In this document: positions 1 to 64,000 of the stretch, one piece after another | Layout of the letters: each line of letters starts with the position of its first letter | Position numbering within the stretch: position 1 is the stretch's first letter | Source of the DNA: Peribolospora baueri | Lineage: Eukaryota | Reading direction: 5' to 3' | DNA length: 64,000 nucleotides | NCBI GenBank assembly: GCA_029717555.1 | Contig: JAMDHS010000025.1 | Coordinates: forward strand, 186,001-250,000 | Notes under the pieces: generated by a model | Told to the model about the DNA's origin: nothing | The model's input: only the letters and a program-made list of their open reading frames with translations | Databases searched by the model: none | Position numbers and translations under genes: made by a program

Positions 1-2678
1 TTCCACCCCTTGTCCTATTCCATTGCGGCGGTATCTCGGACCTTTATGCGCACAGACGACCGCAAGAGCTGTACTCTACTCGAGTGGACCTGGAACCGTT
101 ACCGATTGTGGCGCTTATTGTTTTCGAGGTCCGACCTTTTTGGTTGGCCGAGTGCTTCTATCTGTGAAGGACAGACAGCATCAAATCGCTGAGCAGGATC
201 CAGCCAACGAGACCCTTCAAACGATGCCGATGATGGGGCTCAGAGTGTGGCGACCAGGTTCGTCTCTCCACGTTCGTGATATTCATGCCAATATCGACCC
301 GCAAGCGGTCAATGCTACTACAGGGCCGTAGAGCATGGAGGTGTGACGATGTGGATTGGACAGCAACGTTGCCCAGAGTCTGTGTGAGGTCCTCGTCAAC
401 GTCGGCCGAGTCTGGAGGCACTCTCCTCCTCGACCTCAGCCCTTCACCGAGCTCCTGTGTTCACGTCGAAATAGTTTGGCTTGCTATGGGTCGGTGGTTG
501 AACAGCCATTAACACATCCTTCCATCGTTGCGCAATTGTCAACACACAAAATGGACGTTCCTGGAGGAGAATCCTCCTGCTCGGCTATCTTCGCATACCT
601 TCAGAGCTCTAGCTCCTCTGCGCGGATGAGGACGATATTTTAGACACTCGTCCATCCGCGCATCCTAACGTATATGTGAGCGTTTGATGACTCTTCTGTC
701 TCCTTCATCCAGCCAACCCTTCGTTTCCGTCTCCGTCCAGCGTCAGATGCTTAGCTGCTAGCCTCCCGCCCTCGTTCACTTAATCCCTCGGCCTACGAGG
801 ACATCAAGCCTGACGACTCTTCGCGCGCTTTTGCCGGCCCTTGGTGGTGCCGTTTCTTTGCCGACGTTGCCAAGGAGGAAGAGCGGACGACTTGTGGGAA
901 GTCAGGATGGGTTTTGACGTGGATCGGGGTCAGACGCGAGAATAGAGGGAGAAAACGAGCGATGGTTTGATCAGGGCTAACGTCGTTCCGACTTCCCTTT
1001 TGCATTCCAAAGCCCAGAACGACATGCAGACGCAATCGCTCACCTCTACGTTCGGCCGCGACGACGGCGCCGCATGTGACAGCAACCTCGTCACGTTCTT
1101 CCACTGTCTTGTCTTTCGCATCCCTCGCGTCCTGGAGAGGGAGAGGATCGACGGCGGCAGCCAGGGCCTTCACCATGGGGACAGGTGCTCTCTCAACGTT
1201 GGACAGCGAGGCGGCTTGCGCACGAAGGGGACTGGCGCGGCGGAGATGGTGGCGAGGAGCGTGGTTGCGAGAAGGAAGGATACAAGGGAAACGACGCAAA
1301 GGAACCTTATTTTGGCTGTTCTCCATCCGTGTGGGATGAGCTTACGGTCCGTCGGGCGGCTTGACAGGTGGGCTGGAATGGGTGATCACGACCAGCGTGA
1401 AGGGAAGAAAGAAGAGAAGCAGATGAGCGTGGAGTGAAGGGAGAGAAGAAAGAGAAATGGACGCAAATGCGAAGAAGGGGGAGGAGAGAAGACGGATCAA
1501 CCTGGGGGAGGACAGATAGAGGTAAGGCGTGAGAGATGCCGAGGAGGCCCTCTTTATGGAGAAGGGTAGTGCGAGGTCGAAGCTGTCTGGAGGTCGCTGT
1601 GCGCGTAGCTCAAGCAGATCACGACCAGTTGAACTCAATCAGTATTGGAGCACTTCGCCTTAGCAGCCAGGGACCACGAAACGGCAAGTAAAGTACATCT
1701 GGCCCATCAGATTGTAGAGTTTCAGAAGGAACCGGATGTCACAAGTGAGACGGAGCGAGCGCACACCGTCGTTAAGGGGTCGTGGGACCGTGAGCGGTTT
1801 TCGCTACGCGTTCATACCTCGCCAGGATTATCTGGACTGTCTGGAATTCGTTTGAGCTCTGCAGACATGAGGCGTGACCATAATACAAGGCTCAGAAAAC
1901 AACACAATGGTTGCCAAGCCGCAGCGCAGGCGTAGCCGACGGAGTTGTTCGAGTGGTGGTGCTTGAGTGGTGGTAGTCGAGCCGTGGCCGAGGCCTAAGG
2001 ACGTCTCAGTCCACTATATCTGTAAAATGGCGTAGGCCAACCTTTCCGCGGATCTGAACGTACATATGATTTCGTAGCGCACATGAGCCGCGGATAGGCC
2101 ATCATCTTTTGAAAAAGTAGCGCATGCGAGTGTCGGCCGACGGGGAGAGCGTGGCTATGGTCGTCAAGACGGACACGGTTAGCGCCAGGCTAGCCGCTGC
2201 CTCCTCTGCGGATAGATTTACGCCCAACGAATATTACAGCTTGAGGTGGTATTGGCACATCGAATGTCCGCTCCTCAAGTCCATTAGCTTGACTTATGAG
2301 CATGACACTGCACACCAGCCGTACAACAAGTACCTGGCCTATCGGCAGGTGGTGGCCCGTGCGCATCGCGTTGGCTCGACTGCGGCATTGCCAGCAAATC
2401 GACACCGAAGACATCGCAGGCGGGACCCGATCGCAATCACCACCATCACCGCCACCTGTACCGCTATCGCTCCTCTTCCTTCCTTCTTCTAGCGTCGCCA
2501 GTGGCCCCGAGTACGGACGGGCTGGACGCAGAATGATGCGTCTCGTCTGATTTAGCCTCGTCTTTACCCGCTCTCAACAATCCATCCACCTTCGCACCTC
2601 CGTTCTTCCCGTTGGCATCTCGCACTCCGTCCTCTTCTTCCTTCCGTCGTCCCGTCTCGTCCCGCCCGACGTTCCGCG

Positions 2679-5600
2679 ATGCCCGGCGTACGCACCCTAC
2701 CAGCCTCCCTCAGGCTGTCTCGGCTGACGATGTACGGCCTCGCCTCCACCATCATGGCTGTCTCAGTCGTATTCACCGCATTCAGGGAGAGGAGCAACTT
2801 CTATGCAGCTGCTGTGTATTTGAGCAAGAGTAGCGCGTTCATGTTGGTACGTTTGATGGTGCTTTATTGAACTGCTTTTTATCAACGGTTTATGTCGCCT
2901 TGCGTCTCATAATTTTTCTTTGCCTTTCTCCCTGCAAACCGCCGTAATCTGCCCGCGCAGATCATGATGAACTTTTGCATCTTTCTCACGCTCCTCTTTG
3001 GCATGGCCCTGCAAAGGCTCTTCTTTGGCCAGCTCCGACCGGTTGAAGTTGAGGTGAGATCTCATATTTTCATGTGTCTCGTCTCCCTACCCCTCCCCCC
3101 TCCCTTCAATGTATCGCTCACGTTTTTCCCCGGACCACCTGGGCCTTCAACAGCATCTATACGAGCGAGCCTGGTATGCAGTGACGGAATCCCTTTTGGC
3201 GATGACCATTTTCAGACGCGACTTCGACACTTCCTTCGTCGTTCGCTTCACAACGCTCCTCTTCATGAAAGTCTTCCACTGGCTTGGCGGCGACCGCGTC
3301 GAGTTCGTGCGTATCACTGTGCCCCTTTTAGCCGGACGCTCTCTGTTTTTGTGCTGGAATGCTCATCCCCCCTCCCCTTCTCGGCCCTTTAATGTCAACA
3401 ACTCGCATTCATGCCTGCAGATGGAGCAAACTCCGAACGTCACTACTATGTTCCACGTGCGGATGGTGGCCTTGCTCGCTACGCTCTGGGTCGTGGACTG
3501 CTTCATGGTCGCCTTCGCCGTGGAGGTCGTATGGGTGGCAAGGGAGAAGGCCGGGATCATGATCATGTTCGCGTCGGAGGTGCGTTTCTGGTCGCTTACA
3601 GAAGCACACGATAATGTCAAAAGCATCGTTAAGCTCAACTTCACCCTTCGCTTTTTCCCCTACACAGTTCATGATTCTATACGCCACCATTGTCCAGATT
3701 GCGCTCAAGTACGGCATCAACGCGTACGACAGACGACTGGACGTCGAGTGGGAGCAGAAGAGCATGTGGATATTTTATGTGGACCTTTTCACAGGTACGA
3801 CCGCCTTTCTCTCTTCTCTTTGCCCTTGCCTAAGCGCCCTCTCATGTTTCCCGTTGGCGGCACCTGCATTTCCAACTTGCATGGGCCGACAGACTTCCTC
3901 AAGCTCACCACCTACCTCATCTTCTTCGGCGTCATCCTCGCCTTCTACGGCCTCCCTCTCAATGTCATTCGAGATGTCTACATCACCGGCCGCTCCTTCA
4001 TCGGTCGCGTTCGGGATCTCCTTCGATACCGCGCCGCGACGCGAAATATGGACGAGCGGTATCCGGACGCGTCGAGGGAGGAGCTGGAGGCTATGAGCGA
4101 TCAGACGTGCATCATTTGCAGGGAAGAGATGGAGCATCGCACGAGTCGGGCGGAGAGGGAAGCTAGGGAACGGGCGGAAGGGGGAAGGAGGGGCGAGCAG
4201 GAACACGACGGAAGTGGTGGAACAAGCGGGCCGAGGCAGGGTCCGAATGACACGCCAAAGAAGCTACCTTGCGGACACGTTTTCCACTTCCACTGTCTCC
4301 GGAGCTGGTTGGAGAGGCAGCAGAGTTGTCCTACTTGGTAAGCGTGTGGCTTCGCTTTGCGTCTCTTAACAGATCTTATTCCGCCCATCATTCTGATCTC
4401 GTTCGTTCCACTTTGTGTTCGCATAGCCGTCGCCCCGTCCTCGAAAATTCTCCACCAGAAAACCCTCCTCGGGGTCCAGCTCCCGCTCCCCGTCAACCCG
4501 GACAAGCTCCGAGAGTAGAAGTTGCACCAGCCGCGACGCCGACCCCGACAGCAACATCGACGGCTGGACCGACGGGAGCGGGAACGGGGGCAGGAACGTC
4601 ACGTCCGGAGAACGTACACGCAATATACCAGCGGTACTTGCGAGAAGAAGAGAATCGGGCACAGGACAGTTTCCAGCGGTTCATGCAGCAGATGCGCGAT
4701 GAGCGCGCGCGGGGTGAGCGGAGCGCTCGGATGGCTGCATCGAATGCGACGGCTCAGTCCTTTGGAGCCCCGGACCCAAGCGTCTCTGCCCCTTCCTCGG
4801 GCCCGTCTGCACATGGACCAACGTCCCCAGCTTCGCAGCCTCGTGCACCTTTCGTCTTCGACGGGGCGCAGGCTCGTCCACCTCCTCTCCCTCCATCACT
4901 GTTTGGACCTTGGGCACAAGGTCAACCCGGCGCCATCGGGACCATGGGCCATCTCAGCTTTGGAGGCCCTGGTGCACCCACACCTCCTCCTTGGGCGATG
5001 CCAGTGCCACCTCAGTTCAGAAATGGTGGACCGGATGCTTTTATGCCTAGCCCGACTCCGACCGTGACGGCTGCAGGTGCAGCTGGTCCTTCGAACGGGG
5101 TCGATGGGCACGCGGGCGCCGCCGCCACTAGCTCGGGTGACAGGCCTCCCAATGGCTCAGTTCCCGTCACGGCTCCGTCTCCTGTTCCTTCTGCCTCCAC
5201 CTCCACGGCTGACGGCGCGGGTCCGTCTTCACTAAGGTCGGTCGATCTGAGCGGCTCTGCCGCCCAGGCCGAGGAGAAGAAGGAAAAAGGTAAGGAGAAG
5301 GAGAAGAAGACAGAAGACGCTTCTTCTCTTGACCCCCCCGATCCGCGCAAAGCTGCTGCGGCTGCTGCGCTGAGACGGTTCCAAGGGCCTCCACGGCCTC
5401 CACAGCCCGCACAACCCGCACAGCTCGCACAGTCCCCTTCTGCCCCTACCCCATCTCACTTCCGCGTCCTCGACTCTCAACTAACGACGCTGTCCCGTGC
5501 TACGAGGGAAGGACTGGAGGAGAGGCTAAGGGTGTTGGAGAGCGTGCAGAACGCGACCTATACCATGATCGAGGAGCTGTCGAAGGTGTTGAGCGTTTTG

Positions 5601-5717
5601 CCCGTCGATGAGGCGATCATCCGTAGGAGCGCAGAAAGTGCAAGTGGGGAGGAGACGAAGGAAGCGGCGGCGGGAGGAACTACCAAGGAAGGGACTACCG
5701 AGACGCTGGATGGGTAG
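2679..5717 (+). CDS. HRD1: ERAD E3 ubiquitin ligase Hrd1/synoviolin (multi-exon)
   Basis: N-terminal TM region (RSNFYAAAVYLSKS; LFFGQLRPVEVE|HLYERAWYAVTESLLAMTIFR; KVFHWL). RING-H2 CIICREEM...PKKLPCGHVFHFHCLRSWLERQQSCPT. Pro-rich C-terminus. GT-AG introns join the ORF pieces. Confidence 0.95.
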
Positions 5718-6292
5718 CATCACCGCCGAGTTGTCTTCATGTGTAACGTCCCTCCGTGTAGAAGTTCTCCGTACGCCGTCGACTCTTACTTGTTTCTAGA
5801 GCCCCATCTTGCCCCATCTTATACAAATCGTTTTCATAGTATTCTTTCCTCCAATGCCAAGGACGATGCTGGCCAAGCGGACCGGGAGGCAAAAGGGAGA
5901 GGACGGCCAGATGATCTGTGTCTCCAGAGCCCGTGCACCTTTCTTCAGGGGTTACCATGCCATCCCCTGAAAAAAGCGTGGAATGAGTCACAGCAAGCAA
6001 GGGTTACGAAAGAAGCTTCCAAGATTTTTCGTCTATCGTTCATGGAGAACATGAACGTCGTGGACGCAAGACGAGTTCACAAGGGCATCAAATAGCACAT
6101 AGAAGCATCTAGAAGTTGTGACCTTGGCACAGCAGCCTGCTGTAAGTTAACAAGGGCCCCTTGGACTGTTGGAAAAAATGGACGAGCAAAAAATGCTTTG
6201 CTTTGCAGAGACGAGAGACATCACCCTGCGCTTGGCAAAAGACAGCTAGCTGGACGATTAATATTGGTACAAAACTTGCTCTATAGCTGAGA

Positions 6293-9200
6293 TCATCCCG
6301 AGTAAGTGAACCTAAAAATAGGGAGAGAAGGGACGATTCAGTCTTTTGTCCACGCAGCTGGATCACCAATGACCATGGATGTCATTCAGCTCACCACCTG
6401 TCCCGGCATTCTACGGCCTCCCTCCTTACGGCTCTCTTTCGGTCATCGACGGCCTTGCCGAGCTCGCGAATCACAACGGCCCTTTGAGGATGGAGCTTGG
6501 AATACTGGACCACGTCTGGTAGAACAGCGAGGCAGCGGAGCGCGGCGATACGGACAGGCTGTGCGAGGCGGAAGGAACGTACGGCGTGACCGGTTCAGCA
6601 AAGAGGCACGTCACACGGTACAATGCCCAGCCTCCGCCTACTCACGGCAGAGACAAACTCGCCCGGCAACGAGTTTTCCAGCAACGCAGAAACTAGCTCG
6701 GAGGCGCGGGACTCAACCAGCTCCTTGGCCTCTGGTGCCGTCGACGTCGCTCGGATGGTGTTGATCGAGCTTGCGCGCGCCTCCGCGTCCGGAAGGGAGA
6801 GTGCGCGGAGGAGGAGAGGTATGAGCTGTCCGGTAAATAGACGTGGAAGGTGAAAAAGGCGTGCACGACGAGAGTCGGAGCACAGGCAGTTGCGAAGGCA
6901 TAAAATCAGCACCTCGTTCGACGCAGAAGGGAGAGGGGAAACTGAAGAGCAGCTGGCCCGCATCTGCGACTGACCTTCGGAAGCTCCTTCACGCTAATGG
7001 CTTGGGGCATGCTAGGAAGAAGGCAGGAGAGTGCAACGAGGTAGGTTCCTTGGTAAAGCGAGCCGTGCGCAGCTTGGTAGCCTTGTACGACCTTGGGCAC
7101 GATGTAGGTGAAGAAGCGCTGTCGGTGGAGGAGCTGAGAGCATGAGAGGAAGAGACATCGGCAATGAGCGCTTCGAATAACTAGTCCTTCATATCCCTAA
7201 TCTGGACGATTTTGCAGGATCGAGGGTCGTGATAGGCTAAAAGCTCACCCGAATGACGGCTCCGTTCTCCTTGGTCAACACCCCATCCTCCGCATTCGCA
7301 ACGATGGCCAACGCCTTCGCAGCCTCTTGACACAGGTCTGGGTCCGTAACGAGCGAGAGAACGGCGTCGATGTACGCGTATCCCTTTTGTTCGCCCCGGA
7401 CTATTAGGGCCTTTGCAATCTGTCAACGATAGAAGGTCCAGCAAGTCAATGACCAGGTATAGACAAGAGAAGCGTGCGAACGGCCAAAGTGAGCGCGAGC
7501 TGCTTCCATCAAGCTACGAAGAGGCGACGCAGCGATCAACGAAAACTAGGAGACATGCGCACCCAAAGCCAAGCCTTGACGGCCAATCTTCGCCGGTCGA
7601 TCGGCGCTTGCGGGCTGACAACTGCCGCGCGCCAATAAGCCTCCAGGTCCGCGTCCAATGTCGGCTTGAGTGCTGTTGAGAACGAAAGCGCGACACCAAG
7701 ATGTTGGGAAAGTCCCAAGAAACCGAGAACGAGGGATTACGGAAAGCCAGCAAATAGCGGCGTCAACATGTCAACTCGTGTGGGGCAAGTCGTAACCCGT
7801 TCGTCTTATCCTGAGAAACAGGCCTACTCGTCCCAGTCGATGCCATAGCATTGGAATGAAGATGCGTCAAACGAACCTTCAAAGTACTTGTTCACCGTTG
7901 CCGCGACGATGGCGAAAGCGGCCCTGGCTTGTACCTCATTGTCCGAAAGCGGGAGCCACTCGAGCATACGTTCCAACAACTGTCTGGCCTCGATGTCTAG
8001 AGGCAAGGGCACGTCTTTCTTGAGGGCGACGAAAGCGGAGGAGAAGAGGCTCACGGTGCTGCGCTGGGCTTCGGACGGGTGGGAAATGGAGGGATCGAGG
8101 GGGACGAAGGGAGACAAAGACGAGTCGGAGATGGCGGCGGTGGAAATGTCGCGAAGGAGGGGGGAGAGGGAGGAAGAAAGGTAACCTTCAAAGAGGGAGG
8201 CGGCGAAAATCGTTTGTTTCCTGTGGTAGAAAGAACGATAGCAAGTCATCGTTAAGGGGGTGAGAAGGGCGGATTGGAAGATGCAGATGGGACGGGACGA
8301 ACTCACTCGATACCCAAGCTCCTGACGAGCAGTCCAACGATCTTTCCCATATCCTCCAGAACCTCCAAATCCCTCGCCACTAGGTCCTTCCCGACCTCCT
8401 CATCTCCATTCCTGCCCTCCACCCTAGCAGATACGATGGCCAAAGCAAATAGTCTTGGCGCGAGCGTGGCGATATACCGGGGCACGTCCGCATTATTGGA
8501 TTTCACCTTGGAGAGAAGTACGCGATGGAGGGTCGCGAGGAGGGCGCGCGCGTAAGAGACGTTTGCGTCGTGCGTCTTGGCGGTGTCCAGCGTCGCAACC
8601 ATGGGTGCTTCCTGTTCTGTCCCCAAGGCGATGGGCCGGGGAGCGCAGACATATTCCAACTTGGCCAGTAGCCTCACCACGAGCGTCTCGAAAAGGTCAG
8701 GCTGGATGCAAAGCCTGGAGAGGCTGGAGAGAGTCCTGCGGTAGGAAGCGCGGGTCTGTTGGGCCTCCTCGGTGGAGAGATCGGAGGCAGAGGTGGGGAT
8801 GCGGTCCGGAAGCTTGGAGAGGAGAAGGGGAAGGGTTGAGTTGGAGAGGAATTTCGGGGAAAGGCGGGAGAGGGAGGTGAGGAAGGTCAGGGCGGAATCC
8901 CTGAAAAGTCGTCGACAGTAGACGACGCGGCAGAGGAGGACAGACGCAATATATGTCAGCGTGATGTATGCGTTGTGCGTCTATAGAAATGCATAGGACG
9001 TAAGACCCGCAGCCATTCCTATCCACCCACCTAACATCCTCTGCCTCATTCTCGACGACCAACCCGTTCACCACATCGACCAGGAACCCCAACTCTGCAG
9101 GGTCTAACATGCCTTTGACAAACACGATCTCGGAGAGCGCTTCCAGAGCGGTGGCTCTTTGAGAGGGCGCCTTGAGGCCTTTTGCGAGCGCTGCAAGCAG

Positions 9201-11475
9201 CTCATCGCGGAAAGGTTCGAGTGGGCGTTCGGTTGTGTAGGCGCGCGACGGCGTACCGGTGGGGTTCTGGGTGATAGGGGGCTCGGAGGCGGGAGTGAGA
9301 GTGGGGGGAATGTTGCCTTCCGAAGTGTGCACCTGCGGCTGCTGCGCATCAGAAAGCGAAGTCGCCCGGTCTGAATCCTTGGCCGCCACACCGGGTGACG
9401 ATTGGCCCACCATGGCTGCAGGCGAAGGGGATGCGTTCAGCGTAGTCGAAGAGTGGCCATAGGCATCCTTGAGCGCGCGGAAGAGCTCGGCGAGGTGTGA
9501 GAAGATGGGTGGTCGAATGGAGGGATCTTCAGAGGAGTGGTAGATTCTGAGGAGGAGCTCAAGGGATTGTTTAAGCATGAGATTCGAGGTCACCGCTACC
9601 GAGGCACAGAGAAAGAGGACGCAAAGCAGAGAAGACGGACGCAAGAACGAATGGGGCCATCAGTCTGAGGTCCTCAGCAGTCTCGTCCTCTGGATGAAGT
9701 AGACATCCCTCTCGAACATGAGGCAACTCACCACTGGCCCGAACAGCGCAAGCGGCGACTTTAGCAGCCGGCTTAGCCATGCTCTTCTCCGGCTCCTCCA
9801 AGCTCTGTAACACATCGGCAGCGATGCGAGGCATAATGCCATCGGCGGCATTTTCATCGGCGTAAAGAGTTCGGAGGAGGTCGGTCAGGGCTGCCTCGGC
9901 AAGTTGTTCGGTCGTGGCGTCTGTGGCGTGGAAAATCTGCAGAGAGAACGTCACAATATTTGGGTGTGAAGAGGTAATCAGCCACCGTCTTCTCCGCCAC
10001 GCTACAGAAGAAGGCTAACTCCGCGCCGCGTACCTCAATCTTGAGTCCCTCCCACAACCTCAACGCAAACTCCTGCGCCGCTGCCTTCCCGTAGACAGGC
10101 AGACACGCGCTGAGCGTCTCGAGAGTGTCGCGCTTCGCGTTGCCGCCCGATGCTGCAAGTTTCTCGAGAAGGAGGGGCATTGCCAGAGGTGCAAAAAGAG
10201 GGGTAGCGCAGAGGCATTGTCTGAGGACGAGAGAAGGGGAAGACGAGGGGGAGGAAGGGGATGAGTTTGTTTAAACAGAGGTTCGCTTGCTGAAAGAGGA
10301 TAGACCACCCACCGAAGGGCCAATTTCAAGTCTTCGGTCGTGATACCATAGGGATCGTCCGGAGGCGGTCGGAAGGTGATAGGGAAATAGCAGAAAGTGA
10401 TGTCGAAAAGTGCCTGAAGAAGAGCAAAACGTGTTTCGAGAGACGTTGTCCCGGAGCCAGGGAAGTCAGTGGAGAGTCATCCATAGCCTGCGAGTGCATT
10501 AAACCGGAGTTCCAGTTGCACACTTACCTCTACATGATTCCCCAGCGGCCATTCTAGCAGAACGACCCTATCGATTCCAAAAGCGAGCAACAGGTTCCTA
10601 GGGTCTTTCTCTCCTTCCAACAGAGCCGCGTAGCCGGCGAGAAACTCGTCGGCAAACCTGGGGCTCTTGAGCGCCTCTCGGTGACGTGCCACAAGGTTGT
10701 CTACAAGTTGAAGAACTTTGAAGCGGGTAATCTGTGGGAAGGAGTGCGGATGGGGGGTCGGTCGGAGATGGGCAAAGATGGCGCGGGAGACAGACTGCGT
10801 TTCCGAGTGGCCCCAGGACGATGGCGAAGGCAGAGAGGAGAGAGTGGTGAGGCCTGAGAGAACGTGATGGAGCATAGGGCCAGTGGGAGGTGCGGCAGTC
10901 GAAGGGGAGGTGGATGGGCTGCTTGCCGCCGCCGCTTTAGACGACGCTGGCGCAGACGTCGCTGCTGAACTGGGCAGAACCGACTTTTGGGAAGGGTTAT
11001 GGAAGATGGTCACAGCGTCCTCAACCTTGTCAATGTAAAATCCGGTCAGAACCCGGGCTGAGAAGGCGGGCAAAGACAGGGGTATGACATGAGCCGGCGA
11101 GCACCGAGGAGGATTTCATATGCTCATCAACGTCGTCCGATGCAAACGCCGAACGATCGCGCATGCGTATCGATTGGCCGAAGCACCCTCCTCCATGCTC
11201 GGTGCCTCTCCTTGGCCCTGGAAACAAGCGGCAGACTCACCGGCCTGTTTATTGATCCTCTCCGCACTAACGCCTGCCAATACCTCGCTAAGGAGCAATA
11301 TGGCCCTGGTCCGAAGCACCTCATCGTCGGCGGTGAGGTACTCTCCGAGCAACTTGACGAGCGCGAGGAGCGTTAGGCCGCCTTGGTCTACGGCATGGGA
11401 AACCGAGGCGGGCACCCGGGGAAGGGCGCCGACCATGAAGGAGCGCAGGTCCAGCGCTGGAGTAGTGTCTTCCAT
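6293..11475 (-). CDS. MMS19: MMS19/Met18 cytosolic Fe-S assembly HEAT-repeat protein (multi-exon)
   Basis: LLALVKLLGEYLTADDEVLRTRAILLL, EGEKDPRNLLLAF, CYFPITFRPPPDDPYGIT and LLLEKL motifs. The C-terminal exons read ...REAVECRDRW|FTYSG* with the stop at 6293-6295. Confidence 0.92.
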
Positions 11476-11925
11476 GGCTGGTGAAGCAGGGTGGGACGAG
11501 GGAGTGGAAGAAAGGCTGATCACGGCTCACCGAGTCTTGTTCTTGCTGCGGCACCATTTCTTTTCCGGGAGGACGCTGAGGAGGAGATTTCAAATCAGAG
11601 CTGAAGCCTCCACTATTATTCGTGCGACTTCGATAACAGAGAGCTGCTGCGGCGATGTGACGTAGTCGGCCGATCCGATCATTCGCAGCATGGAGAGCGG
11701 TGTAGGAGTAGAGAGGATGTCCTTCTCAACTACGACGGCGACGGCTGACAACACCATCGACGGAACAACACATAGAGGAAAGAAAAAAAGAAGAAACGAA
11801 GGAAGGAATAAAGAAGGAGAGGGCACAAGAATCCAGAACGCAACCGTCTCTTTTTCTCTCCCGTCTTGCATTTTCGCTCGCATACGAGCCTCCGTTGCCT
11901 TTTCCCCCCTCCCTCGCACGCCGTC

Positions 11926-14900
11926 ATGTCACCTTCTATGCAGCACCAGCCGCCGTCGGCGTTTGACCTCTCCGGTCCGGAGGAGACACCCGTCGACGTC
12001 CTCTCTGCCGAGCTTGATCCAGTCCACATATCCACCTCGCGTCAGCCTACGCCGCCAACCCCTTCCCCCTCCCAGGTTACCGTGTCCCCGCTGACCGGTC
12101 TCCCCACCAATCCCACCCGCCTCCCATTCGTCTCCCTCCACATCCCCGCGGCCGCCCTACCTCAGGAACTTGAGAGCGGCGTGAAGGAGCTTGCCAAGCA
12201 TGCCGTCAGAGGCAACATTAGCGTGGGAGAGGGAGACGGGAGCAGGGACGGGGACGGTTGGCGGAGCGTCAAGGGCGCCAGGGACGGAGAGTGGGTGTGG
12301 AACGTCAGCTTCGAGAACTCCGGCCTCCGCCCCGGCCACCTCGAGATGGAGCCCTCTGCTTCCAGTTTTTATGACGAGGGTGGGGGCTCGCCCGAGGAGA
12401 GGGCCAACGCCGAGGCGAGGCCCTACATCGTGTTAATCAAGTATAAGCGCAAGAACGATGGTGGGTCGAAAACGGATGAGATGAGACGGCACGCCAGATG
12501 GACGGGTAGCTGACTGTCCATACGGACTCGCACTCTCCAACGTTTTGAAATCAACCTACATCAGCATTCCGCGCCCTTGGCCACCTCCTCTCGCTTACCC
12601 GCACCCTCCTGTCTCCTTGGGACCCCAGCATGGACCCCTCCCCTCACCCCTCGCTCCTCTCACCTCCCCAACCCGGCAACCCGCCCACGCGCTTTCTTCT
12701 TTCCACCTCCCCATCCCCTTCCCATCTTCCTTATTCCGAGACGTGCGTCTTCGATACCCTCGGCACCATGATCGATTGCTCCCGCAATGGCGTTCTCAAG
12801 GTCGAGAGCGTGAAGTTTTTGTGCAGGATGTTGGCCAATATGGGCTATGACATGCTGCAGCTCTATACGGAGGATACGTACAAGGTCAGTTTATCCTTTG
12901 CGCTACTAGCTTAGTTGACCCGACATCTCACACCATCTTCGCTCCTCGTTCCGAACGCAACTCTTTCTCCTCATGCACGCCTGCAGATCGAAGACGAGCC
13001 CTTCTTTGGCTACCTACGCGGCGGATATACGAACGAAGAGCTCCAGGAGATTGATGACTATGCTTTTGACCTTGGCATCGAGGTCATTCCTTGCAGTAAG
13101 TATGTCATTTTTTTAATATCGCAACTGTCTTTTTTTGTCACCGATTACCACTGACGATGAACGGCTGTCTTCTTCCGATTCATTATGTTTTCGCTGGCGC
13201 ACTCGTCTGCCTTTGCGAACGCAGTTCAAACGCTTGGCCACCTGGGACAGATGCTCCAGTGGCCTAGGTTCCTTGGTCTCAGGGACACCCCGGAAGTGCT
13301 TCTGGCGGAAGTGCCGGAAACATATGCTTTTCTCGAGAAAGTGCGATTTTTTTTCCTACTCGAACTCGCTTTGAGCGGATGTCTCACCCACCGGCCGTGA
13401 ATGAACTCGTTCACTCTCCCGATTCAATCCTTACCCTCGCTTCCCTGCAGATGATTGGCGCAGCGACGGCGTCGTTTCGCACGAACAAGATTCACCTCGG
13501 CATGGACGAAACGCATGGCCTAGGTTACGGCCGCTACCAGTCCGTCTTCGCCCACCAGCCGTGGAAAGACCCGACGAAGATTTTTGTGGAGCACTTGCAG
13601 CGCGTCAATGAGATCTGTAAACGGTTGGGACTTAAGCCTATGATTTGGAGCGACAGTGAGTGAAAGGCGACCGGGTCCATCTATGGACTTTGAAGCGGCC
13701 AAGTCTAGCCAGCCACGTTGTCTTGTCCGTCGTTAACTCTTCTCTCCTTTCTGCCGTACCCTTTGCACAGTGCTCTTTTGTCTGAATGCGAAGAACAACA
13801 CGCTCTTGGGCTACTACGAATCCGGTAGCGCAGCGACTCAAGAAGTGATCGAGGGCATCCCGGACGACGTCGACCTGGTCTATTGGGACTATTATCATAC
13901 CACTAAGGAGAGCTACGCCAAGAGGATCTCGGACCATTGGGAGTTGGGGAGGAAGAGTCCTTGGATGGCTGCTGGGTCGGTGAGTGGCGTTGGATTGATC
14001 GCATAATTGAATCCTGGTCGATGCGCACAGTGTCCTGAACCGGCACCGACATTTTCATGTGCGACCGCACGACAGTGGACTTGGTCCCGTTTCTGGACCG
14101 CCCTTCCCTTCACCTTTGCCACAAACAGAGCGTGCATGAACGCCAGCAAGGCGCCAGAGAGCGGCGTAAAGCATGCGTTCCTCACCATTTGGGGCGACGA
14201 GGGCAATGGTGAGTTGCAAGGGGATGGAAGGCACGATCGAGACGCTACGATTGGATCTTACCATGCCTCTCCATGTTTGTCCTCTCCTCGCAGAGGTCGA
14301 CCTGTACTCCTCTCTCCCCGCGTGGCTCTACTGGGCCGACCACGCTTACACGCCAAACGACGAGGTAGACGTGCCTCTGCTCAAAGCTAAGTTTGGTGAG
14401 CAGCTGGAGGGGTGTCGGGTGGTCAGTCGCCTTTACCGTCTGCGATGTGGATGAACCGATTACCTTGTCCGCTTGCGGCCTTAACAGACGGCATCTGTGG
14501 AGGCAGCTTCGACGACTTTGTCTACGCCTCCAAGCTCGACGACGTCAATCCCGAGGTGCAGCCTTTGGATAACAAGATCCACTTTGCCTCGAACTTGTCC
14601 AAGTGGCTCCTGTGGGAGGGTGAGTTGGTGTGGCTCGCTGTGGCGTATCGTCGAGTTTGAACGCAGCTGATGTCGATGGTCGCCTTTTGCTCGGCGTCCT
14701 ATCGCCACGCTCAGAACCCTTCTACGGTTTTGTCTCACCCACGATGCGTCGGCTGAACCTCGAAGCGCACTTTGCCTCCATCTCGTCCTACATCTCCCAC
14801 GCTCTCACCTTTTCTCCCACCTCGCTCAACCCTGCCCATCTTCCTCCTCGCTCCCTCTGCGACTACCCTCTCAACGCGCGCCTCCGTTTCCCGTACCTCC

Positions 14901-15609
14901 TCGCCACTGCGCTCGAGATCAAGGCCAGATTGAGGGACAGACTGTCCGACGCTTATAATAGCGGCGATTGGGGTGCACTTAAAGAGCTCGGGGGAAGGGG
15001 AAAGACGAGCGCTTTGGGACGGCTGGTTGATACGGTGGAAATGATCTGGAGGTACCATCGTCAGATGTGGATGAGCATGTACAAGGTGCGTGAGCTCGCC
15101 GTCATGCGTATCCGGATTCTTCACCAGCTTCGCTTGGGTCGCGCTCATCTCCCTCTCTCTCCGGTCACCCTGTTCCCTGTTCACAGCCCTTCGGCTGGGA
15201 GTCCCTTGAACTCCGCTATGGAGGCCTCCGCGCCCGCCTGGACACGATGCACAACCGCATCGCCCGTTTCCTCGACTACATCGATGAGATGGGCGGAGAC
15301 GTGCCTCCGCCGTCGTTGCGCAGGGCCCACCGTCAGCAGGCGGGCGACCCGTCGGCCTCGCGAATCGACGTGGACGTCGACGACGCGCAGGCCAGTCCCG
15401 ATGGCAAGGCGGCCGGCACCGGCGCTGTCCCGGCTGGATCGGTCAAGACGCCTGACGTGTTCCTGGACGTGCGCGGGGCGGCGACGAACGAGGTGTACGA
15501 GGGCAAGGTGACGAGCGTGCCCGAGCTCGAGGAGGAGCTCCAGGTGGCGTACGGGAGCACGGAACAGTTGCTCGATTACGTCAGGGTGTCGAGGCCCCAG
15601 TACTATTGA
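11926..15609 (+). CDS. Glycoside hydrolase family 20 (HEXDC-like beta-N-acetylhexosaminidase), no signal peptide (multi-exon)
   Basis: GTMIDCSRNGVL, LQLYTEDTY, EPFFGYLRGGYT, QTLGHLGQMLQW, IHLGMDE (catalytic DE), MIWSD, LVYWDYY, TIWGDEG. Confidence 0.88.
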
Positions 15610-16415
15610 TGGGTCGTCTGAGCCCAAGTCGAGTAGCGTCGACCTCGGCCTGTCGGTTCAAATCGGTTGGACCGGGCAGGCGCGTCGATGCCGCACGGAC
15701 CTTATCTTTCTTCCTCCTAATCTGGTGGGCGGGCGGCTGGGACGCGCCTGCCTTCTGACGCCGGGCTCCTCATATGGACCGAGGGCGCGCATCTCCTGTT
15801 CGTCTCTTTCGCTCTTGTCTGTCCGCCGAGCTGCCTCATCTCCATCTGAACATCCGTCCTTCGTATGTATGCTACATCTCTTTGGGTAGCTAGACCGCAC
15901 GGGCCGACGGTGCGATGGGTTGCAATACATCAGTCGATGGCGCTTGGTGCCGGGTACACCTAAGCTGCCGCTGATCGATTTGGCCGGCTGGTCGCATGGG
16001 TCGATCAAGGTGGTCCACCGGAGGGCGCAGAAGGAGCATCGCGCGGATACTCTCCTCGAGCCCCACGCTCGAGACGGTCACGGTCAAGCTCCAGGGCAGG
16101 CGGTGACCGGATGTGGACTTGGACGGCCCCCAACCTGGTGGATATATAGACTCCGCGAGACCCGGTCTGCCGCGAATCGTTCCACTGGTCGAGCTGCCTC
16201 TCGTCGCTGGGGTGGAAGCCGCAGCAGGCAGGCCACGGTTGCTCGCCTGCCAAATGGGAGGTCGTCAGAGCTCGAAACGCATGTTTAAGTTCGAAAGAGG
16301 CCTCAGAAGGATCGAGGGCATGGACGTGGACAGTAGGCGGCGGCGCGAAAAAAAACCCCACCGCAACGACGAGAAGGGTTTTATGATAGGCGTAAAATAC
16401 AAGAATAACGTAACA

Positions 16416-16509
16416 GGCAGGATGACCGAGTGGTTAAGGTGCTGCATTCAGGACTTCTGAAGTTGTTCTGCAGTCCGAAAGGGCGTGGGTTCGAATCCCA
16501 CTCCTGTCA
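16416..16509 (+). tRNA. tRNA-Leu(CAG) with a 15-nt intron (16453-16467)
   Basis: Acceptor stem GGCAGGA/TCCTGTC with discriminator A. D-loop GAGTGGTTAA. Anticodon stem CTGCA/TGCAG with TT-CAG-G. Variable arm CCGAAAGG. T-arm GTGGG-TTCGAAT-CCCAC. The intron contains CTGAA, which pairs with the anticodon loop. Confidence 0.95.
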
Positions 16510-16513
16510 TAAC

Positions 16514-16535
16514 TTTTTGGAACTGGAAGTTTTTT
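16514..16535 (+). terminator. RNA polymerase III terminators (T5 then T6) after tRNA-Leu
   Basis: TTTTT at 16514-16518 and TTTTTT at 16530-16535, directly after the tRNA 3' end. Confidence 0.8.
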
Positions 16536-16643
16536 ATGCTTGGCATCCGTGTTGAGTCTGATCGGGCCGCGACGTGTGAGTCTTGTTATCTCCGCTTGTG
16601 TCCGTTTAGCCTCTTTCCTGGAGAGACGCCGGGCGCACCGGCC

Positions 16644-16760
16644 TTCATCGGCAACTGGGTACTCTTCGAACAGGAGCTCCACCACCACGCCGGCACAGTG
16701 TCCATGAAAGCCGGCGTGGTGGTGGAGCTCCTGTTCGAAGAGTACCCAGTTGCCGATGAA
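16644..16760. repeat. Perfect 51-bp inverted repeat with a 15-nt loop
   Basis: 16644-16694 (TTCATCGGCAACTGGGTACTCTTCGAACAGGAGCTCCACCACCACGCCGGC) is the exact reverse complement of 16710-16760. Confidence 0.97.
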
Positions 16761-16880
16761 AGCCGGCGTGTCCTCGTCATTTCCGAAGAGGTAGGGCCCG
16801 AACCAGGAATGGGCTACCGAATCGAAGTACGAGGCCGTGTAGATGACCTTGTTTCTATCAGTCGAAAATCGCTGCGGATT
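16710..16880 (-). pseudogene. Ty3/gypsy retrotransposon Gag-like fragment
   Basis: Hand translation NPQRFSTDRNKVIYTASYFDSVAHSWFGPYLFGNDEDTPAFIGNWVLFEQELHHHAG fits the Retrotrans_gag pattern (PxxFxxDxxKVxYxxSY...AxxWF...WxxFxxEL). No start codon, and an in-frame stop lies ~45 nt upstream. Confidence 0.72.
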
Positions 16881-17065
16881 GAGGGGAAAGATTGGAGTTA
16901 TTGCGCCAACCTGACGTATTATTCATTCACTAAGGAAAATAGGTTTCCGGTTGTAAATCTGCGTTGCCCGGTACAAAAAGCCCTAGCAAGGGAAGGAGAG
17001 GGGCAATGGATGCAAGAGGAGATGACCGGACCCACACGTGGCTAGCCGATAAGATTCCACAAGTG

Positions 17066-17706
17066 TGTGGGATTCTAGTGTACTGGTCCGGTCATCTCCG
17101 CTTGTGAAGTTGAGTTTTATATTCAGCAGACGTCAAGACCGGCCGATAGCCGACAGAACAGCACGCCTCCGACCGGGTCAAGTAGGCATCGAAGAATAAG
17201 GCCTGATCAGCCTACTGCAAGATGAACCATCCTCGTAACGACGAGATTGACCCGATGGACGGTCAGACTCCGCGGCTGGCTGACATGATGGAGGGTCAGA
17301 CCCCCCGGCCAGCAACGGCTCCCGTTCCGCGAGCCGGCCGCGCACATGGAGACCGCCGACCAACGTTGGGATGTGTGACCGACGCCATAACAGCGTTCAT
17401 CTGTGTCATCATCATGCTCATCCGCGCCTCCCAACGTTGGTCGGCGGTCTCCGTGTGCGCGGCCGGCTCCGGAACGGGAGCCGTTGCTGGCCGCGAGGTT
17501 TGACCGTCCATCGGATCGCTCTCGTTGTTACGAAGATGGTTCATCTTCATCTTCCAGTAGGCTGAGCAGGCCTTATTCTTGGATGCCTACTCGACCCGGT
17601 CGGAGGCGTGCTGTTCTGTCGGCTATCGGCCGGTCTTGACGTCTGCTGAATATAAAACTCAACTTCACAAGCGGAGATGACCGGACCAGTGGACTAGAAG
17701 CCCACA
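17066..17706. repeat. Element B: ~640-bp foldback (arms 17066-17371 and 17429-17706, 57-nt loop) with TGTGGG...CCCACA ends
   Basis: The arms are reverse complements with scattered substitutions and indels of 33, 6 and 1 bp. 17082-17179 pairs perfectly with 17593-17690 (98 bp). Confidence 0.95.
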
Positions 17707-17881
17707 GCGGTCAGATCGCGTGCATTTGTTCAGATCAAGTAGCGAGGGACAAGCACGACAGCGTTTGTTATAGTCGACATGGTATCGGTCGGATCTCTGG
17801 CATAGGATGGAGAGCGGGAGATATGTATAGCGGACACACGGACAGCAGAGATTACGGAGAAAACGACAGCGAATACAGGCG

Positions 17882-20800
17882 TCACGACGCCCGAGGCGGG
17901 ACTCGGAACACCTTGAGAACGCCAGACCGGAGGTCGTCTGTCATGGAAGGATGGCGGTCAGCACGTCGCACATGTCCGCCACGCCGACGCCCTGAAACTC
18001 ACCGAGCCGGTAGCTGACCTCTTCAGCCGCGTGCGCGTGCCTACCGCCGGCCCTTTGGGGCGACTGCAACACTCTCAACTTGCGCTTCTTGCCGTCGTTC
18101 TCCACCACGACGCCGGCTTGGGGCGTCGAGGCAGTGCCGAATTGCTGGTGGTATGGTGCCAGTCTAAAGGAGGAAAAGAGTGTGAGCGCTGCGCAAAGAA
18201 ACCCTAATACTCGTACTCACCCTTTCTTTCCCTTCAAATCCGCTCCGAATGCGAGCAACACATCCCCTGGCCGGACCTCATCCGTGTGGTTGGTAACACT
18301 GGGCCCCACTTGTTCGAAAACGGGCACGCCGAGGCTCTGCGCGGCCGACGGGTGAACGTGGGGCACGGAGCGGAGGGTGGCTAACACGAACGCAATGGCG
18401 GCGTCTGGTCCCGTTTCCTGAAAAAGGTCCGAGGCGGGCCTCTGCGCGAGGCTCTGCGCGGAACGGACAATGTCGCCGGCCAGGAAGCTGGACCATTGTC
18501 GGAGTTGGTCGGCCGACGGAGGACCAGAGGGAGGCGCGACGGGCGCGGAGGGCTGCTGCGACTGAGGGGCGACAGGAACGTCTTGTGCAGCATGAGGGTC
18601 GCCGAACGATGCCGGCGACTTGTCGGGGACAGCCGGCGGTATGTCAACGCTGTGCTCTTCCACGTGTGCCGGCAGCTCGTCCGGTTCGTCTTTTGGGCTT
18701 GCAAACGGCTGGGGTTGGCCTGCTGCCGGTGGCGGCCTGTTAGGCCTTGCCGGTAAGTTCCTCGACGGAGGTGAGGCCGTCCAGGCCGTCGTATCGCTAA
18801 AACCGGTACTCGAGTCGGTGGCCTCGAAGCCTTCGTCCATGTCGTCCACGGAAACGTCGCGTGACCGCCCGCCTCCCGAAGCCACACTGGCGCGTTGGCT
18901 GTACAGACCTTGGGGAACAGGTGGACGCTTGGAAGGAGGGGCAGGGGCGGGGGCGGCGACGGGAGCGACAGCCGCCGTCTCTATCCCCTTAGAGTCTTCG
19001 GTGGATCGCACGTTCTCGCCGCCCGTGGGCGAGACGGGTGGGAGGGAACGCTTCGGCGCCGGCGCTGGAGGCCTCGCCGACGGACGAGGTGGAGCCGCGG
19101 GCGCATCGTCCTCGCTGGCCAGTTCAACATCCTCATTCAACTGCACCGACTCTACTTGAGCGGCGCCGGGAGGCGACTTGGTTCTGGAAGGCATCCCAGG
19201 GATGGGAACCGCCGGCAGACCGAAGATGGGCACGGCGCCAGCGGGCAAGCCGGGAATCCGCCTCGACGGGGGAGCAGGATGATGAGCGCTCTCTTCTTCA
19301 TTCGGGCTCGCCTCTTCCACATCTTCCACAGGGACGCGACGCTCAGGCTCATCCTCGGGATCCGCCGTCGTCGCGCCGTACGTCACGTCCTCGTCGCAAG
19401 TGCTTCTGCTGGCAGGAGCCATCGGCCTCCCGGCAGGAGAAGAGGGCTGCTCGGCCTCCGTCGCCGCCGCCATCGCAGGCTTCGACCTCGGCTTTCCCGG
19501 AACATGCCCGCCGAAGAGGGGACCGCCCATCCTCTGTCCACCGAGAGCGGCCATACGCTTCGCGATGGCGGCCCGACGGGCTGCTTCCATCTCCTCCTCC
19601 GTCTGCGGCTGCTCTTGCTCCTCTTTCACCTCGGTTTCTTGGGCGGGGTCTTTTCCAGAGAGGGAAGTGTCCGGGGCCGTTACTCCGGCAGGTTCAACGG
19701 GCTCAGCGACGGCTTGAATGGAATCCTTTGCCCCATCTTCCGTCGCTCCGGACGGTGCATCGCTCTCCTGCATAGTCGAGAGATCACGGTGAACATGTCC
19801 TGGACCCTCGACGGGTTCAACGGGTTCCTCCGCCTCCCCGTCAGAGTCCGCACCAGCGGTCACAGTACCAGCCATCGGAATGAGATCAGCCGCCGGCATG
19901 GGAATGGGGACATTCACGTTCGTGGGCTTAGCGACTGGCGCATCCTCGATGGGGGGTTTATCGGAGGACAGTTCACGCTGCGGTTGGACGGGTTCCGCGT
20001 GGGCGTGCGTCGCCGTGAGTTCAGTCGCGCGCGTGACAGGAGACATCGTATCGGCAGTGCTCGGCTGCTCCATTTGCTCAGTCGAGCTCGCTGGTGCCAA
20101 CTCGGAAGCGCCTCCAGCTGTACCACTTTCAGACGAAAACGGTTTCGTCTCGTCCTTGACATCCGGATGGGCGGAAGACTCCACTGGCGGCGTCTCTTCT
20201 TGCCTGAAAGTGGCCCCCTCCCCACCGATTTCCACCTCGCCGCGTTTGCTATCCGTCGGATCAGAGGGCTCGACGGACTCCTCCGCGACGCTCTCCGCCG
20301 CGGGAGTCCGCGACGGCGGCTCCGAAGGGAACTCTTTGTCCTCCACCGCTGGGGTGCCCGAGGCGAGGAGACCGAGCGAGGCAGGGTCGTAGAATGCCTC
20401 AGAAGAACTAGTCTGTTCGACGGCGACCACGGATTCATCCTTCGGAGTGGCGGCGTCAGCGCTCTTCACTTCCGTCGCGGAGGGTGAAGGGCGCAGCCGT
20501 CGAGGTGGGGCGGTGCGACGTGGCAGAGGCTTCAGCGGTCCGGTCGATGCGGGAGAGGACGATTCGGGAGACGCGCTCGAGGGAGACAGGCCAGACTCGG
20601 TGCTGCCCTCGGCGGCAGAAGCTTGGCGCTCGTCCGATACATCTTCTTTGCCAGCCTCGGTGCTCGCCGCCCTTGGCGGCCGCGGGGGAGCGGGCGCAGG
20701 CGCGGGCGCAAACACGGGTCCACCCATCCTCCGCCCTCCCAAAGCGGCCATGCGTTTGGCGATCGCGGCGCGGCGAGCTTGCTCGGCCTCTTCTTCCGTC

Positions 20801-22455
20801 TGCTCTTGGCTCGCGGTGTCTCCGACACCCGCGTCTTGAGTCTCGCCTTCCGCGCGGAGCGAGAGAGGTTCGATGGACGACTCGCTCGGGGGAGAAGCAG
20901 CCTCCTGCGAATGCGACGACGGGCTCAATGTCGCGCTCTCACCCTCCGGCGGAGCCTCGCCGCCGTCGGCCGTGATGCTGGTCCGAGAGTCGCTCGAAGC
21001 CTTGCGCGCGGGCTTGGGCGGCGCGGACGCGCCGAGTCCAATGGCACCAACGGCGATGCCGCGACGTTCCACGGACAGCTTTCCGGGCACGGGAGGTCTC
21101 TCCTTGGCCGTAGTTGAGCTGGTTTCCTTCCTGTCACCCTCGTCATCCTCCTTAGGCTGGCCCCTAGACAAGGCCGCGATGCGATCCCTCAAGCTGCCAA
21201 CTTTGACGGCGCTTCGAGCATCAGCGGCGGACATGCCGCTCTCCCTCTTCTTGTCTTCGCTGTCGGCGTCCGCGCTCACCGATGACGGAGCAGCCCCGGG
21301 GAAACCTCGACGGACGAAACCGCCGCCGGAAGGCTTGCCACGCGGCAAAGGTGGAGGAGCGGCGTCGGCGGGCTTGTTGAAAGCGGCGATGCGGTCCCGG
21401 AGCTGTAACAACGCGAACGATAAAAATTTAGCTAAGAGGTTCGGAGATCCCGTATCTCAACTCAAACGGCGCTCACGGAATTAGGCTTGGACGGCGGAGG
21501 TGGTTTCTGCATGTTCGAAGCGGCAGGCGTGGAGAGCACGAAAGACGTCGTCAGCATGCTCTTCTCGCGTGACACAATTGCTCTAGTCGCTCACGGGCTT
21601 TGCGTCTGTCGGTGGTGACGTCGGCTTCGGCTCTTCTTGCTTCAGTGGCTCTGGCTCCTTTGATTCTAGCTCTTTTGACTCTTGCTCCTTTGGCTCTTGC
21701 TCCTTTGACTCTTGCTCCTTTGGCTCCAGCTCCTTTATCTCTTGCTCCTTCGGCTCCGGCTCCTTTGACTCTGGCTCCACGGGCTGGGGCTCATCTGCTA
21801 CCGGCACTGGACCAGGAATCGTTTGCGCTTCGACGTTGGGCAAGGTGGACGAGCCCTCCTCAGTCGCAGCAGACGCAATGGCCGAATCCGACCCGGAACC
21901 CTCAGCGGTCGCCGACGTGGGGTCAGCTTGGACATCCGAGCTCGCGCTTGCCATCGCCGGTTCCGCCGTAGGACCTTCCAACTCGCCTGGGGGGGCGTCG
22001 GGTGAGACAGGCGAGACCTGGGGTGGAGCGGCGGTCAAAGGCTCGGTCGCTTGATGTTCGGAGCTCGGAGCGCCCAACGCAGCCTGGGGTTGCTCTTGCT
22101 CCTCCACCGACCTTTCCGCTTCCGCCTCAGCAGCGAGCGGCGCCGGCGTGTCAGCATTGGTCTCTTCTGGATGTCCGGACGCCGGAGCTGGAGGCGGGGC
22201 AGCGTCACCTTCAATCCTTCTGACAAAGCCGGCGGGAAAGGTGCCCTTCCTGGTGCCGTCCAAGCTCTCTCCTACGAGCCAGTCGTCATCGTCATCGTCG
22301 TCCTCGTCGCCAGCCTCTTTCGCCTGCTTGGCGAGCGACAAGACGCGAATGGTATCGTTCTTGGCAAAGACAAGGTCGCCGGCGTGAGGAGACCTGTATT
22401 TCATCGCGGCGACAGCGAGGTAAGGGAAGGTGCTATGCCCTGCCTGCGCGGCCAT
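17882..22455 (-). CDS. SH3-domain, Pro/Glu-rich actin-patch protein, Bbc1/Mti1-like (multi-exon)
   Basis: N-terminal SH3 (AAMKYRSPHAGDLVFAKNDTIRV...DWLVGE...GTFPAGFV). Repeated 'LRDRIAA' and 'RRAAIAKRMAALGG' motifs. C-terminal domain EVRPGDVLL...GKKG|...KKRKLRV...SYRL|DDLRSGVLKVFRV. Confidence 0.8.
21640..21780 (-). repeat. 15-bp coding tandem repeat (E-x-E-x-K pentapeptide, ~9 copies) in the SH3 protein
   Basis: EPESK EPEPK EQEIK ELEPK EQESK EQEPK EQESK ELESK EPEPL. Confidence 0.9.
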
Positions 22456-22908
22456 GACGGCGGGGGGGGTGGAGTATGTGCTTAATGCGGTCGATCGTGC
22501 GGGTACGGAGTGCAGGTTGGGAGGCGAGCAAGTAAAGAAACGACGAAGAGAGGAGCTACGCAGAGTAGGACGTGCGCACGAAAGCAGTGTGCTCGCGCTC
22601 CGTCCGTCGTCGTCGTCGTCGTTGTTCGTCTCGTCCGTGCGCTCGTCGTCGCTACGTCGTCGGCTGGAGGGGCGCCGGGAGCCGGTGATGTAACTTGCCG
22701 CAGTAGGCGCGGGAACATCAGGGCCGAGGGAAGCTCACTATAAATAGGTCGAAATGAGCTTTCGAGGGGTATTACAAAAGTCAATTTGACCTTGGTTCCC
22801 GATCTCGATGACGTCTGTCGGCCGACGACGTCGTAAAACCCTTTCTCGTCGCCTCCAGCTCGACAGTTCGGCTCACAACTGCGCCGGCTCTCTCCTTAGA
22901 GCAAAGCT

Positions 22909-23640
22909 ATGCCCTCCCTCCGGGAGCAGTTGCGCTCGCTCGGCGCCGTCGAGCTGGAAAACACCGTGCGTGGCTTTGCAATCGCCCGGCTAGCTCGCTG
23001 TGCGCTTTGTCTCCCGTCCGTGTCGTCTCCTCACCCTTGCTCGCATCCTCCCTTGAACAGGGCAGCGTCGCTCGAGACCATCTCGCCAACGAACGCACCT
23101 TTCTAGCATGGCTTCGCACATCCTTGTCTATGGCTTCCTTGGGCATCGGTGCGTCTTCGTCAAATCGACTCCGAGAGGGATGGATGGGATTTCCATCCGG
23201 ACCCTCACTCACCCTTCCTTCGCTTTTCCGTCTCGCCGCTCATCCCCAATCTCAGCCATCACCCAACTCTTCAAGATCGCCGCCGTATCCTCTGCTGATA
23301 CTGGACCGCGCGAGCGCATGACTTTGGCGGAGGCCAAGGGCGTCGGAGGCGCGTTCATCGGGTCAGGAATGCTGATCATGCTCGTCGGTGCGTGTCCCCG
23401 CCGCTCATGGCGTGGCGCTCTCGCCAAGTGCGTAGATCCCTCGTAACCTGTTCGACTTTGCTCATGTTTCTGCGACACGCCCTCAAAGGTTCCTTCCGCT
23501 ACTTCAGCGTCCAAACCCACCTAATGCGCGGCGTCTTTCCTCCCTCTCGCCTCGCCGTGGCCGTGTCGGGGTTCTTCGTCGGGGCGGTCATCATCGCTGG
23601 TTTTGCCGTCGTCATGGCAAGGAGGTTACGGGTCGGTTGA
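22909..23640 (+). CDS. DUF202 (YidH-like) small membrane protein (4 exons)
   Basis: ELENT|GSVARDHLANERTFLAWLRTSLS signature and three hydrophobic segments. TATAAAT at 22739. Confidence 0.88.
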
Positions 23641-24708
23641 AGGGTAGCACCCTACTGTGGTGGATGTAGAGGATGAGGGCGGGTAAGGATTCGGGCTTTC
23701 AAGTATTGTACATTGTACGGTTTGGACGGGCCGAGTCTCGAGAGTGCTGAGGTCGGGAGACGAAATCGTCAGTGGTGTCTGTATGTCATCTTAATCTCTT
23801 GGCATGTATCACTAGCTTCTCTACACGCTGGATATCGTCTCAATATTCCATTGCAGCAAGCTTCTCAACCCACATAGCGGCTGGCGCCAAAACCAGATCC
23901 GCTGGCATCAACGCTGCAGCGTCCCAGCCAACCCTACGTCGCGACTTGCTCCTTTTATCTTGGACGACTCCGACTTCACCCCAGAATCGGAACCGGTCAC
24001 ACTGTCCCTGAGCCATCGGGCTCACTCAACAACGGACGATCATCCTCGCGCGCACTCCACTTCTGATCCGGTTTCTCGTGTGGAGGAAAACGCCTCCGCT
24101 AGTGGGCGCCCTTCAAAGGAGTTAGCCAGCCCTCTCTCCACGTCCTCCGTATCGAATGTCTTGGAGTGTGCTCACCTGCGCTTCTCGCTCTCCATACCCC
24201 ACCCGTACGAGGGGAAAACCTTTGCAAGTTTCGCCAACATCTCGGCGGCACCCTTTAAAGACACGCTCGATGGCGCCGAGCCCTAAGGCCCGTTGCACGA
24301 GGCGAGCTGGGGAGGTTCGCTCCGACATCAACGTCGCCTCTTCCATGCCGCATACTCAAAGGGCGACCAGAACCTGCACGGGAAGGCGTCCCGTTGGTCT
24401 GTGTAAGACTACTGTGAGGTCGCAGGCGTTTTGGAGAGTACCAAAAATGAGCCGGACGGATGAGATCCAGTGTCGCCTTCGCCCCGTCTTCTCGTAACCC
24501 TAACCCCAGGCGCCGTCACGAGCTTCGAGTGGGGTAAATAAATAACGGTGGGGCGGAAATGACGGCGCCTCGTCCTATCACTCCGCATAGTCGACGTCGA
24601 AAGGCGCCCGGCTAAACTGATTGCCCGCCCGCAGGTCTTTTGTGCACGGACAGAAGGGAGTCACCATGCTCACCGTCTCCTCCCTCCCACTACGACCACC
24701 CTCACACC

Positions 24709-26197
24709 ATGTCCACCGCAGACCTTCCCCAGACGACGCCGTGCCTTATTGCGCCACGCAAGAAAGGCGGCTTCCATCTCGCCGACCTCCGTCTGCGCCC
24801 TCTCCGCTCGGACGAGGCGCTTGTAGAGGTCGTCGCCTGCGGGCTCTGTCACTCTGACCTCAGCGCGGAGGAGGGCGGCATGCCTGTCAGCTTTCCTGGC
24901 GTGTTCGGGTGAGCTGGCGCCGTGCGCTGTCCATGCTCGCCCCCCGCCCGGCTGACTCTCCTCCTGCCGCCAGCCACGAAGGCGCGGCTCTCACGCTTTC
25001 CCACCCCTCCCTCCCGCCCAAGACGCCCGTCTTGCTCTCCTTCTCTTCCTGCTCAGACTGCAGGACCTGCCGGCGTGGACACCCCGCCTACTGCGACACG
25101 TGGATCCCGATGAACTTTTTTGGGCATACCATGGGGGAGATGATTGACGGGACTGGGGCCAAAGATGGAGGCGAGGTCAAGGGGAGGTTCTTTGGACAGA
25201 GCAGCTTTGCGAGGTACGCGATCGTGCACCTCAGCTCGGTGAGTGGCGGACCGTCAAACAAGATTTCCTCTGCGCGCCATTCATTCTCACCGCCCGACCC
25301 CCAGATCATCCCCCTCCCGCCCAGTACGCCCCATTCCCTTCTCCCGACCTACGCCCCCCTCGGCTGCGGTCTCCAAACGGGCGCGGGCACGATGCTCAAC
25401 GTGCTCAAGCCTCTGCCTGGCGATTCGGTCGCCGTCTGGGGTCTCGGAGCCGTCGGAATGGGCGCTGTCATGGCGAGCAAGGTGGGTTTCGCGGGCCGAG
25501 GCCCCGCCCGACTCACCGACTAACCCAAACGCGCCTGCGACTTCTCCTCCCGGCAGCTCACCCCAGCGTCGACGATCATCGCCGTCGACATCTCCCCCTC
25601 GCGGCTCCAACTCGCCAAGGAGCTAGGAGCGACGCACACCATCGACGGTTCTATAGACGCGCAGGAGCTCAAGGCAAAGGTGCTCGAGGCCACGGGAGGA
25701 AGGGGCGTGGATTGGATCGTGGAATGCACGGGCGTTGGTAAGGGTGAGTTTGGAAGTGTGCCGACGGCGTTTCTCCTTCATTGACGCCGAGCTCACTCGC
25801 CCACCCTACCGTCGGTCAGTCGTCAACTCGCTCCCTGCCCTCCTCGCCAGGCTCGGCACGCTTTGCTCGGTCGGTTCGCCTCCCTTCGGCGTCACGCTCA
25901 GCATCGAGGTGGCCACTTTTATCCCGAACGGAGGCAGGTATACCACCAGCTGTATGGGCGACGCCGTGCCCAAGGACGTGAGCGCCGTGGGCTTATCTCT
26001 CAGTCCTTCATCGGATCGCGCTCATCGCATCTCTTCGCCGCCCTCAGTTCCTGCCCTTCCTCATTTCGCTCCACCAACGCGGCCTCTTCCCGATAGACAA
26101 GCTTATCAAGACGTTCCGCTTCGCCGATCAGTTCGACGATGCCGTGCAGGCCATGAAGAATGGCGAGGTTATCAAGCCAGTCTTGCTTTGGGAATGA
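24709..26197 (+). CDS. Zn-dependent medium-chain alcohol dehydrogenase (aryl/benzyl-alcohol dehydrogenase-like, multi-exon)
   Basis: ACGLCHSD, FG|HEGA, structural-Zn CSDCRTCRRGHPAYC, FFGQSSFA, APLGCGLQTGAG, GLGAVG, C-terminal GEVIKPVLLW. Confidence 0.92.
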
Positions 26198-26394
26198 ATC
26201 AGTGCTGGCGAGAGAGGAGATGGCGATCGGGGAGTGGATTGGTGACAGTAGGGGCTGGATTGGTAACGATGGAGGAGGAATGGAATAGACTAGGAAGGAA
26301 ATCTATTTATTTATACTCGCATCCCGACTGGACTGGCCCGTTCTAAAGCCACTCTTCACATACCGTTCTCCTCGGCCGTTCTCCCGATGGGAGC

Positions 26395-27191
26395 TTAGTT
26401 GCCCTCCAGAGTGCCCTTCACCACCTTGCTCACCAACTGTCCCGGCGCCTGAGCCTTGTCCACCTTGGCGTTGACCTCTTTAATCACCCTGCCCACCCCT
26501 CCCTTCATGCCTCTCACCGTGTCTATACCTCCCATCTCCTCGATCACGCCCCTCACCACCTCCTCCAGCACGCTCTCGCTCATCTGCTCCGGCAAGAACG
26601 ACTTGATCACCTCCGTCTCCCGCTCCTCTTTCTCCGCCAGATCTTCCCGCGGAGGCACGGAGGAACGAAAGATGGAGGCCGAGTCGAGGCGGCGTGCGAC
26701 GGCCTTTTGGAGGATCGAGGAGAAAAAGACGGCTTTGTTGGAGGCGGACTTTTCGGCGTACTGAATTTCAGAGAGGATAGACTGTGACATGAAAGCAGGG
26801 GGGGGGGGGGGTTGTCGGATCACGTCGGCCAGTGTCCACTCTCACATACATGCCCCCGATACTACCTTTGCTTCGACCGAAAAACTCACCCGAATCACGG
26901 TACTCTTAAACGCATCCTTGGCCCTCATCGACGCCTTGAGCTCTTCCTTAAGTCGCACTTGCAAACCATCGTCCGCAGATGGCTTAGCCGCCTCTTGTCG
27001 GCAAACACAGGATGCTGAAGGAACGGGAGGGATCAGGGCGAATTAGTTGTGAGAAGAATTGGAAATTTGTGGAATGCCAAGTGAGCCGCGGGCTCACTTG
27101 AGAAGAAGGACCGGGGTGAAGCGAGCGATGGCAAAGGAAAAATCGCTTTGGCCGGGAACGGCCTTCGCAAGAAGGAGACTCTCAAAGACAT
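26395..27191 (-). CDS. AIM41: Mitochondrial GatB/YqeY-domain protein Aim41 (3 exons)
   Basis: Arg/Ser-rich presequence, then LKASMRAKDAFKSTVIR|SILSEIQYAEK...REDLAEKEERETEVIKSFLPEQMSE. Confidence 0.85.
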
Positions 27192-27441
27192 GTTCTTCTT
27201 GACGAGAGAAAATGGGAAAGGAGGACTGCAGGTGCTGGAAGAAGCCTCGCCGATCGTCTCCGCGGCCTTGCCGTCGGTCACGTGCCGAACCGACTCGATC
27301 GTGATCGTCACGACGAACCGACACACCATCACCTCCAACCCGAAAGCCGTCTGGTCTGGCTCCAATCCGTCCGTTTCCCTCGTCCTCGCTTCGCTTTTGC
27401 CTGCTCGGATCGACCACCACCCTCTCGTCCGCCTGCACACC

Positions 27442-28386
27442 ATGTTCGGCACCTCTGCGCGCGCCCAATCCTCAACGGCGATTAAGCGCCTCATGGTGGA
27501 GTACAAACAGCTCTGCAACGACGAGGACAGCCTGTTCCCTGCCGTTGGACCGGTCAGTGAAGACAACTTTCTTGTTTGGGAGGCGTTACTTCCGGGCCCG
27601 GAGGACACGCCGTTTGAGGGGGGAGTGTTCAGCGCCACATTGACTTTTCGTGAGTCGCCGGAAGAGACCCTGTTCGTCAGCCTCTTGGCGGTCACCTTCA
27701 TGGCTTATTGTGATGGACCGTCGACGGTGCTCATCGTGTCCTTTACATGTCACCTTGCCCACTTACCCATCAGCTCGAGACTATCCGCTTAATCCTCCCG
27801 TTATGAAGTTTGATCCGCCGATCTTCCACCCGAACAGTGAGTGTTTCGATTAACCACCGCTTCCCTGCTTGCCCCGATGTCTCCAAGTCGCTCTCCCCTC
27901 ATTCCGCCCATCCCCGACCAGTCTACCCGGATGGTACGGTCTGCATCTCCATTCTTCATTCGCCAGGAGAGGACCCGAACATGTACGAGTCCTCTTCCGA
28001 ACGCTGGTCGCCCATCCAGAGCGTCGAGAAGATTCTACTGAGCGTGCTCAGCATGTTGGCCGAGCCCAACGTCGAGAGTGGGTGTTTGATCTGTTGTCTC
28101 GCGTCGGTTTGGTTAATCTGTGGGACTGGATGGGGCTGGGCCGTTGCTGATGGCATGAATCTTGTCTTACCTTCTCCCCTTCCCCTCTGTCCCTTCGTCC
28201 GTCTTCTCAGGCGGGGCGAACCTTGATGCATGTGTGAGTAGCCTCTCGTTCCCGCTGACGCCGCCTCTCCATACGACCCTCTTCACGACGTCCTATTTTC
28301 CACCCTCACAGAAGGTTTACCGAACCGATCGAGCAGAGTACGAGCGCATCGTACGAGACATGGTCAAGCAGCAGCTCGGGCTCTGA
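27442..28386 (+). CDS. UBC7: Ubiquitin-conjugating enzyme E2 Ubc7/UBE2G2 (5 exons, including the 23-nt exon 28211-28233)
   Basis: [28 protein letters not shown]|[42 protein letters not shown] (acidic-loop E2). Confidence 0.95.
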
Positions 28387-28960
28387 AGACCGTCCGTCCT
28401 CAACGTGCATGCGTCAGTTGAAGCTTTGGGGAAGACTAGCCGACGACGTATCGTGTCGTTTCGTTTCGTATATGTCGTGTCGTGTCGTGCCGCCGCCTTC
28501 CGGGACATTGAGACAAGGTCACCGCTCTTGCCTTTCGCCTCTTACCTTTCGCCTCTTGTACTTTTACTCGGAAAGAGGTGTGTGCATCTGCATGCCCATG
28601 CATGTCCACATACGTATGCCCCTCCAAGTTCCCATGCCGACCCTCACCCTCTTCCCAGCCGTTCACGATCGTCCGCGTCCGTCCGCTCGCGAGCGTTTAA
28701 ACCGGAGGTAAGGTGGTATCGTGCAAAGTCGGTGGCGGGCCGGGAGTGACGGGACGGGCGGGGGGCGAGCTGTGGCCACTGTGTAGCGGATCAGTCAACG
28801 ACACCGATCTTTGGTCCGCGTTATCGGCGGAGCGTTGAATAGCGTCGGGTAAAGGAAGGAAGGCTGATAGGACGGAGCATGGGAGGTAGCGACGTGTCCG
28901 CTCATGCTTACGTTCGAAAAGGGATTGGCAACGGTCTGTTGAGGAGGAGCACGGTAGTTT

Positions 28961-31900
28961 CTAATATACAGCCCCGCTGGCCGCCTGCCCTCCCGAGCCG
29001 AGGCGCCGCTCACCGGAAGGGGCGTCAGAAATAGACCGACACTCGAAGCTCTTCGCTTTCTTGACGCGCCCGCCGCCGCCGCCGCCACCACCACCGATGT
29101 AATGCGCTTGTTGAGGGTAAGGACAGAGCTTTCGGGTAAAGTTAAGTCCGTGCTCGTAATACCCGTCGTTGTAGCTCGCCGCAACGACAAAGTCGGGCGT
29201 CCTGCCGTTCTCAGTCCACTGCACAAGCGCCTCGATGATGTCGTGCTCCGCATCAAAGGACAACGGGCGCATGCCGTATGCCGTCTGGGAGACGCCGCCA
29301 AAGTTACTCGCCGCATACGTGCCGCCTCGGCAGTGGTTCATGCCGGGCACGTAGAAGAGCCGGTAGTGGCTCGACAGCTCGCTGCCGGTAGCATTGTAGA
29401 GCGCCGGCGCGATGGACCGGTCCACCGCGTCGTAGTACCTCGCAGAGCCGCCGGGGGGGATGAGCTGCGAAGGGAAAACGAAGGGGAGAGAGGGAAGATG
29501 AGCGACTGGCCCGCCTGTTCGGGCGCGGACCGGCCGATAGGATAGGACCCCTCGCGCGCACGTTCGATTCGAAGGACTCACCTGGTCCGCCCAACCGTGG
29601 TACTGAATAATTTTTCCGCCCTTGGCAAAGAACGGCAGCAGGTTGCGGTCGTCGGCCTGGCCGCCGCCGGGGTTGATGCGGTCGCCGAGCTGGATGACGG
29701 TGAGGTTGGTGCCGATGCGAAAGGTGTCAAAGTTGGCGTACTGCTTCAGGGTGTTGCTCGTCGTCAGCCGGTCGGTGTAGTTGAGGACGTTGTACTTGTA
29801 GAAGCCGGGCGCTGCGGGAAACGGGATGCCCGCGTCGTTCGCCGCCCAGTCGTTCTCCGATCCCGGCATCAGGCCGTCGTAGATCTGCCGCAGCAACGGC
29901 GTCGAGGAGAGGGTGAGCCGCGTCGCGCATGACGGACGCTGACGAAAGGGTGCGACGGACGGCACTCACAAACGTCCCGTTCGTCTCGATGTACGGCGTG
30001 TACAACTGCGAGAGGACAGGTCGGAACGACGTCGTCAAACGAGTCAGTCAAGCCCGTCGCCGCCCGCCCCGTGCGATCGTCGACGCTCCCTCAAGCTCAC
30101 ATTGTACACCGTACGGATCTGCTCGCCAGTCAGACACGCGCTCGCGTTCCTGCCGCCCTTGGTACCGCAGAGGATGGCCTCCAGGCGGGGTTGGCAGACA
30201 CGAGGGTCAGCGATGATGCCATCGGTGACGCCGTCGATATGATCGCATTGGCGAAGCACCTCGGCATTGATGATCGAGTATAGCCAGGTGGGGATATAGG
30301 CGGGGGAACGGCGGTTGGACAGGTACGAATTGAGCTGGGCGTTGGCGGAAGGAGGCGGGAGGTACGGTCAGGTCAATGGGCAGTCCGAATGGGAAACGGG
30401 TACCCGACTCGCTCACCTTGATCTGGACGGCGTTGAGATGGCTGTAAAGGTTGGCGGGCGAGCCGGCGAGGATGCCGTCAAAATCGTCCGGGAACGCCTG
30501 AGCCTCCTTCAGCGCTGCACGGACATGAGATCACAAGGAGACGGGACGGGCGTACGATGAGGGCAACGTCGCTCGGGGTCCTTTCGTCCCAGAGAAGCCA
30601 AGCGATCGCGACGAGGGCGAGCGGGCGAGCGGGACGCACCTTGCCTACCGCCGGTGGAGCATCCAGCAAAGTAGCTGTAAAACCCGTTCTCCGCCTCCTT
30701 TCTCCGAGTGGCGCCTGACCCAGGTTCCGACGAGGCGCGGGGGGCGGAGGAAGAGTTGAATGGAGGTACGTCGTAGAACGTCGATACGATCTCCTTGGCA
30801 GCGACGGCCGAGCCGTGTACGGCGCGGTAGCCAAAGTCAATGCGCGACTCCACGTTGATCGCCCAGTCCGCCGACGAGGCCGAGCCGATGTGCCCGGTGT
30901 CTTTGGGAGGCGGAGGCGTACGAGGACGCATCAGCATGTGCCAAGCACCGCCACGGAGGAGGCAAAAAACGGGACTCACTGGTGGAGACAACGGCGAAAT
31001 GGTGTCGTGCGAGTGCGAGCTTCATGTCAGGGTACTGTTGCGTGATTCCGCAAACGTGTGAGCCGCATTCAGTCCGTCAGTTCGTCCAGACATAGGCGAC
31101 GCGCCGCCCCCGCCGGCAAGCTCACCGAAACGCTCCCAGACTGGCCGCTGTTGCCGACCATGAGCATCCGGCCGTTCCAAGCGCCCTCCACCAGGTGTGG
31201 GTGTGACCTGGCGTACTTAGAGACCGAGGCGCCAGCGGGAGAATGAGCGGCCGTGAGAGGGAGCCAGACTTCGAAGAGGACCTGTGGAGCCGTAAAAGCG
31301 GGTGAGTTGAGCGTATTAATGCATTCCCCGCCCGTCTGCTCGCCCGTCCGTCAGCTCACAGAAGTCTCATTGCTGGTGACGACGCTGGCGCCAAACCTGC
31401 AAAACGCCGGAAGAGGCGGGTCGCTGGACCGGCTATTGTCGGGGTACGACACGACGGCGACCGTCTGACCCTGGTCGGCGGTCCCGTTGACGAGCGTGGG
31501 CGGGCCTATGGCACCTACTTTAAAGCTTTCCGCGATGGCTCGGACGTCGGTTGCGCCGTCGGGGATATGGCCGTCGGGGGGAACGGCGTACGAGTTTCCG
31601 GAGCCGCCCGGGCCAGGGGAAGGGACCGGGTTCTGGAGGAAGCCAGCGCCAGGATCGGTGGTAGTGGCGTTCGAGGCCGTGGCCAGGCCGAGGCCAGAGA
31701 GGACGAGGTCCGAGTACGAGGGGCTGCTCCTGGGCGGGTAGAGACGAGCAAATGGCCTCACGAGCTCGAGGCCGTGCTTGCCGAGGACTAGGGCGGGGAC
31801 GGTGGAGATGAGGGACTGACAGTAGTTGGCGTGTAAGGAAAAGTCGGGGAGATGGGCGGTCGGCCGCGGGGTCGGCATGAGCTCGACAGTCGAGGTGAGC

Positions 31901-32094
31901 GAGGTGTGGGCGGCGTCGGAAGGGTGGGAGGACGATGTGGGCGAAGAAGGGGCCGGGGTGGCCAAGGGGTCAGTGCTGTTTGACGGGTCATATTGCCGAA
32001 CGGTGTAGCGGAGCCCCGAGTCGAGTGCTGACGAGGAGGGAGGGAAGGCTAGAGCGGGGGCGAGAAGAAGGGGAAGGAGGATGAGGGGGAGCAT
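28961..32094 (-). CDS. Secreted tannase/feruloyl esterase family protein (multi-exon)
   Basis: Signal peptide MLPLILLPLLLAPALA. Catalytic CS-D-HC motifs GCSTGGRQG, YHGWADQ and PGMNHCRGG. C-terminal TRKLCPYPQ. Confidence 0.92.
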
Positions 32095-32261
32095 GGCGAT
32101 TGCGAGGCCAGGGTTCTCCGTTGTCGAAAAAAAAGGGCCGAGGTGAAAAAGTGGAGATGGGAGGCGACGGGGGGAAGAGATGAGGCGGCGAAGGTCGGCC
32201 ACTGAACCGAACAACACGGCGCCGTGAGGTCAGTGGGGTGGAGAGAAGGGAAGGAGCAAGT

Positions 32262-32878
32262 TAAAAATGATTGAGCACGATCCGCCGGGCGGGCCGCACT
32301 CAGTGGGAGTTCCCTACCTATGCTTCTTACTGAAGACGGCTGGGGCCGAACCGAGGCGATTAGACGTAAAGTAAGTTGGGAGAAGGAGAAAGAGAGGGAA
32401 GGAGGGACAGGCGAAGGGGAAGACAAGCACATCCGACGGCGGCGGGGTCCGCCGTGAAGCCCCGGCCGCGATGCCGGGGCGAGTGACTTTTTGGCAGCCA
32501 AGGCACGCCCGACCGGCCACCCCGTCGATCACCCAGTGCCCCCGACTAGGGCGCCGTTGTGCCTCGCCCAGTGCCTGGCGAAGCGTCGAGCAGAGGACCC
32601 ATGGCTAGGAGGGACAGACAAATGAGCGGAGATGGCGAACGGGACGACAGAAGGTGACGGAGCACGTCTGCCCGCGTTCCGGAGGCGATCCGTGATCGTC
32701 GTCGGCTTCGATCAGTCTTGCTTGTGCGACCTCGTTGCTTGTGCGACCCTCGGGCTTGTGCGACCCTCGGCGTCTCGGAGTCCGACGAAATGGTCCCGTC
32801 GCGAGGCGTAAAAAATGATTGAGCACGATCGGTCGGGCGGGCCGCAATCAGTGGGAGTTCCCTACCTATGCTTCCTAC
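32262..32878. repeat. Dispersed ~68-bp direct repeat (32262-32330 and ~32810-32878) plus 3x17-bp tandem repeat (32720-32770)
   Basis: AAAAATGATTGAGCACGATC...GGGCGGGCCGCA.TCAGTGGGAGTTCCCTACCTATGCTTC.TAC occurs twice. GCTTGTGCGACC(C)TCG occurs three times. Confidence 0.9.
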
Positions 32879-33062
32879 CTTGCCGCAACCACCCCCGCCG
32901 ACGACCCCCTCCAGTGGAAAGGAAGCTCGAGGCATTTTCTCAAGCAGTCTTCCGCCTTCTCGGGGCAACGAACGGTCCGCTAGAGTCTTACTGCTAGGAC
33001 CTCGGCGATGTCGTCAGGCTCGCCAGTATATAGATCCGACAGGGAAAAGGACAGCCTGTCGT

Positions 33063-33502
33063 CTTATCTCTCATCCACTCGGCTTCCAACGCGTACAGAC
33101 AGCATCGCCGACGACCGACGCTCGGGCTCGATTGACAACTAACCGCCTCCATTGACCGAGTCGTCTCGTCGCACCCGAACCACAGCTTCGCCAGTCTTCC
33201 TCCCCGATCGCTTCCCAGCCTCTCTCGATTCGCTTCGTCGTCGCTTATCAACGTTGACATGATTTTCCTGGCTAATCTATCTGCATATCTATGCATCCGC
33301 TCCATGTCCCAGTCCTATCAGTCTTCGGAGCTCTGATCATGTCTCGCCTGCGCCCACTCGGTCACCTTCCTCCGTCGTCAACGATCCTGCTTATCGAACC
33401 CATGGAAGAAGCCAGATCTGCTCTGGCCTTCCCTTTCTTCGAAGGCTCCGTTCAAGTCCACCGTGTTTGCCGTGCCGTACGATCCGATCGAGAGGTCTTA
33501 TC
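33063..33502 (-). promoter_or_regulatory. Cluster of four GATAAG (CTTATC) sites upstream of DUR3
   Basis: CTTATC at 33063, 33244, 33390 and 33497, all in the same orientation, with further GATA cores nearby. Confidence 0.65.
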
Positions 33503-33882
33503 GGGTACATGACTTGACTTACGTATCCCTTGGACAGTGGCTTCTCTCTGGAAAACGACTTGGACCCTCCTCGCTCCCGAGTCATACGGATATCTAGAAC
33601 CGCTCCTCAGAGCGGCAGGAGATAGGATAGCCGGAGTTAGGAGCGTCAAGGAGATGGCGATGGTGGGTCGGGGGGCGGGGAGGTCGTTTCTTCTTAAGCA
33701 CCCCCGTCGGTTACCCCGTCGTCGGGCCAGATTCAAGACGCCCCCCCCCCCCCTCAATCGCTCCTTCCTCGTATTCAGACGTCCAGCAGCGTACGCCGCT
33801 GCCTAGCCCTTCGAGCGGTTTCCCTCGCTCCCCCGCCGCCTTCTCGATCTGCGCCGACGGCTTCGTCTCAGTTGCAAAGGTC

Positions 33883-36800
33883 ATGTCCGCCTCCGCCATC
33901 GCTTCGGCCACGGCCTCGGCCTCCGCCGCGCTGACCTCCCACCCAGCCGGCGCGGCCGAGTTTCACACCTACCTCTCCCAGGGCGTCGGCTACGGCGTCG
34001 TCCTGGGCGTAGGCTTCTTCTTTGCAGCCCTCATGATCGCCTTCACCTGGATGCAGAACAAGTTCACTAACCGTAACACCCGAGGCGCCGAAGAATTCGT
34101 CAGCGCGAGCAGGAGTGTCAAGGCGGGTCTAATTTGTACGGGCGTTGTGAGCGCTTGGGTGAGTACGGAGGCGAGAGGGAAAGCAGCGGGGGATTTGGCG
34201 TGCTCGAGCAGAGGAGGGCGAGGAGGTCCTATATGACTCGCTTCGCGTTGCTCACCTCTTCGCTTGCTCCTTTCTTCGACGCCAGACATGGTCGGCGACC
34301 CTCCTACAGTCCGCCACCGTCGCATATCAGGTGAGCAACCCGACCGCACAGCATCGTCTTCCACCCCATCGATGCCTCTGAAAATAATCCCCTCTCCCTT
34401 GTCTACCCGTCTCGCCTCCCGCGACCGATCAATCGGTACCAGTTCGGTGTCTCCGGCCCGTGGTGGTACGCCGTGGGCGGCACAGTACAGATCTGCCTCT
34501 TCTCCATCATCGCCTCCAAACTCAAGGCTAACGCTAGCGGCGCGACCACGTTCTTGGAGGTTGTCAGAGTTCGATTCGGAAAGGGGACGCATCTGGGTGA
34601 GTGGATGGCGAAGAGGGCGAAAGAGTTGAGTCCGTTTCCCCGTTGGTCTGACCATATCCGTGTCGTCGCGTCGCGCGCTGCTTCGTCCCTATAGTCTTCC
34701 TGGTCTACGCGCTGGCGACGAATCTCATCGTATGCGGCATCCTCCTCCTCGGCGGCAGCGCCACCGTGTCCGCTCTCACCGGCATGAACTCGATCGCTGC
34801 CAACTTCCTCATCCCGCTCGGTGAGTCTATCAAGCAGACGGCACGAGACTGAGGGTCGCGAGAGGCCGAGCCGTCGTTCCCCTGCGTCGCTTTCCTCCCG
34901 AGTTCTCACCGGACGCGACCCTCTTTCCTCGTTAGGCATCGTTGCGTATGTCATCGCCGGCGGCTTGAGGTCCACGTTCATATGCGATGTGAGTGTGCGC
35001 TATCTTCCGAACGCTAGTCTGCTCTTCGTTCAGCTGGTCCATTCTCTACTGGTTCCCGTCTGACCGGGCTTTCACCTTGCACAGTACACCCACACGGTGA
35101 TTCTCTTCATAGTCATCTACATTTTTATCTTCACCGCCTACGGCACCTCCCCCCTCATCGGCTCCCCCTCCAAGATGTACGATCTCCTCGAGGCGGCCGC
35201 CGTCGCCGCTCCTGTGCCGCTGAATAAGGACGGCTCGTATTTGACCATGAGAAGCGTAGACGGTGTCATGTTCGCTGTCAGCACGCTCAGTAACGGGTTC
35301 AGTGGCGTTTTCTTGGACCAAGGTGAGCGGATTCTCAAGTAGAGGCTCGGGCAGACTGCGATTCTCGCGCCCGTTGGGCACGCGTCGCTCATTTTTTCAC
35401 TCTTGACACCTCGTCGTATGACAGGCTACTTCCAGCGCGCCATCGCCTCTGAGCCTCGCTCCACCACGAAGGCTTATATGCTCGGCGGTCTCTCCTGGTT
35501 CAGGTGAGCCTACGCTCTCTCTCTACCTCTTCCGACGCTGGAGCGCCAACGGTCGTTCGTTCATGCACGAGCGAGCTGACACGATGCTTCCCTTCGGTCG
35601 TTACACCACCTCACCTTCCGCTCGTAGCGTCCCCTTCGCCTTTGCAACCACTCTCGGCCTGGCCGGACGTGCGCTAATCTCCAACCCTGCCTTCCCCACC
35701 TACCCTTACGGCCTTTCCGCAAGCCAGCAGTCTGCTGGCCTGGCCGCTCCCGCGGGCGCCGTGGCGCTCATGGGTACTCACGGCGCCGCGGCCGTTCTCA
35801 TCGTCGTCTTCAGTAAGTTGTAGAGCGACCTTTCGAGAGCCATTCCTTTGAACCGCGTCGTTCTCTGCTCTTTTTGACCGGTGTCTTCATGCTGACACAC
35901 ATTGCCTCGGTTTTCCGTTCGCCTGCAGTGGCCGTCACAAGCGCTTCTTCCGCCGAGCTCATTGCCGTAAGCTCTCTAGGCGCCATCGATGTTAGTTTAC
36001 TCTTTTTTGCACCTTTGATGGAGACGCTCGAATCCCGTACACACGTCTCCGGCTAACTCTCGTTCCCTCGCATTGCTTCTTCCTCTGTTTTGCCCTCTTC
36101 TCGCAGGTTTACAAGACCTATTTCCGGCCAAAGGCGACGGGCGAAGAGATCGTGCGCGTCACTCACCTCCTGTGAGAACGAAGCGTCTCATCGTCCATCT
36201 TTTCAACGTCGTTGGCGGAAGAGGCTGATTCGAGTCGCGTTCATCCCTTTCTATCTCGATTCTTGTCTTGGGATGGAAAAGGATCGCCGCTTGGGGCGTC
36301 GTCATGGGAGTGTGAGTGTGCACGGCTTCGAGCTGGTTCTGACCGCGATTGACAGACTACTCACATGGTCCTCTTCGGTGCCCGCCCTCAGTTGGTCTAC
36401 TATCCTTTATGTCGCCGGGATAGACCTCGGTTGGCTCTTCTACTTCATGTCCGTCATCCTCGGTCCGGCCGTCGTGCCAATCTTTCTGGCATGCGTATGG
36501 CGTAAGGCTACCAGAATCGGCGTCCTGGCCGGGGCGCTCGGAGGCCCCTGCTTCGCACTCCCCATCTGGCTCGGAGTCGCCTATCATGACTATGGACAAG
36601 TCACCGTCGCCTCCTCGGGCGCGTTGGTGAGTGAACCATCTCGCTCGCTCTTCTTTTTCTTTCCAGCACACACACGAACTCACGTCCGGCGCCGTGTCCT
36701 CGTTGGCCCCAACAGCGCCCGGCCATGTCTGGCTCCTTGGCGGCCATCATGATGGGCGGAATCCTGTCGGTGGGCGTGAGCTGGCTCAAGCCGGACGACT

Positions 36801-37487
36801 ACGACTTTGCTGAGACGCGCGCGATCCGCATGATCGACAATGTTGCGGCGGCCGCCGCCGCTGCGACACACGTCGAGCGCTGCCCGACGCCGACGGGCTC
36901 CAAAGAAGGAGAGGGAGAGAAGGCAGGGCGACAGTCGACAGAGAAGGATGTCCCTTCGGCGTCTTCCGGTGTTCCTTCCCCGACGGTGACGGCGGTGGTG
37001 GCGCAGGCGACGACCAACGACGTGGAAGTGGAGAAGCAGATGGAGCAGCTGGAGGAGGAGAGGGATATGCTCCACCGGTCTTACATCCGTGGAATCATTT
37101 ACTCCTTCATTGCCTCAGCGCTCGTCATCATCTTCCCGCTCGTCCTGTTCGTCTGCGATTGGAAGTTCAACAAGGTGAGCAGAATTCTGCGGAGGCGAAA
37201 CTGTGTCTGTCACCTTTGCCTTGGCCCTCCCGCATGATCCGCTGACGAGAACGTCCTCTTCTTCCTCCTCTCACCTCGTACAAAAGCCTTTCTGGACCTT
37301 CTGGGTGGTCCTCTCCATCATCTGGGTCCTCTGCGCCGGCTTCTTCTGCATCATCCTCCCCTTATGGGAGTCTCGCCAAGCGCTCTGGGCGATCGCAAAG
37401 GGGCTCGTTCGCATGGCTTCTGCTCGTCCACGCGCGAGCCCGTCCGGGACAGCCACCGGGGGGAGGGATGACAGCTCGGGGCTTTGA
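33883..37487 (+). CDS. DUR3: Urea active transporter Dur3 (sodium:solute symporter family, ~13 introns)
   Basis: [99 protein letters not shown]. Confidence 0.93.
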
Positions 37488-37901
37488 TCCATGCGTCGTG
37501 TTGGATCAGTGCTTCAGTATCTTCGAGTTCATAGACAAGTTCGGGCCCCGCTGTTCTTAGAAGCGTGCAATGTGCGACTTTTAGCGTGGATATTCGGTTC
37601 GAGAGCCTGGCTGTCACGGTGTGGGATCCAACCCTACTCTGGCCGCGTCGCGCACATTTACGCGCACATTTACGCGCTCGTCGGAGAAATGGACGGCCAC
37701 CTCGTCTCCTTCCCGTGGTGCACTTGGCTCTCCCTTCACCGTCGCCCTCGCCACCCCCCCTTTCTGCTTTGCTCCCCCCTCACGCTTGTCGGCGTTCTTT
37801 CTCTCTTTTTTCTACGTCACTTTTCCTTCTTTCTGTCTCCTGGTGTCTTTTCTTTTCTCCTGCTCTGCGAGCGCGCCAATTCGCGCCGCCACAGAGCGAA
37901 G

Positions 37902-40900
37902 ATGTCCTCGTCCACCTCCACCGCCTACGGCCCTCCTACAGCCGCATCCGGTATCACCACCCCAGCCCTCTCCATTGCTGCCTCCACCGCCGACGACGCT
38001 TCCATGGCCCCCACTCCCCCAGATGGGTCGCCACACAGGAATGGCGACGACCGCGACGTGAACAAGCAGGACGGCATGGACTCGGACGCGCCCGTCCGCG
38101 TCGAAGGCGAGTTGGCTCAGGCGGCCATGGAGGAAAGAGGCACCATCAACGATGAAAGCGAAGAGGTAAGCCTTATCTTGCTCCGTCTGTCTTTAGTCCG
38201 GTTTGCTTGCACTCACACTCTCTCCCTCTCCGTTTCCCTTTACCGTTCACGCATCCCAGGAACGAGAGGTTCGACTGCGCAAGCTCATGTACCTTTTGCA
38301 ACAATCTCAAGCATACAGCCGCATTATGGGAGAGAAGATCCAGCGCGAGAACGAGGAACGCGCAGCCAAGGCCGCCAGGATGGAGCGGGCGGCAAGGAGG
38401 GCTTTGGACGAGGAGGCGGGCGCTGACGCCAAGGAGCAGGTCAAGGCCGAGGGTAGGACTCTGAGACATCGGAATAGAAATGAAGAAGCGGGGGGGAATG
38501 GTAAGAGGCCGGAGAGAAGGACAGGAGAGACAAGGAAGCGAAAGGGAGAGGATTACGAGCTGGGAGAGCTGATCGGGCAGGAGGATCTAGATGGCGTCGC
38601 TACTCAAGCTCGATCTTCCTCGCCTTCCAAGCGGTCCAAGTCCGATGGCGGTGCCAAGTCGCAGGGCGAACAGGATGCTGCTGAGAGAGGAGCGACAGAC
38701 GGCGAGAGAGACGATGCTCAACCTAAGCAGCCCGCGCTGGTCACTGGCGCTACGTTGCGGGGCTATCAACTTGCGGGTGTGGAATGGCTCAAGGGGCTTT
38801 GGATGAACGGCCTCAACGGTATCCTTGCCGATGAGATGGGCCTCGGGTGCGTACATCGCGTGGTCCTCTCGCGTGCTTCTTAGGATCCTCGCCTTCATTC
38901 ACCGTGTCCCGTTTCTCTCGCCGCTTCGATCGAGCAGAAAGACATTGCAGACCATCGCTTTCTTGGCTCATATGCGAGAGAAGCGCGTCTGGGGCCCTTT
39001 TCTCGTTGTCGCACCTCTCTCCACCATCGCAAACTGGTGCAACGAGTTTGAACGGTGGGTGTCGTGTAGATTTGGTGTACCTGAGGCAAATTCTGCTAGC
39101 GGACTGATGGAGTCATTCTTCTTCCCTCACTCATTCAGCTTCACCCCCACTATCCCCGTCCTCCTCTATCATGGCTCTAAAGATGAGCGAGCAACTCTTA
39201 GAGACGAGCGAATGCAGCTCCCTCACGACTTGTCCAAGACACGTCCCGGCCCCCGCTCAAGCTTGAGCGGCAGCAACAAGCGCGCCAAGAAATCCCCTTC
39301 CCACTCTGACTTTCGGAAGCCCTCCTCTTCCTCCGATGTCCGCCAAATTGGCACGAACACCGTCGATACCTTCCCCGTCATCGTCACCAGCTACGAGGTG
39401 GTTATGAGAGATCGGGCATTCCTCGCAAAATACAATTGGAAGTTCGTCGTCGTCGATGAGGGTCACCGCTTGAAGAATATGGATTGCAAGTGAGCTCTTT
39501 TCCATTCGCAGCGATGGCATTTCGCGTTTCGGCGAGACTGCAGAGTTGAGAGGTGCGGAAGTACAGAGGTGCTGAAGTTGGACAGCACTCGTTCTGATCA
39601 GGCTTATTCGAGAGCTCAAGACTTACCCAAGCGCGAATCGACTCATCTTGACTGGTACTCCTCTACATGTGTGTTACCCGTCTCTCCCTTTGCTACTGCA
39701 AACTTCCTCTTACCCGAGACATCTTTATCTCTCTTTCAGAATAACCTCAAAGAGCTCTGGTCCCTCCTCAACTTCATCCTTCCCGACATCTTTGACGATC
39801 TCAGCAGTTTCGAGCGCTGGTTCGACTTCTCCGATCTCACTGACGAGTCCGGCCATCAAAAACTCCTCTCTGAGCGGACCAATACGCAGATCATTACTAT
39901 GCTCCACGAGTGAGTCGTGGATCGGTTACCATTGCTTGGCGTTCGTCGTTCATGGTCCCACACCATCGCTTCCATTCTTAACTTTATTCCGCTTCCAGCA
40001 TCTTGAAGCCATTTATGTTACGCAGGGTGAAGACGGACGTTGAGACCACTCTTCCGCCGAAGAAGGAGTATCTGCTCTACGCTCCACTTACAGCACAGCA
40101 GAAGGACTTGTACAACGCCGTGCTGGGTCATGACATCCGTCGATATTTAATTTCCAAGAAGAGCGGCGTCGCTAAAGACGACCTCAGCGACTCGGAGGGT
40201 ATTGTCATCGCGGCCTCGCCTCGTCCACGCGCGGAGGCGGTGAAAGGGAATGGTCGAGGACGTGGCCAGGACGATGCCGGTGGAGCCGTAGCCGGACATG
40301 GTGACGGCGAGCCGCTCTCGTCCATCAGTTTTCGAACACGCGGATCCAAGCGGACCTCCCCGCGCAAGAGCTACGCAGTGGACGTTGAGAGCGACAGAAA
40401 GTACTTCCGCCGGCTCGAGGAAGAAAAGGACGTTGTGGCCATTCCTCAACTCACATCTGAGGAGGTGGAGCGGCAAGGGAGGGAGTGGCAGCTTTCTCGG
40501 GCTCGTGAGTGCATATTAAACTGCTCGGCTTTGTGGTTTTGATGACTGACTTGAGCCTCATATTACGCTACCTCCGGCGACGCAGGAAAGTCGGTTTACA
40601 ACATGCATGTGAGCGCGGAGTGGCTATGTGGCCAGTACGTCCTCCAAAAAGCGCACACACAGGCTGACCCCCGTCTTGTGCTCTTCTTCCGATCCAATTG
40701 GTCTTTTTCAGCTCGAGAACGTGGTCATGCAACTTCGCAAGATCTGCTGCCACCCTTTTCTCTTCGATTGGCCCAACGACCCCGAGACCGGCGAGCTTGT
40801 GGTGAACGAGGATCTCATCAATGCTAGTGGCAAGATGCTCCTCCTTAATCGCCTCCTCGACGCCCTCTTTGCCGACGATCACAAGGTCCTCGTCTTCTCC

Positions 40901-41915
40901 CAGTTCACCACCGTTTTGGACGTCATCGAAGATTGGGCCACTGAGTATAAAGAGTGGTCTGTTTGCCGTGAGTGCGATAGCTGGCTTTTTATGGAAAAGA
41001 GATAATTTCCGTTTACGTCGCGCCCGCTCACGGTCCTTTTCTAATCGTCCCGCGACAGGCATTGATGGGACAACCAAGCAGAAAGATCGTCAAGCTCAGA
41101 TGAAATCATTCAACGAGGATAATGGCCCCGACGCCTGTCGACTTTTCCTCCTCTCCACCCGCGCTGGTGGCCTTGGTATCAATCTGACTGGTGCCGATAC
41201 GGTCATCTTCTTTGATTCTGATTGGGTGCGTCCGAAGTTCGAATCCGTGGCGGTTTCATTGCTCGGCAAAAGATCTAACTATCTCGTCTTCGCGCTCCTC
41301 TCGACTACTCGCAGAATCCCCAAATGGACCTTCAAGCCCAAGACCGCGCTCACCGGATCGGCCAGTCCAAGCCGGTGCTTATCTTCCGACTCGTCTCCGC
41401 CAATACGGTCGAACAGAAGATCCTCCAGCGGGCAGACAACAAGCGGAGGTTGGAAGCTCTTGTCATCCAGCAGAGCAAGTTCAAGCTCGCCCCTGGGGCC
41501 TCTACTGACGGCCTCCTCGGCGGCGGAAAACGATCCAAGCAAGAGTCATTGGAGGAGATGGCGCAGAACCTGTTGCGTCTAGAGGGCGAGAAGGTGCAGC
41601 TCGCCACCAAGGATAGCGAGATCATCTCCGATGAAAACCTTGCCAAGCTTTTGGACCGCAGGTGAGTCCGGCAGAGCCTGCTGTCTGACCGTGTTCGACG
41701 CTCGCAGCAATCTCTGACACCTTATGCTCGCGACCGTCAATTCGTCTCTGTCCAGCCCCGAAGCCTTTGCTCGTCGCACAGGATGGATGTCTTCCGTGGA
41801 GGGCAAGGAGGACGCCGCCGCAAGCGCTCAGCCCGCTTTCGAGGTCACCGAGATTCGGCCCGACGAGACCAACGATGCCCTCGCTGGGATGATGAACGGT
41901 CGCAAGGATGTATGA
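37902..41915 (+). CDS. SNF2-family chromatin remodeller, LSH/HELLS/DDM1/Irc5 subfamily (multi-exon, 23-nt exon 40586-40608)
   Basis: [96 protein letters not shown]. Confidence 0.9.
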
Positions 41916-42389
41916 ATGGGGTCGAACTTGGAAGGCGGGTCCTAGGTGGAAGTTTGATAACAAGGTTATGTCCTCGTTTATCTCCTCGTTACATGTCTTG
42001 TCTCTTCTGTACTCTGTTCCTTTGTATACGGTCCTTTGTATACCGCTACATCAGTGACAACTTGGATTCATATCATTGCGCAATGCTGGCGAAACGGCAA
42101 TAGAAGGAATCCAACAGTGCGAAGTCATTATCCATCGCACAGCTTCCAGCCCCTACCATTCCCAAAATCCATGCCATCGACACCGAAGTACGAGGGCCTG
42201 CCACGACCTTCACTGCCAATGTGGCGGGTGGCCTGAGGTATTATTTACTAACTAAGGCATATTCCAAGTTGAGATCATGGTCATGATCATGTGGCTCATT
42301 GGGGAAGGAAACTGAGTATATAGTACAATAACACGGCAAGGAGGGGTTGCAAAGACGAACGCAAAAGTTCAAGACGCTCCATCGGCGGC

Positions 42390-45300
42390 TCACTGATCCT
42401 CCGCGACCTTGGCTGCCCACTGGCGTAGCGTCGCGCTCAGCACGTCCGGCAGCGCCTCAATCTGACTAACGACAACATAGTACTCGAACGGGAACGTGTC
42501 GAGGTAGCGGTCCATCTGCAGCTCCATGCGGCCGTCGATGGGGTTGGTGCGGTAGGAGACGGACGACATGGACAGGATCGAGTTGCGGGGAGGCTTTGTA
42601 GTCGCAGGCGCAGTGACTGCAGCAGACGATGAAGGCTTAGAGCCGTCGGCGAGAGCGTCAACAATGACAAAGACGATCATAACACGCTGCTCGGCCGCTC
42701 GTCGAAGGAGGGCTCGCAGCTTGTCGTGTTCCTGGCAGACGCCGTCGGAGATGATCACTTCAAGCTGCCACAAGTCGCTGGCCTTGCTGCCGGATGCCGA
42801 GCCGGCGCGCTTCTCGCGCGCGCGCTGGAGATGTTCCAGTGAGGACTCGACGAGATGAAGGACGTTGGTGCCACGTTGGTCGAACCTGAGCTGTTCAATA
42901 ATACGAGCGCCGGCGTCATCGGTCAGAGGGCCGGCGTCGAAATCGTGAAGCACGTCTACGGTCTCGCCAAACCGGCAGATGGATACGTCGCCGACTTCCA
43001 GTCGATTAAGTGCCTTGCTAACGAGTGCAAGAGTCTGGTAGGCCAGATGGATGCTGTGGCTCTCAGCCATCGACTTGGAATCGTCCATGGCGACGAGCAC
43101 CTGGTATTCGCGCTGGCTGGGACGCGTCCGACGGAGCCAGATCTTGTCCTTCGTGAAATCACTTGCGATAAACGGGATAATCTTCTTCATGTTCAGACGT
43201 TTGCCAGTACGATAGTCACCCTTGAGCCTCGTCGCTAGTGTAGGTTCCAGGATCAGGCGCAGCTGCTCGCAGAGCCTAAAGGCCAGGTCATGCGTCAGCG
43301 CGTCATACTGCCGCCAGAGCTCGTCCGCAGACGCAGCTCGACCGTCGATGTCAGTGAGTTTCCACTCTTTGAGCTGTTGTTCGAGTTGCTCTTCCTTCAA
43401 GCGGTGCTCAGCCTCCTGCATCGGAGCTCCATCCTCGATGACCATGTTCTCCAAGGACGCTTGACCTTCGGCATCATCAGCAGCTCCCAGTGCCTGCATA
43501 TCCTCGTCGTTCTCTTCTGAAACGTGCTGTAAAGCAGGCGGCTCCGCGACATCGAGAGGTGAACGATCGATTGGACGCTCCGCCTCATCTGCGTCATCCG
43601 CCTCAGCAATCGAGTCGACGTCGCGGCGGAAGTCTTTCAGCGCATCCCCCAGGCTGCGCAGAGGGTTCCGTTGCTGGCCAGCATCGTCTCCGGCCGCAGC
43701 TGGGTTCGGCTCGGGCGCAGCCTCCGAGTCGTCTCCGCCGGACGGTTGGGGAGGTCGCGAGGCAGCTGGTTGCGACAGATCAGCAGAGCCCATCTCTTGA
43801 CTTGCATCCTGGGGTCCGTTGGCGGCTTGAGTGGGACGACCGTGCGAGTCAATGGCAGAACGGTCGTTCTCGGCGGAGCTTTCCTCCGGCGCATCCCGAG
43901 GAGCTTGATCCTCAACGTCCTCCTCCATGGGCGCATCCTCGGCGGCCTGCCCGTTCAGCTGCTGAACACCGTCGTTCATGCCTACATCTGCGGGCCCGAG
44001 GTCCTTGCCGCCAGCATCCATGTCCTTGTCCCCGTCTTCATCAGCGGGTTCGTCCTGATCGTCACCCGTCTCTTCTGCAAGTCCGGACGGAGACGCCGGC
44101 GTCCCTTCTTCAGGTACGGGTTCAGCGTCTTGTGGCTGCACCTCAGAATCCTCCGCTCCCTTGGCCGAATCGTTTTCGCCGTCGATGTCCGATTCGGGCC
44201 CTTCCGCCTCGTCTCCCTGCTCCTCTTCCTCCTCCCCGAGATCCATTTGGTCAGGCAAATCTAGCGTCTCCGCGTCGGGAATCTGAGAATCGAGACGGGA
44301 GCCCTCCGCATCCGTCTGACCTTGGTCGTCCTCATCTTGGTTGGCATCATCTTGAGGAGCATCCTCCCCTTGTTCCTCCTCAGCGTTGGGTCCGTCGTGT
44401 TGCTTGGCCTCAGCGTCCTCAGCATCTGCTGATCGCTCTTGCTCCTCGGGAGGAGCCGGAGACGAGCGATCCTTCTGCGGAGGAGTCTGGGTGTCGTCTT
44501 CCTTAGCAACCATGTCGGATTTGTCCTGCTTGTTGCTTGACCGGTCCTGATCAATTTGGTCGTCCTTGTCCTCGGACCCAGACTTAGTCTCATCACCCCA
44601 GAGCTTCTCGTCTACGGCATTCGGATCGAGGGGGTCGACATTGTCCATGCGCTCCTCCGGGTCCTCTTCTTGCTCATCCTCCTCGTCACCTGATTGGTCC
44701 ATCGTATCCTCAGCCTGAGCATCAAAGTCGTTGGACATCTCGACGGCGTTCTTGTTGGCCTCGGTCTCGCCCTTTGTCTCCTCCTGTTCCTGCTCGCCTC
44801 GAACGCCCTCCATTTGAGATTCGTCCTCGATTTGATTGGAAACGTCCTCCATCCCTTCACCCTCTCCGACGCCCGTGCCGTCCTCCAACGCCTCAGCAGG
44901 CCCGCTGTCGTCTCCGTGGCCGCTTCCATCGTCTGCGTCCGGTGGCTTGCAAAAGCCCTGCTCCGTCAGCCTCGTCACCATTGAGCAGAGGACGTAGATG
45001 AGCTTGAGAAGGCACTTGTACCAATGTGCTGATGCTGTTACGTGAGCTTGGGCGACCGCGACATAGGCGCTGAGGAAGGGCGACAGCCGGCGGAGTCCGA
45101 GGCTTACGCTGCCAATGTCTGTTGACGTTGTTAGAGCGGCCAGATCTTCGAGTTCGTTGATAATCTGGTCAGGTTGAAGTGCCCCTTGAATCTTGCGAAG
45201 TCGCATCCGGTCTGCGATTGCAATGGCTTGTTCGTCTTCATCCGTCTCACCTACCGCCAGAGCCTTCTGTGAGCTGACGAGGATGACATTGATGGTGCGG

Positions 45301-48300
45301 TCCACCTGGCGGCTCAGCCCATCTTCATTACCGGAAACAGTGCCCTGAGATCCGGATGCCAGAGCTTGGATATCATGGGCGGTAACAAGACAATCACTGA
45401 ACCACTCCGCTATTGGCACGAAGAGATGGCTCAAAGGGGGCGCCTCGACCGCCCATTTTTGAGAAATGGAAGCAGTCTTGATGACAAGATCCGCCGCGCG
45501 CAGTAGCTGCTGGCTCTCCGAGCTCGTTAACTTGGCGAAGATCGAAACTGCACATTGGATGTCCTTCATCCACCGGGCACACTCAACTGCCTGTGACCGC
45601 AGATCAGCCACTGTGCGCGTGAGGCCTTCCACCTCAGGCAAGGGTATGGGCAGCATACTCGCGTAAAGTGCTGTCTCAGTAGAGACCTCGGCGAGGGCGT
45701 CGACCAGTTGGTGCAATATGGTCTCCAAGGAGGAGATTTTCTCTTGAGAGCCTTCGACAGACAGCAATGACCCTGCTGACGCCAGAACTTGCATCCTCCG
45801 CTCCATCGCTTGAAGTTTGCCCACGTGCCAGAGAAGGTTTGCAATGCGAGCTCGCTCCCCGAAGGCCATGGACATGGCTGACTCCACTGAGTTAGCATCT
45901 TTGCGCAGTTCGGACAGCGGCAGATCTGGATGAGGGCTCAGAAGAGCATGGCGCATCTTGGGCAGAGAGGCGAGCAAACGGAAATGGTACTCGTTCGCCC
46001 TTTGAAGAAAGACAGCGGCGGAAGAACCGGTACTGGGCGTGTTGTCCGGGTAAGGCTGACCGTAGACGAAGGCGGAATCAGTGTGCTGCGACATGACCTT
46101 GGCCTTTACCGATGAGGTGAAGCCCATCTCCTTCTGGACAACGGCACGGAATCTCTGCCAAGCGGCCGTCTTCCGCCTTGTCAGCTCCTTGATGCGCTTG
46201 GCGTTGTCTTCGTTGGCCACCGCTGGGGTTTGTGTGGCCAAGTCCCGTGCCGTGGCCACAACCTCCTCCACCAGATCGTCCATTCGTTCGGCCTGATGCG
46301 CCAGGACACTGGGCACGATCTTGTCCCTGACCAGGACCGAGAGGACTGCATACGTCCGAGCCAGGTCGGACAAATGCTTTGGGCCCTCGTTCGGGCCCTC
46401 AGCTTGCGACTGTGCCGTGGTCTCGAAATAGCGAGGATCCAGATCTTGAAGATACACTCCCGTGCCAGTGATCTGAGTCGGCTCTGGGAAGGGTCGTGGC
46501 TCGCCATCGCTAGCCATGGAGGCCATGATAGGATCTGTCGGCTGCCGTAGAATGTCGCGGAGCTTCCGGATACTCTTGTACAACTGACGATGTGACTTCT
46601 GAGCGCTAGCCTTAAGAGCGTGAACATTGATGTCCTTCCACGAGGCAAGCTGAACAACCTCACGGACTTCCTTCTCCACGCTCTCCCGCTGCTCTCGGAT
46701 GATCATGTCGACTCTTCCGACATGCTGAGAATAGAACGCCTGGACGTTCATACAAACGGTAGCAGCCTCTTTGAGACCAGCCACGTCTGCACCGGTGGCG
46801 TTGCAAATCAGTTGAGAGATGTGAACCGAGAAAGACCGTAAAAGATCGACGCGTGCCTTAAACTGGCCGAGAGGACTTGACCGAACGAACTGATCCAAGA
46901 CGGAGACGAGGCTGCGGACGTGACTAGCGAGAGCGCCGTTGTTGTCATCGGTGGACTGGGCAGCAGCACGAGTTCCCTGGACGACCGCTTCGTATAGTCT
47001 GAACCACCATTCAGCGACATCTTCCGCAACGGCGCGCGATTCGGCACTGAGCAACTGGGGCCACGATGCAAGCTCGAGCCGGCGCCATCCCACGATCAAG
47101 TCAGAGATCTGCTGCCGGTGAAGCGCAAGTGTCGTCTCTGAGCTGGCATAGCCTTCCCAATCCTCCGAGTGCAGGAGTAACTGCTCCAAGGCAGAAAGGA
47201 GCCGGGGGAGCGGACTATGTAATTTGATGTTCAAGATGGCGTCGACACGCTCTCTGAGATGGTGTAAGATCATCTGCTCCGGCCACTCGCTGATCAATGC
47301 TGCCAGTCGCGCATGCAGGCCGTTGAGGATCGCTAGTGCTTTACGTGCCTCTTGAATATTCGGCTGCCGGTAGAAATCGTACTCTGAAGGGACCGTTTGG
47401 AAGTTGTTCAATTGATCGCCGAGAAGAGCAAATTGGAAGGCCGCACTATCGAAGTCGAGGCCTGCAGGCGAATGCTCGTAGATACCGGTAATGACGCCTT
47501 TGAGAGTGTGGCGTCGAGCGTTCCGGAACGCATCGCGAGCTGAGAAAGTCTGGCCTTCTGACCCGAATAGACGATCGTACGTTCGGTACGTCTGAAGGAT
47601 GTCGTCCCGCTGCAAGTGACCGCGCTGAGACGCTGGCGTACGTTCCGACCCGCTGGAACGAAGGTTGTCACCTCCCATCACGTCATCGTACTCAGGGAAC
47701 ATGCGCCTAAACTCGGCTTCCGCCTCCGCTTCTTCGTCGAGATTGGTCTCCTCATGGCGAACCTTGTAGAGGCTTTGCGCTTCGACCCGCGCCCGTTCCT
47801 CACGCTCGCGATCAAGCATCCAAAGGTTGAACAGCTGGTCAAAGGCGACACTGATATGTCGCAAGCTTGCTTGGGGAGCAATGCCAAGGTCGGCACCATA
47901 CGCGGAAGCATAGAGTGAAAGAAGCAAGAGACTGGCTGGAGGTAAGGCCGAGGCAAGCCGATTGACCTTGGAGACGTCGAGACAAGCCAGGCGATCAGCG
48001 GCGCGACTCGTAGGGAAGCAAGTGAGATGTTCCACGAGGACAATGCAAGAGGCGGCCTTCGGCGAGACATGTTTTTGGAGAGCTCCTTGCCAGGCAAAGC
48101 GAAGCCCGAGCCGACATAGACCTAGGGTAAGGACGAACGGCTTGAGGATGTCGCTAAACCTCTCCCCGTACACCTTGTCCAATCGGCGAAGGAAGTTGGA
48201 CGTTGAGGTCTGTAGTCCGGCTTCTCGTTGTGGCGCTTGCTGATCGCCGTGGCTCAAAGCCGCCTGAAGGTCAAGCAACTGGCGCTCTTGATAGAACTGC

Positions 48301-51300
48301 TCCATGAAGGAGTGGATCTCTTGATACATGGCAACGAGGGCCGACAAATCACTGGAGCGGCTGGTTGGTATGGACTTGAGTTGCTGCATCTCTGCTCGAA
48401 CGGCGTTGATCTCGCCGTCGAGCAGACGGACCTTCAAGTTCGAGGTCGAACCAGTAATGTTTCGTTCTGCAGCCACCCTGATCTGCCGCTCTGTTGTTAG
48501 CATAGAAAGTTGACGTTGCAGGAAATCCCTCCGACCATGGTGCGCGACCGCAGGATCAAGGGGTACGTTCGGCAGATAGAGCCGCAGCATGAGTAAAGCG
48601 ACCTTAGAGAACGCGTTACCGAGCTGGAACAGATCCACGGTTTGCGATTGAGAAGGCGTAATCGCCTCACGCAAAGCTTCCAAAATCAGCTCTGCCTTGT
48701 AGCAATCCGTTGGCGACAGAGCGGCAAGTTCCTCGTCCTGTAGCACGAGGCTCTTGCCGTCGACCACATCGCCCATTGTAGATCGTTTGATCGCGTCGTG
48801 GCTTAGCTGGAGCAACCGAGATGGAAGGACAGCGTCCATGCTTGCAAGGAACTAATCCAATCAGTTGGGAAAGTGTTGATTAGTTTCTCGTCTCCTGTCA
48901 TAACTAAACTTGATAGAACGTGCAAGACTCACGACCTCGACGCTGCTCAAGAGGAGGCGGAGGAAACCCTTTTCGAAAGACCACTTTCCTGTGAAAGAGA
49001 CGAGCGTTCGGATGGTGGCGAGGCGTTTCACGGACCCATGGTGATCGGCGAGCGTCCGCAAAGACGTGTTCGACAAGTCGCCACTAATCCCAATGAAAAC
49101 GCACTATGAGCAATAGCAATTTGGAATGAGCCGTGGCAGATTCGCTCACCATTCGGTCGCGAGCACCCTCAAAGCAGCCGGACGCAGGAGACATTCAGGA
49201 CCGACGGCAAAGTCGAAAACCTACGAAAGGAAGGCAGTCAGCATAAGATCCAGCCATTGTCACAGGGACTGACACTTACAGGACCATCCATCCAACGCCA
49301 TATCCGCTCCATCCAGCTAAGAATTGCTCCGATGTGCGAGCTGCGATTTGGCAATACTATCAGAGTCGAGAGAACAAACACTATGATTAGGCCCTTTCAC
49401 ATACTTCTTTGTACTCCTTGCCTGCTGACCACACTTACATTCACCGACTTCGAGCCTCCATAGGTCCTGTTTGAGCACCACGGCCGCATCGAGCGGGTAA
49501 CACGGACTGGCCATCACAGCATTCAGGAGAGCCTGTCTTTGCTCAAAAGTCTTTTGAACACGGGAACACGGAAAGTCAGAACGAAGAGCAACCAAGAACA
49601 TCATAAAATGAACAACACACCTCGCGCCTAGATGTGACTAGCGCCATTAGCTCTCCCTCTAGGAGTAGCACGCTCTCCAAATCTTCTCCGAGCGTGCGTG
49701 GGCGACTGTCCTTCGGAGGCGAATTTGAAATATTAAGAACAGCCTGTAGAAGTAGAGCCTGGTAAGCGGCGGGCCGTATCAAGCATGACACCTGACTGCC
49801 CTTACCTTCTCTGTACGCTCAGCAATCTCGAGAAGCTCGCGACGTTGCACAGGAGACCAGTCTGGGGTGCTCAGCATCAGCGTCGAGCACGTGTCGACGA
49901 GAGTCTTGAGCAAGTCTGCAGACGCGTCATTGGTAAGCGCTTTGCCCGCCCAGTATAGCAAAATTCCTTCGATAGTCTCACCAGGAGATAAGTCTTGGCG
50001 ACTAGCTGAGGCGGTGAGACGGGTCAGCCGCGCCGCCATGGCCAGAGTACTCGTGTCATCGTGCGACGGGAGGAACGTCGACCAGATCTCCTGCATCGCA
50101 TGACCAGTCGACAAAGCCACACGACCCTTCAAGGCTATGGCCTGCGCATGCAAGCCGTCCAAAGCCTGTTTCCAACCCATTTCGTCAGAATTGACAGCAT
50201 TGATTGCTTCCAAGATCCAGGAGAGCACGACTTGAACGAGGGAGAAGTTGAACTGGGCAAAGGTGCTGGCTTCCTCAAGGAACGAAGCGTAGCGGAGCAG
50301 CTGAGATAGACTGTGTAACCCGGTCTGTGGGAGGAGAGGGGCAAGAAGTTATGAGCCTAGACGAAATGGCGAAATGGGTGAGATCTCCCAATGTAGTAGC
50401 CTTACCAGACCAGCGTGGGCGTTGACGGTGGAGTTACAGATCATAACGACGGCCTCCCTTATAGAAATAATCAATGGCGCTACCTTTTCGACGCCGGAAG
50501 TCGCACTGTCACTCGGTAGCCTGCCCGAGTTGATGAGGAGGGACCGTTCCAGGGTCGACAGAGTCGGCAAGGGCTTCGACGCTGCCACAGCAATTGCAGC
50601 CCGCAGGGCCGACTGAGACTGTACAGCCTCGACGACCAGTTGAAGGCTTTGGACGAGTCCCAGCTGACCAGGGGTAACTTCCTCGTCGAAAACTTCGGAT
50701 GAGCCAGAACTGCGCTCGACAGTGTAGGGGTTGACGAAGGGATCGCAAGGCTTCGTCGTCGAGCGAAAAGGCAATCCCGCGATTAGGGTCACGACAAGGC
50801 ATAGGAGACATGTTCATGAGTCAAGCTCACCTGAAGGGAGAAGAAGCTAGGTTCAACTTTACGACAAGCGCTGACGAGCGCCATGGACTTGTCAAGCCTC
50901 TCAACGACACCTTGGGTAGGGAGAAGCTTGACAACCGCGCTCGTTTGTGAACCCTGTGGCCCAGAAATCGCATTCCCGAGGTAGATGAGCAAGCGACAGG
51001 CAGCGGAACGCGCCTTCAATGGCATCGACTGCACAAAATGCAGAAGAGCGGCGCGGCCACGATTTTCCATGCCAAGTTCGTCATGCTCGCAACATGGAGC
51101 GCCAAGAAGAGGGGATGCGCTCTGCAACAGCCACAGGAGAGCTGAATCGTCCGTGAGAGAAGACCAGGCCGCAGAAGCGATAACTTCACGACTGGCGAAT
51201 TTCATGGAAAGCGGGCCCGCTCCGCGTCGTGATAGCTGGCCGGTCAGAGAGCGACTGCTGAGGGCTGATCCCCTTGCTAGCCACGACAGGCGGCCTGTGT

Positions 51301-54300
51301 CAACTGATCCTGAAATGGGCGAATTGAGACTGATCTCGACTCCTCGGTTACGCATCGCGCGGGACAATTCGCCATGCTGGGGATCACAGAGCATGAAGAG
51401 GCGAAAGTCGGGGTGTGGTTTGATGACTGGAACTTCTCCATCGATGATGCTCCTCTCGGTCAGGGTGATTACTCCGTTTGGTTCGAAAAGAGAGTTTAGT
51501 CGGTCGAGAACTGACGCGTTGCAGAGGTTGGCGTGATCAATGAGAAGCCACGAGCCCTCCTTCATGGCGCGAACGAGGGGCCCTTCCTTCCACTCGAACC
51601 GCCCTCCACCTTCCATCGGCGTCTCTGCCAATGACCGTAGATGGGCCATGATTGGCGCGAGGTCGTCTTGTACGTCCCCTGCGACGGCGCTGACCTGCTC
51701 TATGGAGGCATTGACGACCTCCAAAGCTTGCCGGAAACCCAACACCTTCGGTCCGGATACCAGTGCTTTACCGGTTCTGCAAAGGTCCCCTTGCACTGCG
51801 TGAAGGCGGCTGGCTGCCTCCCTCGCGTCGCTGTGCCACAGAGAAGAAACCAAGCGTTCAACCAAAGCAGAGAGTCTTTCGATGACAGAGCCGAGGCTCG
51901 ACCACTGGCCCGCCTGCTCGAAGCTACCCAAGAGCTCCATCGTGTCTACGCCCGAGTTCATGCAGAACTCTTCCAAAGGACAGCCGCGAAGCTTGGCCAG
52001 ATGCCGCACCAGGCTCGTCTTGCCCGTGCCGCTCCGACCAGTAAGAATGACAAGCCACGACAGCTTGAGGCAGTCGCACACGGCCTCAAGGGGGGCAAGA
52101 TGGTTCTGGAGAAGTGTGGTCTGTCCTTGAAGCGGGCTGTCGTGCTTCTGCTGCCGAGCTAACAGGGCGTGACCAAATTGTGCATATCCGGGCGTAAGAG
52201 AAGGCCACGGCTTCGAGCGATTTGCCAGAGTGCCCGGTCCGAAGACTTCCTCAAAGACGTCCATTGCTCGAGCGCGATCTTCGACAGTTCGGAAACGGTT
52301 GAAGTAAATTGTGCCAACGTACTCGCTGGGTGTGCGAACGGCGCTGAGATCACCTTCGGCTGACAAAAGTTCTAGAAAGCGCATCAAGTCGCGCAAATTG
52401 AACTCCCAAGGACTTCCCAGCTGTCCAAATGAGCGTTTCATCATAGTCTCCTCGAAAAGGCGAGTGTTGAAAGTAATCATCTTGCGAAGGGTATCGTGCG
52501 GGAATGCGGGGTATAGATGCGATGCGATGATGAACACGTCTTGGGGCAAAAGCTCTTGAACGAAAACCTTGGTGAAGCGATCGAGGAACGATTTGGGAAG
52601 ACCTTTGCGCCCACCGCCTTGATTGTGCGGGTTCTGGGCGGCGAAAACACGGAATTCTGAGTGTTTTGGAAAACTGCGACCCAGCTCAGGGACGAAGACA
52701 GTCCCGCGATGATCAAGACACGAGTTGAGGCCTTCAAGGACCGCTTGCGAGGCCAGGTTGAGCTCGTCGAGGAGCACCCAGTCACCCTCGCGCATGGCCG
52801 ACAGAAACGCAGCGTCCTTCCAGCCGAATTCGCCCGCCTTGCCGCCTTCCACTGGCAGATCAGCGCCAAAGAGGTCGGTGAGGTCAGTCTGATCCGAAAG
52901 GTTGATGCGGCACAAACGATGTCCGGTAGCGTTGGCCAGAGCAGAGATCAGACTCGTCTTTCCTGCTCCCGGACTGCCCTCGAGAAGAATCGCTTTTGGA
53001 ACCTGCAACGCGCGCAAGACACGCAGCGCATTATCAGCGGTAGTCGGCGCTTGCAGACTGAAGGGCGTGTCAGGAGACGCATGGTGACCAGTTGGGATCT
53101 CGAAAGGGCCGATGGCGAATGAATTGGAAGAGCGAACGATCTGAGTCCTCGTCGCTGAACCGAGATCCACCGACTCGGGATGGACAAGCCGAACGATCTG
53201 TTCATGGCAGCGCTGTCGAAGCGCGGTGCGATGGGCAGGAGACATGGACGCTGTGACCGGTCGAGAGCCAATGGAGTCGACAATCGTCATCAAAGCCCCA
53301 TCCACAAAGGCTTGAGAGGCACCCACTTGGGCCGCCGAAGCGTTGATGAAGAAGACCCAGGCCAAAAGGTCTCTGAGGCCCACCCCAGCCTGCTCCTTGC
53401 CGCCAACCTCCGCGGCGAACCATTCGGAAAAGTCGAGCACTAGGGACGCGTAACGTTGCAGCTCTGGGGTCTTCAGCTTTGTCTCGACGATCTGAAGCAG
53501 GTCCACCCGATTGTCGACGTGGGGTACCCAGATTTCGGTGAAACGGTTGCGGAGGGCGGGCGACAGCTCCTTCTTCCCGTAGTCGCCGCCAGGGTTCATC
53601 GTGGCGAACACTTGGAAGCCGGGAACAGCAGTGACGTGCGTGTGCTCCTCAAAGCGGGAGGAACGCTCGGCCAACACAAGGGACCGGCCGGGTTCAAGGA
53701 CGCTGTTCAAGCGCTCCAGGACCGAGTCGTCAGCGAGGGAGATTTCATCGAGGAGGAGGAATTGGCCGGTGCGCATCGCCTGCACCAGCGGCCCATCGTG
53801 CCAGTCGAACAGCGCCATGGACTGCTTGATCCGTCTGGCAAGATCGATGACATCCGTTTTGCTAACTGTCGAAGGCGCAGACACAAGCTCATCCCATCGC
53901 CTGGCCAGCTTCTCCAGGCCATCGGCGAGCTCATCCAGTGAGGCTTCTAGAGCGAGCGACGGGTCTTCGGCGTCGACCTGCGAAAGATATTCCACCGCCT
54001 GAGTCCGTAAAGCCGCTTGCAAAGCAGCCTTGTTCCGGACAGGGCGTTGACCGCCGAGAAGGTCAGCCGTGTCGGTGTTCTGGTGTAGGTTGACAGTGTG
54101 AAGTTCGCGGCCGAACGCCCGCGCAAGAAGCTCGCAGACGCTGGTCTTGCCGCTGCCCGTCTCACCCACGAGGAGGACCGGCTCGTCACATCGCAAAGCT
54201 GTTGCGACTAGAACGTACAGCCGCTGCATGGCGCTGGTCCACACGACGCCCTCTTCCGCAGAAGCGGGTAGACTGACGCCTAGCCTGTCGCGCTGAGTGG

Positions 54301-57300
54301 CCTCATCCATGTGCGAGACAGAGTACAGAGAGGCCTCGTCGATGCGAACCTTCATCATCTGCTCGATCACCTCCTTGACCGTCGCCTTATCGTCCGGCCT
54401 CCTCGCTCGCTCGGCCAGAAGCATGTAGCCGTTCTCAGCCAGCTGCTGGTAGCCGACGGCCTCTCGACCGGCCCATCGGAAGAGGTCGCGAAGGGTCGCA
54501 AAGCTGTGCTTCGTCTCAAAAACGCGGTTAGACTGCCGTCGGCGCTGGAGTTCAGCGAAGACTGCGACGATCTTCGCAGCGTACGAAGGCGCAATCTTGC
54601 AGCGCTGACAGAGGATGATCTCTAGCTCGGCTTGAGGCACGTCGTCCACATGAACCTCGAGGAAACGGTTGCGGAATGCGCGACTGAGGACCTTCCTGCC
54701 GGCGTAAAGTCCTGGAGGGTTCTGAGTGGCGAAAAGCATGAAGTGCGGGTGGGGACGGACGACCTCTTGAGTTTCCGGAACGATCAGCTCGCGGTTGTCG
54801 TCGAGAAGGCGATTCAGAGCTTCGAGCACATCCGTCGGTGCAAGGTTGAGTTCATCCAGAACAATCCAATGCCCTTCCTTCAGCGCTCGGACCAAGAGGC
54901 CCTCCTGAAAGACGAGCTTGCCCGAGTCGGGATCGGTAGCGTAGGAGCCCAAATACTCCTGGATGTCGGTATGCTCGTGGTTGTTGACCCGCACGAAACG
55001 ATGGCCGGTTCGCCGGGCGAGATACTCCACCGCACTCGTTTTGCCAGCTGATGTGGGTCCTTGGATGAGCACTGGGAAGCGTCGCGTCAGGATGGCGCGG
55101 GACAAGTCGACCAGTTTGTTCTGGACAGATGCCGTGAGGACATACTCGTCGACGGAATCGAGAGGCAGCGGTCCCGTTTCGAGCCAGAAGGGGCCGATCT
55201 GAATATGACTGCTCTGCGTAGCGCCGGCGGGAGCTGGCGGCACGAAAGACAAGGCCTGTCGAGGGTTCTTCGCACCCGCCATGATGTGCTTCTCTGCGAG
55301 CCCGCGAACGACAGAGGCGCTCTGGTCGTTGAGGAGCATCGTAAACGTCATCAACAAGCCCTCCCAGAGCGCTCTCCTGAGTCCGTACGTGGGAGCGACG
55401 TCTGCGGCAAAGGTGAGAGCGCGAGCCAGGGTCCGCATGCTGTAGTGCGGGCGTTGATTCGAACCGTCCGCAAGCTGATGTGTCTGAGCGAGGTGTCGAG
55501 CGGCAACGTAAAATTCGGCGACGTCGAGCACGACCGCGCGATCACCTGCGGCCTGCTGGCCGATGTACCTCTCGACAATGCTCGTCAGCGCATCCCTATC
55601 CCTATCCGGGCTCGGCACAAACAGCTCCGTGAAGCGGCTGCGTAGCCCGACAGGAAGGTCTTTCTTCCCGACGTCCGTGGCCGGGTTCATGCAAGCGAAA
55701 AGACGGAAATCGGGATGACGAGGGATCGGCTCCAAGTCGCCTCGCTCGGTAAGGACGACGCTGGCATCCGGGCTCTGAAGTAGACCGGAAAGGCAGTCCA
55801 GTGTCTCGGGAGCGGCCAGATTGAGCTCGTCGAGAAGGACCCAGTCGCCGCGGCGGAGGGCCCGGACCAACGGCCCTTCGACGAAGGAGAAGACGAGAGT
55901 GGGGCGCTTTCCTGCGTGCTGCACCTCGAAGTCTCTGGCGCGGGAGTCAAAATCGGTCCAAAGCGAGTCGAGGTCCGTGTGATGCACACGACGCTTCTTC
56001 TTCGGACTGGGAGCGGCAAGTACTTCCCCATCAACGGCCCCAGAAGCGAGTGCGCTCAACCCCCCTTTGGCGCCCGACCTCTTCCGCACTTTCTCCAACG
56101 CCGTCGGAACCGTCTTGCGCCACGCCTTGGCGAGCTTGGCCCAGTCGCCGTTGGCGTATGCCTTGCGCTCAAAATCGAGCGGCCGGGAGTTGGTCGTCAC
56201 ATCGAACGTCTTCCCGAAAAGCGTCACCCACTCGTTGTGCAGTGCCGTCGCGGGGACCTTCGCATCCAGTGGCCGGAACGCACCCAGGAGATCCGAACTT
56301 TCGGTCTGCTGACTGAGGTTCAACGCGATGAGATTTCGGCGGGCCAGGTGAGCGAGTTGCTGGACAGCCGTCGTTTTTCCCGTTCCCGTCTCGCCGACCA
56401 TGAGCACGGGTTCAGAGAGGTGGGCGCAGACGGCCAGCCGCTCGAGAAGGATAGCGGACGGGCGAGTCATGGCGAAGTTGGGGGCGAGGGAGGAAGAGGC
56501 GCGCGACTGACCGCCTTGAGCGGCGGTGGCGAGACTAGCGCGGCCTATGCGAACCACGTCCGAAGCAGCACGCGAACCGCGTTCTTGAACCACTTCAGGC
56601 GTACGCATGTTCAAGCCCCACTCGGCCCGTTCCCTGCTGAGACCAAGACCTTCGGCAAGGGTTCCGACCACGGACGTGCTCCATTCCGCAGAGTCAGCAA
56701 GCTTGGCCTCGGGAGCGGCACCGACTGCGATGCCGGAGGACAGAGACCCGAGAAAGACGTCGCATGCCTCGATGAAGATCTCCTCCTGAAGGATCGGGTT
56801 CGCAAAGAGGTTCAGTGCGGCGGCGTTCGTCGGTGGTAAGAGGCTGTTTACGCGGCGACACCACTTGATTAAGTCGCGCATGCCGATGAGACGTGCGCTG
56901 GTCCCTCGGTTGACCATCCCCGTCTCCACAGCTGCGGTGGCCACGGCCTTCCACACGTCAACCAAGCACCGCAAGCCGTCATCCTCGGTCGAGGCAAGGC
57001 GGGGAAAGAGGCGGCTGAGGATGTCAAAGACGTCAGATTCTGTAGGGCTCGGTACCGCGACGAGCTTCCAGTGCTCGTGGCCCAGGAAGACGGGCGGAGG
57101 AAATGACGGCCGGTGAGGAGAAGAGCCTTGTCTAGGAAGCGAACTGCGCGTTCCAAAGATCATGAAGCCGGAGCCGGCTCGAACTTTGGCACGCCCCGGG
57201 ACGTCTAGAGTGGGTTCCTGGCCGATCCGTTTAGTCGGACCGAGAGCTTCAACCAGCTGGCCGATCACGGACAGCACCTCTGCGCCAGCCTTGTCGACGT

Positions 57301-58818
57301 CCTCGAGAACGACCCACATGCCCAACCGAACGGCCCTGGTCAACGCGCCTTCGGCCCACTCGAACATTCCTGGATGGGTCGGACTCGATACGTAAGATCC
57401 GAGCAAGGACTTGGCGTCCACTCCGGATTGGTCTCCGAGGTGCAGCGTGAGTATCGACGGCGGAGCCGGTTTTCCGTTGGAGGACAATGCAGGCCGAAGG
57501 AGAGAAGACAGATAGGTGATGGCCGACGATTTTCCGGAACCTGGGGTGCCCGTCAGGAGGACTGGGAGCCGTTGCGAAACGTGCAGAGCGAGTTGGCGAA
57601 GGATGGAAATCGTTCCGGGCGTCTCGACGAAGCCCACGTGAGCCGACGGGGTCGATGACGGCGAAGAGCGAAGGAGAAGGACGCCAGCCACGTTGACAAC
57701 ATGCGAGCAGAGATCGGAAGGCGCAATGGGAAGGACGGAAGAGACTTGACTTCCGTCGACGTCCATTTCACCGTGCTCATCCGCCGAGCCTGCCTTCCGA
57801 CCAGCTAACCAGCTCACCTCTCGCAACGAGAAGGAAGCCCATATCTTCCGCACGCGGTCCAGCTCTGTGACGGGAAGAAGCCAGCCGTCGATTCTGACCC
57901 GACGCACCAGAACTGCCTCTCCGCCGTCAGACTCGACCAACTCTTCATCTCCTTCGATACAGCACTCCACGCCTTCTCCGGGCATCCCGGCCTCGCCGAT
58001 CCATCGCCGTTCTAGGCGATTGCGCTCCGCTTCACCCTTTCCGGTCTGAATCGCAGCAACCCGGATGGCTAGAAGTCGAACGCCAGGGTCACGGTGGGAA
58101 GAAAAGAGCTCGTAGAGGTGGGAGGAGGCCCACGGGGTGGGAAGATGGGAGGGCAGGGTCGGGTCGCAGGAGAGCAGGCGGAGGTAGGAGAGCAGCGTAG
58201 CGTGGAGATCAGGGACGGGGAGGGTGTGGACGACGGGCGAGGCAAGCGGACCTCCAGCAAGAGAAGGGTAGGAGATTAGACGATGGAGGATACTATCGCA
58301 AGTAGATAACGAAAATTAGCGAAGGCCGCTTGGGCATTAACAAGAGAGGCCGTCACTCACGGGAAAACTTCCTCGTACGCCTCGACAAGCTTGGCGAGGA
58401 CAACAAACTTCCTCAAGGTAACACCATCATCCCAGGTCGACTTCTCCAAGTCGCTGACCGGTAACCAACGAGCGGCGAGGTCGACAAGAAGAGGACGAAA
58501 ACGGACGGCGACGGGCAGCGAGAGGTGCGGGACGAGGAGAAGGTCGGACAAAGTGGCGAGCACGTCTCCTGAAGACGGCAAGGCAGAGGATGAGGGAACG
58601 GCGCCTGCTGCGCAGAGCAAGAGTTGCAATGGCGCTTGGGGAACAAAGGTGCAGGTCGAAGTTTTTGAGGGTTCTATGCGCAAGTCGGAGAGGAGGCGAG
58701 AAACCTGAAGAGGCAGATCGATGGCGAGCGCGTCGTACTCGTCCAAGCATCTGTCCTCTTCGCCCACAGCACTCCGGGCGTCTCTGATGGCTTCCTCCTG
58801 TGCCTTCGACGCCATCAT
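42390..58818 (-). CDS. MDN1: Midasin (Rea1/Mdn1) AAA+ ATPase of 60S biogenesis (multi-exon)
   Basis: Six Walker A motifs (GTPGSGKS, GETGTGKT, GPTSAGKT, GETGSGKT, GSPGAGKT, GRSGTGKT), a long linker, a D/E-rich region and a C-terminal MIDAS/VWA domain (DDSKSM, IISDG). Confidence 0.97.
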
Positions 58819-60311
58819 CTTGCTCTGCTCGACAGGTAAGGGTTAGGGATGATGGTGAGCGAGGAACGGAGGGTCGGAGCAGGCGAGCAAAAAGAGGGAC
58901 AAGCAGCGGAGAAGAAACTGCGGCAAGTCCCATGTATGCTTAGTCATCCTTCGGCGTTGCTGCCATCAGAGTGGTGAAGCCCGCAGGCAGAGAGTGGAGC
59001 AGCGTCAGCGTGTAGTCGTCCCTTTTGGTCTGCATACCTGCGACTACACCTTTGTGGATGCTCTGTCCTTTGTAAATAAGCACCCACAGGGGTCCTCCGA
59101 AGAGGAGTGCAGTAGGTCTTGCAATATTCCGAGACAATTCGCAGGGGAACACCATCGACCCAAAGGGGAGCAAGACAGATCGTAAGGAGGTGCCGAGAAA
59201 AAAGGCATACAAGGAGAGGGACAATGAGCATAACCAGGTAGTTACACCGTGGCATCGATCGCACTCATGACGAAGTTGCAAGCAGTAGCGGAGCAGCCGT
59301 AGGGTTTGCGATTTAGCACTGGCGCCTACATGTCTAAAATGGACCGAGAAGCAGGCAGGGGCGAAGAAGGTCAAGCGCACCAGAACGCATGTGCTGGGCA
59401 TTTACATCGTTTGTCTCCTGTCCTTCCGGCCAACCGACCCAATGCTGTTCCGAAGAGAGAAGTGAGCATGTGCAGTTTGCACGTCACAGAGGGTGAGGCG
59501 GATCGAGAGCTCGGACGAATCAAAGGTTAGGACGGGCCCATAGTCTTGCCCAACCCGGGCGCGCCCGCTCCGGAATGCATCTAGCGACTTTGCACTTCAC
59601 TCGACTACTTCGGGCTCGTCTTCGCCTTCCATTCTTGTGATCCTTAATTACTTGCAGCCAAGGCGAGCATTTCCATAGTCTCGATCATCGCACGTGCGAA
59701 GGGCGTGGAGCGCGGTGACGAACTCGCGGAAGCTGACGGAAGGGGGTTTTGAATCTTCTCCGGAATCCTGTACAAACAAGACAACGAGCACATTGACGTA
59801 AAGAGAGAGCGTTGACCTGTCCTTCGGCCGAGGCAAAGATCGGCTCGCTTGCACAATCTCCTACAATCGCCGACGCGACATCCGGAAGATGTCTCCCTCC
59901 GTGTACCCCTCTCGTATAGGACCTATCTTCCCTCTCATCCGTGGTTTTAGGACGCGGGTTGGGCGAGACAGCAGGAGTCGAAAACGGCATCAAGAGGGTG
60001 GGCGGGAGGTTAAGTCCGTGAAGCTTTGAGAAAAAAGAATTTGGGGTCGCTCTGATGATGATGGTCAGGTAACGGCGTGAGCACCGTCGGCTCGCACGTG
60101 TCCATATATGACGATCCTTGATCCGAACCCGTCATCCCATTGCCGGGCATACTTGCGTTCCTGGCGTTGGCCCGGTTGGACGCCTTACCCGGGAGCGGGC
60201 GCCAGGAACCTCTTTCATTTTTTCTACAGATATAAACATGGCCCGCTCCCACTCTGTCCTCGGGAGGGTGCTCGACGCCGACGCCAGGTTTGACAAACAC
60301 GCAAGCCCACC

Positions 60312-61373
60312 ATGCGCACCTCCTCCCTTTCTCTCGCCGCCGCGGCAACCACCCTCTTCGCCTCTTCCCTCTCTCTCGCCCTCAACGTCACCGTCAGCCA
60401 ACCCAACGTCCCCTACGTGACCACCAAGAACCTCCCCCCTCCGTTCGCCGCCTCCAACTGCGATGAGATCGTCAAGCATTTCAACAATCTCGGTCGCTCC
60501 ACCGTCTGGAAGCTCGTGGAGAAAGTCAAGTTCGAAGGTGAAACCTACGAGCCCGAAGGCCTGGTGCGCGTCGGTGCGGATCGATACTTCGTCAGTGCCG
60601 GAGAGTACATGACCCACACCGTCTCCTACAACGGCACCATCATCAACGGCACCGACCGTACCGCCGGCTCTGGCTTCGCCCATTTGATGGTCTTCGACGG
60701 CAAGGGTGGACGTATCGCTGATGCTTCCCTCACTAAACCCGGTGACCTCGAGTACCACAACGGCGGGATCGACTACGACGGTAAATACATTTGGGCTACC
60801 CTTGCTCAATACCGTCCCAACACCACCGCCCACTTCGTTCGCATCGACCCCCGCACTCTCGAGCCCACTACCTTCCTCCACGCCGCCGACCACCATGGCG
60901 GAGTCGTCCACGACACCAAGACCAACAAGCTCTATACGCTCAACTGGGGTGCTCGCAATGCCTCCACTTGGAACCTCAACAGCAACATGTTCACGCCCAA
61001 AGCCGAGAACTCGACCGCTGTCACCAAACCCGTGGCCGTGACCCGTAACCCCAGCTTCTATGCTGACTACCAAGACTGCAAGTTCCTCGGTCACCCTCGT
61101 GTCTACCAGGAGCGCGGTATCATGATCTGCTCCGGTGTCACCACCCTCGGCAATGCTACCATCGGTGGTATCGCTCTCGTGGATGAGGAGACCATGGTTC
61201 CCGTCTCTGAGGTCCCCATCACCATGGTCAGCGACCTCGGCGTTCTCGTCACCATGAACCCCTTCGACGTCGACATTGTCAACGGTCGCCTCCGCGTATA
61301 CTTCCTCCCTGACCAGCACAACTCAACCCTCTACGTCTACGAGGCTCAGGCCAACTCTCCTCGCGAGTACTAA
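60312..61373 (+). CDS. Intronless secreted beta-propeller-like protein, DUF6454-like
   Basis: 353-aa ORF with a signal peptide, several N-x-S/T sites and strong C-ending codon bias. Motifs EPEGLVRVG, YHNGGIDYDGKYIWATLAQYRPN, DHHGG, DYQDCK. TATAAA at 60231. The family name is from recall. Confidence 0.75.
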   Translation: MRTSSLSLAAAATTLFASSLSLALNVTVSQPNVPYVTTKNLPPPFAASNCDEIVKHFNNLGRSTVWKLVEKVKFEGETYEPEGLVRVGADRYFVSAGEYMTHTVSYNGTIINGTDRTAGSGFAHLMVFDGKGGRIADASLTKPGDLEYHNGGIDYDGKYIWATLAQYRPNTTAHFVRIDPRTLEPTTFLHAADHHGGVVHDTKTNKLYTLNWGARNASTWNLNSNMFTPKAENSTAVTKPVAVTRNPSFYADYQDCKFLGHPRVYQERGIMICSGVTTLGNATIGGIALVDEETMVPVSEVPITMVSDLGVLVTMNPFDVDIVNGRLRVYFLPDQHNSTLYVYEAQANSPREY

Positions 61374-62199
61374 AAGAGGACCGGTATGTGGAGGAGACAG
61401 GCGCCCGAACGATCCCACCAAGCCAGATATGGATGGTTTTGTGCTTTACACGTTAAAATCGGTAGTTAATAAATCTTGGAAGTTGCGTTAGCTTTGTGTA
61501 TGGGGGGTATACCCGCGCGGGTTGGCTTAAGGCATCACCTCGACGACGAGGGTACCGAGGCATAGGAAAGGGGGGCAGAGAAATGACCAAGAGGTAACAA
61601 GGACGCTGGACACCACGACAGGCTCGAGCAGAACACCTGGTCGTCACCCAAGCCGATCCATCGCAGGCTCGCTCGAGTCGACTTTACAGAACGGGCGTGC
61701 GCGGCAGGGTTCCGTGAGGCGGCTCCACTCGCCGTGCGCTCTGGCAGGGGCCGGAGGATGAAGGAGTAGAAATCCTATGTTTAATCCATGCGGAAAAAAA
61801 AAGCGACCGACTCGAGCTGTCCTATCTCTGACGATTGTTGCCCTCCTCGACAGCCATCCCTTCTTGGGTTTGTTCACACGGCTTGCGACTCCCTCCGTCG
61901 TGCAGGCCGGCCGACGCCCCATTTCTGCTCGGATACGGCACCTTGTCTCGTTGAGCTTAGCGGTGTGCGCGAGTCTGTTTGTCTATGCTGCCGTACGAGC
62001 CCGCTGACGTGCGGTTCCCAAGAAATCCATCTGCAAGCTATCGCGCTCTCCAATTTAATTTTCCACGCGACGTCAGGGAAAGAGAGGGATACCGTGAGAA
62101 GAAGAGAGCTGCTGCGGCAAGGCCCGTTCGACCCGGTCTCGAAAACTACGCGCGGGCATGGTCGAGCGGCTGCCTTCACAACGGCAATCGACCCAAGCC

Positions 62200-63336
62200 A
62201 TGTCCATTTCCTGCAGGGGTGCCGCCTCCAGCTCGCGCTCTGTTCTGCGCTCTCTCTTCCGGCCGTCGGGCCTGCCGGGCGCCTTGCCCGCCAGGTCCTT
62301 CTCCTCTTCGCAGCGAGCGGCGGAGAAGACCAAGGCTGCTGATGGTTCGGACGCGAGTGACCCAACATCTTCGTCTCCGGCAAGCGACAGCCTGCCTTCT
62401 ACATCGTCTTCTTCTGCGTCGTCCGCTCCTCGAGAACAGCGGGGGTCGCGAGTGGACGCCGCTCTGGACCTCTCGTCCGTGTTCAACTTCCCTGACCTCG
62501 CGCGGCCGGACCCGATCCTAGACGCCCCGAACGCCTCCATCCGCACCGCGTCGGCCATCACGCTCAACTCGCCCGCCCACTTTGCGCCCACCCCGCCTCA
62601 CGTCTCGGCGATTGAGACGACGGGAGAGGAAACGGACCCGGTGCCGTATCTGTCGGCGGTGACGCCGTTGTCGGTGAACGAAATCCGCAACCTCTACCGC
62701 TTCCCGCTCGTGATCAAGCGGGTGGTCAACATGACGGGCAAGGGCAAGCAGCCGAGCATGTACGCGCTCGTCGTCGTCGGCAACGGAAAGGGTATGGTCG
62801 GGTACGGAGAGGGGAAGCACGAATTGGCGGGCAACGCGGCGAACAAGGCGTTCAACGACGCGGTCAAGAACATGGACTTTGTCGATCGTTTCCAGAACAG
62901 GACCGTTTGGGGCACCGTGGAGGGCAAGTACGGCGCTACGAGGATCGTGCTCAGGTCTCGGCCGCCGGGTGAGTGTAGCGTCCGTCTTCTCGGGCCGACG
63001 GGTTCCCGCTGGACCTGACGTCGCCCGTTCGTCCACGTTCACCCCCCATCAGGTTTCGGCCTCCGAACGAACCCGTACATTCACCAGGTGCTTAAAGCGG
63101 CCGGTATCACGGACTGCTCGGCCAAGGTGTACGGCTCACGAAACGGCATGAACATCGTCAAGGCCACCATGCAGCTCCTCTGGGGCGGGTCGTCGCCACT
63201 GGGCATGGGCGACGGCGTCGGGGGCAAGGCGGCGAGGAGGAACAAGGGCGTGGGAATGAGGACCAAGGCGGATGTGGAGATCATGAGGGGGAGGAGGCTG
63301 AGGGAGGTGCCCGTCGGAAAGGGCATGAGCGCCTAA
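62200..63336 (+). CDS. MRPS5: Mitochondrial ribosomal protein uS5m (intron 62969-63052)
   Basis: Presequence, then KRVVNMTGKGK, LVVVGNGKGMVGYGEGK, RPPG|FGLR, AGITDCSAKVYGSRNGMNIVKA. Confidence 0.93.
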
Positions 63337-63835
63337 GGCGAGACGGTGCGGGGAGTGAGAGGCCCTTTGCGCGCCATAGAATGCGATTGCGTTCTTGTAG
63401 AACGAAGCTCTGTACCATGCGAGCGTGCGAGTGTCGTGAGGTGCAAATCTGTTCAGAAATTTCAGTTGCTCGTCCCCACCCGACCCATATAAGACGCTTT
63501 CTTCCCTCTCGGCGCCCCGAACGTGACGCGAACATGGATTCTCGACGCTCCCCGGTCATCTCGCGTTGAGAACGAGGTGGACGAACGAAAAAAAGGGTCG
63601 ATTGAAGAAGAAGGGGTGGGTCACGAGAGGGAAACAAACGGCCGACTGATCTTCCGTAACCCTAACCTGGGCGCCTCGGTTAGAGCAAGACGCGCCCGTC
63701 CCGTCCGGAGATGACCGACCGACCGTTTCCACCAACCGCCCGCCGACTTCCGCGCACATATAGTTCATATCGAGATCGCCCCGCCGTCCTTCTCCTTCTC
63801 CTTTCTCCTCCTCACTCCTCTTCCTCCTTTTCGAG

Positions 63836-63841
63836 ATGGCG
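63836..63841 (+). other. Possible 6-nt first coding exon (ATGGCG|GTGAGT) of a gene running off the window
   Basis: Pyrimidine-rich leader at 63787-63831, then ATG GCG followed by a consensus splice donor. Confidence 0.35.
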
Positions 63842-64000
63842 GTGAGTGAGAGATGCGGGTAGTGTGAGATGCGCGAGACGGGACTCGTCGTCGGTGTACG
63901 AGGGAAAGACGGGTGATTTGCGGCTCCTTCGTGCCCATCGCTCACCGGCTCGCCTTGCGTTCTTCTTTCTCTTCCCTCCATGTTTTTGTGGAAACCCTGG

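Follow-up and report, generated by a model that had tools for sequence, protein, structure and literature searches.

The window, i.e., the whole 64-kb stretch of DNA that was analysed, is GC-rich (53–65%) and contains intron-bearing genes of an ordinary eukaryotic, fungal type, among them those encoding MMS19, a Hrd1/synoviolin-like RING protein, an AIM3/BBC1-like protein, an SNF2 helicase, midasin and ribosomal protein S5/uS5. The locus described here occupies a 2.7-kb gap between two convergent ORFs, its left neighbour being a GH20-like ORF on the plus strand (3' end at approximately 15511) and its right neighbour the AIM3/BBC1-like ORF on the minus strand (3' end at 18217). A tRNA-Leu(CAG) gene at 16416–16509 (+) was identified in this gap by Rfam (tRNA, 49.6 bits) and by ARAGORN with introns allowed, the latter program placing a 15-nt intron at position 37/38. 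It is the sole tRNA gene of the 64-kb window, and an Rfam search of positions 15000–19500 at the gathering threshold returned nothing besides it. The T5 and T6 terminators that the original prediction placed 3' of this gene are present, at 16513–16517 and 16530–16535, respectively. The predicted layout of the locus was likewise recovered with unchanged coordinates: following the tRNA gene by 40 nt, element A (16550–17061, 512 bp) is separated from element B (17066–17706, 641 bp) by the 4-bp spacer AGTG (17062–17065), on either side of which the termini of A and B face each other head to head. The only mobile-element remains seen in the 64 kb are found 40 nt from its only tRNA gene.

Elsewhere in the window, nine overlapping copies of a repeat with a 15-nt period were observed at 21620–21799, inside the minus-strand AIM3/BBC1-like ORF, and probably constitute a low-complexity coding repeat. 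A 71-nt direct repeat occupies a stretch that appears to be non-coding; its two copies (32260–32330 and 32808–32878) lie 548 nt from each other and are 93% identical. Furthermore, an uninterrupted ORF of 2153 aa (42393–48851, −), for which a Pfam search returned no match at E ≤ 1e-5, adjoins the midasin gene (50792–58315).

Beyond the 64 kb, contigs of four public runs (X1–X4) were compared with the window. X1 and X2 are possibly the source reads of the window's assembly and may therefore not be independent of it; X3 and X4 represent a sister organism, which carries a different organism label and is ~2.3% diverged. Contigs of X1, X2 and X4 were also found to match the 3' half of the tRNA gene (16481–16519) with other flanks, pointing to further genomic copies of tRNA-Leu or of a similar gene; the element terminus is not found at the start of any of the 30-nt flanks listed for these contigs.

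The five strongest inverted repeats of the 64-kb window all fall within A or B, the other five being at most 40 nt long and at most 75% complementary. Reverse transcriptase, integrase and transposase domains, the absence of which had been predicted, were found neither in the four ORFs of A and B nor in the 37 other ORFs of the window. Direct repeats in 16300–18000 are only 16–21 nt long, i.e., long terminal repeats are absent from this interval and the termini are inverted. Moreover, neither element taken singly nor the A+B pair shows a visible target-site duplication. The flanks are arranged in the order CATCCG–A–AGTG–B–GCGGTC, with two of four positions agreeing between the outer 4-mers, TCCG and GCGG, and three of four when the sister-organism variant at 16546 is used.

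Element A, which was delineated by repeat search, folding and end alignment, begins with TGTTG and ends with TCCACA; its terminal inverted repeats are imperfect and enclose an inner hairpin and a gag fragment. Its left end (16550–16630, +) comprises a diverged family terminus and a subterminal stretch, and its right end (16992–17061, −), inverted relative to the left, contains the core that A has in common with B; the outer ends are identical at 51 of 70 positions (73%). The inner hairpin (16631–16773), recovered by the inverted-repeat search, has arms at 16631–16694 and 16710–16773 around a 15-nt loop, and these match at 60 of 64 positions, with a longest perfect run of 51. It had been predicted that both segments fold back on themselves, with perfect stems of 51 bp in A and 98 bp in B; stems of these lengths were found, and the folding back holds nearly end to end for B and only in part for A, where ~200 nt are unpaired. 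RNA folding of A gave a z-score of −17.6, with none of 100 shuffles performing as well. When positions 16601–16650 were searched, the subterminal stretch from 16601 matched a loose-end interior of the sister organism over 29 aligned nt, a score reached by 1 of 1000 shuffles.

On the minus strand of A, positions 16707–16886 were assigned by homology to a Ty3/gypsy capsid (gag) fragment of ~60 codons without a start codon. A search among 1.84 billion representatives yielded 39 protein matches at E ≤ 1e-3, the best with E = 1.3e-9. A domain scan covering 15 of these 39, namely single-stretch matches of 290–662 aa (six multi-stretch matches, P0003, P0006, P0010, P0014, P0025 and P0035, were left out), placed Retrotrans_gag above the Pfam cut-off in 14 of the 15 and Ty3_capsid in the remaining one. 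By BLASTP, the fragment is 55% identical over 51 aa to one of the scanned matches (E = 2e-17). A Pfam scan of the fragment itself returned DUF4939 only, and weakly (E = 0.13), so that the gag assignment rests on the homologues of the fragment. The homology search thus confirms the gag-like fragment anticipated in A, and with it the proposal that pieces inside the locus derive from a retroelement.

Element B, delineated by repeat search, folding and arm alignment, is bounded by TGTGGG and CCCACA and forms a near-complete foldback consisting of a left arm (17066–17371), a turn (17372–17428) and a right arm (17429–17706). The inverted-repeat search recovered arm pieces of 161 nt (96%), 58 nt (86%), 43 nt (91%) and 41 nt (98%). 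When the arms are aligned in full, 268 positions match and 18 do not, and there are three indels (6, 33 and 1 nt) in addition to unpaired letters at the turn; the 33-nt indel corresponds to a stretch found in the left arm only (17261–17293, +), a local duplication. The longest perfect stem of B measures 98 bp, and the arms are mosaic in that this perfect block sits between stretches that are 86–91% alike. A single-base insertion at 17330, which is specific to the window's organism, breaks the pairing. As an RNA, B has a minimum free energy of −565 kcal/mol (z = −38.7), which was equalled by none of 20 shuffles. A RIP-type bias between the arms was not seen, 10 of their mismatches being transitions and 8 transversions.

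Read on the minus strand, the right arm of B opens with the 41-nt terminus, which 5 nt separate from a leader of ~110 nt; the start of an ORF follows, with the ATG at 17550–17548. No homologue of this 53-aa ORF start was found among longer proteins, a result that constitutes weak evidence by the method's own statement, and taking it for the start of gag would be a guess. Diverged paralogous contigs, differing by 7–12% from the B right arm and present in both organisms, run past 17386, 17393 and 17410, and beyond the turn they enter sequence unlike that of B in which, as read by eye, the same frame is open. Since these paralogues continue where B turns back, a parent without a foldback exists, the right arm of B being the original and the left arm an inverted copy. 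The original, parent-derived part, delimited by the ORF call and the diverged contigs, corresponds to 17386–17665 (−) and contains the leader and the first ~65 codons of the ORF. In B, the family terminus is fused directly to the leader sequence of the parent.

The evidence that the terminus defines a family comes both from the window and from the contigs. A 22-nt core occurs in the window only at the right end of A and at both ends of B, where none would be expected by chance, and these ends also have a TGTGG start in common. The left (17066–17106, +) and right (17666–17706, −) 41-nt termini of B, as defined by contig boundaries, are multi-copy in the genome: on the left, four contigs whose flanks differ break off precisely at 17066, and three depart at 17106 into a different interior; on the right, four contigs whose flanks likewise differ begin directly behind 17706, and two enter at 17666. 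The TGT...ACA ends are in this way borne out as true repeat-family boundaries, at which other genomic copies of the terminus end to the nucleotide. The terminus is thereby placed in a family of low copy number that is sharply bounded by TGT/ACA, A being a diverged member of it. The alternative interior behind the family terminus is pyrimidine-rich, and neither the B interior nor the right subterminal stretch of A matched the alternative family interiors. The exact 22-nt core had no match in metagenome contigs. Of note, a contig of X3/X4 reads a 26-nt part of the terminus (17669–17694) twice, with 12 other letters in between, which suggests a partial tandem or a nested family end in the genome of the sister organism.

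The interiors of A and B behave differently from the termini. Judged by contig cover, they are without repeats at ≥85% identity, and in X1 the k-mer depth of the interior contigs (111.8 and 97.6), a measure not to be equated with copy number, is close to that of the flanks (115.4 and 107.9), which hints that the interiors are single-copy. The suggestion that the elements form a family accumulating at tRNA genes was not upheld, as the examination covered one tRNA gene and as A and B seem to have single-copy interiors. Furthermore, the two interiors show no similarity to each other, 950 of 1000 shuffles scoring as well, so that a single parent for both would be an assumption; by the same measure, homology between the stretch of A that leads from the terminus to gag and the leader of B was ruled out. 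A further candidate, that the termini derive from the neighbouring tRNA, with which they have GATGACCG, AGTGG and GAATCCCAC in common, was also rejected, since 52–77 of 2000 shuffles were as good and the reverse complement scored equally high. A feature common to all arms of A and B is that the coding piece stands in sense orientation relative to the terminus.

The concern that the inverted structures might be assembly artefacts was addressed by the contigs of the two organisms, which support them. The contigs of X1/X2 show no differences from the window in long flanking pieces and bridge the A turn (16644–16733), the A/B junction (16731–17111) and the B centre (17150–17622), the last of these being spanned by one 473-nt contig. 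In the flanks, the sister organism shows 38 differences from the window over 1683 positions and, in a further piece, 27 over 1831. Its contigs lead from the left flank through the left junction of A to 16685 and resume at 16756–17103, across AGTG and the start of the next terminus, with seven differences (7/348), so that the spacer is bridged in both organisms. The sister organism also has the B interior (17136–17371) with four differences (4/236) and the B turn (17342–17458) with one (1/117). As the structures are present in two organisms, the inversions predate the split between them. Divergence between the organisms amounts to ~1–2% in the elements and 1.5–2.3% in the flanks, and with the elements diverging as the flanks do, nothing was found that indicates selection on the hairpins. 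Both elements are old: the ends of A agree at only 51 of 70 positions, and the differences between the arms of B exceed the divergence between the organisms.

The two organisms are not identical at the locus in two respects. Firstly, positions 16686–16755 are replaced in the sister organism by 24 nt that match 16732–16754 at only 18 of 23 positions, and the A hairpin there is a quasi-palindrome that is short and decayed, preserved about as poorly as the ends of A (73%). Secondly, a sister contig departs from the window at 17103/17104, 3 nt before the junction between the terminus and the interior of B, and continues for at least 240 nt in the other, pyrimidine-rich interior of the family. This departure implies that the left arm of B is not identical in the two organisms, and that its history is more complex than modelled here.

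Taken together, these data are best filed under a kind of element that is already known, i.e., retroelement-derived foldback relics beside a tRNA gene. In our estimation there is about an even chance that A and B are old, non-coding and probably immobile foldback derivatives of one low-copy TGT...ACA family, which are decaying neutrally. This family most likely corresponds to the 5' end of a retroelement of the Ty3/gypsy type. The presence of sense-oriented coding pieces in every arm fits with deletion derivatives of the 5' end of one element. Each arm would have been built from an outer terminus (41 nt in B, ~50–80 nt in A) joined, by internal deletion, to a sense piece of the 5' region, which in B would be the leader with ~65 ORF codons and in A the ~60 capsid codons, and would then have been mirrored. 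The exact coincidence of both arm ends with the terminus, together with the missing target-site duplication, makes it probable that the palindromes predate or accompany insertion and were not produced by a rearrangement at the site afterwards. They may have formed before or during insertion, either as snap-back/copy-back DNA of an internally deleted copy or by the pairing of two identical ends, and the palindromic DNA would have been inserted, non-canonically, into the gene-free zone downstream of the tRNA gene, after which the locus would have drifted at about the neutral rate. The concerted action of an integrase should leave a duplication of 4–6 bp, and the lack of one at A and B counts against this explanation. 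The head-to-head termini of A and B, 4 bp apart, are reminiscent of an LTR–LTR circle junction.

Yeast Ty3 is an LTR retrotransposon that targets tRNA genes. The Skipper-2 chromoviruses of dictyostelids are, in the part of the source drawn on here, described as lying 7–136 bp downstream of tRNA genes (PMC5006619). A and B resemble these two systems in their TG...CA ends, in the Ty3/gypsy-type capsid fragment and in their position 40 nt downstream of a tRNA gene. However, they differ from them in that direct long terminal repeats, pol and a duplication are all missing, and tRNA targeting would be deduced here from a single site. The lack of direct repeats and of pol means that A and B are neither an intact LTR element nor a solo LTR.

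The later history of the locus, on the reading preferred here, may be ascribed to template switching during DNA synthesis, which would now and then re-copy one arm from the other. In the portions of the sources consulted, template switching is described as homogenising and extending the arms of inverted repeats (PMC8794818, PMC8604942). The A hairpin is comparable to such cases of quasi-palindrome correction, with an arm that appears to have been re-copied and a longer perfect stem in one lineage that is decayed in its sister (PMC8794818, PMC8604942, PMC13100816), although the published cases, as far as these excerpts go, mostly concern shorter repeats, and the direction of change in A is deduced without an outgroup. 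A single re-copying of one arm could account for the clustered differences in the A stem between the organisms, and the perfect 51-bp stem of A is most likely a recent repair product, a direction proposed without outgroup polarisation. Template switching could in this manner give rise to the perfect 51-bp and 98-bp stems without selection.

Decay in place, by which a nest of LTR retrotransposons near the tRNA gene was later scrambled within the chromosome by repair deletions and inverted duplications, is an unlikely alternative origin for A and B. It is compatible with the missing target-site duplication and with the single-copy appearance of both interiors, and it also draws on the comparison of the two organisms, between which the A hairpin has demonstrably been reshaped, in the manner of template switching, and the interior beside the left terminus of B differs. 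However, decay in place offers no reason why an inverted duplication should stop exactly at an element terminus, whereas the arms of B and the ends of A all finish at the TGT/ACA boundary of the other genomic copies, and such an event would have to have occurred twice, side by side.

It is distinctly unlikely that A and B belong to a mobile, non-autonomous, MITE-like family of foldback/TIR elements that is moved in trans by a Ginger-like transposase or a retroelement integrase and that prefers sites downstream of tRNA genes. According to the sections of the source used here, Ginger elements have TGTNR termini and inverted repeats of ~40–270 nt, Ginger1 duplicates CCGG/CCGT, Ginger2 makes a 4-bp duplication within RTATAY, and a Ginger2 vestige is reported in a fungus (PMC2836005). 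A and B show the TGTNR termini of Ginger1 and Ginger2 and inverted repeats of at least 40 nt, here 41–70 nt (PMC2836005). The multi-copy termini with their sharp boundaries would also suit a mobile family, as would the side-by-side occurrence of two members 40 nt away from the sole tRNA gene of the window, given that a dictyostelid chromovirus is known, from the excerpt cited above, to target sites downstream of tRNA genes (PMC5006619). In contrast to what is described for Ginger (PMC2836005), neither a 4–5 bp duplication nor a CCGG/CCGT or RTATAY target is present, and without target duplication A and B fail as Ginger elements. In addition, no integrase-like transposase was seen in the window, and A has a gag fragment, which is not a Ginger feature. 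When foldback and MITE-type elements are considered more generally, A and B are similar to these in being small and non-coding, in having inverted termini that recur in the genome and, for B, in forming a hairpin from nearly one end to the other. They are dissimilar in their lack of a target-site duplication and in that their interiors, which are not repeated at ≥85% identity by contig cover, appear as single-copy, sense-oriented retroelement pieces and not as a homogeneous family; such coding pieces fit deletion derivatives better than random capture. The ends of A, moreover, are only 73% alike. A narrow search of the literature found no account of foldback MITEs in fungal genomes.

The functional proposal, i.e., that the locus, and above all B, is a working source of hairpin RNA, in which read-through from a neighbouring gene would transcribe the ~300-bp arms and Dicer-generated small RNAs would silence the parent retroelement, is considered improbable. 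The closest parallel is Mu killer of maize, which the available part of the source describes as a natural inverted duplication of part of MuDR that silences MuDR (PMC3440606). B, too, contains an inverted terminus and a 5' gene part as one hairpin adjoining host genes, with two inverted copies of terminus, leader and ORF start (PMC3440606). Diverged copies of the parent exist in the genome, the convergent neighbouring genes make read-through conceivable, and the locus has been retained in two organisms. Against this, Mu killer derives from a DNA transposon and has a hairpin of ~4 kb, whereas B measures 641 bp and has decayed arms; for Mu killer, transcription, small RNAs and silencing are demonstrated, whereas B is known from its sequence. 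Furthermore, the element divergence (~1–2%) equals that of the flanks (1.5–2.3%), the A stem is decayed in the sister organism, and pairing between the arms of B is interrupted by 18 mismatches and three indels. A promoter is not apparent, the tRNA gene is trailed by its T5 and T6 runs, and retention over 2% divergence requires no selection. The original suggestion of a locus that stores retroelement pieces for silencing found no support in these data. Finally, that the inversions are absent from the genome and arose in assembly is barely credible: palindromes are a classic source of misassembly and X1/X2 possibly comprise the same reads as the assembly, but the contigs of the sister organism independently carry the left junction of A, the A/B junction and the B turn.

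If the locus is the ordinary relic favoured here, it would serve as a worked example of how retroelement debris collects beside tRNA genes in a compact fungal genome and of how foldback elements may be built from an element's own 5' end, and it would illustrate that long perfect stems produced by template switching look selected but need not be. Read more boldly, the insertion of snap-back retroelement DNA by an integrase without target duplication would represent an undescribed route to foldback elements. It is a long shot that B is a fungal counterpart of Mu killer, in which read-through would feed RNAi, the parent would be silenced and template switching would renew the perfect stems; were B found to yield transcripts that are processed, a fungus would provide one of the few natural examples in which the hairpin of a single locus sets off the silencing of a retroelement family.

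Follow-up and report, generated by a model that had tools for sequence, protein, structure and literature searches.

Two neighbouring mobile elements carry at all four of their ends a single terminal motif, a TGT tip followed by a box of phased TCC(G) units, and at least three different interiors are bounded by this motif within one repeat family. Judged from the sequence, a single integrase-like transposase, encoded elsewhere in the genome, most likely docks at the shared TIR. We consider it probable that both elements are non-autonomous members of one TIR family and that a DDE transposase of the retroviral-integrase type moved them in trans. The feature itself is of an ordinary kind, though it belongs to a family that is poorly documented in fungi.

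The elements were found in a 64-kb stretch of DNA, referred to here as the window, and were compared with Logan contigs from four public runs (X1 to X4) of two related organisms, A and B, viewed against the window. The odd-looking stretch of about 1.2 kb that extends from a tRNA gene to the next gene amounts to two dead elements, a matter of ordinary repeat annotation. Default ARAGORN gave no name to the tRNA at 16416..16509, and the search with introns did. The features are as follows, with the strand given where a feature has one.

16416..16509, plus strand: tRNA-Leu(CAG) gene with a 15-nt intron at position 37/38 (Rfam tRNA, 49.6 bits; tRNA-Leu(cag) by ARAGORN with intron search)
16546..16549: left flank, TCCG (organism B has G at 16546, giving GCCG, by contig comparison)
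16550..17061: element A, 512 bp, TGTTG...CCACA, non-autonomous and decayed
16550..16619, plus strand: left TIR of A, ~70 nt, with the box at 16580-16598 on this strand and one more phased unit after it, the third, reaching 16609
16631..16773: inner hairpin of A, 64-nt arms 94% complementary, 15-nt loop
16713..16922, minus strand: truncated Ty3/gypsy Gag (capsid) fragment, ~55 residues, without start codon and cut at both sides
16992..17061, minus strand: right TIR of A, with the box at 17013-17031 on this strand
17062..17065: spacer AGTG, 4 bp between two facing tips (…CCACA AGTG TGTGGG…)
17066..17706: element B, 641-bp foldback, TGTGGG...CCCACA (left arm 17066-17371, loop 17372-17428, right arm 17429-17706)
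17066..17106, plus strand: left 41-nt terminal module of B, tip plus box at 17086-17104 on this strand, multicopy
17222..17371, plus strand: short open frame in the B arm, beginning 157 nt from the tip of B, with its mirror image starting at 17550 on the minus strand
17666..17706, minus strand: right 41-nt terminal module of B, with the box at 17668-17686 on this strand, multicopy
17707..17710: right flank, GCGG

Element A starts 40 nt past the 3′ end of the tRNA-Leu gene and 14 nt past the second T-run; the gene is a possible target landmark.

All four ends open with TGT(T/G)G (TGTTG, TGTGG, TGTGG and TGTGG), and the end sequences, TGT tips and 4-bp flanks (TCCG, AGTG, GCGG) read exactly as they had been transcribed in a preliminary description of this DNA. 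The box, GTCNNGTNATCTCCNCTTG, has four matches in the 64-kb window, all at element ends and each with 0 mismatches in a search that allowed one, against an expectation of 0.00 (mean of 100 dinucleotide shuffles), which bears out the earlier claim of one terminal motif common to all four. A profile scan with the four ends had been suggested as well; run with nhmmer over the window it returned those four ends only (E 1.5e-14 to 1.6e-9, next best E = 2). The box had been placed about 20-50 bp inside each TGT end, and it starts at nucleotide 31 in both ends of element A and at nucleotide 21 in both ends of element B, an onset of 30 and 20 nt from the tip, respectively. It is made up of two to three 10-bp units (GTCCGGTCAT / CTCCGCTTGT / GTCCG...) with TCC(G) in phase, one helical turn apart: counted from the tip, TCC stands at 22/32 in element B and at 32/42/52 in element A, with the helical phase kept. 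The boxes of A-right and B-left, whose tips lie 4 bp apart, differ at 1 of 19 positions. When element A was compared with element B using blastn, the box alone was returned (20 nt at 95%, and stretches of 16 and 13 nt) and nothing else had E < 1, in line with the earlier remark that the interiors show no evident similarity. Since the box is all that the two elements have in common, this fits a cis-acting site that was kept while interiors were swapped or lost. A metagenome scan for the 20-nt box found one locus (L001), which is AT-rich, has no TGT tip nearby and was taken as a chance match.

The 41-nt terminal module of element B is multicopy in all four runs. In X1 and X2 alike, four contigs lose similarity exactly before 17066 and four exactly behind 17706, and their flanks are unlike (agreement at the breaks of 0.51 and 0.62, respectively). 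Three contigs leave at 17106 and three at 17666, and these share the 41-nt terminus only before entering a different interior. This third interior begins TCCGCC..., which supplies the third TCCG unit in phase, as in element A. The summed contig depth in X1 is 600.9 + 1138.6 in the end bins of element B vs 107.9 in the flanking bins; ratios in X2 to X4 are similar and correspond to ~16 to 22 end-equivalents, a rough figure that is not a copy number. As similarity stops exactly at the TGT/ACA tips amid unlike flanks and the termini are multicopy, these are real boundaries of a repeat family. The possibility raised at the outset that the motif might occur nowhere else, or away from element boundaries, is contradicted by the multicopy B module and by the breaks at its tips. 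Shared ends around at least three interiors are what is predicted for the cis site of one transposase or integrase. One contig of organism B also returns from 17694 to 17669 after 12 intervening letters, which we read as a probable tandem repeat of the box; DNA transposons commonly carry subterminal binding sites in repeated form.

The ends of element A are imperfect (40/55 identical, ungapped, with ~70 nt paired in the DNA fold) and genuinely inverted, not direct ends as in an LTR. The Gag fragment between them aligns to roughly residues 85-195 of full Gag proteins, and an exhaustive protein search gave 49 proteins at E ≤ 1e-3, one of which (P0007) is identical at 28 of 51 positions. Pfam detected Retrotrans_gag and/or Ty3_capsid in 12 of 14 hits scanned. 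The other two (P0003 and P0010) are Ig/PKD repeat proteins that matched in several weak stretches, and they were dropped as spurious. On the Gag fragment itself Pfam gave DUF4939 alone, below the cut-off (E 0.08), and apart from this weak match the ORFs inside elements A and B contain no Pfam family. A word-indexed search for close relatives of the Gag fragment among longer proteins produced no candidate, and at ≥82% likeness no other contig matched it in any of the four runs. At that likeness both the interior and the ends of element A have about single-copy depth in the Logan contigs, and multicopy status is therefore demonstrated for B-type termini only. The inner hairpin consists of the 3′ part of the Gag fragment, duplicated in inverted orientation, and in organism B 24 other letters replace 16686-16755 within it. 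Element A is probably an old, internally scrambled copy that holds a captured or residual Gag fragment and an inverted duplication.

Element B is a foldback, with outer arms of 161 nt that are 96% complementary and a whole-element DNA fold of -343.8 kcal/mol (z = -42.6). In both arms the box lies ~10 nt upstream of a TATA-like run (near 17112-17122 ahead of the open frame), and an ATG follows ~100 nt later. A search for homologues of this frame among longer proteins yielded 11 candidates, none at E ≤ 1, and comparison with the N-termini of the 49 proteins matched by the Gag fragment gave nothing significant (best E 0.76). Compared by eye with diverged paralogue contigs, the frame shows three of five listed changes at third codon positions and an in-frame 3-nt indel, with replacements mostly non-synonymous in the same five-change comparison. 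We suggest that element B probably arose when the first ~300 nt of a longer family member were duplicated in inverted orientation. In maize, Mu killer repeats the 5′ end of an autonomous transposon as an inverted duplication and silences that family via hairpin RNA. Element B resembles it in that it appears to be an inverted duplication of the terminal ~300 nt of an element, a segment that takes in the end itself and the beginning of an open frame.

Target-site duplications of 4, 5, 6 and 15 bp were looked for by eye, and none were seen around A, B or A+B (flanks TCCG/AGTG/GCGG), as the preliminary description had stated of the differing 4-bp flanks. The best case takes A+B as a unit in organism B, where GCCG vs GCGG matches at three of four positions; the chance of this is estimated at ~0.06, so we do not regard it as evidence of a duplication. 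Given that this is a single old locus, the missing duplication weakens a Ginger-like claim without excluding Ginger. Contigs show both elements present at the locus in organism A and in organism B, and for this reason no empty, pre-insertion site was found in either. Between the two organisms the elements diverge about as much as their flanks (roughly 2.5%, from listed contig differences), a pattern of neutral drift with no sign of present constraint. No transposase, integrase or recombinase gene was found among the 63 of 97 window ORFs of ≥150 aa that were scanned, and the TGT...ACA tips point to an enzyme of the DDE integrase type.

We propose that the four ends are TIRs and that the two neighbours belong to one mobile family, lack autonomy and have by now decayed; each end would consist of two modules. 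The first would be the tip, 5′-TGT(T/G)G, which leaves CA at the 3′ end and would be the kind of site at which retroviral-integrase-type DDE enzymes typically cleave and join. The second would be the subterminal docking units, with TCC(G) presented on one face of the helix. A transposase from outside the window would bind the docking modules of an element, bring its two ends together, and then cut and integrate it. The enzyme class, the binding of the box and mobilisation in trans are what we infer from these features. Several observations count against the proposal: no target-site duplication was seen, no enzyme gene was found among the 63 of 97 window ORFs scanned, element A contains gypsy gag, its ends have about single-copy depth, the box may have a part in a promoter, and the elements drift like their flanks.

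Ginger is the closest known kind, and the elements may belong to it. Ginger1 and Ginger2 (TDD) are cut-and-paste DNA transposons described by Bao, Kapitonov and Jurka in 2010; according to that description they have TGTNR...ACA tips like gypsy LTRs, TIRs of ~40-270 bp in Ginger1 and ~50-180 bp in Ginger2, and duplications of 4 bp (or 5 bp), and the only fungal case it gives is a Malassezia vestige without TIRs (PMC2836005). A later fungal survey calls rve-bearing candidates "Ginger" by integrase domain alone and leaves their ends undefined (PMC5751038). Set against these descriptions, all four ends here read 5′-TGTNR ... YNACA-3′, the TIRs fall in the range of tens to a few hundred bp (~70 nt in A; 161 nt at 96% in B, with a whole-element foldback), and the short G+C-rich, CCG-type flanks recall the CCGG/CCGT targets of Ginger1. 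Non-autonomous copies are expected for any such family. Unlike Ginger as so described, this locus has no 4- or 5-bp duplication. An autonomous Ginger copy carries a gene for a gypsy-integrase-like DDE transposase and has no reverse transcriptase; no ORF of this sort was seen among the 63 of 97 scanned in the window. The phased TCCG units and the position next to a tRNA gene are likewise absent from the published Ginger description, as far as it is known to us.

Other known systems fit in part. Like MITEs and foldbacks, the elements are short (512 and 641 bp), have inverted ends and no intact gene, carry a terminal module that occurs in roughly a dozen or more copies, and have interiors unrelated between subfamilies; unlike them, they show no duplication of superfamily length at this locus, their copy number is low, and element A bears a piece of retrotransposon gag. 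Searches at the level of titles in the literature on Ginger, MITEs, foldbacks and DNA-transposon superfamilies found no described fungal family with such ends. As described in one source, IS481EU has TGT..ACA tips with duplications of 4, ~15 or ~25 bp and is reported from parabasalids only, and GingerRoot/IS3EU has mostly TA..TA tips and 6-bp duplications (PMC10045372). The IS481EU tips, as given there, fit those found here, but no duplication of 4, ~15 or ~25 bp was seen at the locus and the host is a fungus, for which the protein atlas gives "fungal-type Hrd1" and no phylum. The TG...CA or TGT...ACA tips are also shared with bacterial IS3/IS481. The ends of insertion sequences are two-part, the tip serving catalysis and a more internal part serving binding, a likeness to the ends here. 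The two tips facing each other across 4 bp (17057-17071) resemble the junction formed in an IS circle or dimer, or the one in a 2-LTR circle; there is no sign here of a circle or dimer intermediate, and A and B are different elements.

The main rival, which we regard as unlikely, is that the ends are rearranged Ty3/gypsy LTR debris. The ends would then be LTR termini with unusually long inverted ends, element A a heavily deleted element (LTR start, gag piece, LTR end), element B a palindromic rearrangement of the 5′ part of an LTR, and the box an att-like site of the element's own integrase. The TGT...ACA tips match the gypsy pattern, and A-left with TGTTGAG fits it (PMC2836005). Element A contains a genuine Gag capsid fragment, and since TGT...ACA is also a gypsy LTR signature, an LTR-retrotransposon origin of the ends is possible. 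In fungi such tips are most often carried by LTR elements, some families of which adjoin tRNA genes; the elements here, a few hundred bp long and near a tRNA gene, resemble Ty3/gypsy solo LTRs or remnants in this way too. The consensus of the four flanks before 17066, where loose ends are read as strings of 30 letters, ends purine-rich and could be a polypurine tract, but its agreement is just 0.51. LTR ends normally have few inverted bases in common, whereas 41 to ~70 nt are inverted here. LTRs contain no gag, yet the Gag fragment of element A begins ~140 nt from the tip, and a solo LTR would be neither palindromic like element B nor without a 4- to 6-bp duplication. Inspection by eye revealed neither an LTR 3′ end nor a primer-binding site in the B arm from the box to the ATG at nucleotide 157, and none that was convincing in the minus strand of A. 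A history in which LTR starts formed inverted pairs twice, independently and next to each other, would be unparsimonious, and the Gag fragment has neither a contig match at ≥82% in the four runs nor a close protein relative.

It is improbable, in our estimate, that the box is mainly a transcriptional control element (such as a host-factor site with phased CCG/CGG triplets) inherited with a parental promoter, leaving the TGT tip alone to matter for mobility. Because the box lies just upstream of the TATA-like run in both arms of element B, part of its conservation could be for promoter function, and we take its phased CCG triplets to resemble the sites of fungal zinc-cluster factors. However, the box is also kept at both ends of element A, where no TATA-like run or open frame follows. 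It stands in fixed helical phase to the tip, at 20 or 30 nt, and it is the sole thing common to A, B and the third interior type.

The preliminary description had also suggested a site for one integrase or recombinase. The multicopy ends that bound at least three interiors partly support this, in so far as one enzyme is meant, but "cassette" in an integron-like or tyrosine-recombinase sense is unsupported. Cassettes of a tyrosine- or serine-recombinase system (integron-like or Crypton/DIRS-like), with the box as recombination site, are very unlikely: the sole points for them are the different interiors within one motif and the lack of a visible target-site duplication, while the sites are inverted and subterminal instead of a single core at the junction and no recombinase gene was found among the window ORFs scanned (63 of 97 of ≥150 aa). 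TG...CA tips and long inverted ends are DDE hallmarks (PMC2836005, PMC10045372). Hardly tenable are local, non-mobile palindromes formed by template switching in replication or repair, with like ends through local gene conversion, for although both elements have hairpins, A-right and B-left are 4 bp apart with near-identical boxes and the arrangement is the same in both organisms, this reading is already largely refuted by contigs that show a multicopy terminal module, which stops right at the tip amid unlike flanks and is joined elsewhere to another interior.

Returning to the reading we prefer, TIR elements moved by an integrase-like transposase, a bolder version can be put together, to which as a whole we give little credence. 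It would combine a fungal, integrase-driven lineage of DNA transposons visibly tied to Ty3/gypsy (through gypsy-type tips on inverted ends, a phased TCCG docking array and a gag remnant), settling just downstream of Pol III genes, with A-right/AGTG/B-left as a fossil junction of abutted ends and element B as a hairpin-RNA silencer of the family. If the abutted-end junction were true, it would imply insertion beside a resident end or an IS3-like dimer/circle pathway; we know of no description of the latter for eukaryotic elements of such a kind. Should the Ginger-like reading hold, a fungus would be host to a family that is defined by its TIRs and has ends of the integrase type. Its ends would offer a clean cis site, a tip with TCCG units one helical turn apart, and they may bear on how integrase-like transposases recognize DNA and on how gypsy retrotransposons and DNA transposons are linked in evolution.

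The window is fungal nuclear DNA whose genes encode midasin, an AIM3/BBC1-like protein, an Hrd1-like ligase, MMS19 and SNF2-type proteins, some of them split by introns. One tRNA gene and one repeat cluster of the A/B kind were found in the 64 kb, with A beginning 40 nt past the 3′ end of the tRNA gene and the 4 bp AGTG separating A from B:

16416–16509, tRNA-Leu(CAG) gene, 15-nt intron at position 37/38
16550–17061, element A, 512 bp
17066–17706, element B, 641 bp

ARAGORN without intron search returned tRNA-??? with a 4-base anticodon, and the intron search was needed to obtain Leu(CAG); by eye, the D-loop is Ser-like and the discriminator base is A. The position of A and B next to the tRNA gene may reflect targeting or chance at this single locus. 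Elsewhere in the window, a G+C-rich, apparently non-coding stretch holds a 71-nt direct repeat unrelated to A or B (32260–32330 and 32808–32878, 93% identical, 548 nt apart), and nine overlapping copies of a 15-nt tandem unit (21620–21799) form a 5-residue protein repeat within a long minus-strand ORF (21583–22734) that has a weak SH3 match.

Re-reading the sequence bore out the preliminary description's transcription of 16550–17706. Read inward, A-left starts TGTTGAGTCT, A-right TGTGGAATCT, B-left TGTGGGATTCT and B-right TGTGGGCTTCT, and the motif claimed for all four ends was recovered: with 1 mismatch permitted, the box GTCNNGTNATCTCCNCTTG inside the TGT tips had 4 matches in the 64-kb window, all at the A and B ends only and none of them with a mismatch; 100 shuffles gave a mean of 0.00. 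A profile built from the four ends, as had been proposed, and scanned over the window recovered these sites and no others (E 1.5e-14 to 1.6e-9), the next best match having E = 2. By blastn the box was the sole similarity between A and B, in agreement with the earlier remark that their interiors are not evidently similar. In register, the box consists of two to three 10-bp units:

B: GTCCGGTCAT + CTCCGCTTGT
A-left: GTCTTGTTAT + CTCCGCTTGT + GTCCGTTTAG
A-right: GTCCGGTCAT + CTCCTCTTGC + ATCCATTGCC

Counted from the tip, the TCC positions are nucleotides 22 and 32 for B and nucleotides 32, 42 and 52 for A-right. The distance from tip to box is 20 nt for B and 30 nt for A, a difference of exactly one helical turn. 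Such spacing would be expected for a protein contacting one DNA face at a fixed phase from the cleavage site. A C at 16583 in organism B, one of two related organisms represented in public runs, brings the A-left box nearer the consensus. By eye, the reverse complement of the B-left tip (17066–17078) has 9 letters, GAATCCCAC, in common with the T-arm of the adjacent tRNA (16491–16501), in its B-box region; the other three ends lack them, so this match is probably chance. A metagenome search with the 20-nt box gave a sole match, at 3001–3020 of locus L001, which was taken as chance since the contig is AT-rich and no TGT tip is nearby.

Four public runs from one study contain the stretch (0.95 of words in X1 and X2, organism A; ~0.45 in X3 and X4, organism B), and their contigs were aligned to 16200–18000 of the window. 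Both A and B are present at the locus in both organisms, with differences of ~2.5% in flanks and elements alike, and the insertions therefore predate the split of the two organisms; no empty site was found at the locus in either organism's contigs.

Summed contig depth in the two end bins of B and in the flanks
X1: 600.9 and 1138.6; flanks 107.9
X2: 502.5 and 906.6; flanks 88.4
X3: 780.7 and 497; flanks 74.9
X4: 987.6 and 935.1; flanks 87.9

The B termini are multicopy; counting the two of B itself, they amount to about 16 to 22 end-equivalents, a figure that comes from summed contig depth and is not a copy number. In X1 and X2 each, similarity stops exactly before 17066 in 4 contigs and exactly behind 17706 in 4, with unlike flanks beyond the tips (agreement 0.51 and 0.62), and in X3 and X4 two contigs finish in a tip that differs slightly (CCCCACA), with other flanks beyond it. 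The ends are thus real boundaries of a repeat family. Three contigs of X1 and X2 depart at 17106 and three at 17666 into a different interior that starts TCCGCC, which gives the 41-nt module at least a third kind of interior. An organism B contig that returns from 17694 to 17669 across 12 intervening letters is read as a probable tandem repeat of the box.

B folds back on itself almost perfectly (−343.8 kcal/mol, z = −42.6), with arms of 306 and 278 nt and a 57-nt loop. From the tip inward, each arm has the 41-nt terminal module, then a TATA-like run, then an ATG at a distance of 157 nt from the tip; a search with the short frame from this ATG found no known relatives. Diverged contigs match the interior in part, and one X4 contig leaves the window at ~17371/17372, the inner edge of the left arm (read by eye on a 30-letter loose end, very little sequence). 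This departure suggests that the right arm and loop may run colinear with a longer family member that is not a foldback, the left arm being an inverted duplicate.

A has imperfect inverted ends (40/55 matching, pairing over ~70 nt), and the contig depth of its ends and interior is about single-copy, which marks it as an old, diverged relative. Its minus strand carries a truncated Ty3/gypsy Gag capsid fragment corresponding to about residues 85–195 of full Gag proteins; an exhaustive search matched 49 proteins (E<=1e-3), Retrotrans_gag and/or Ty3_capsid occurred in 12/14 scanned matches, and 28/51 residues are identical to the matching protein P0007. The inner hairpin (64-nt arms) is an inverted copy of the fragment's last part. 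In organism B, 70 nt of it (16686–16755), comprising the loop and most of the right arm, are exchanged for 24 other letters in one bridging X4 contig, which indicates that the palindrome is unstable between the two organisms. An 18–20-nt piece of this hairpin (16677–16727) recurs at 18100–18119 (95% match, E 0.005), directly downstream of the AIM3/BBC1-like ORF, and may be a chance match in G+C-rich coding-like sequence.

We consider A and B to be, probably, non-autonomous TIR elements moved in trans by a putative retroviral-integrase-type DDE enzyme, given inverted ends of tens of nt, TGTNR tips, small size, no gene, ends common to unrelated interiors and similarity breaking exactly at the tips. 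The main rival, that both are debris of a Ty3/gypsy retrotransposon, is accommodated by the tips, by the Gag fragment and by the commonness of LTR elements, some with tRNA genes near them; however, the inverted ends are long, the Gag sequence begins ~140 nt from a tip of A, by eye the B arm shows neither an LTR end nor a primer-binding site, and two inverted pairs would have had to arise independently next to each other, so we think this origin unlikely. Deletion derivatives of DNA transposons are known to capture filler during repair, which would readily explain the Gag piece and inverted duplication of A; alternatively, the piece could be a remnant of the parent element.

For TIR elements of this type, Ginger is the closest described kind, and membership is not established. 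Its description gives TGTNR tips, 4-bp (or 5-bp) duplications, TIRs of ~40–270 bp (Ginger1) and ~50–180 bp (Ginger2), and a Ginger1 preference for CCGG/CCGT targets (PMC2836005); at A and B, one old locus, the target-site duplication of Ginger is not seen. IS481EU, reported only from parabasalids, likewise has TGT...ACA tips, and GingerRoot/IS3EU have mostly TA..TA tips and 6-bp duplications (PMC10045372).

As stated earlier from the sequence, the flanks TCCG, AGTG and GCGG differ and show no target-site duplication. With the organism B allele, the composite A+B has GCCG against GCGG (3/4 matching), which is not evidence of duplication at an estimated chance of ~0.06. The A-right and B-left tips face each other with exactly 4 bp between and look like an abutted-end junction, such as occurs in IS3-type circles or dimers and in 2-LTR circles. 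Simple insertion of one element beside the other would predict a duplication, and none is visible.

A literature search found no description of the family to which A and B belong; a 2010 paper has one fungal Ginger vestige, without ends (PMC2836005), and a 2017 survey counts rve-bearing candidates across fungi, with ends not defined (PMC5751038). A bolder reading, in which integrase-driven transposons tied to Ty3/gypsy would settle downstream of Pol III genes, the facing tips would be a junction fossil and B a hairpin-RNA silencer, strikes us as very improbable. As two dead mobile elements lying together, A and B belong to an ordinary class of feature.
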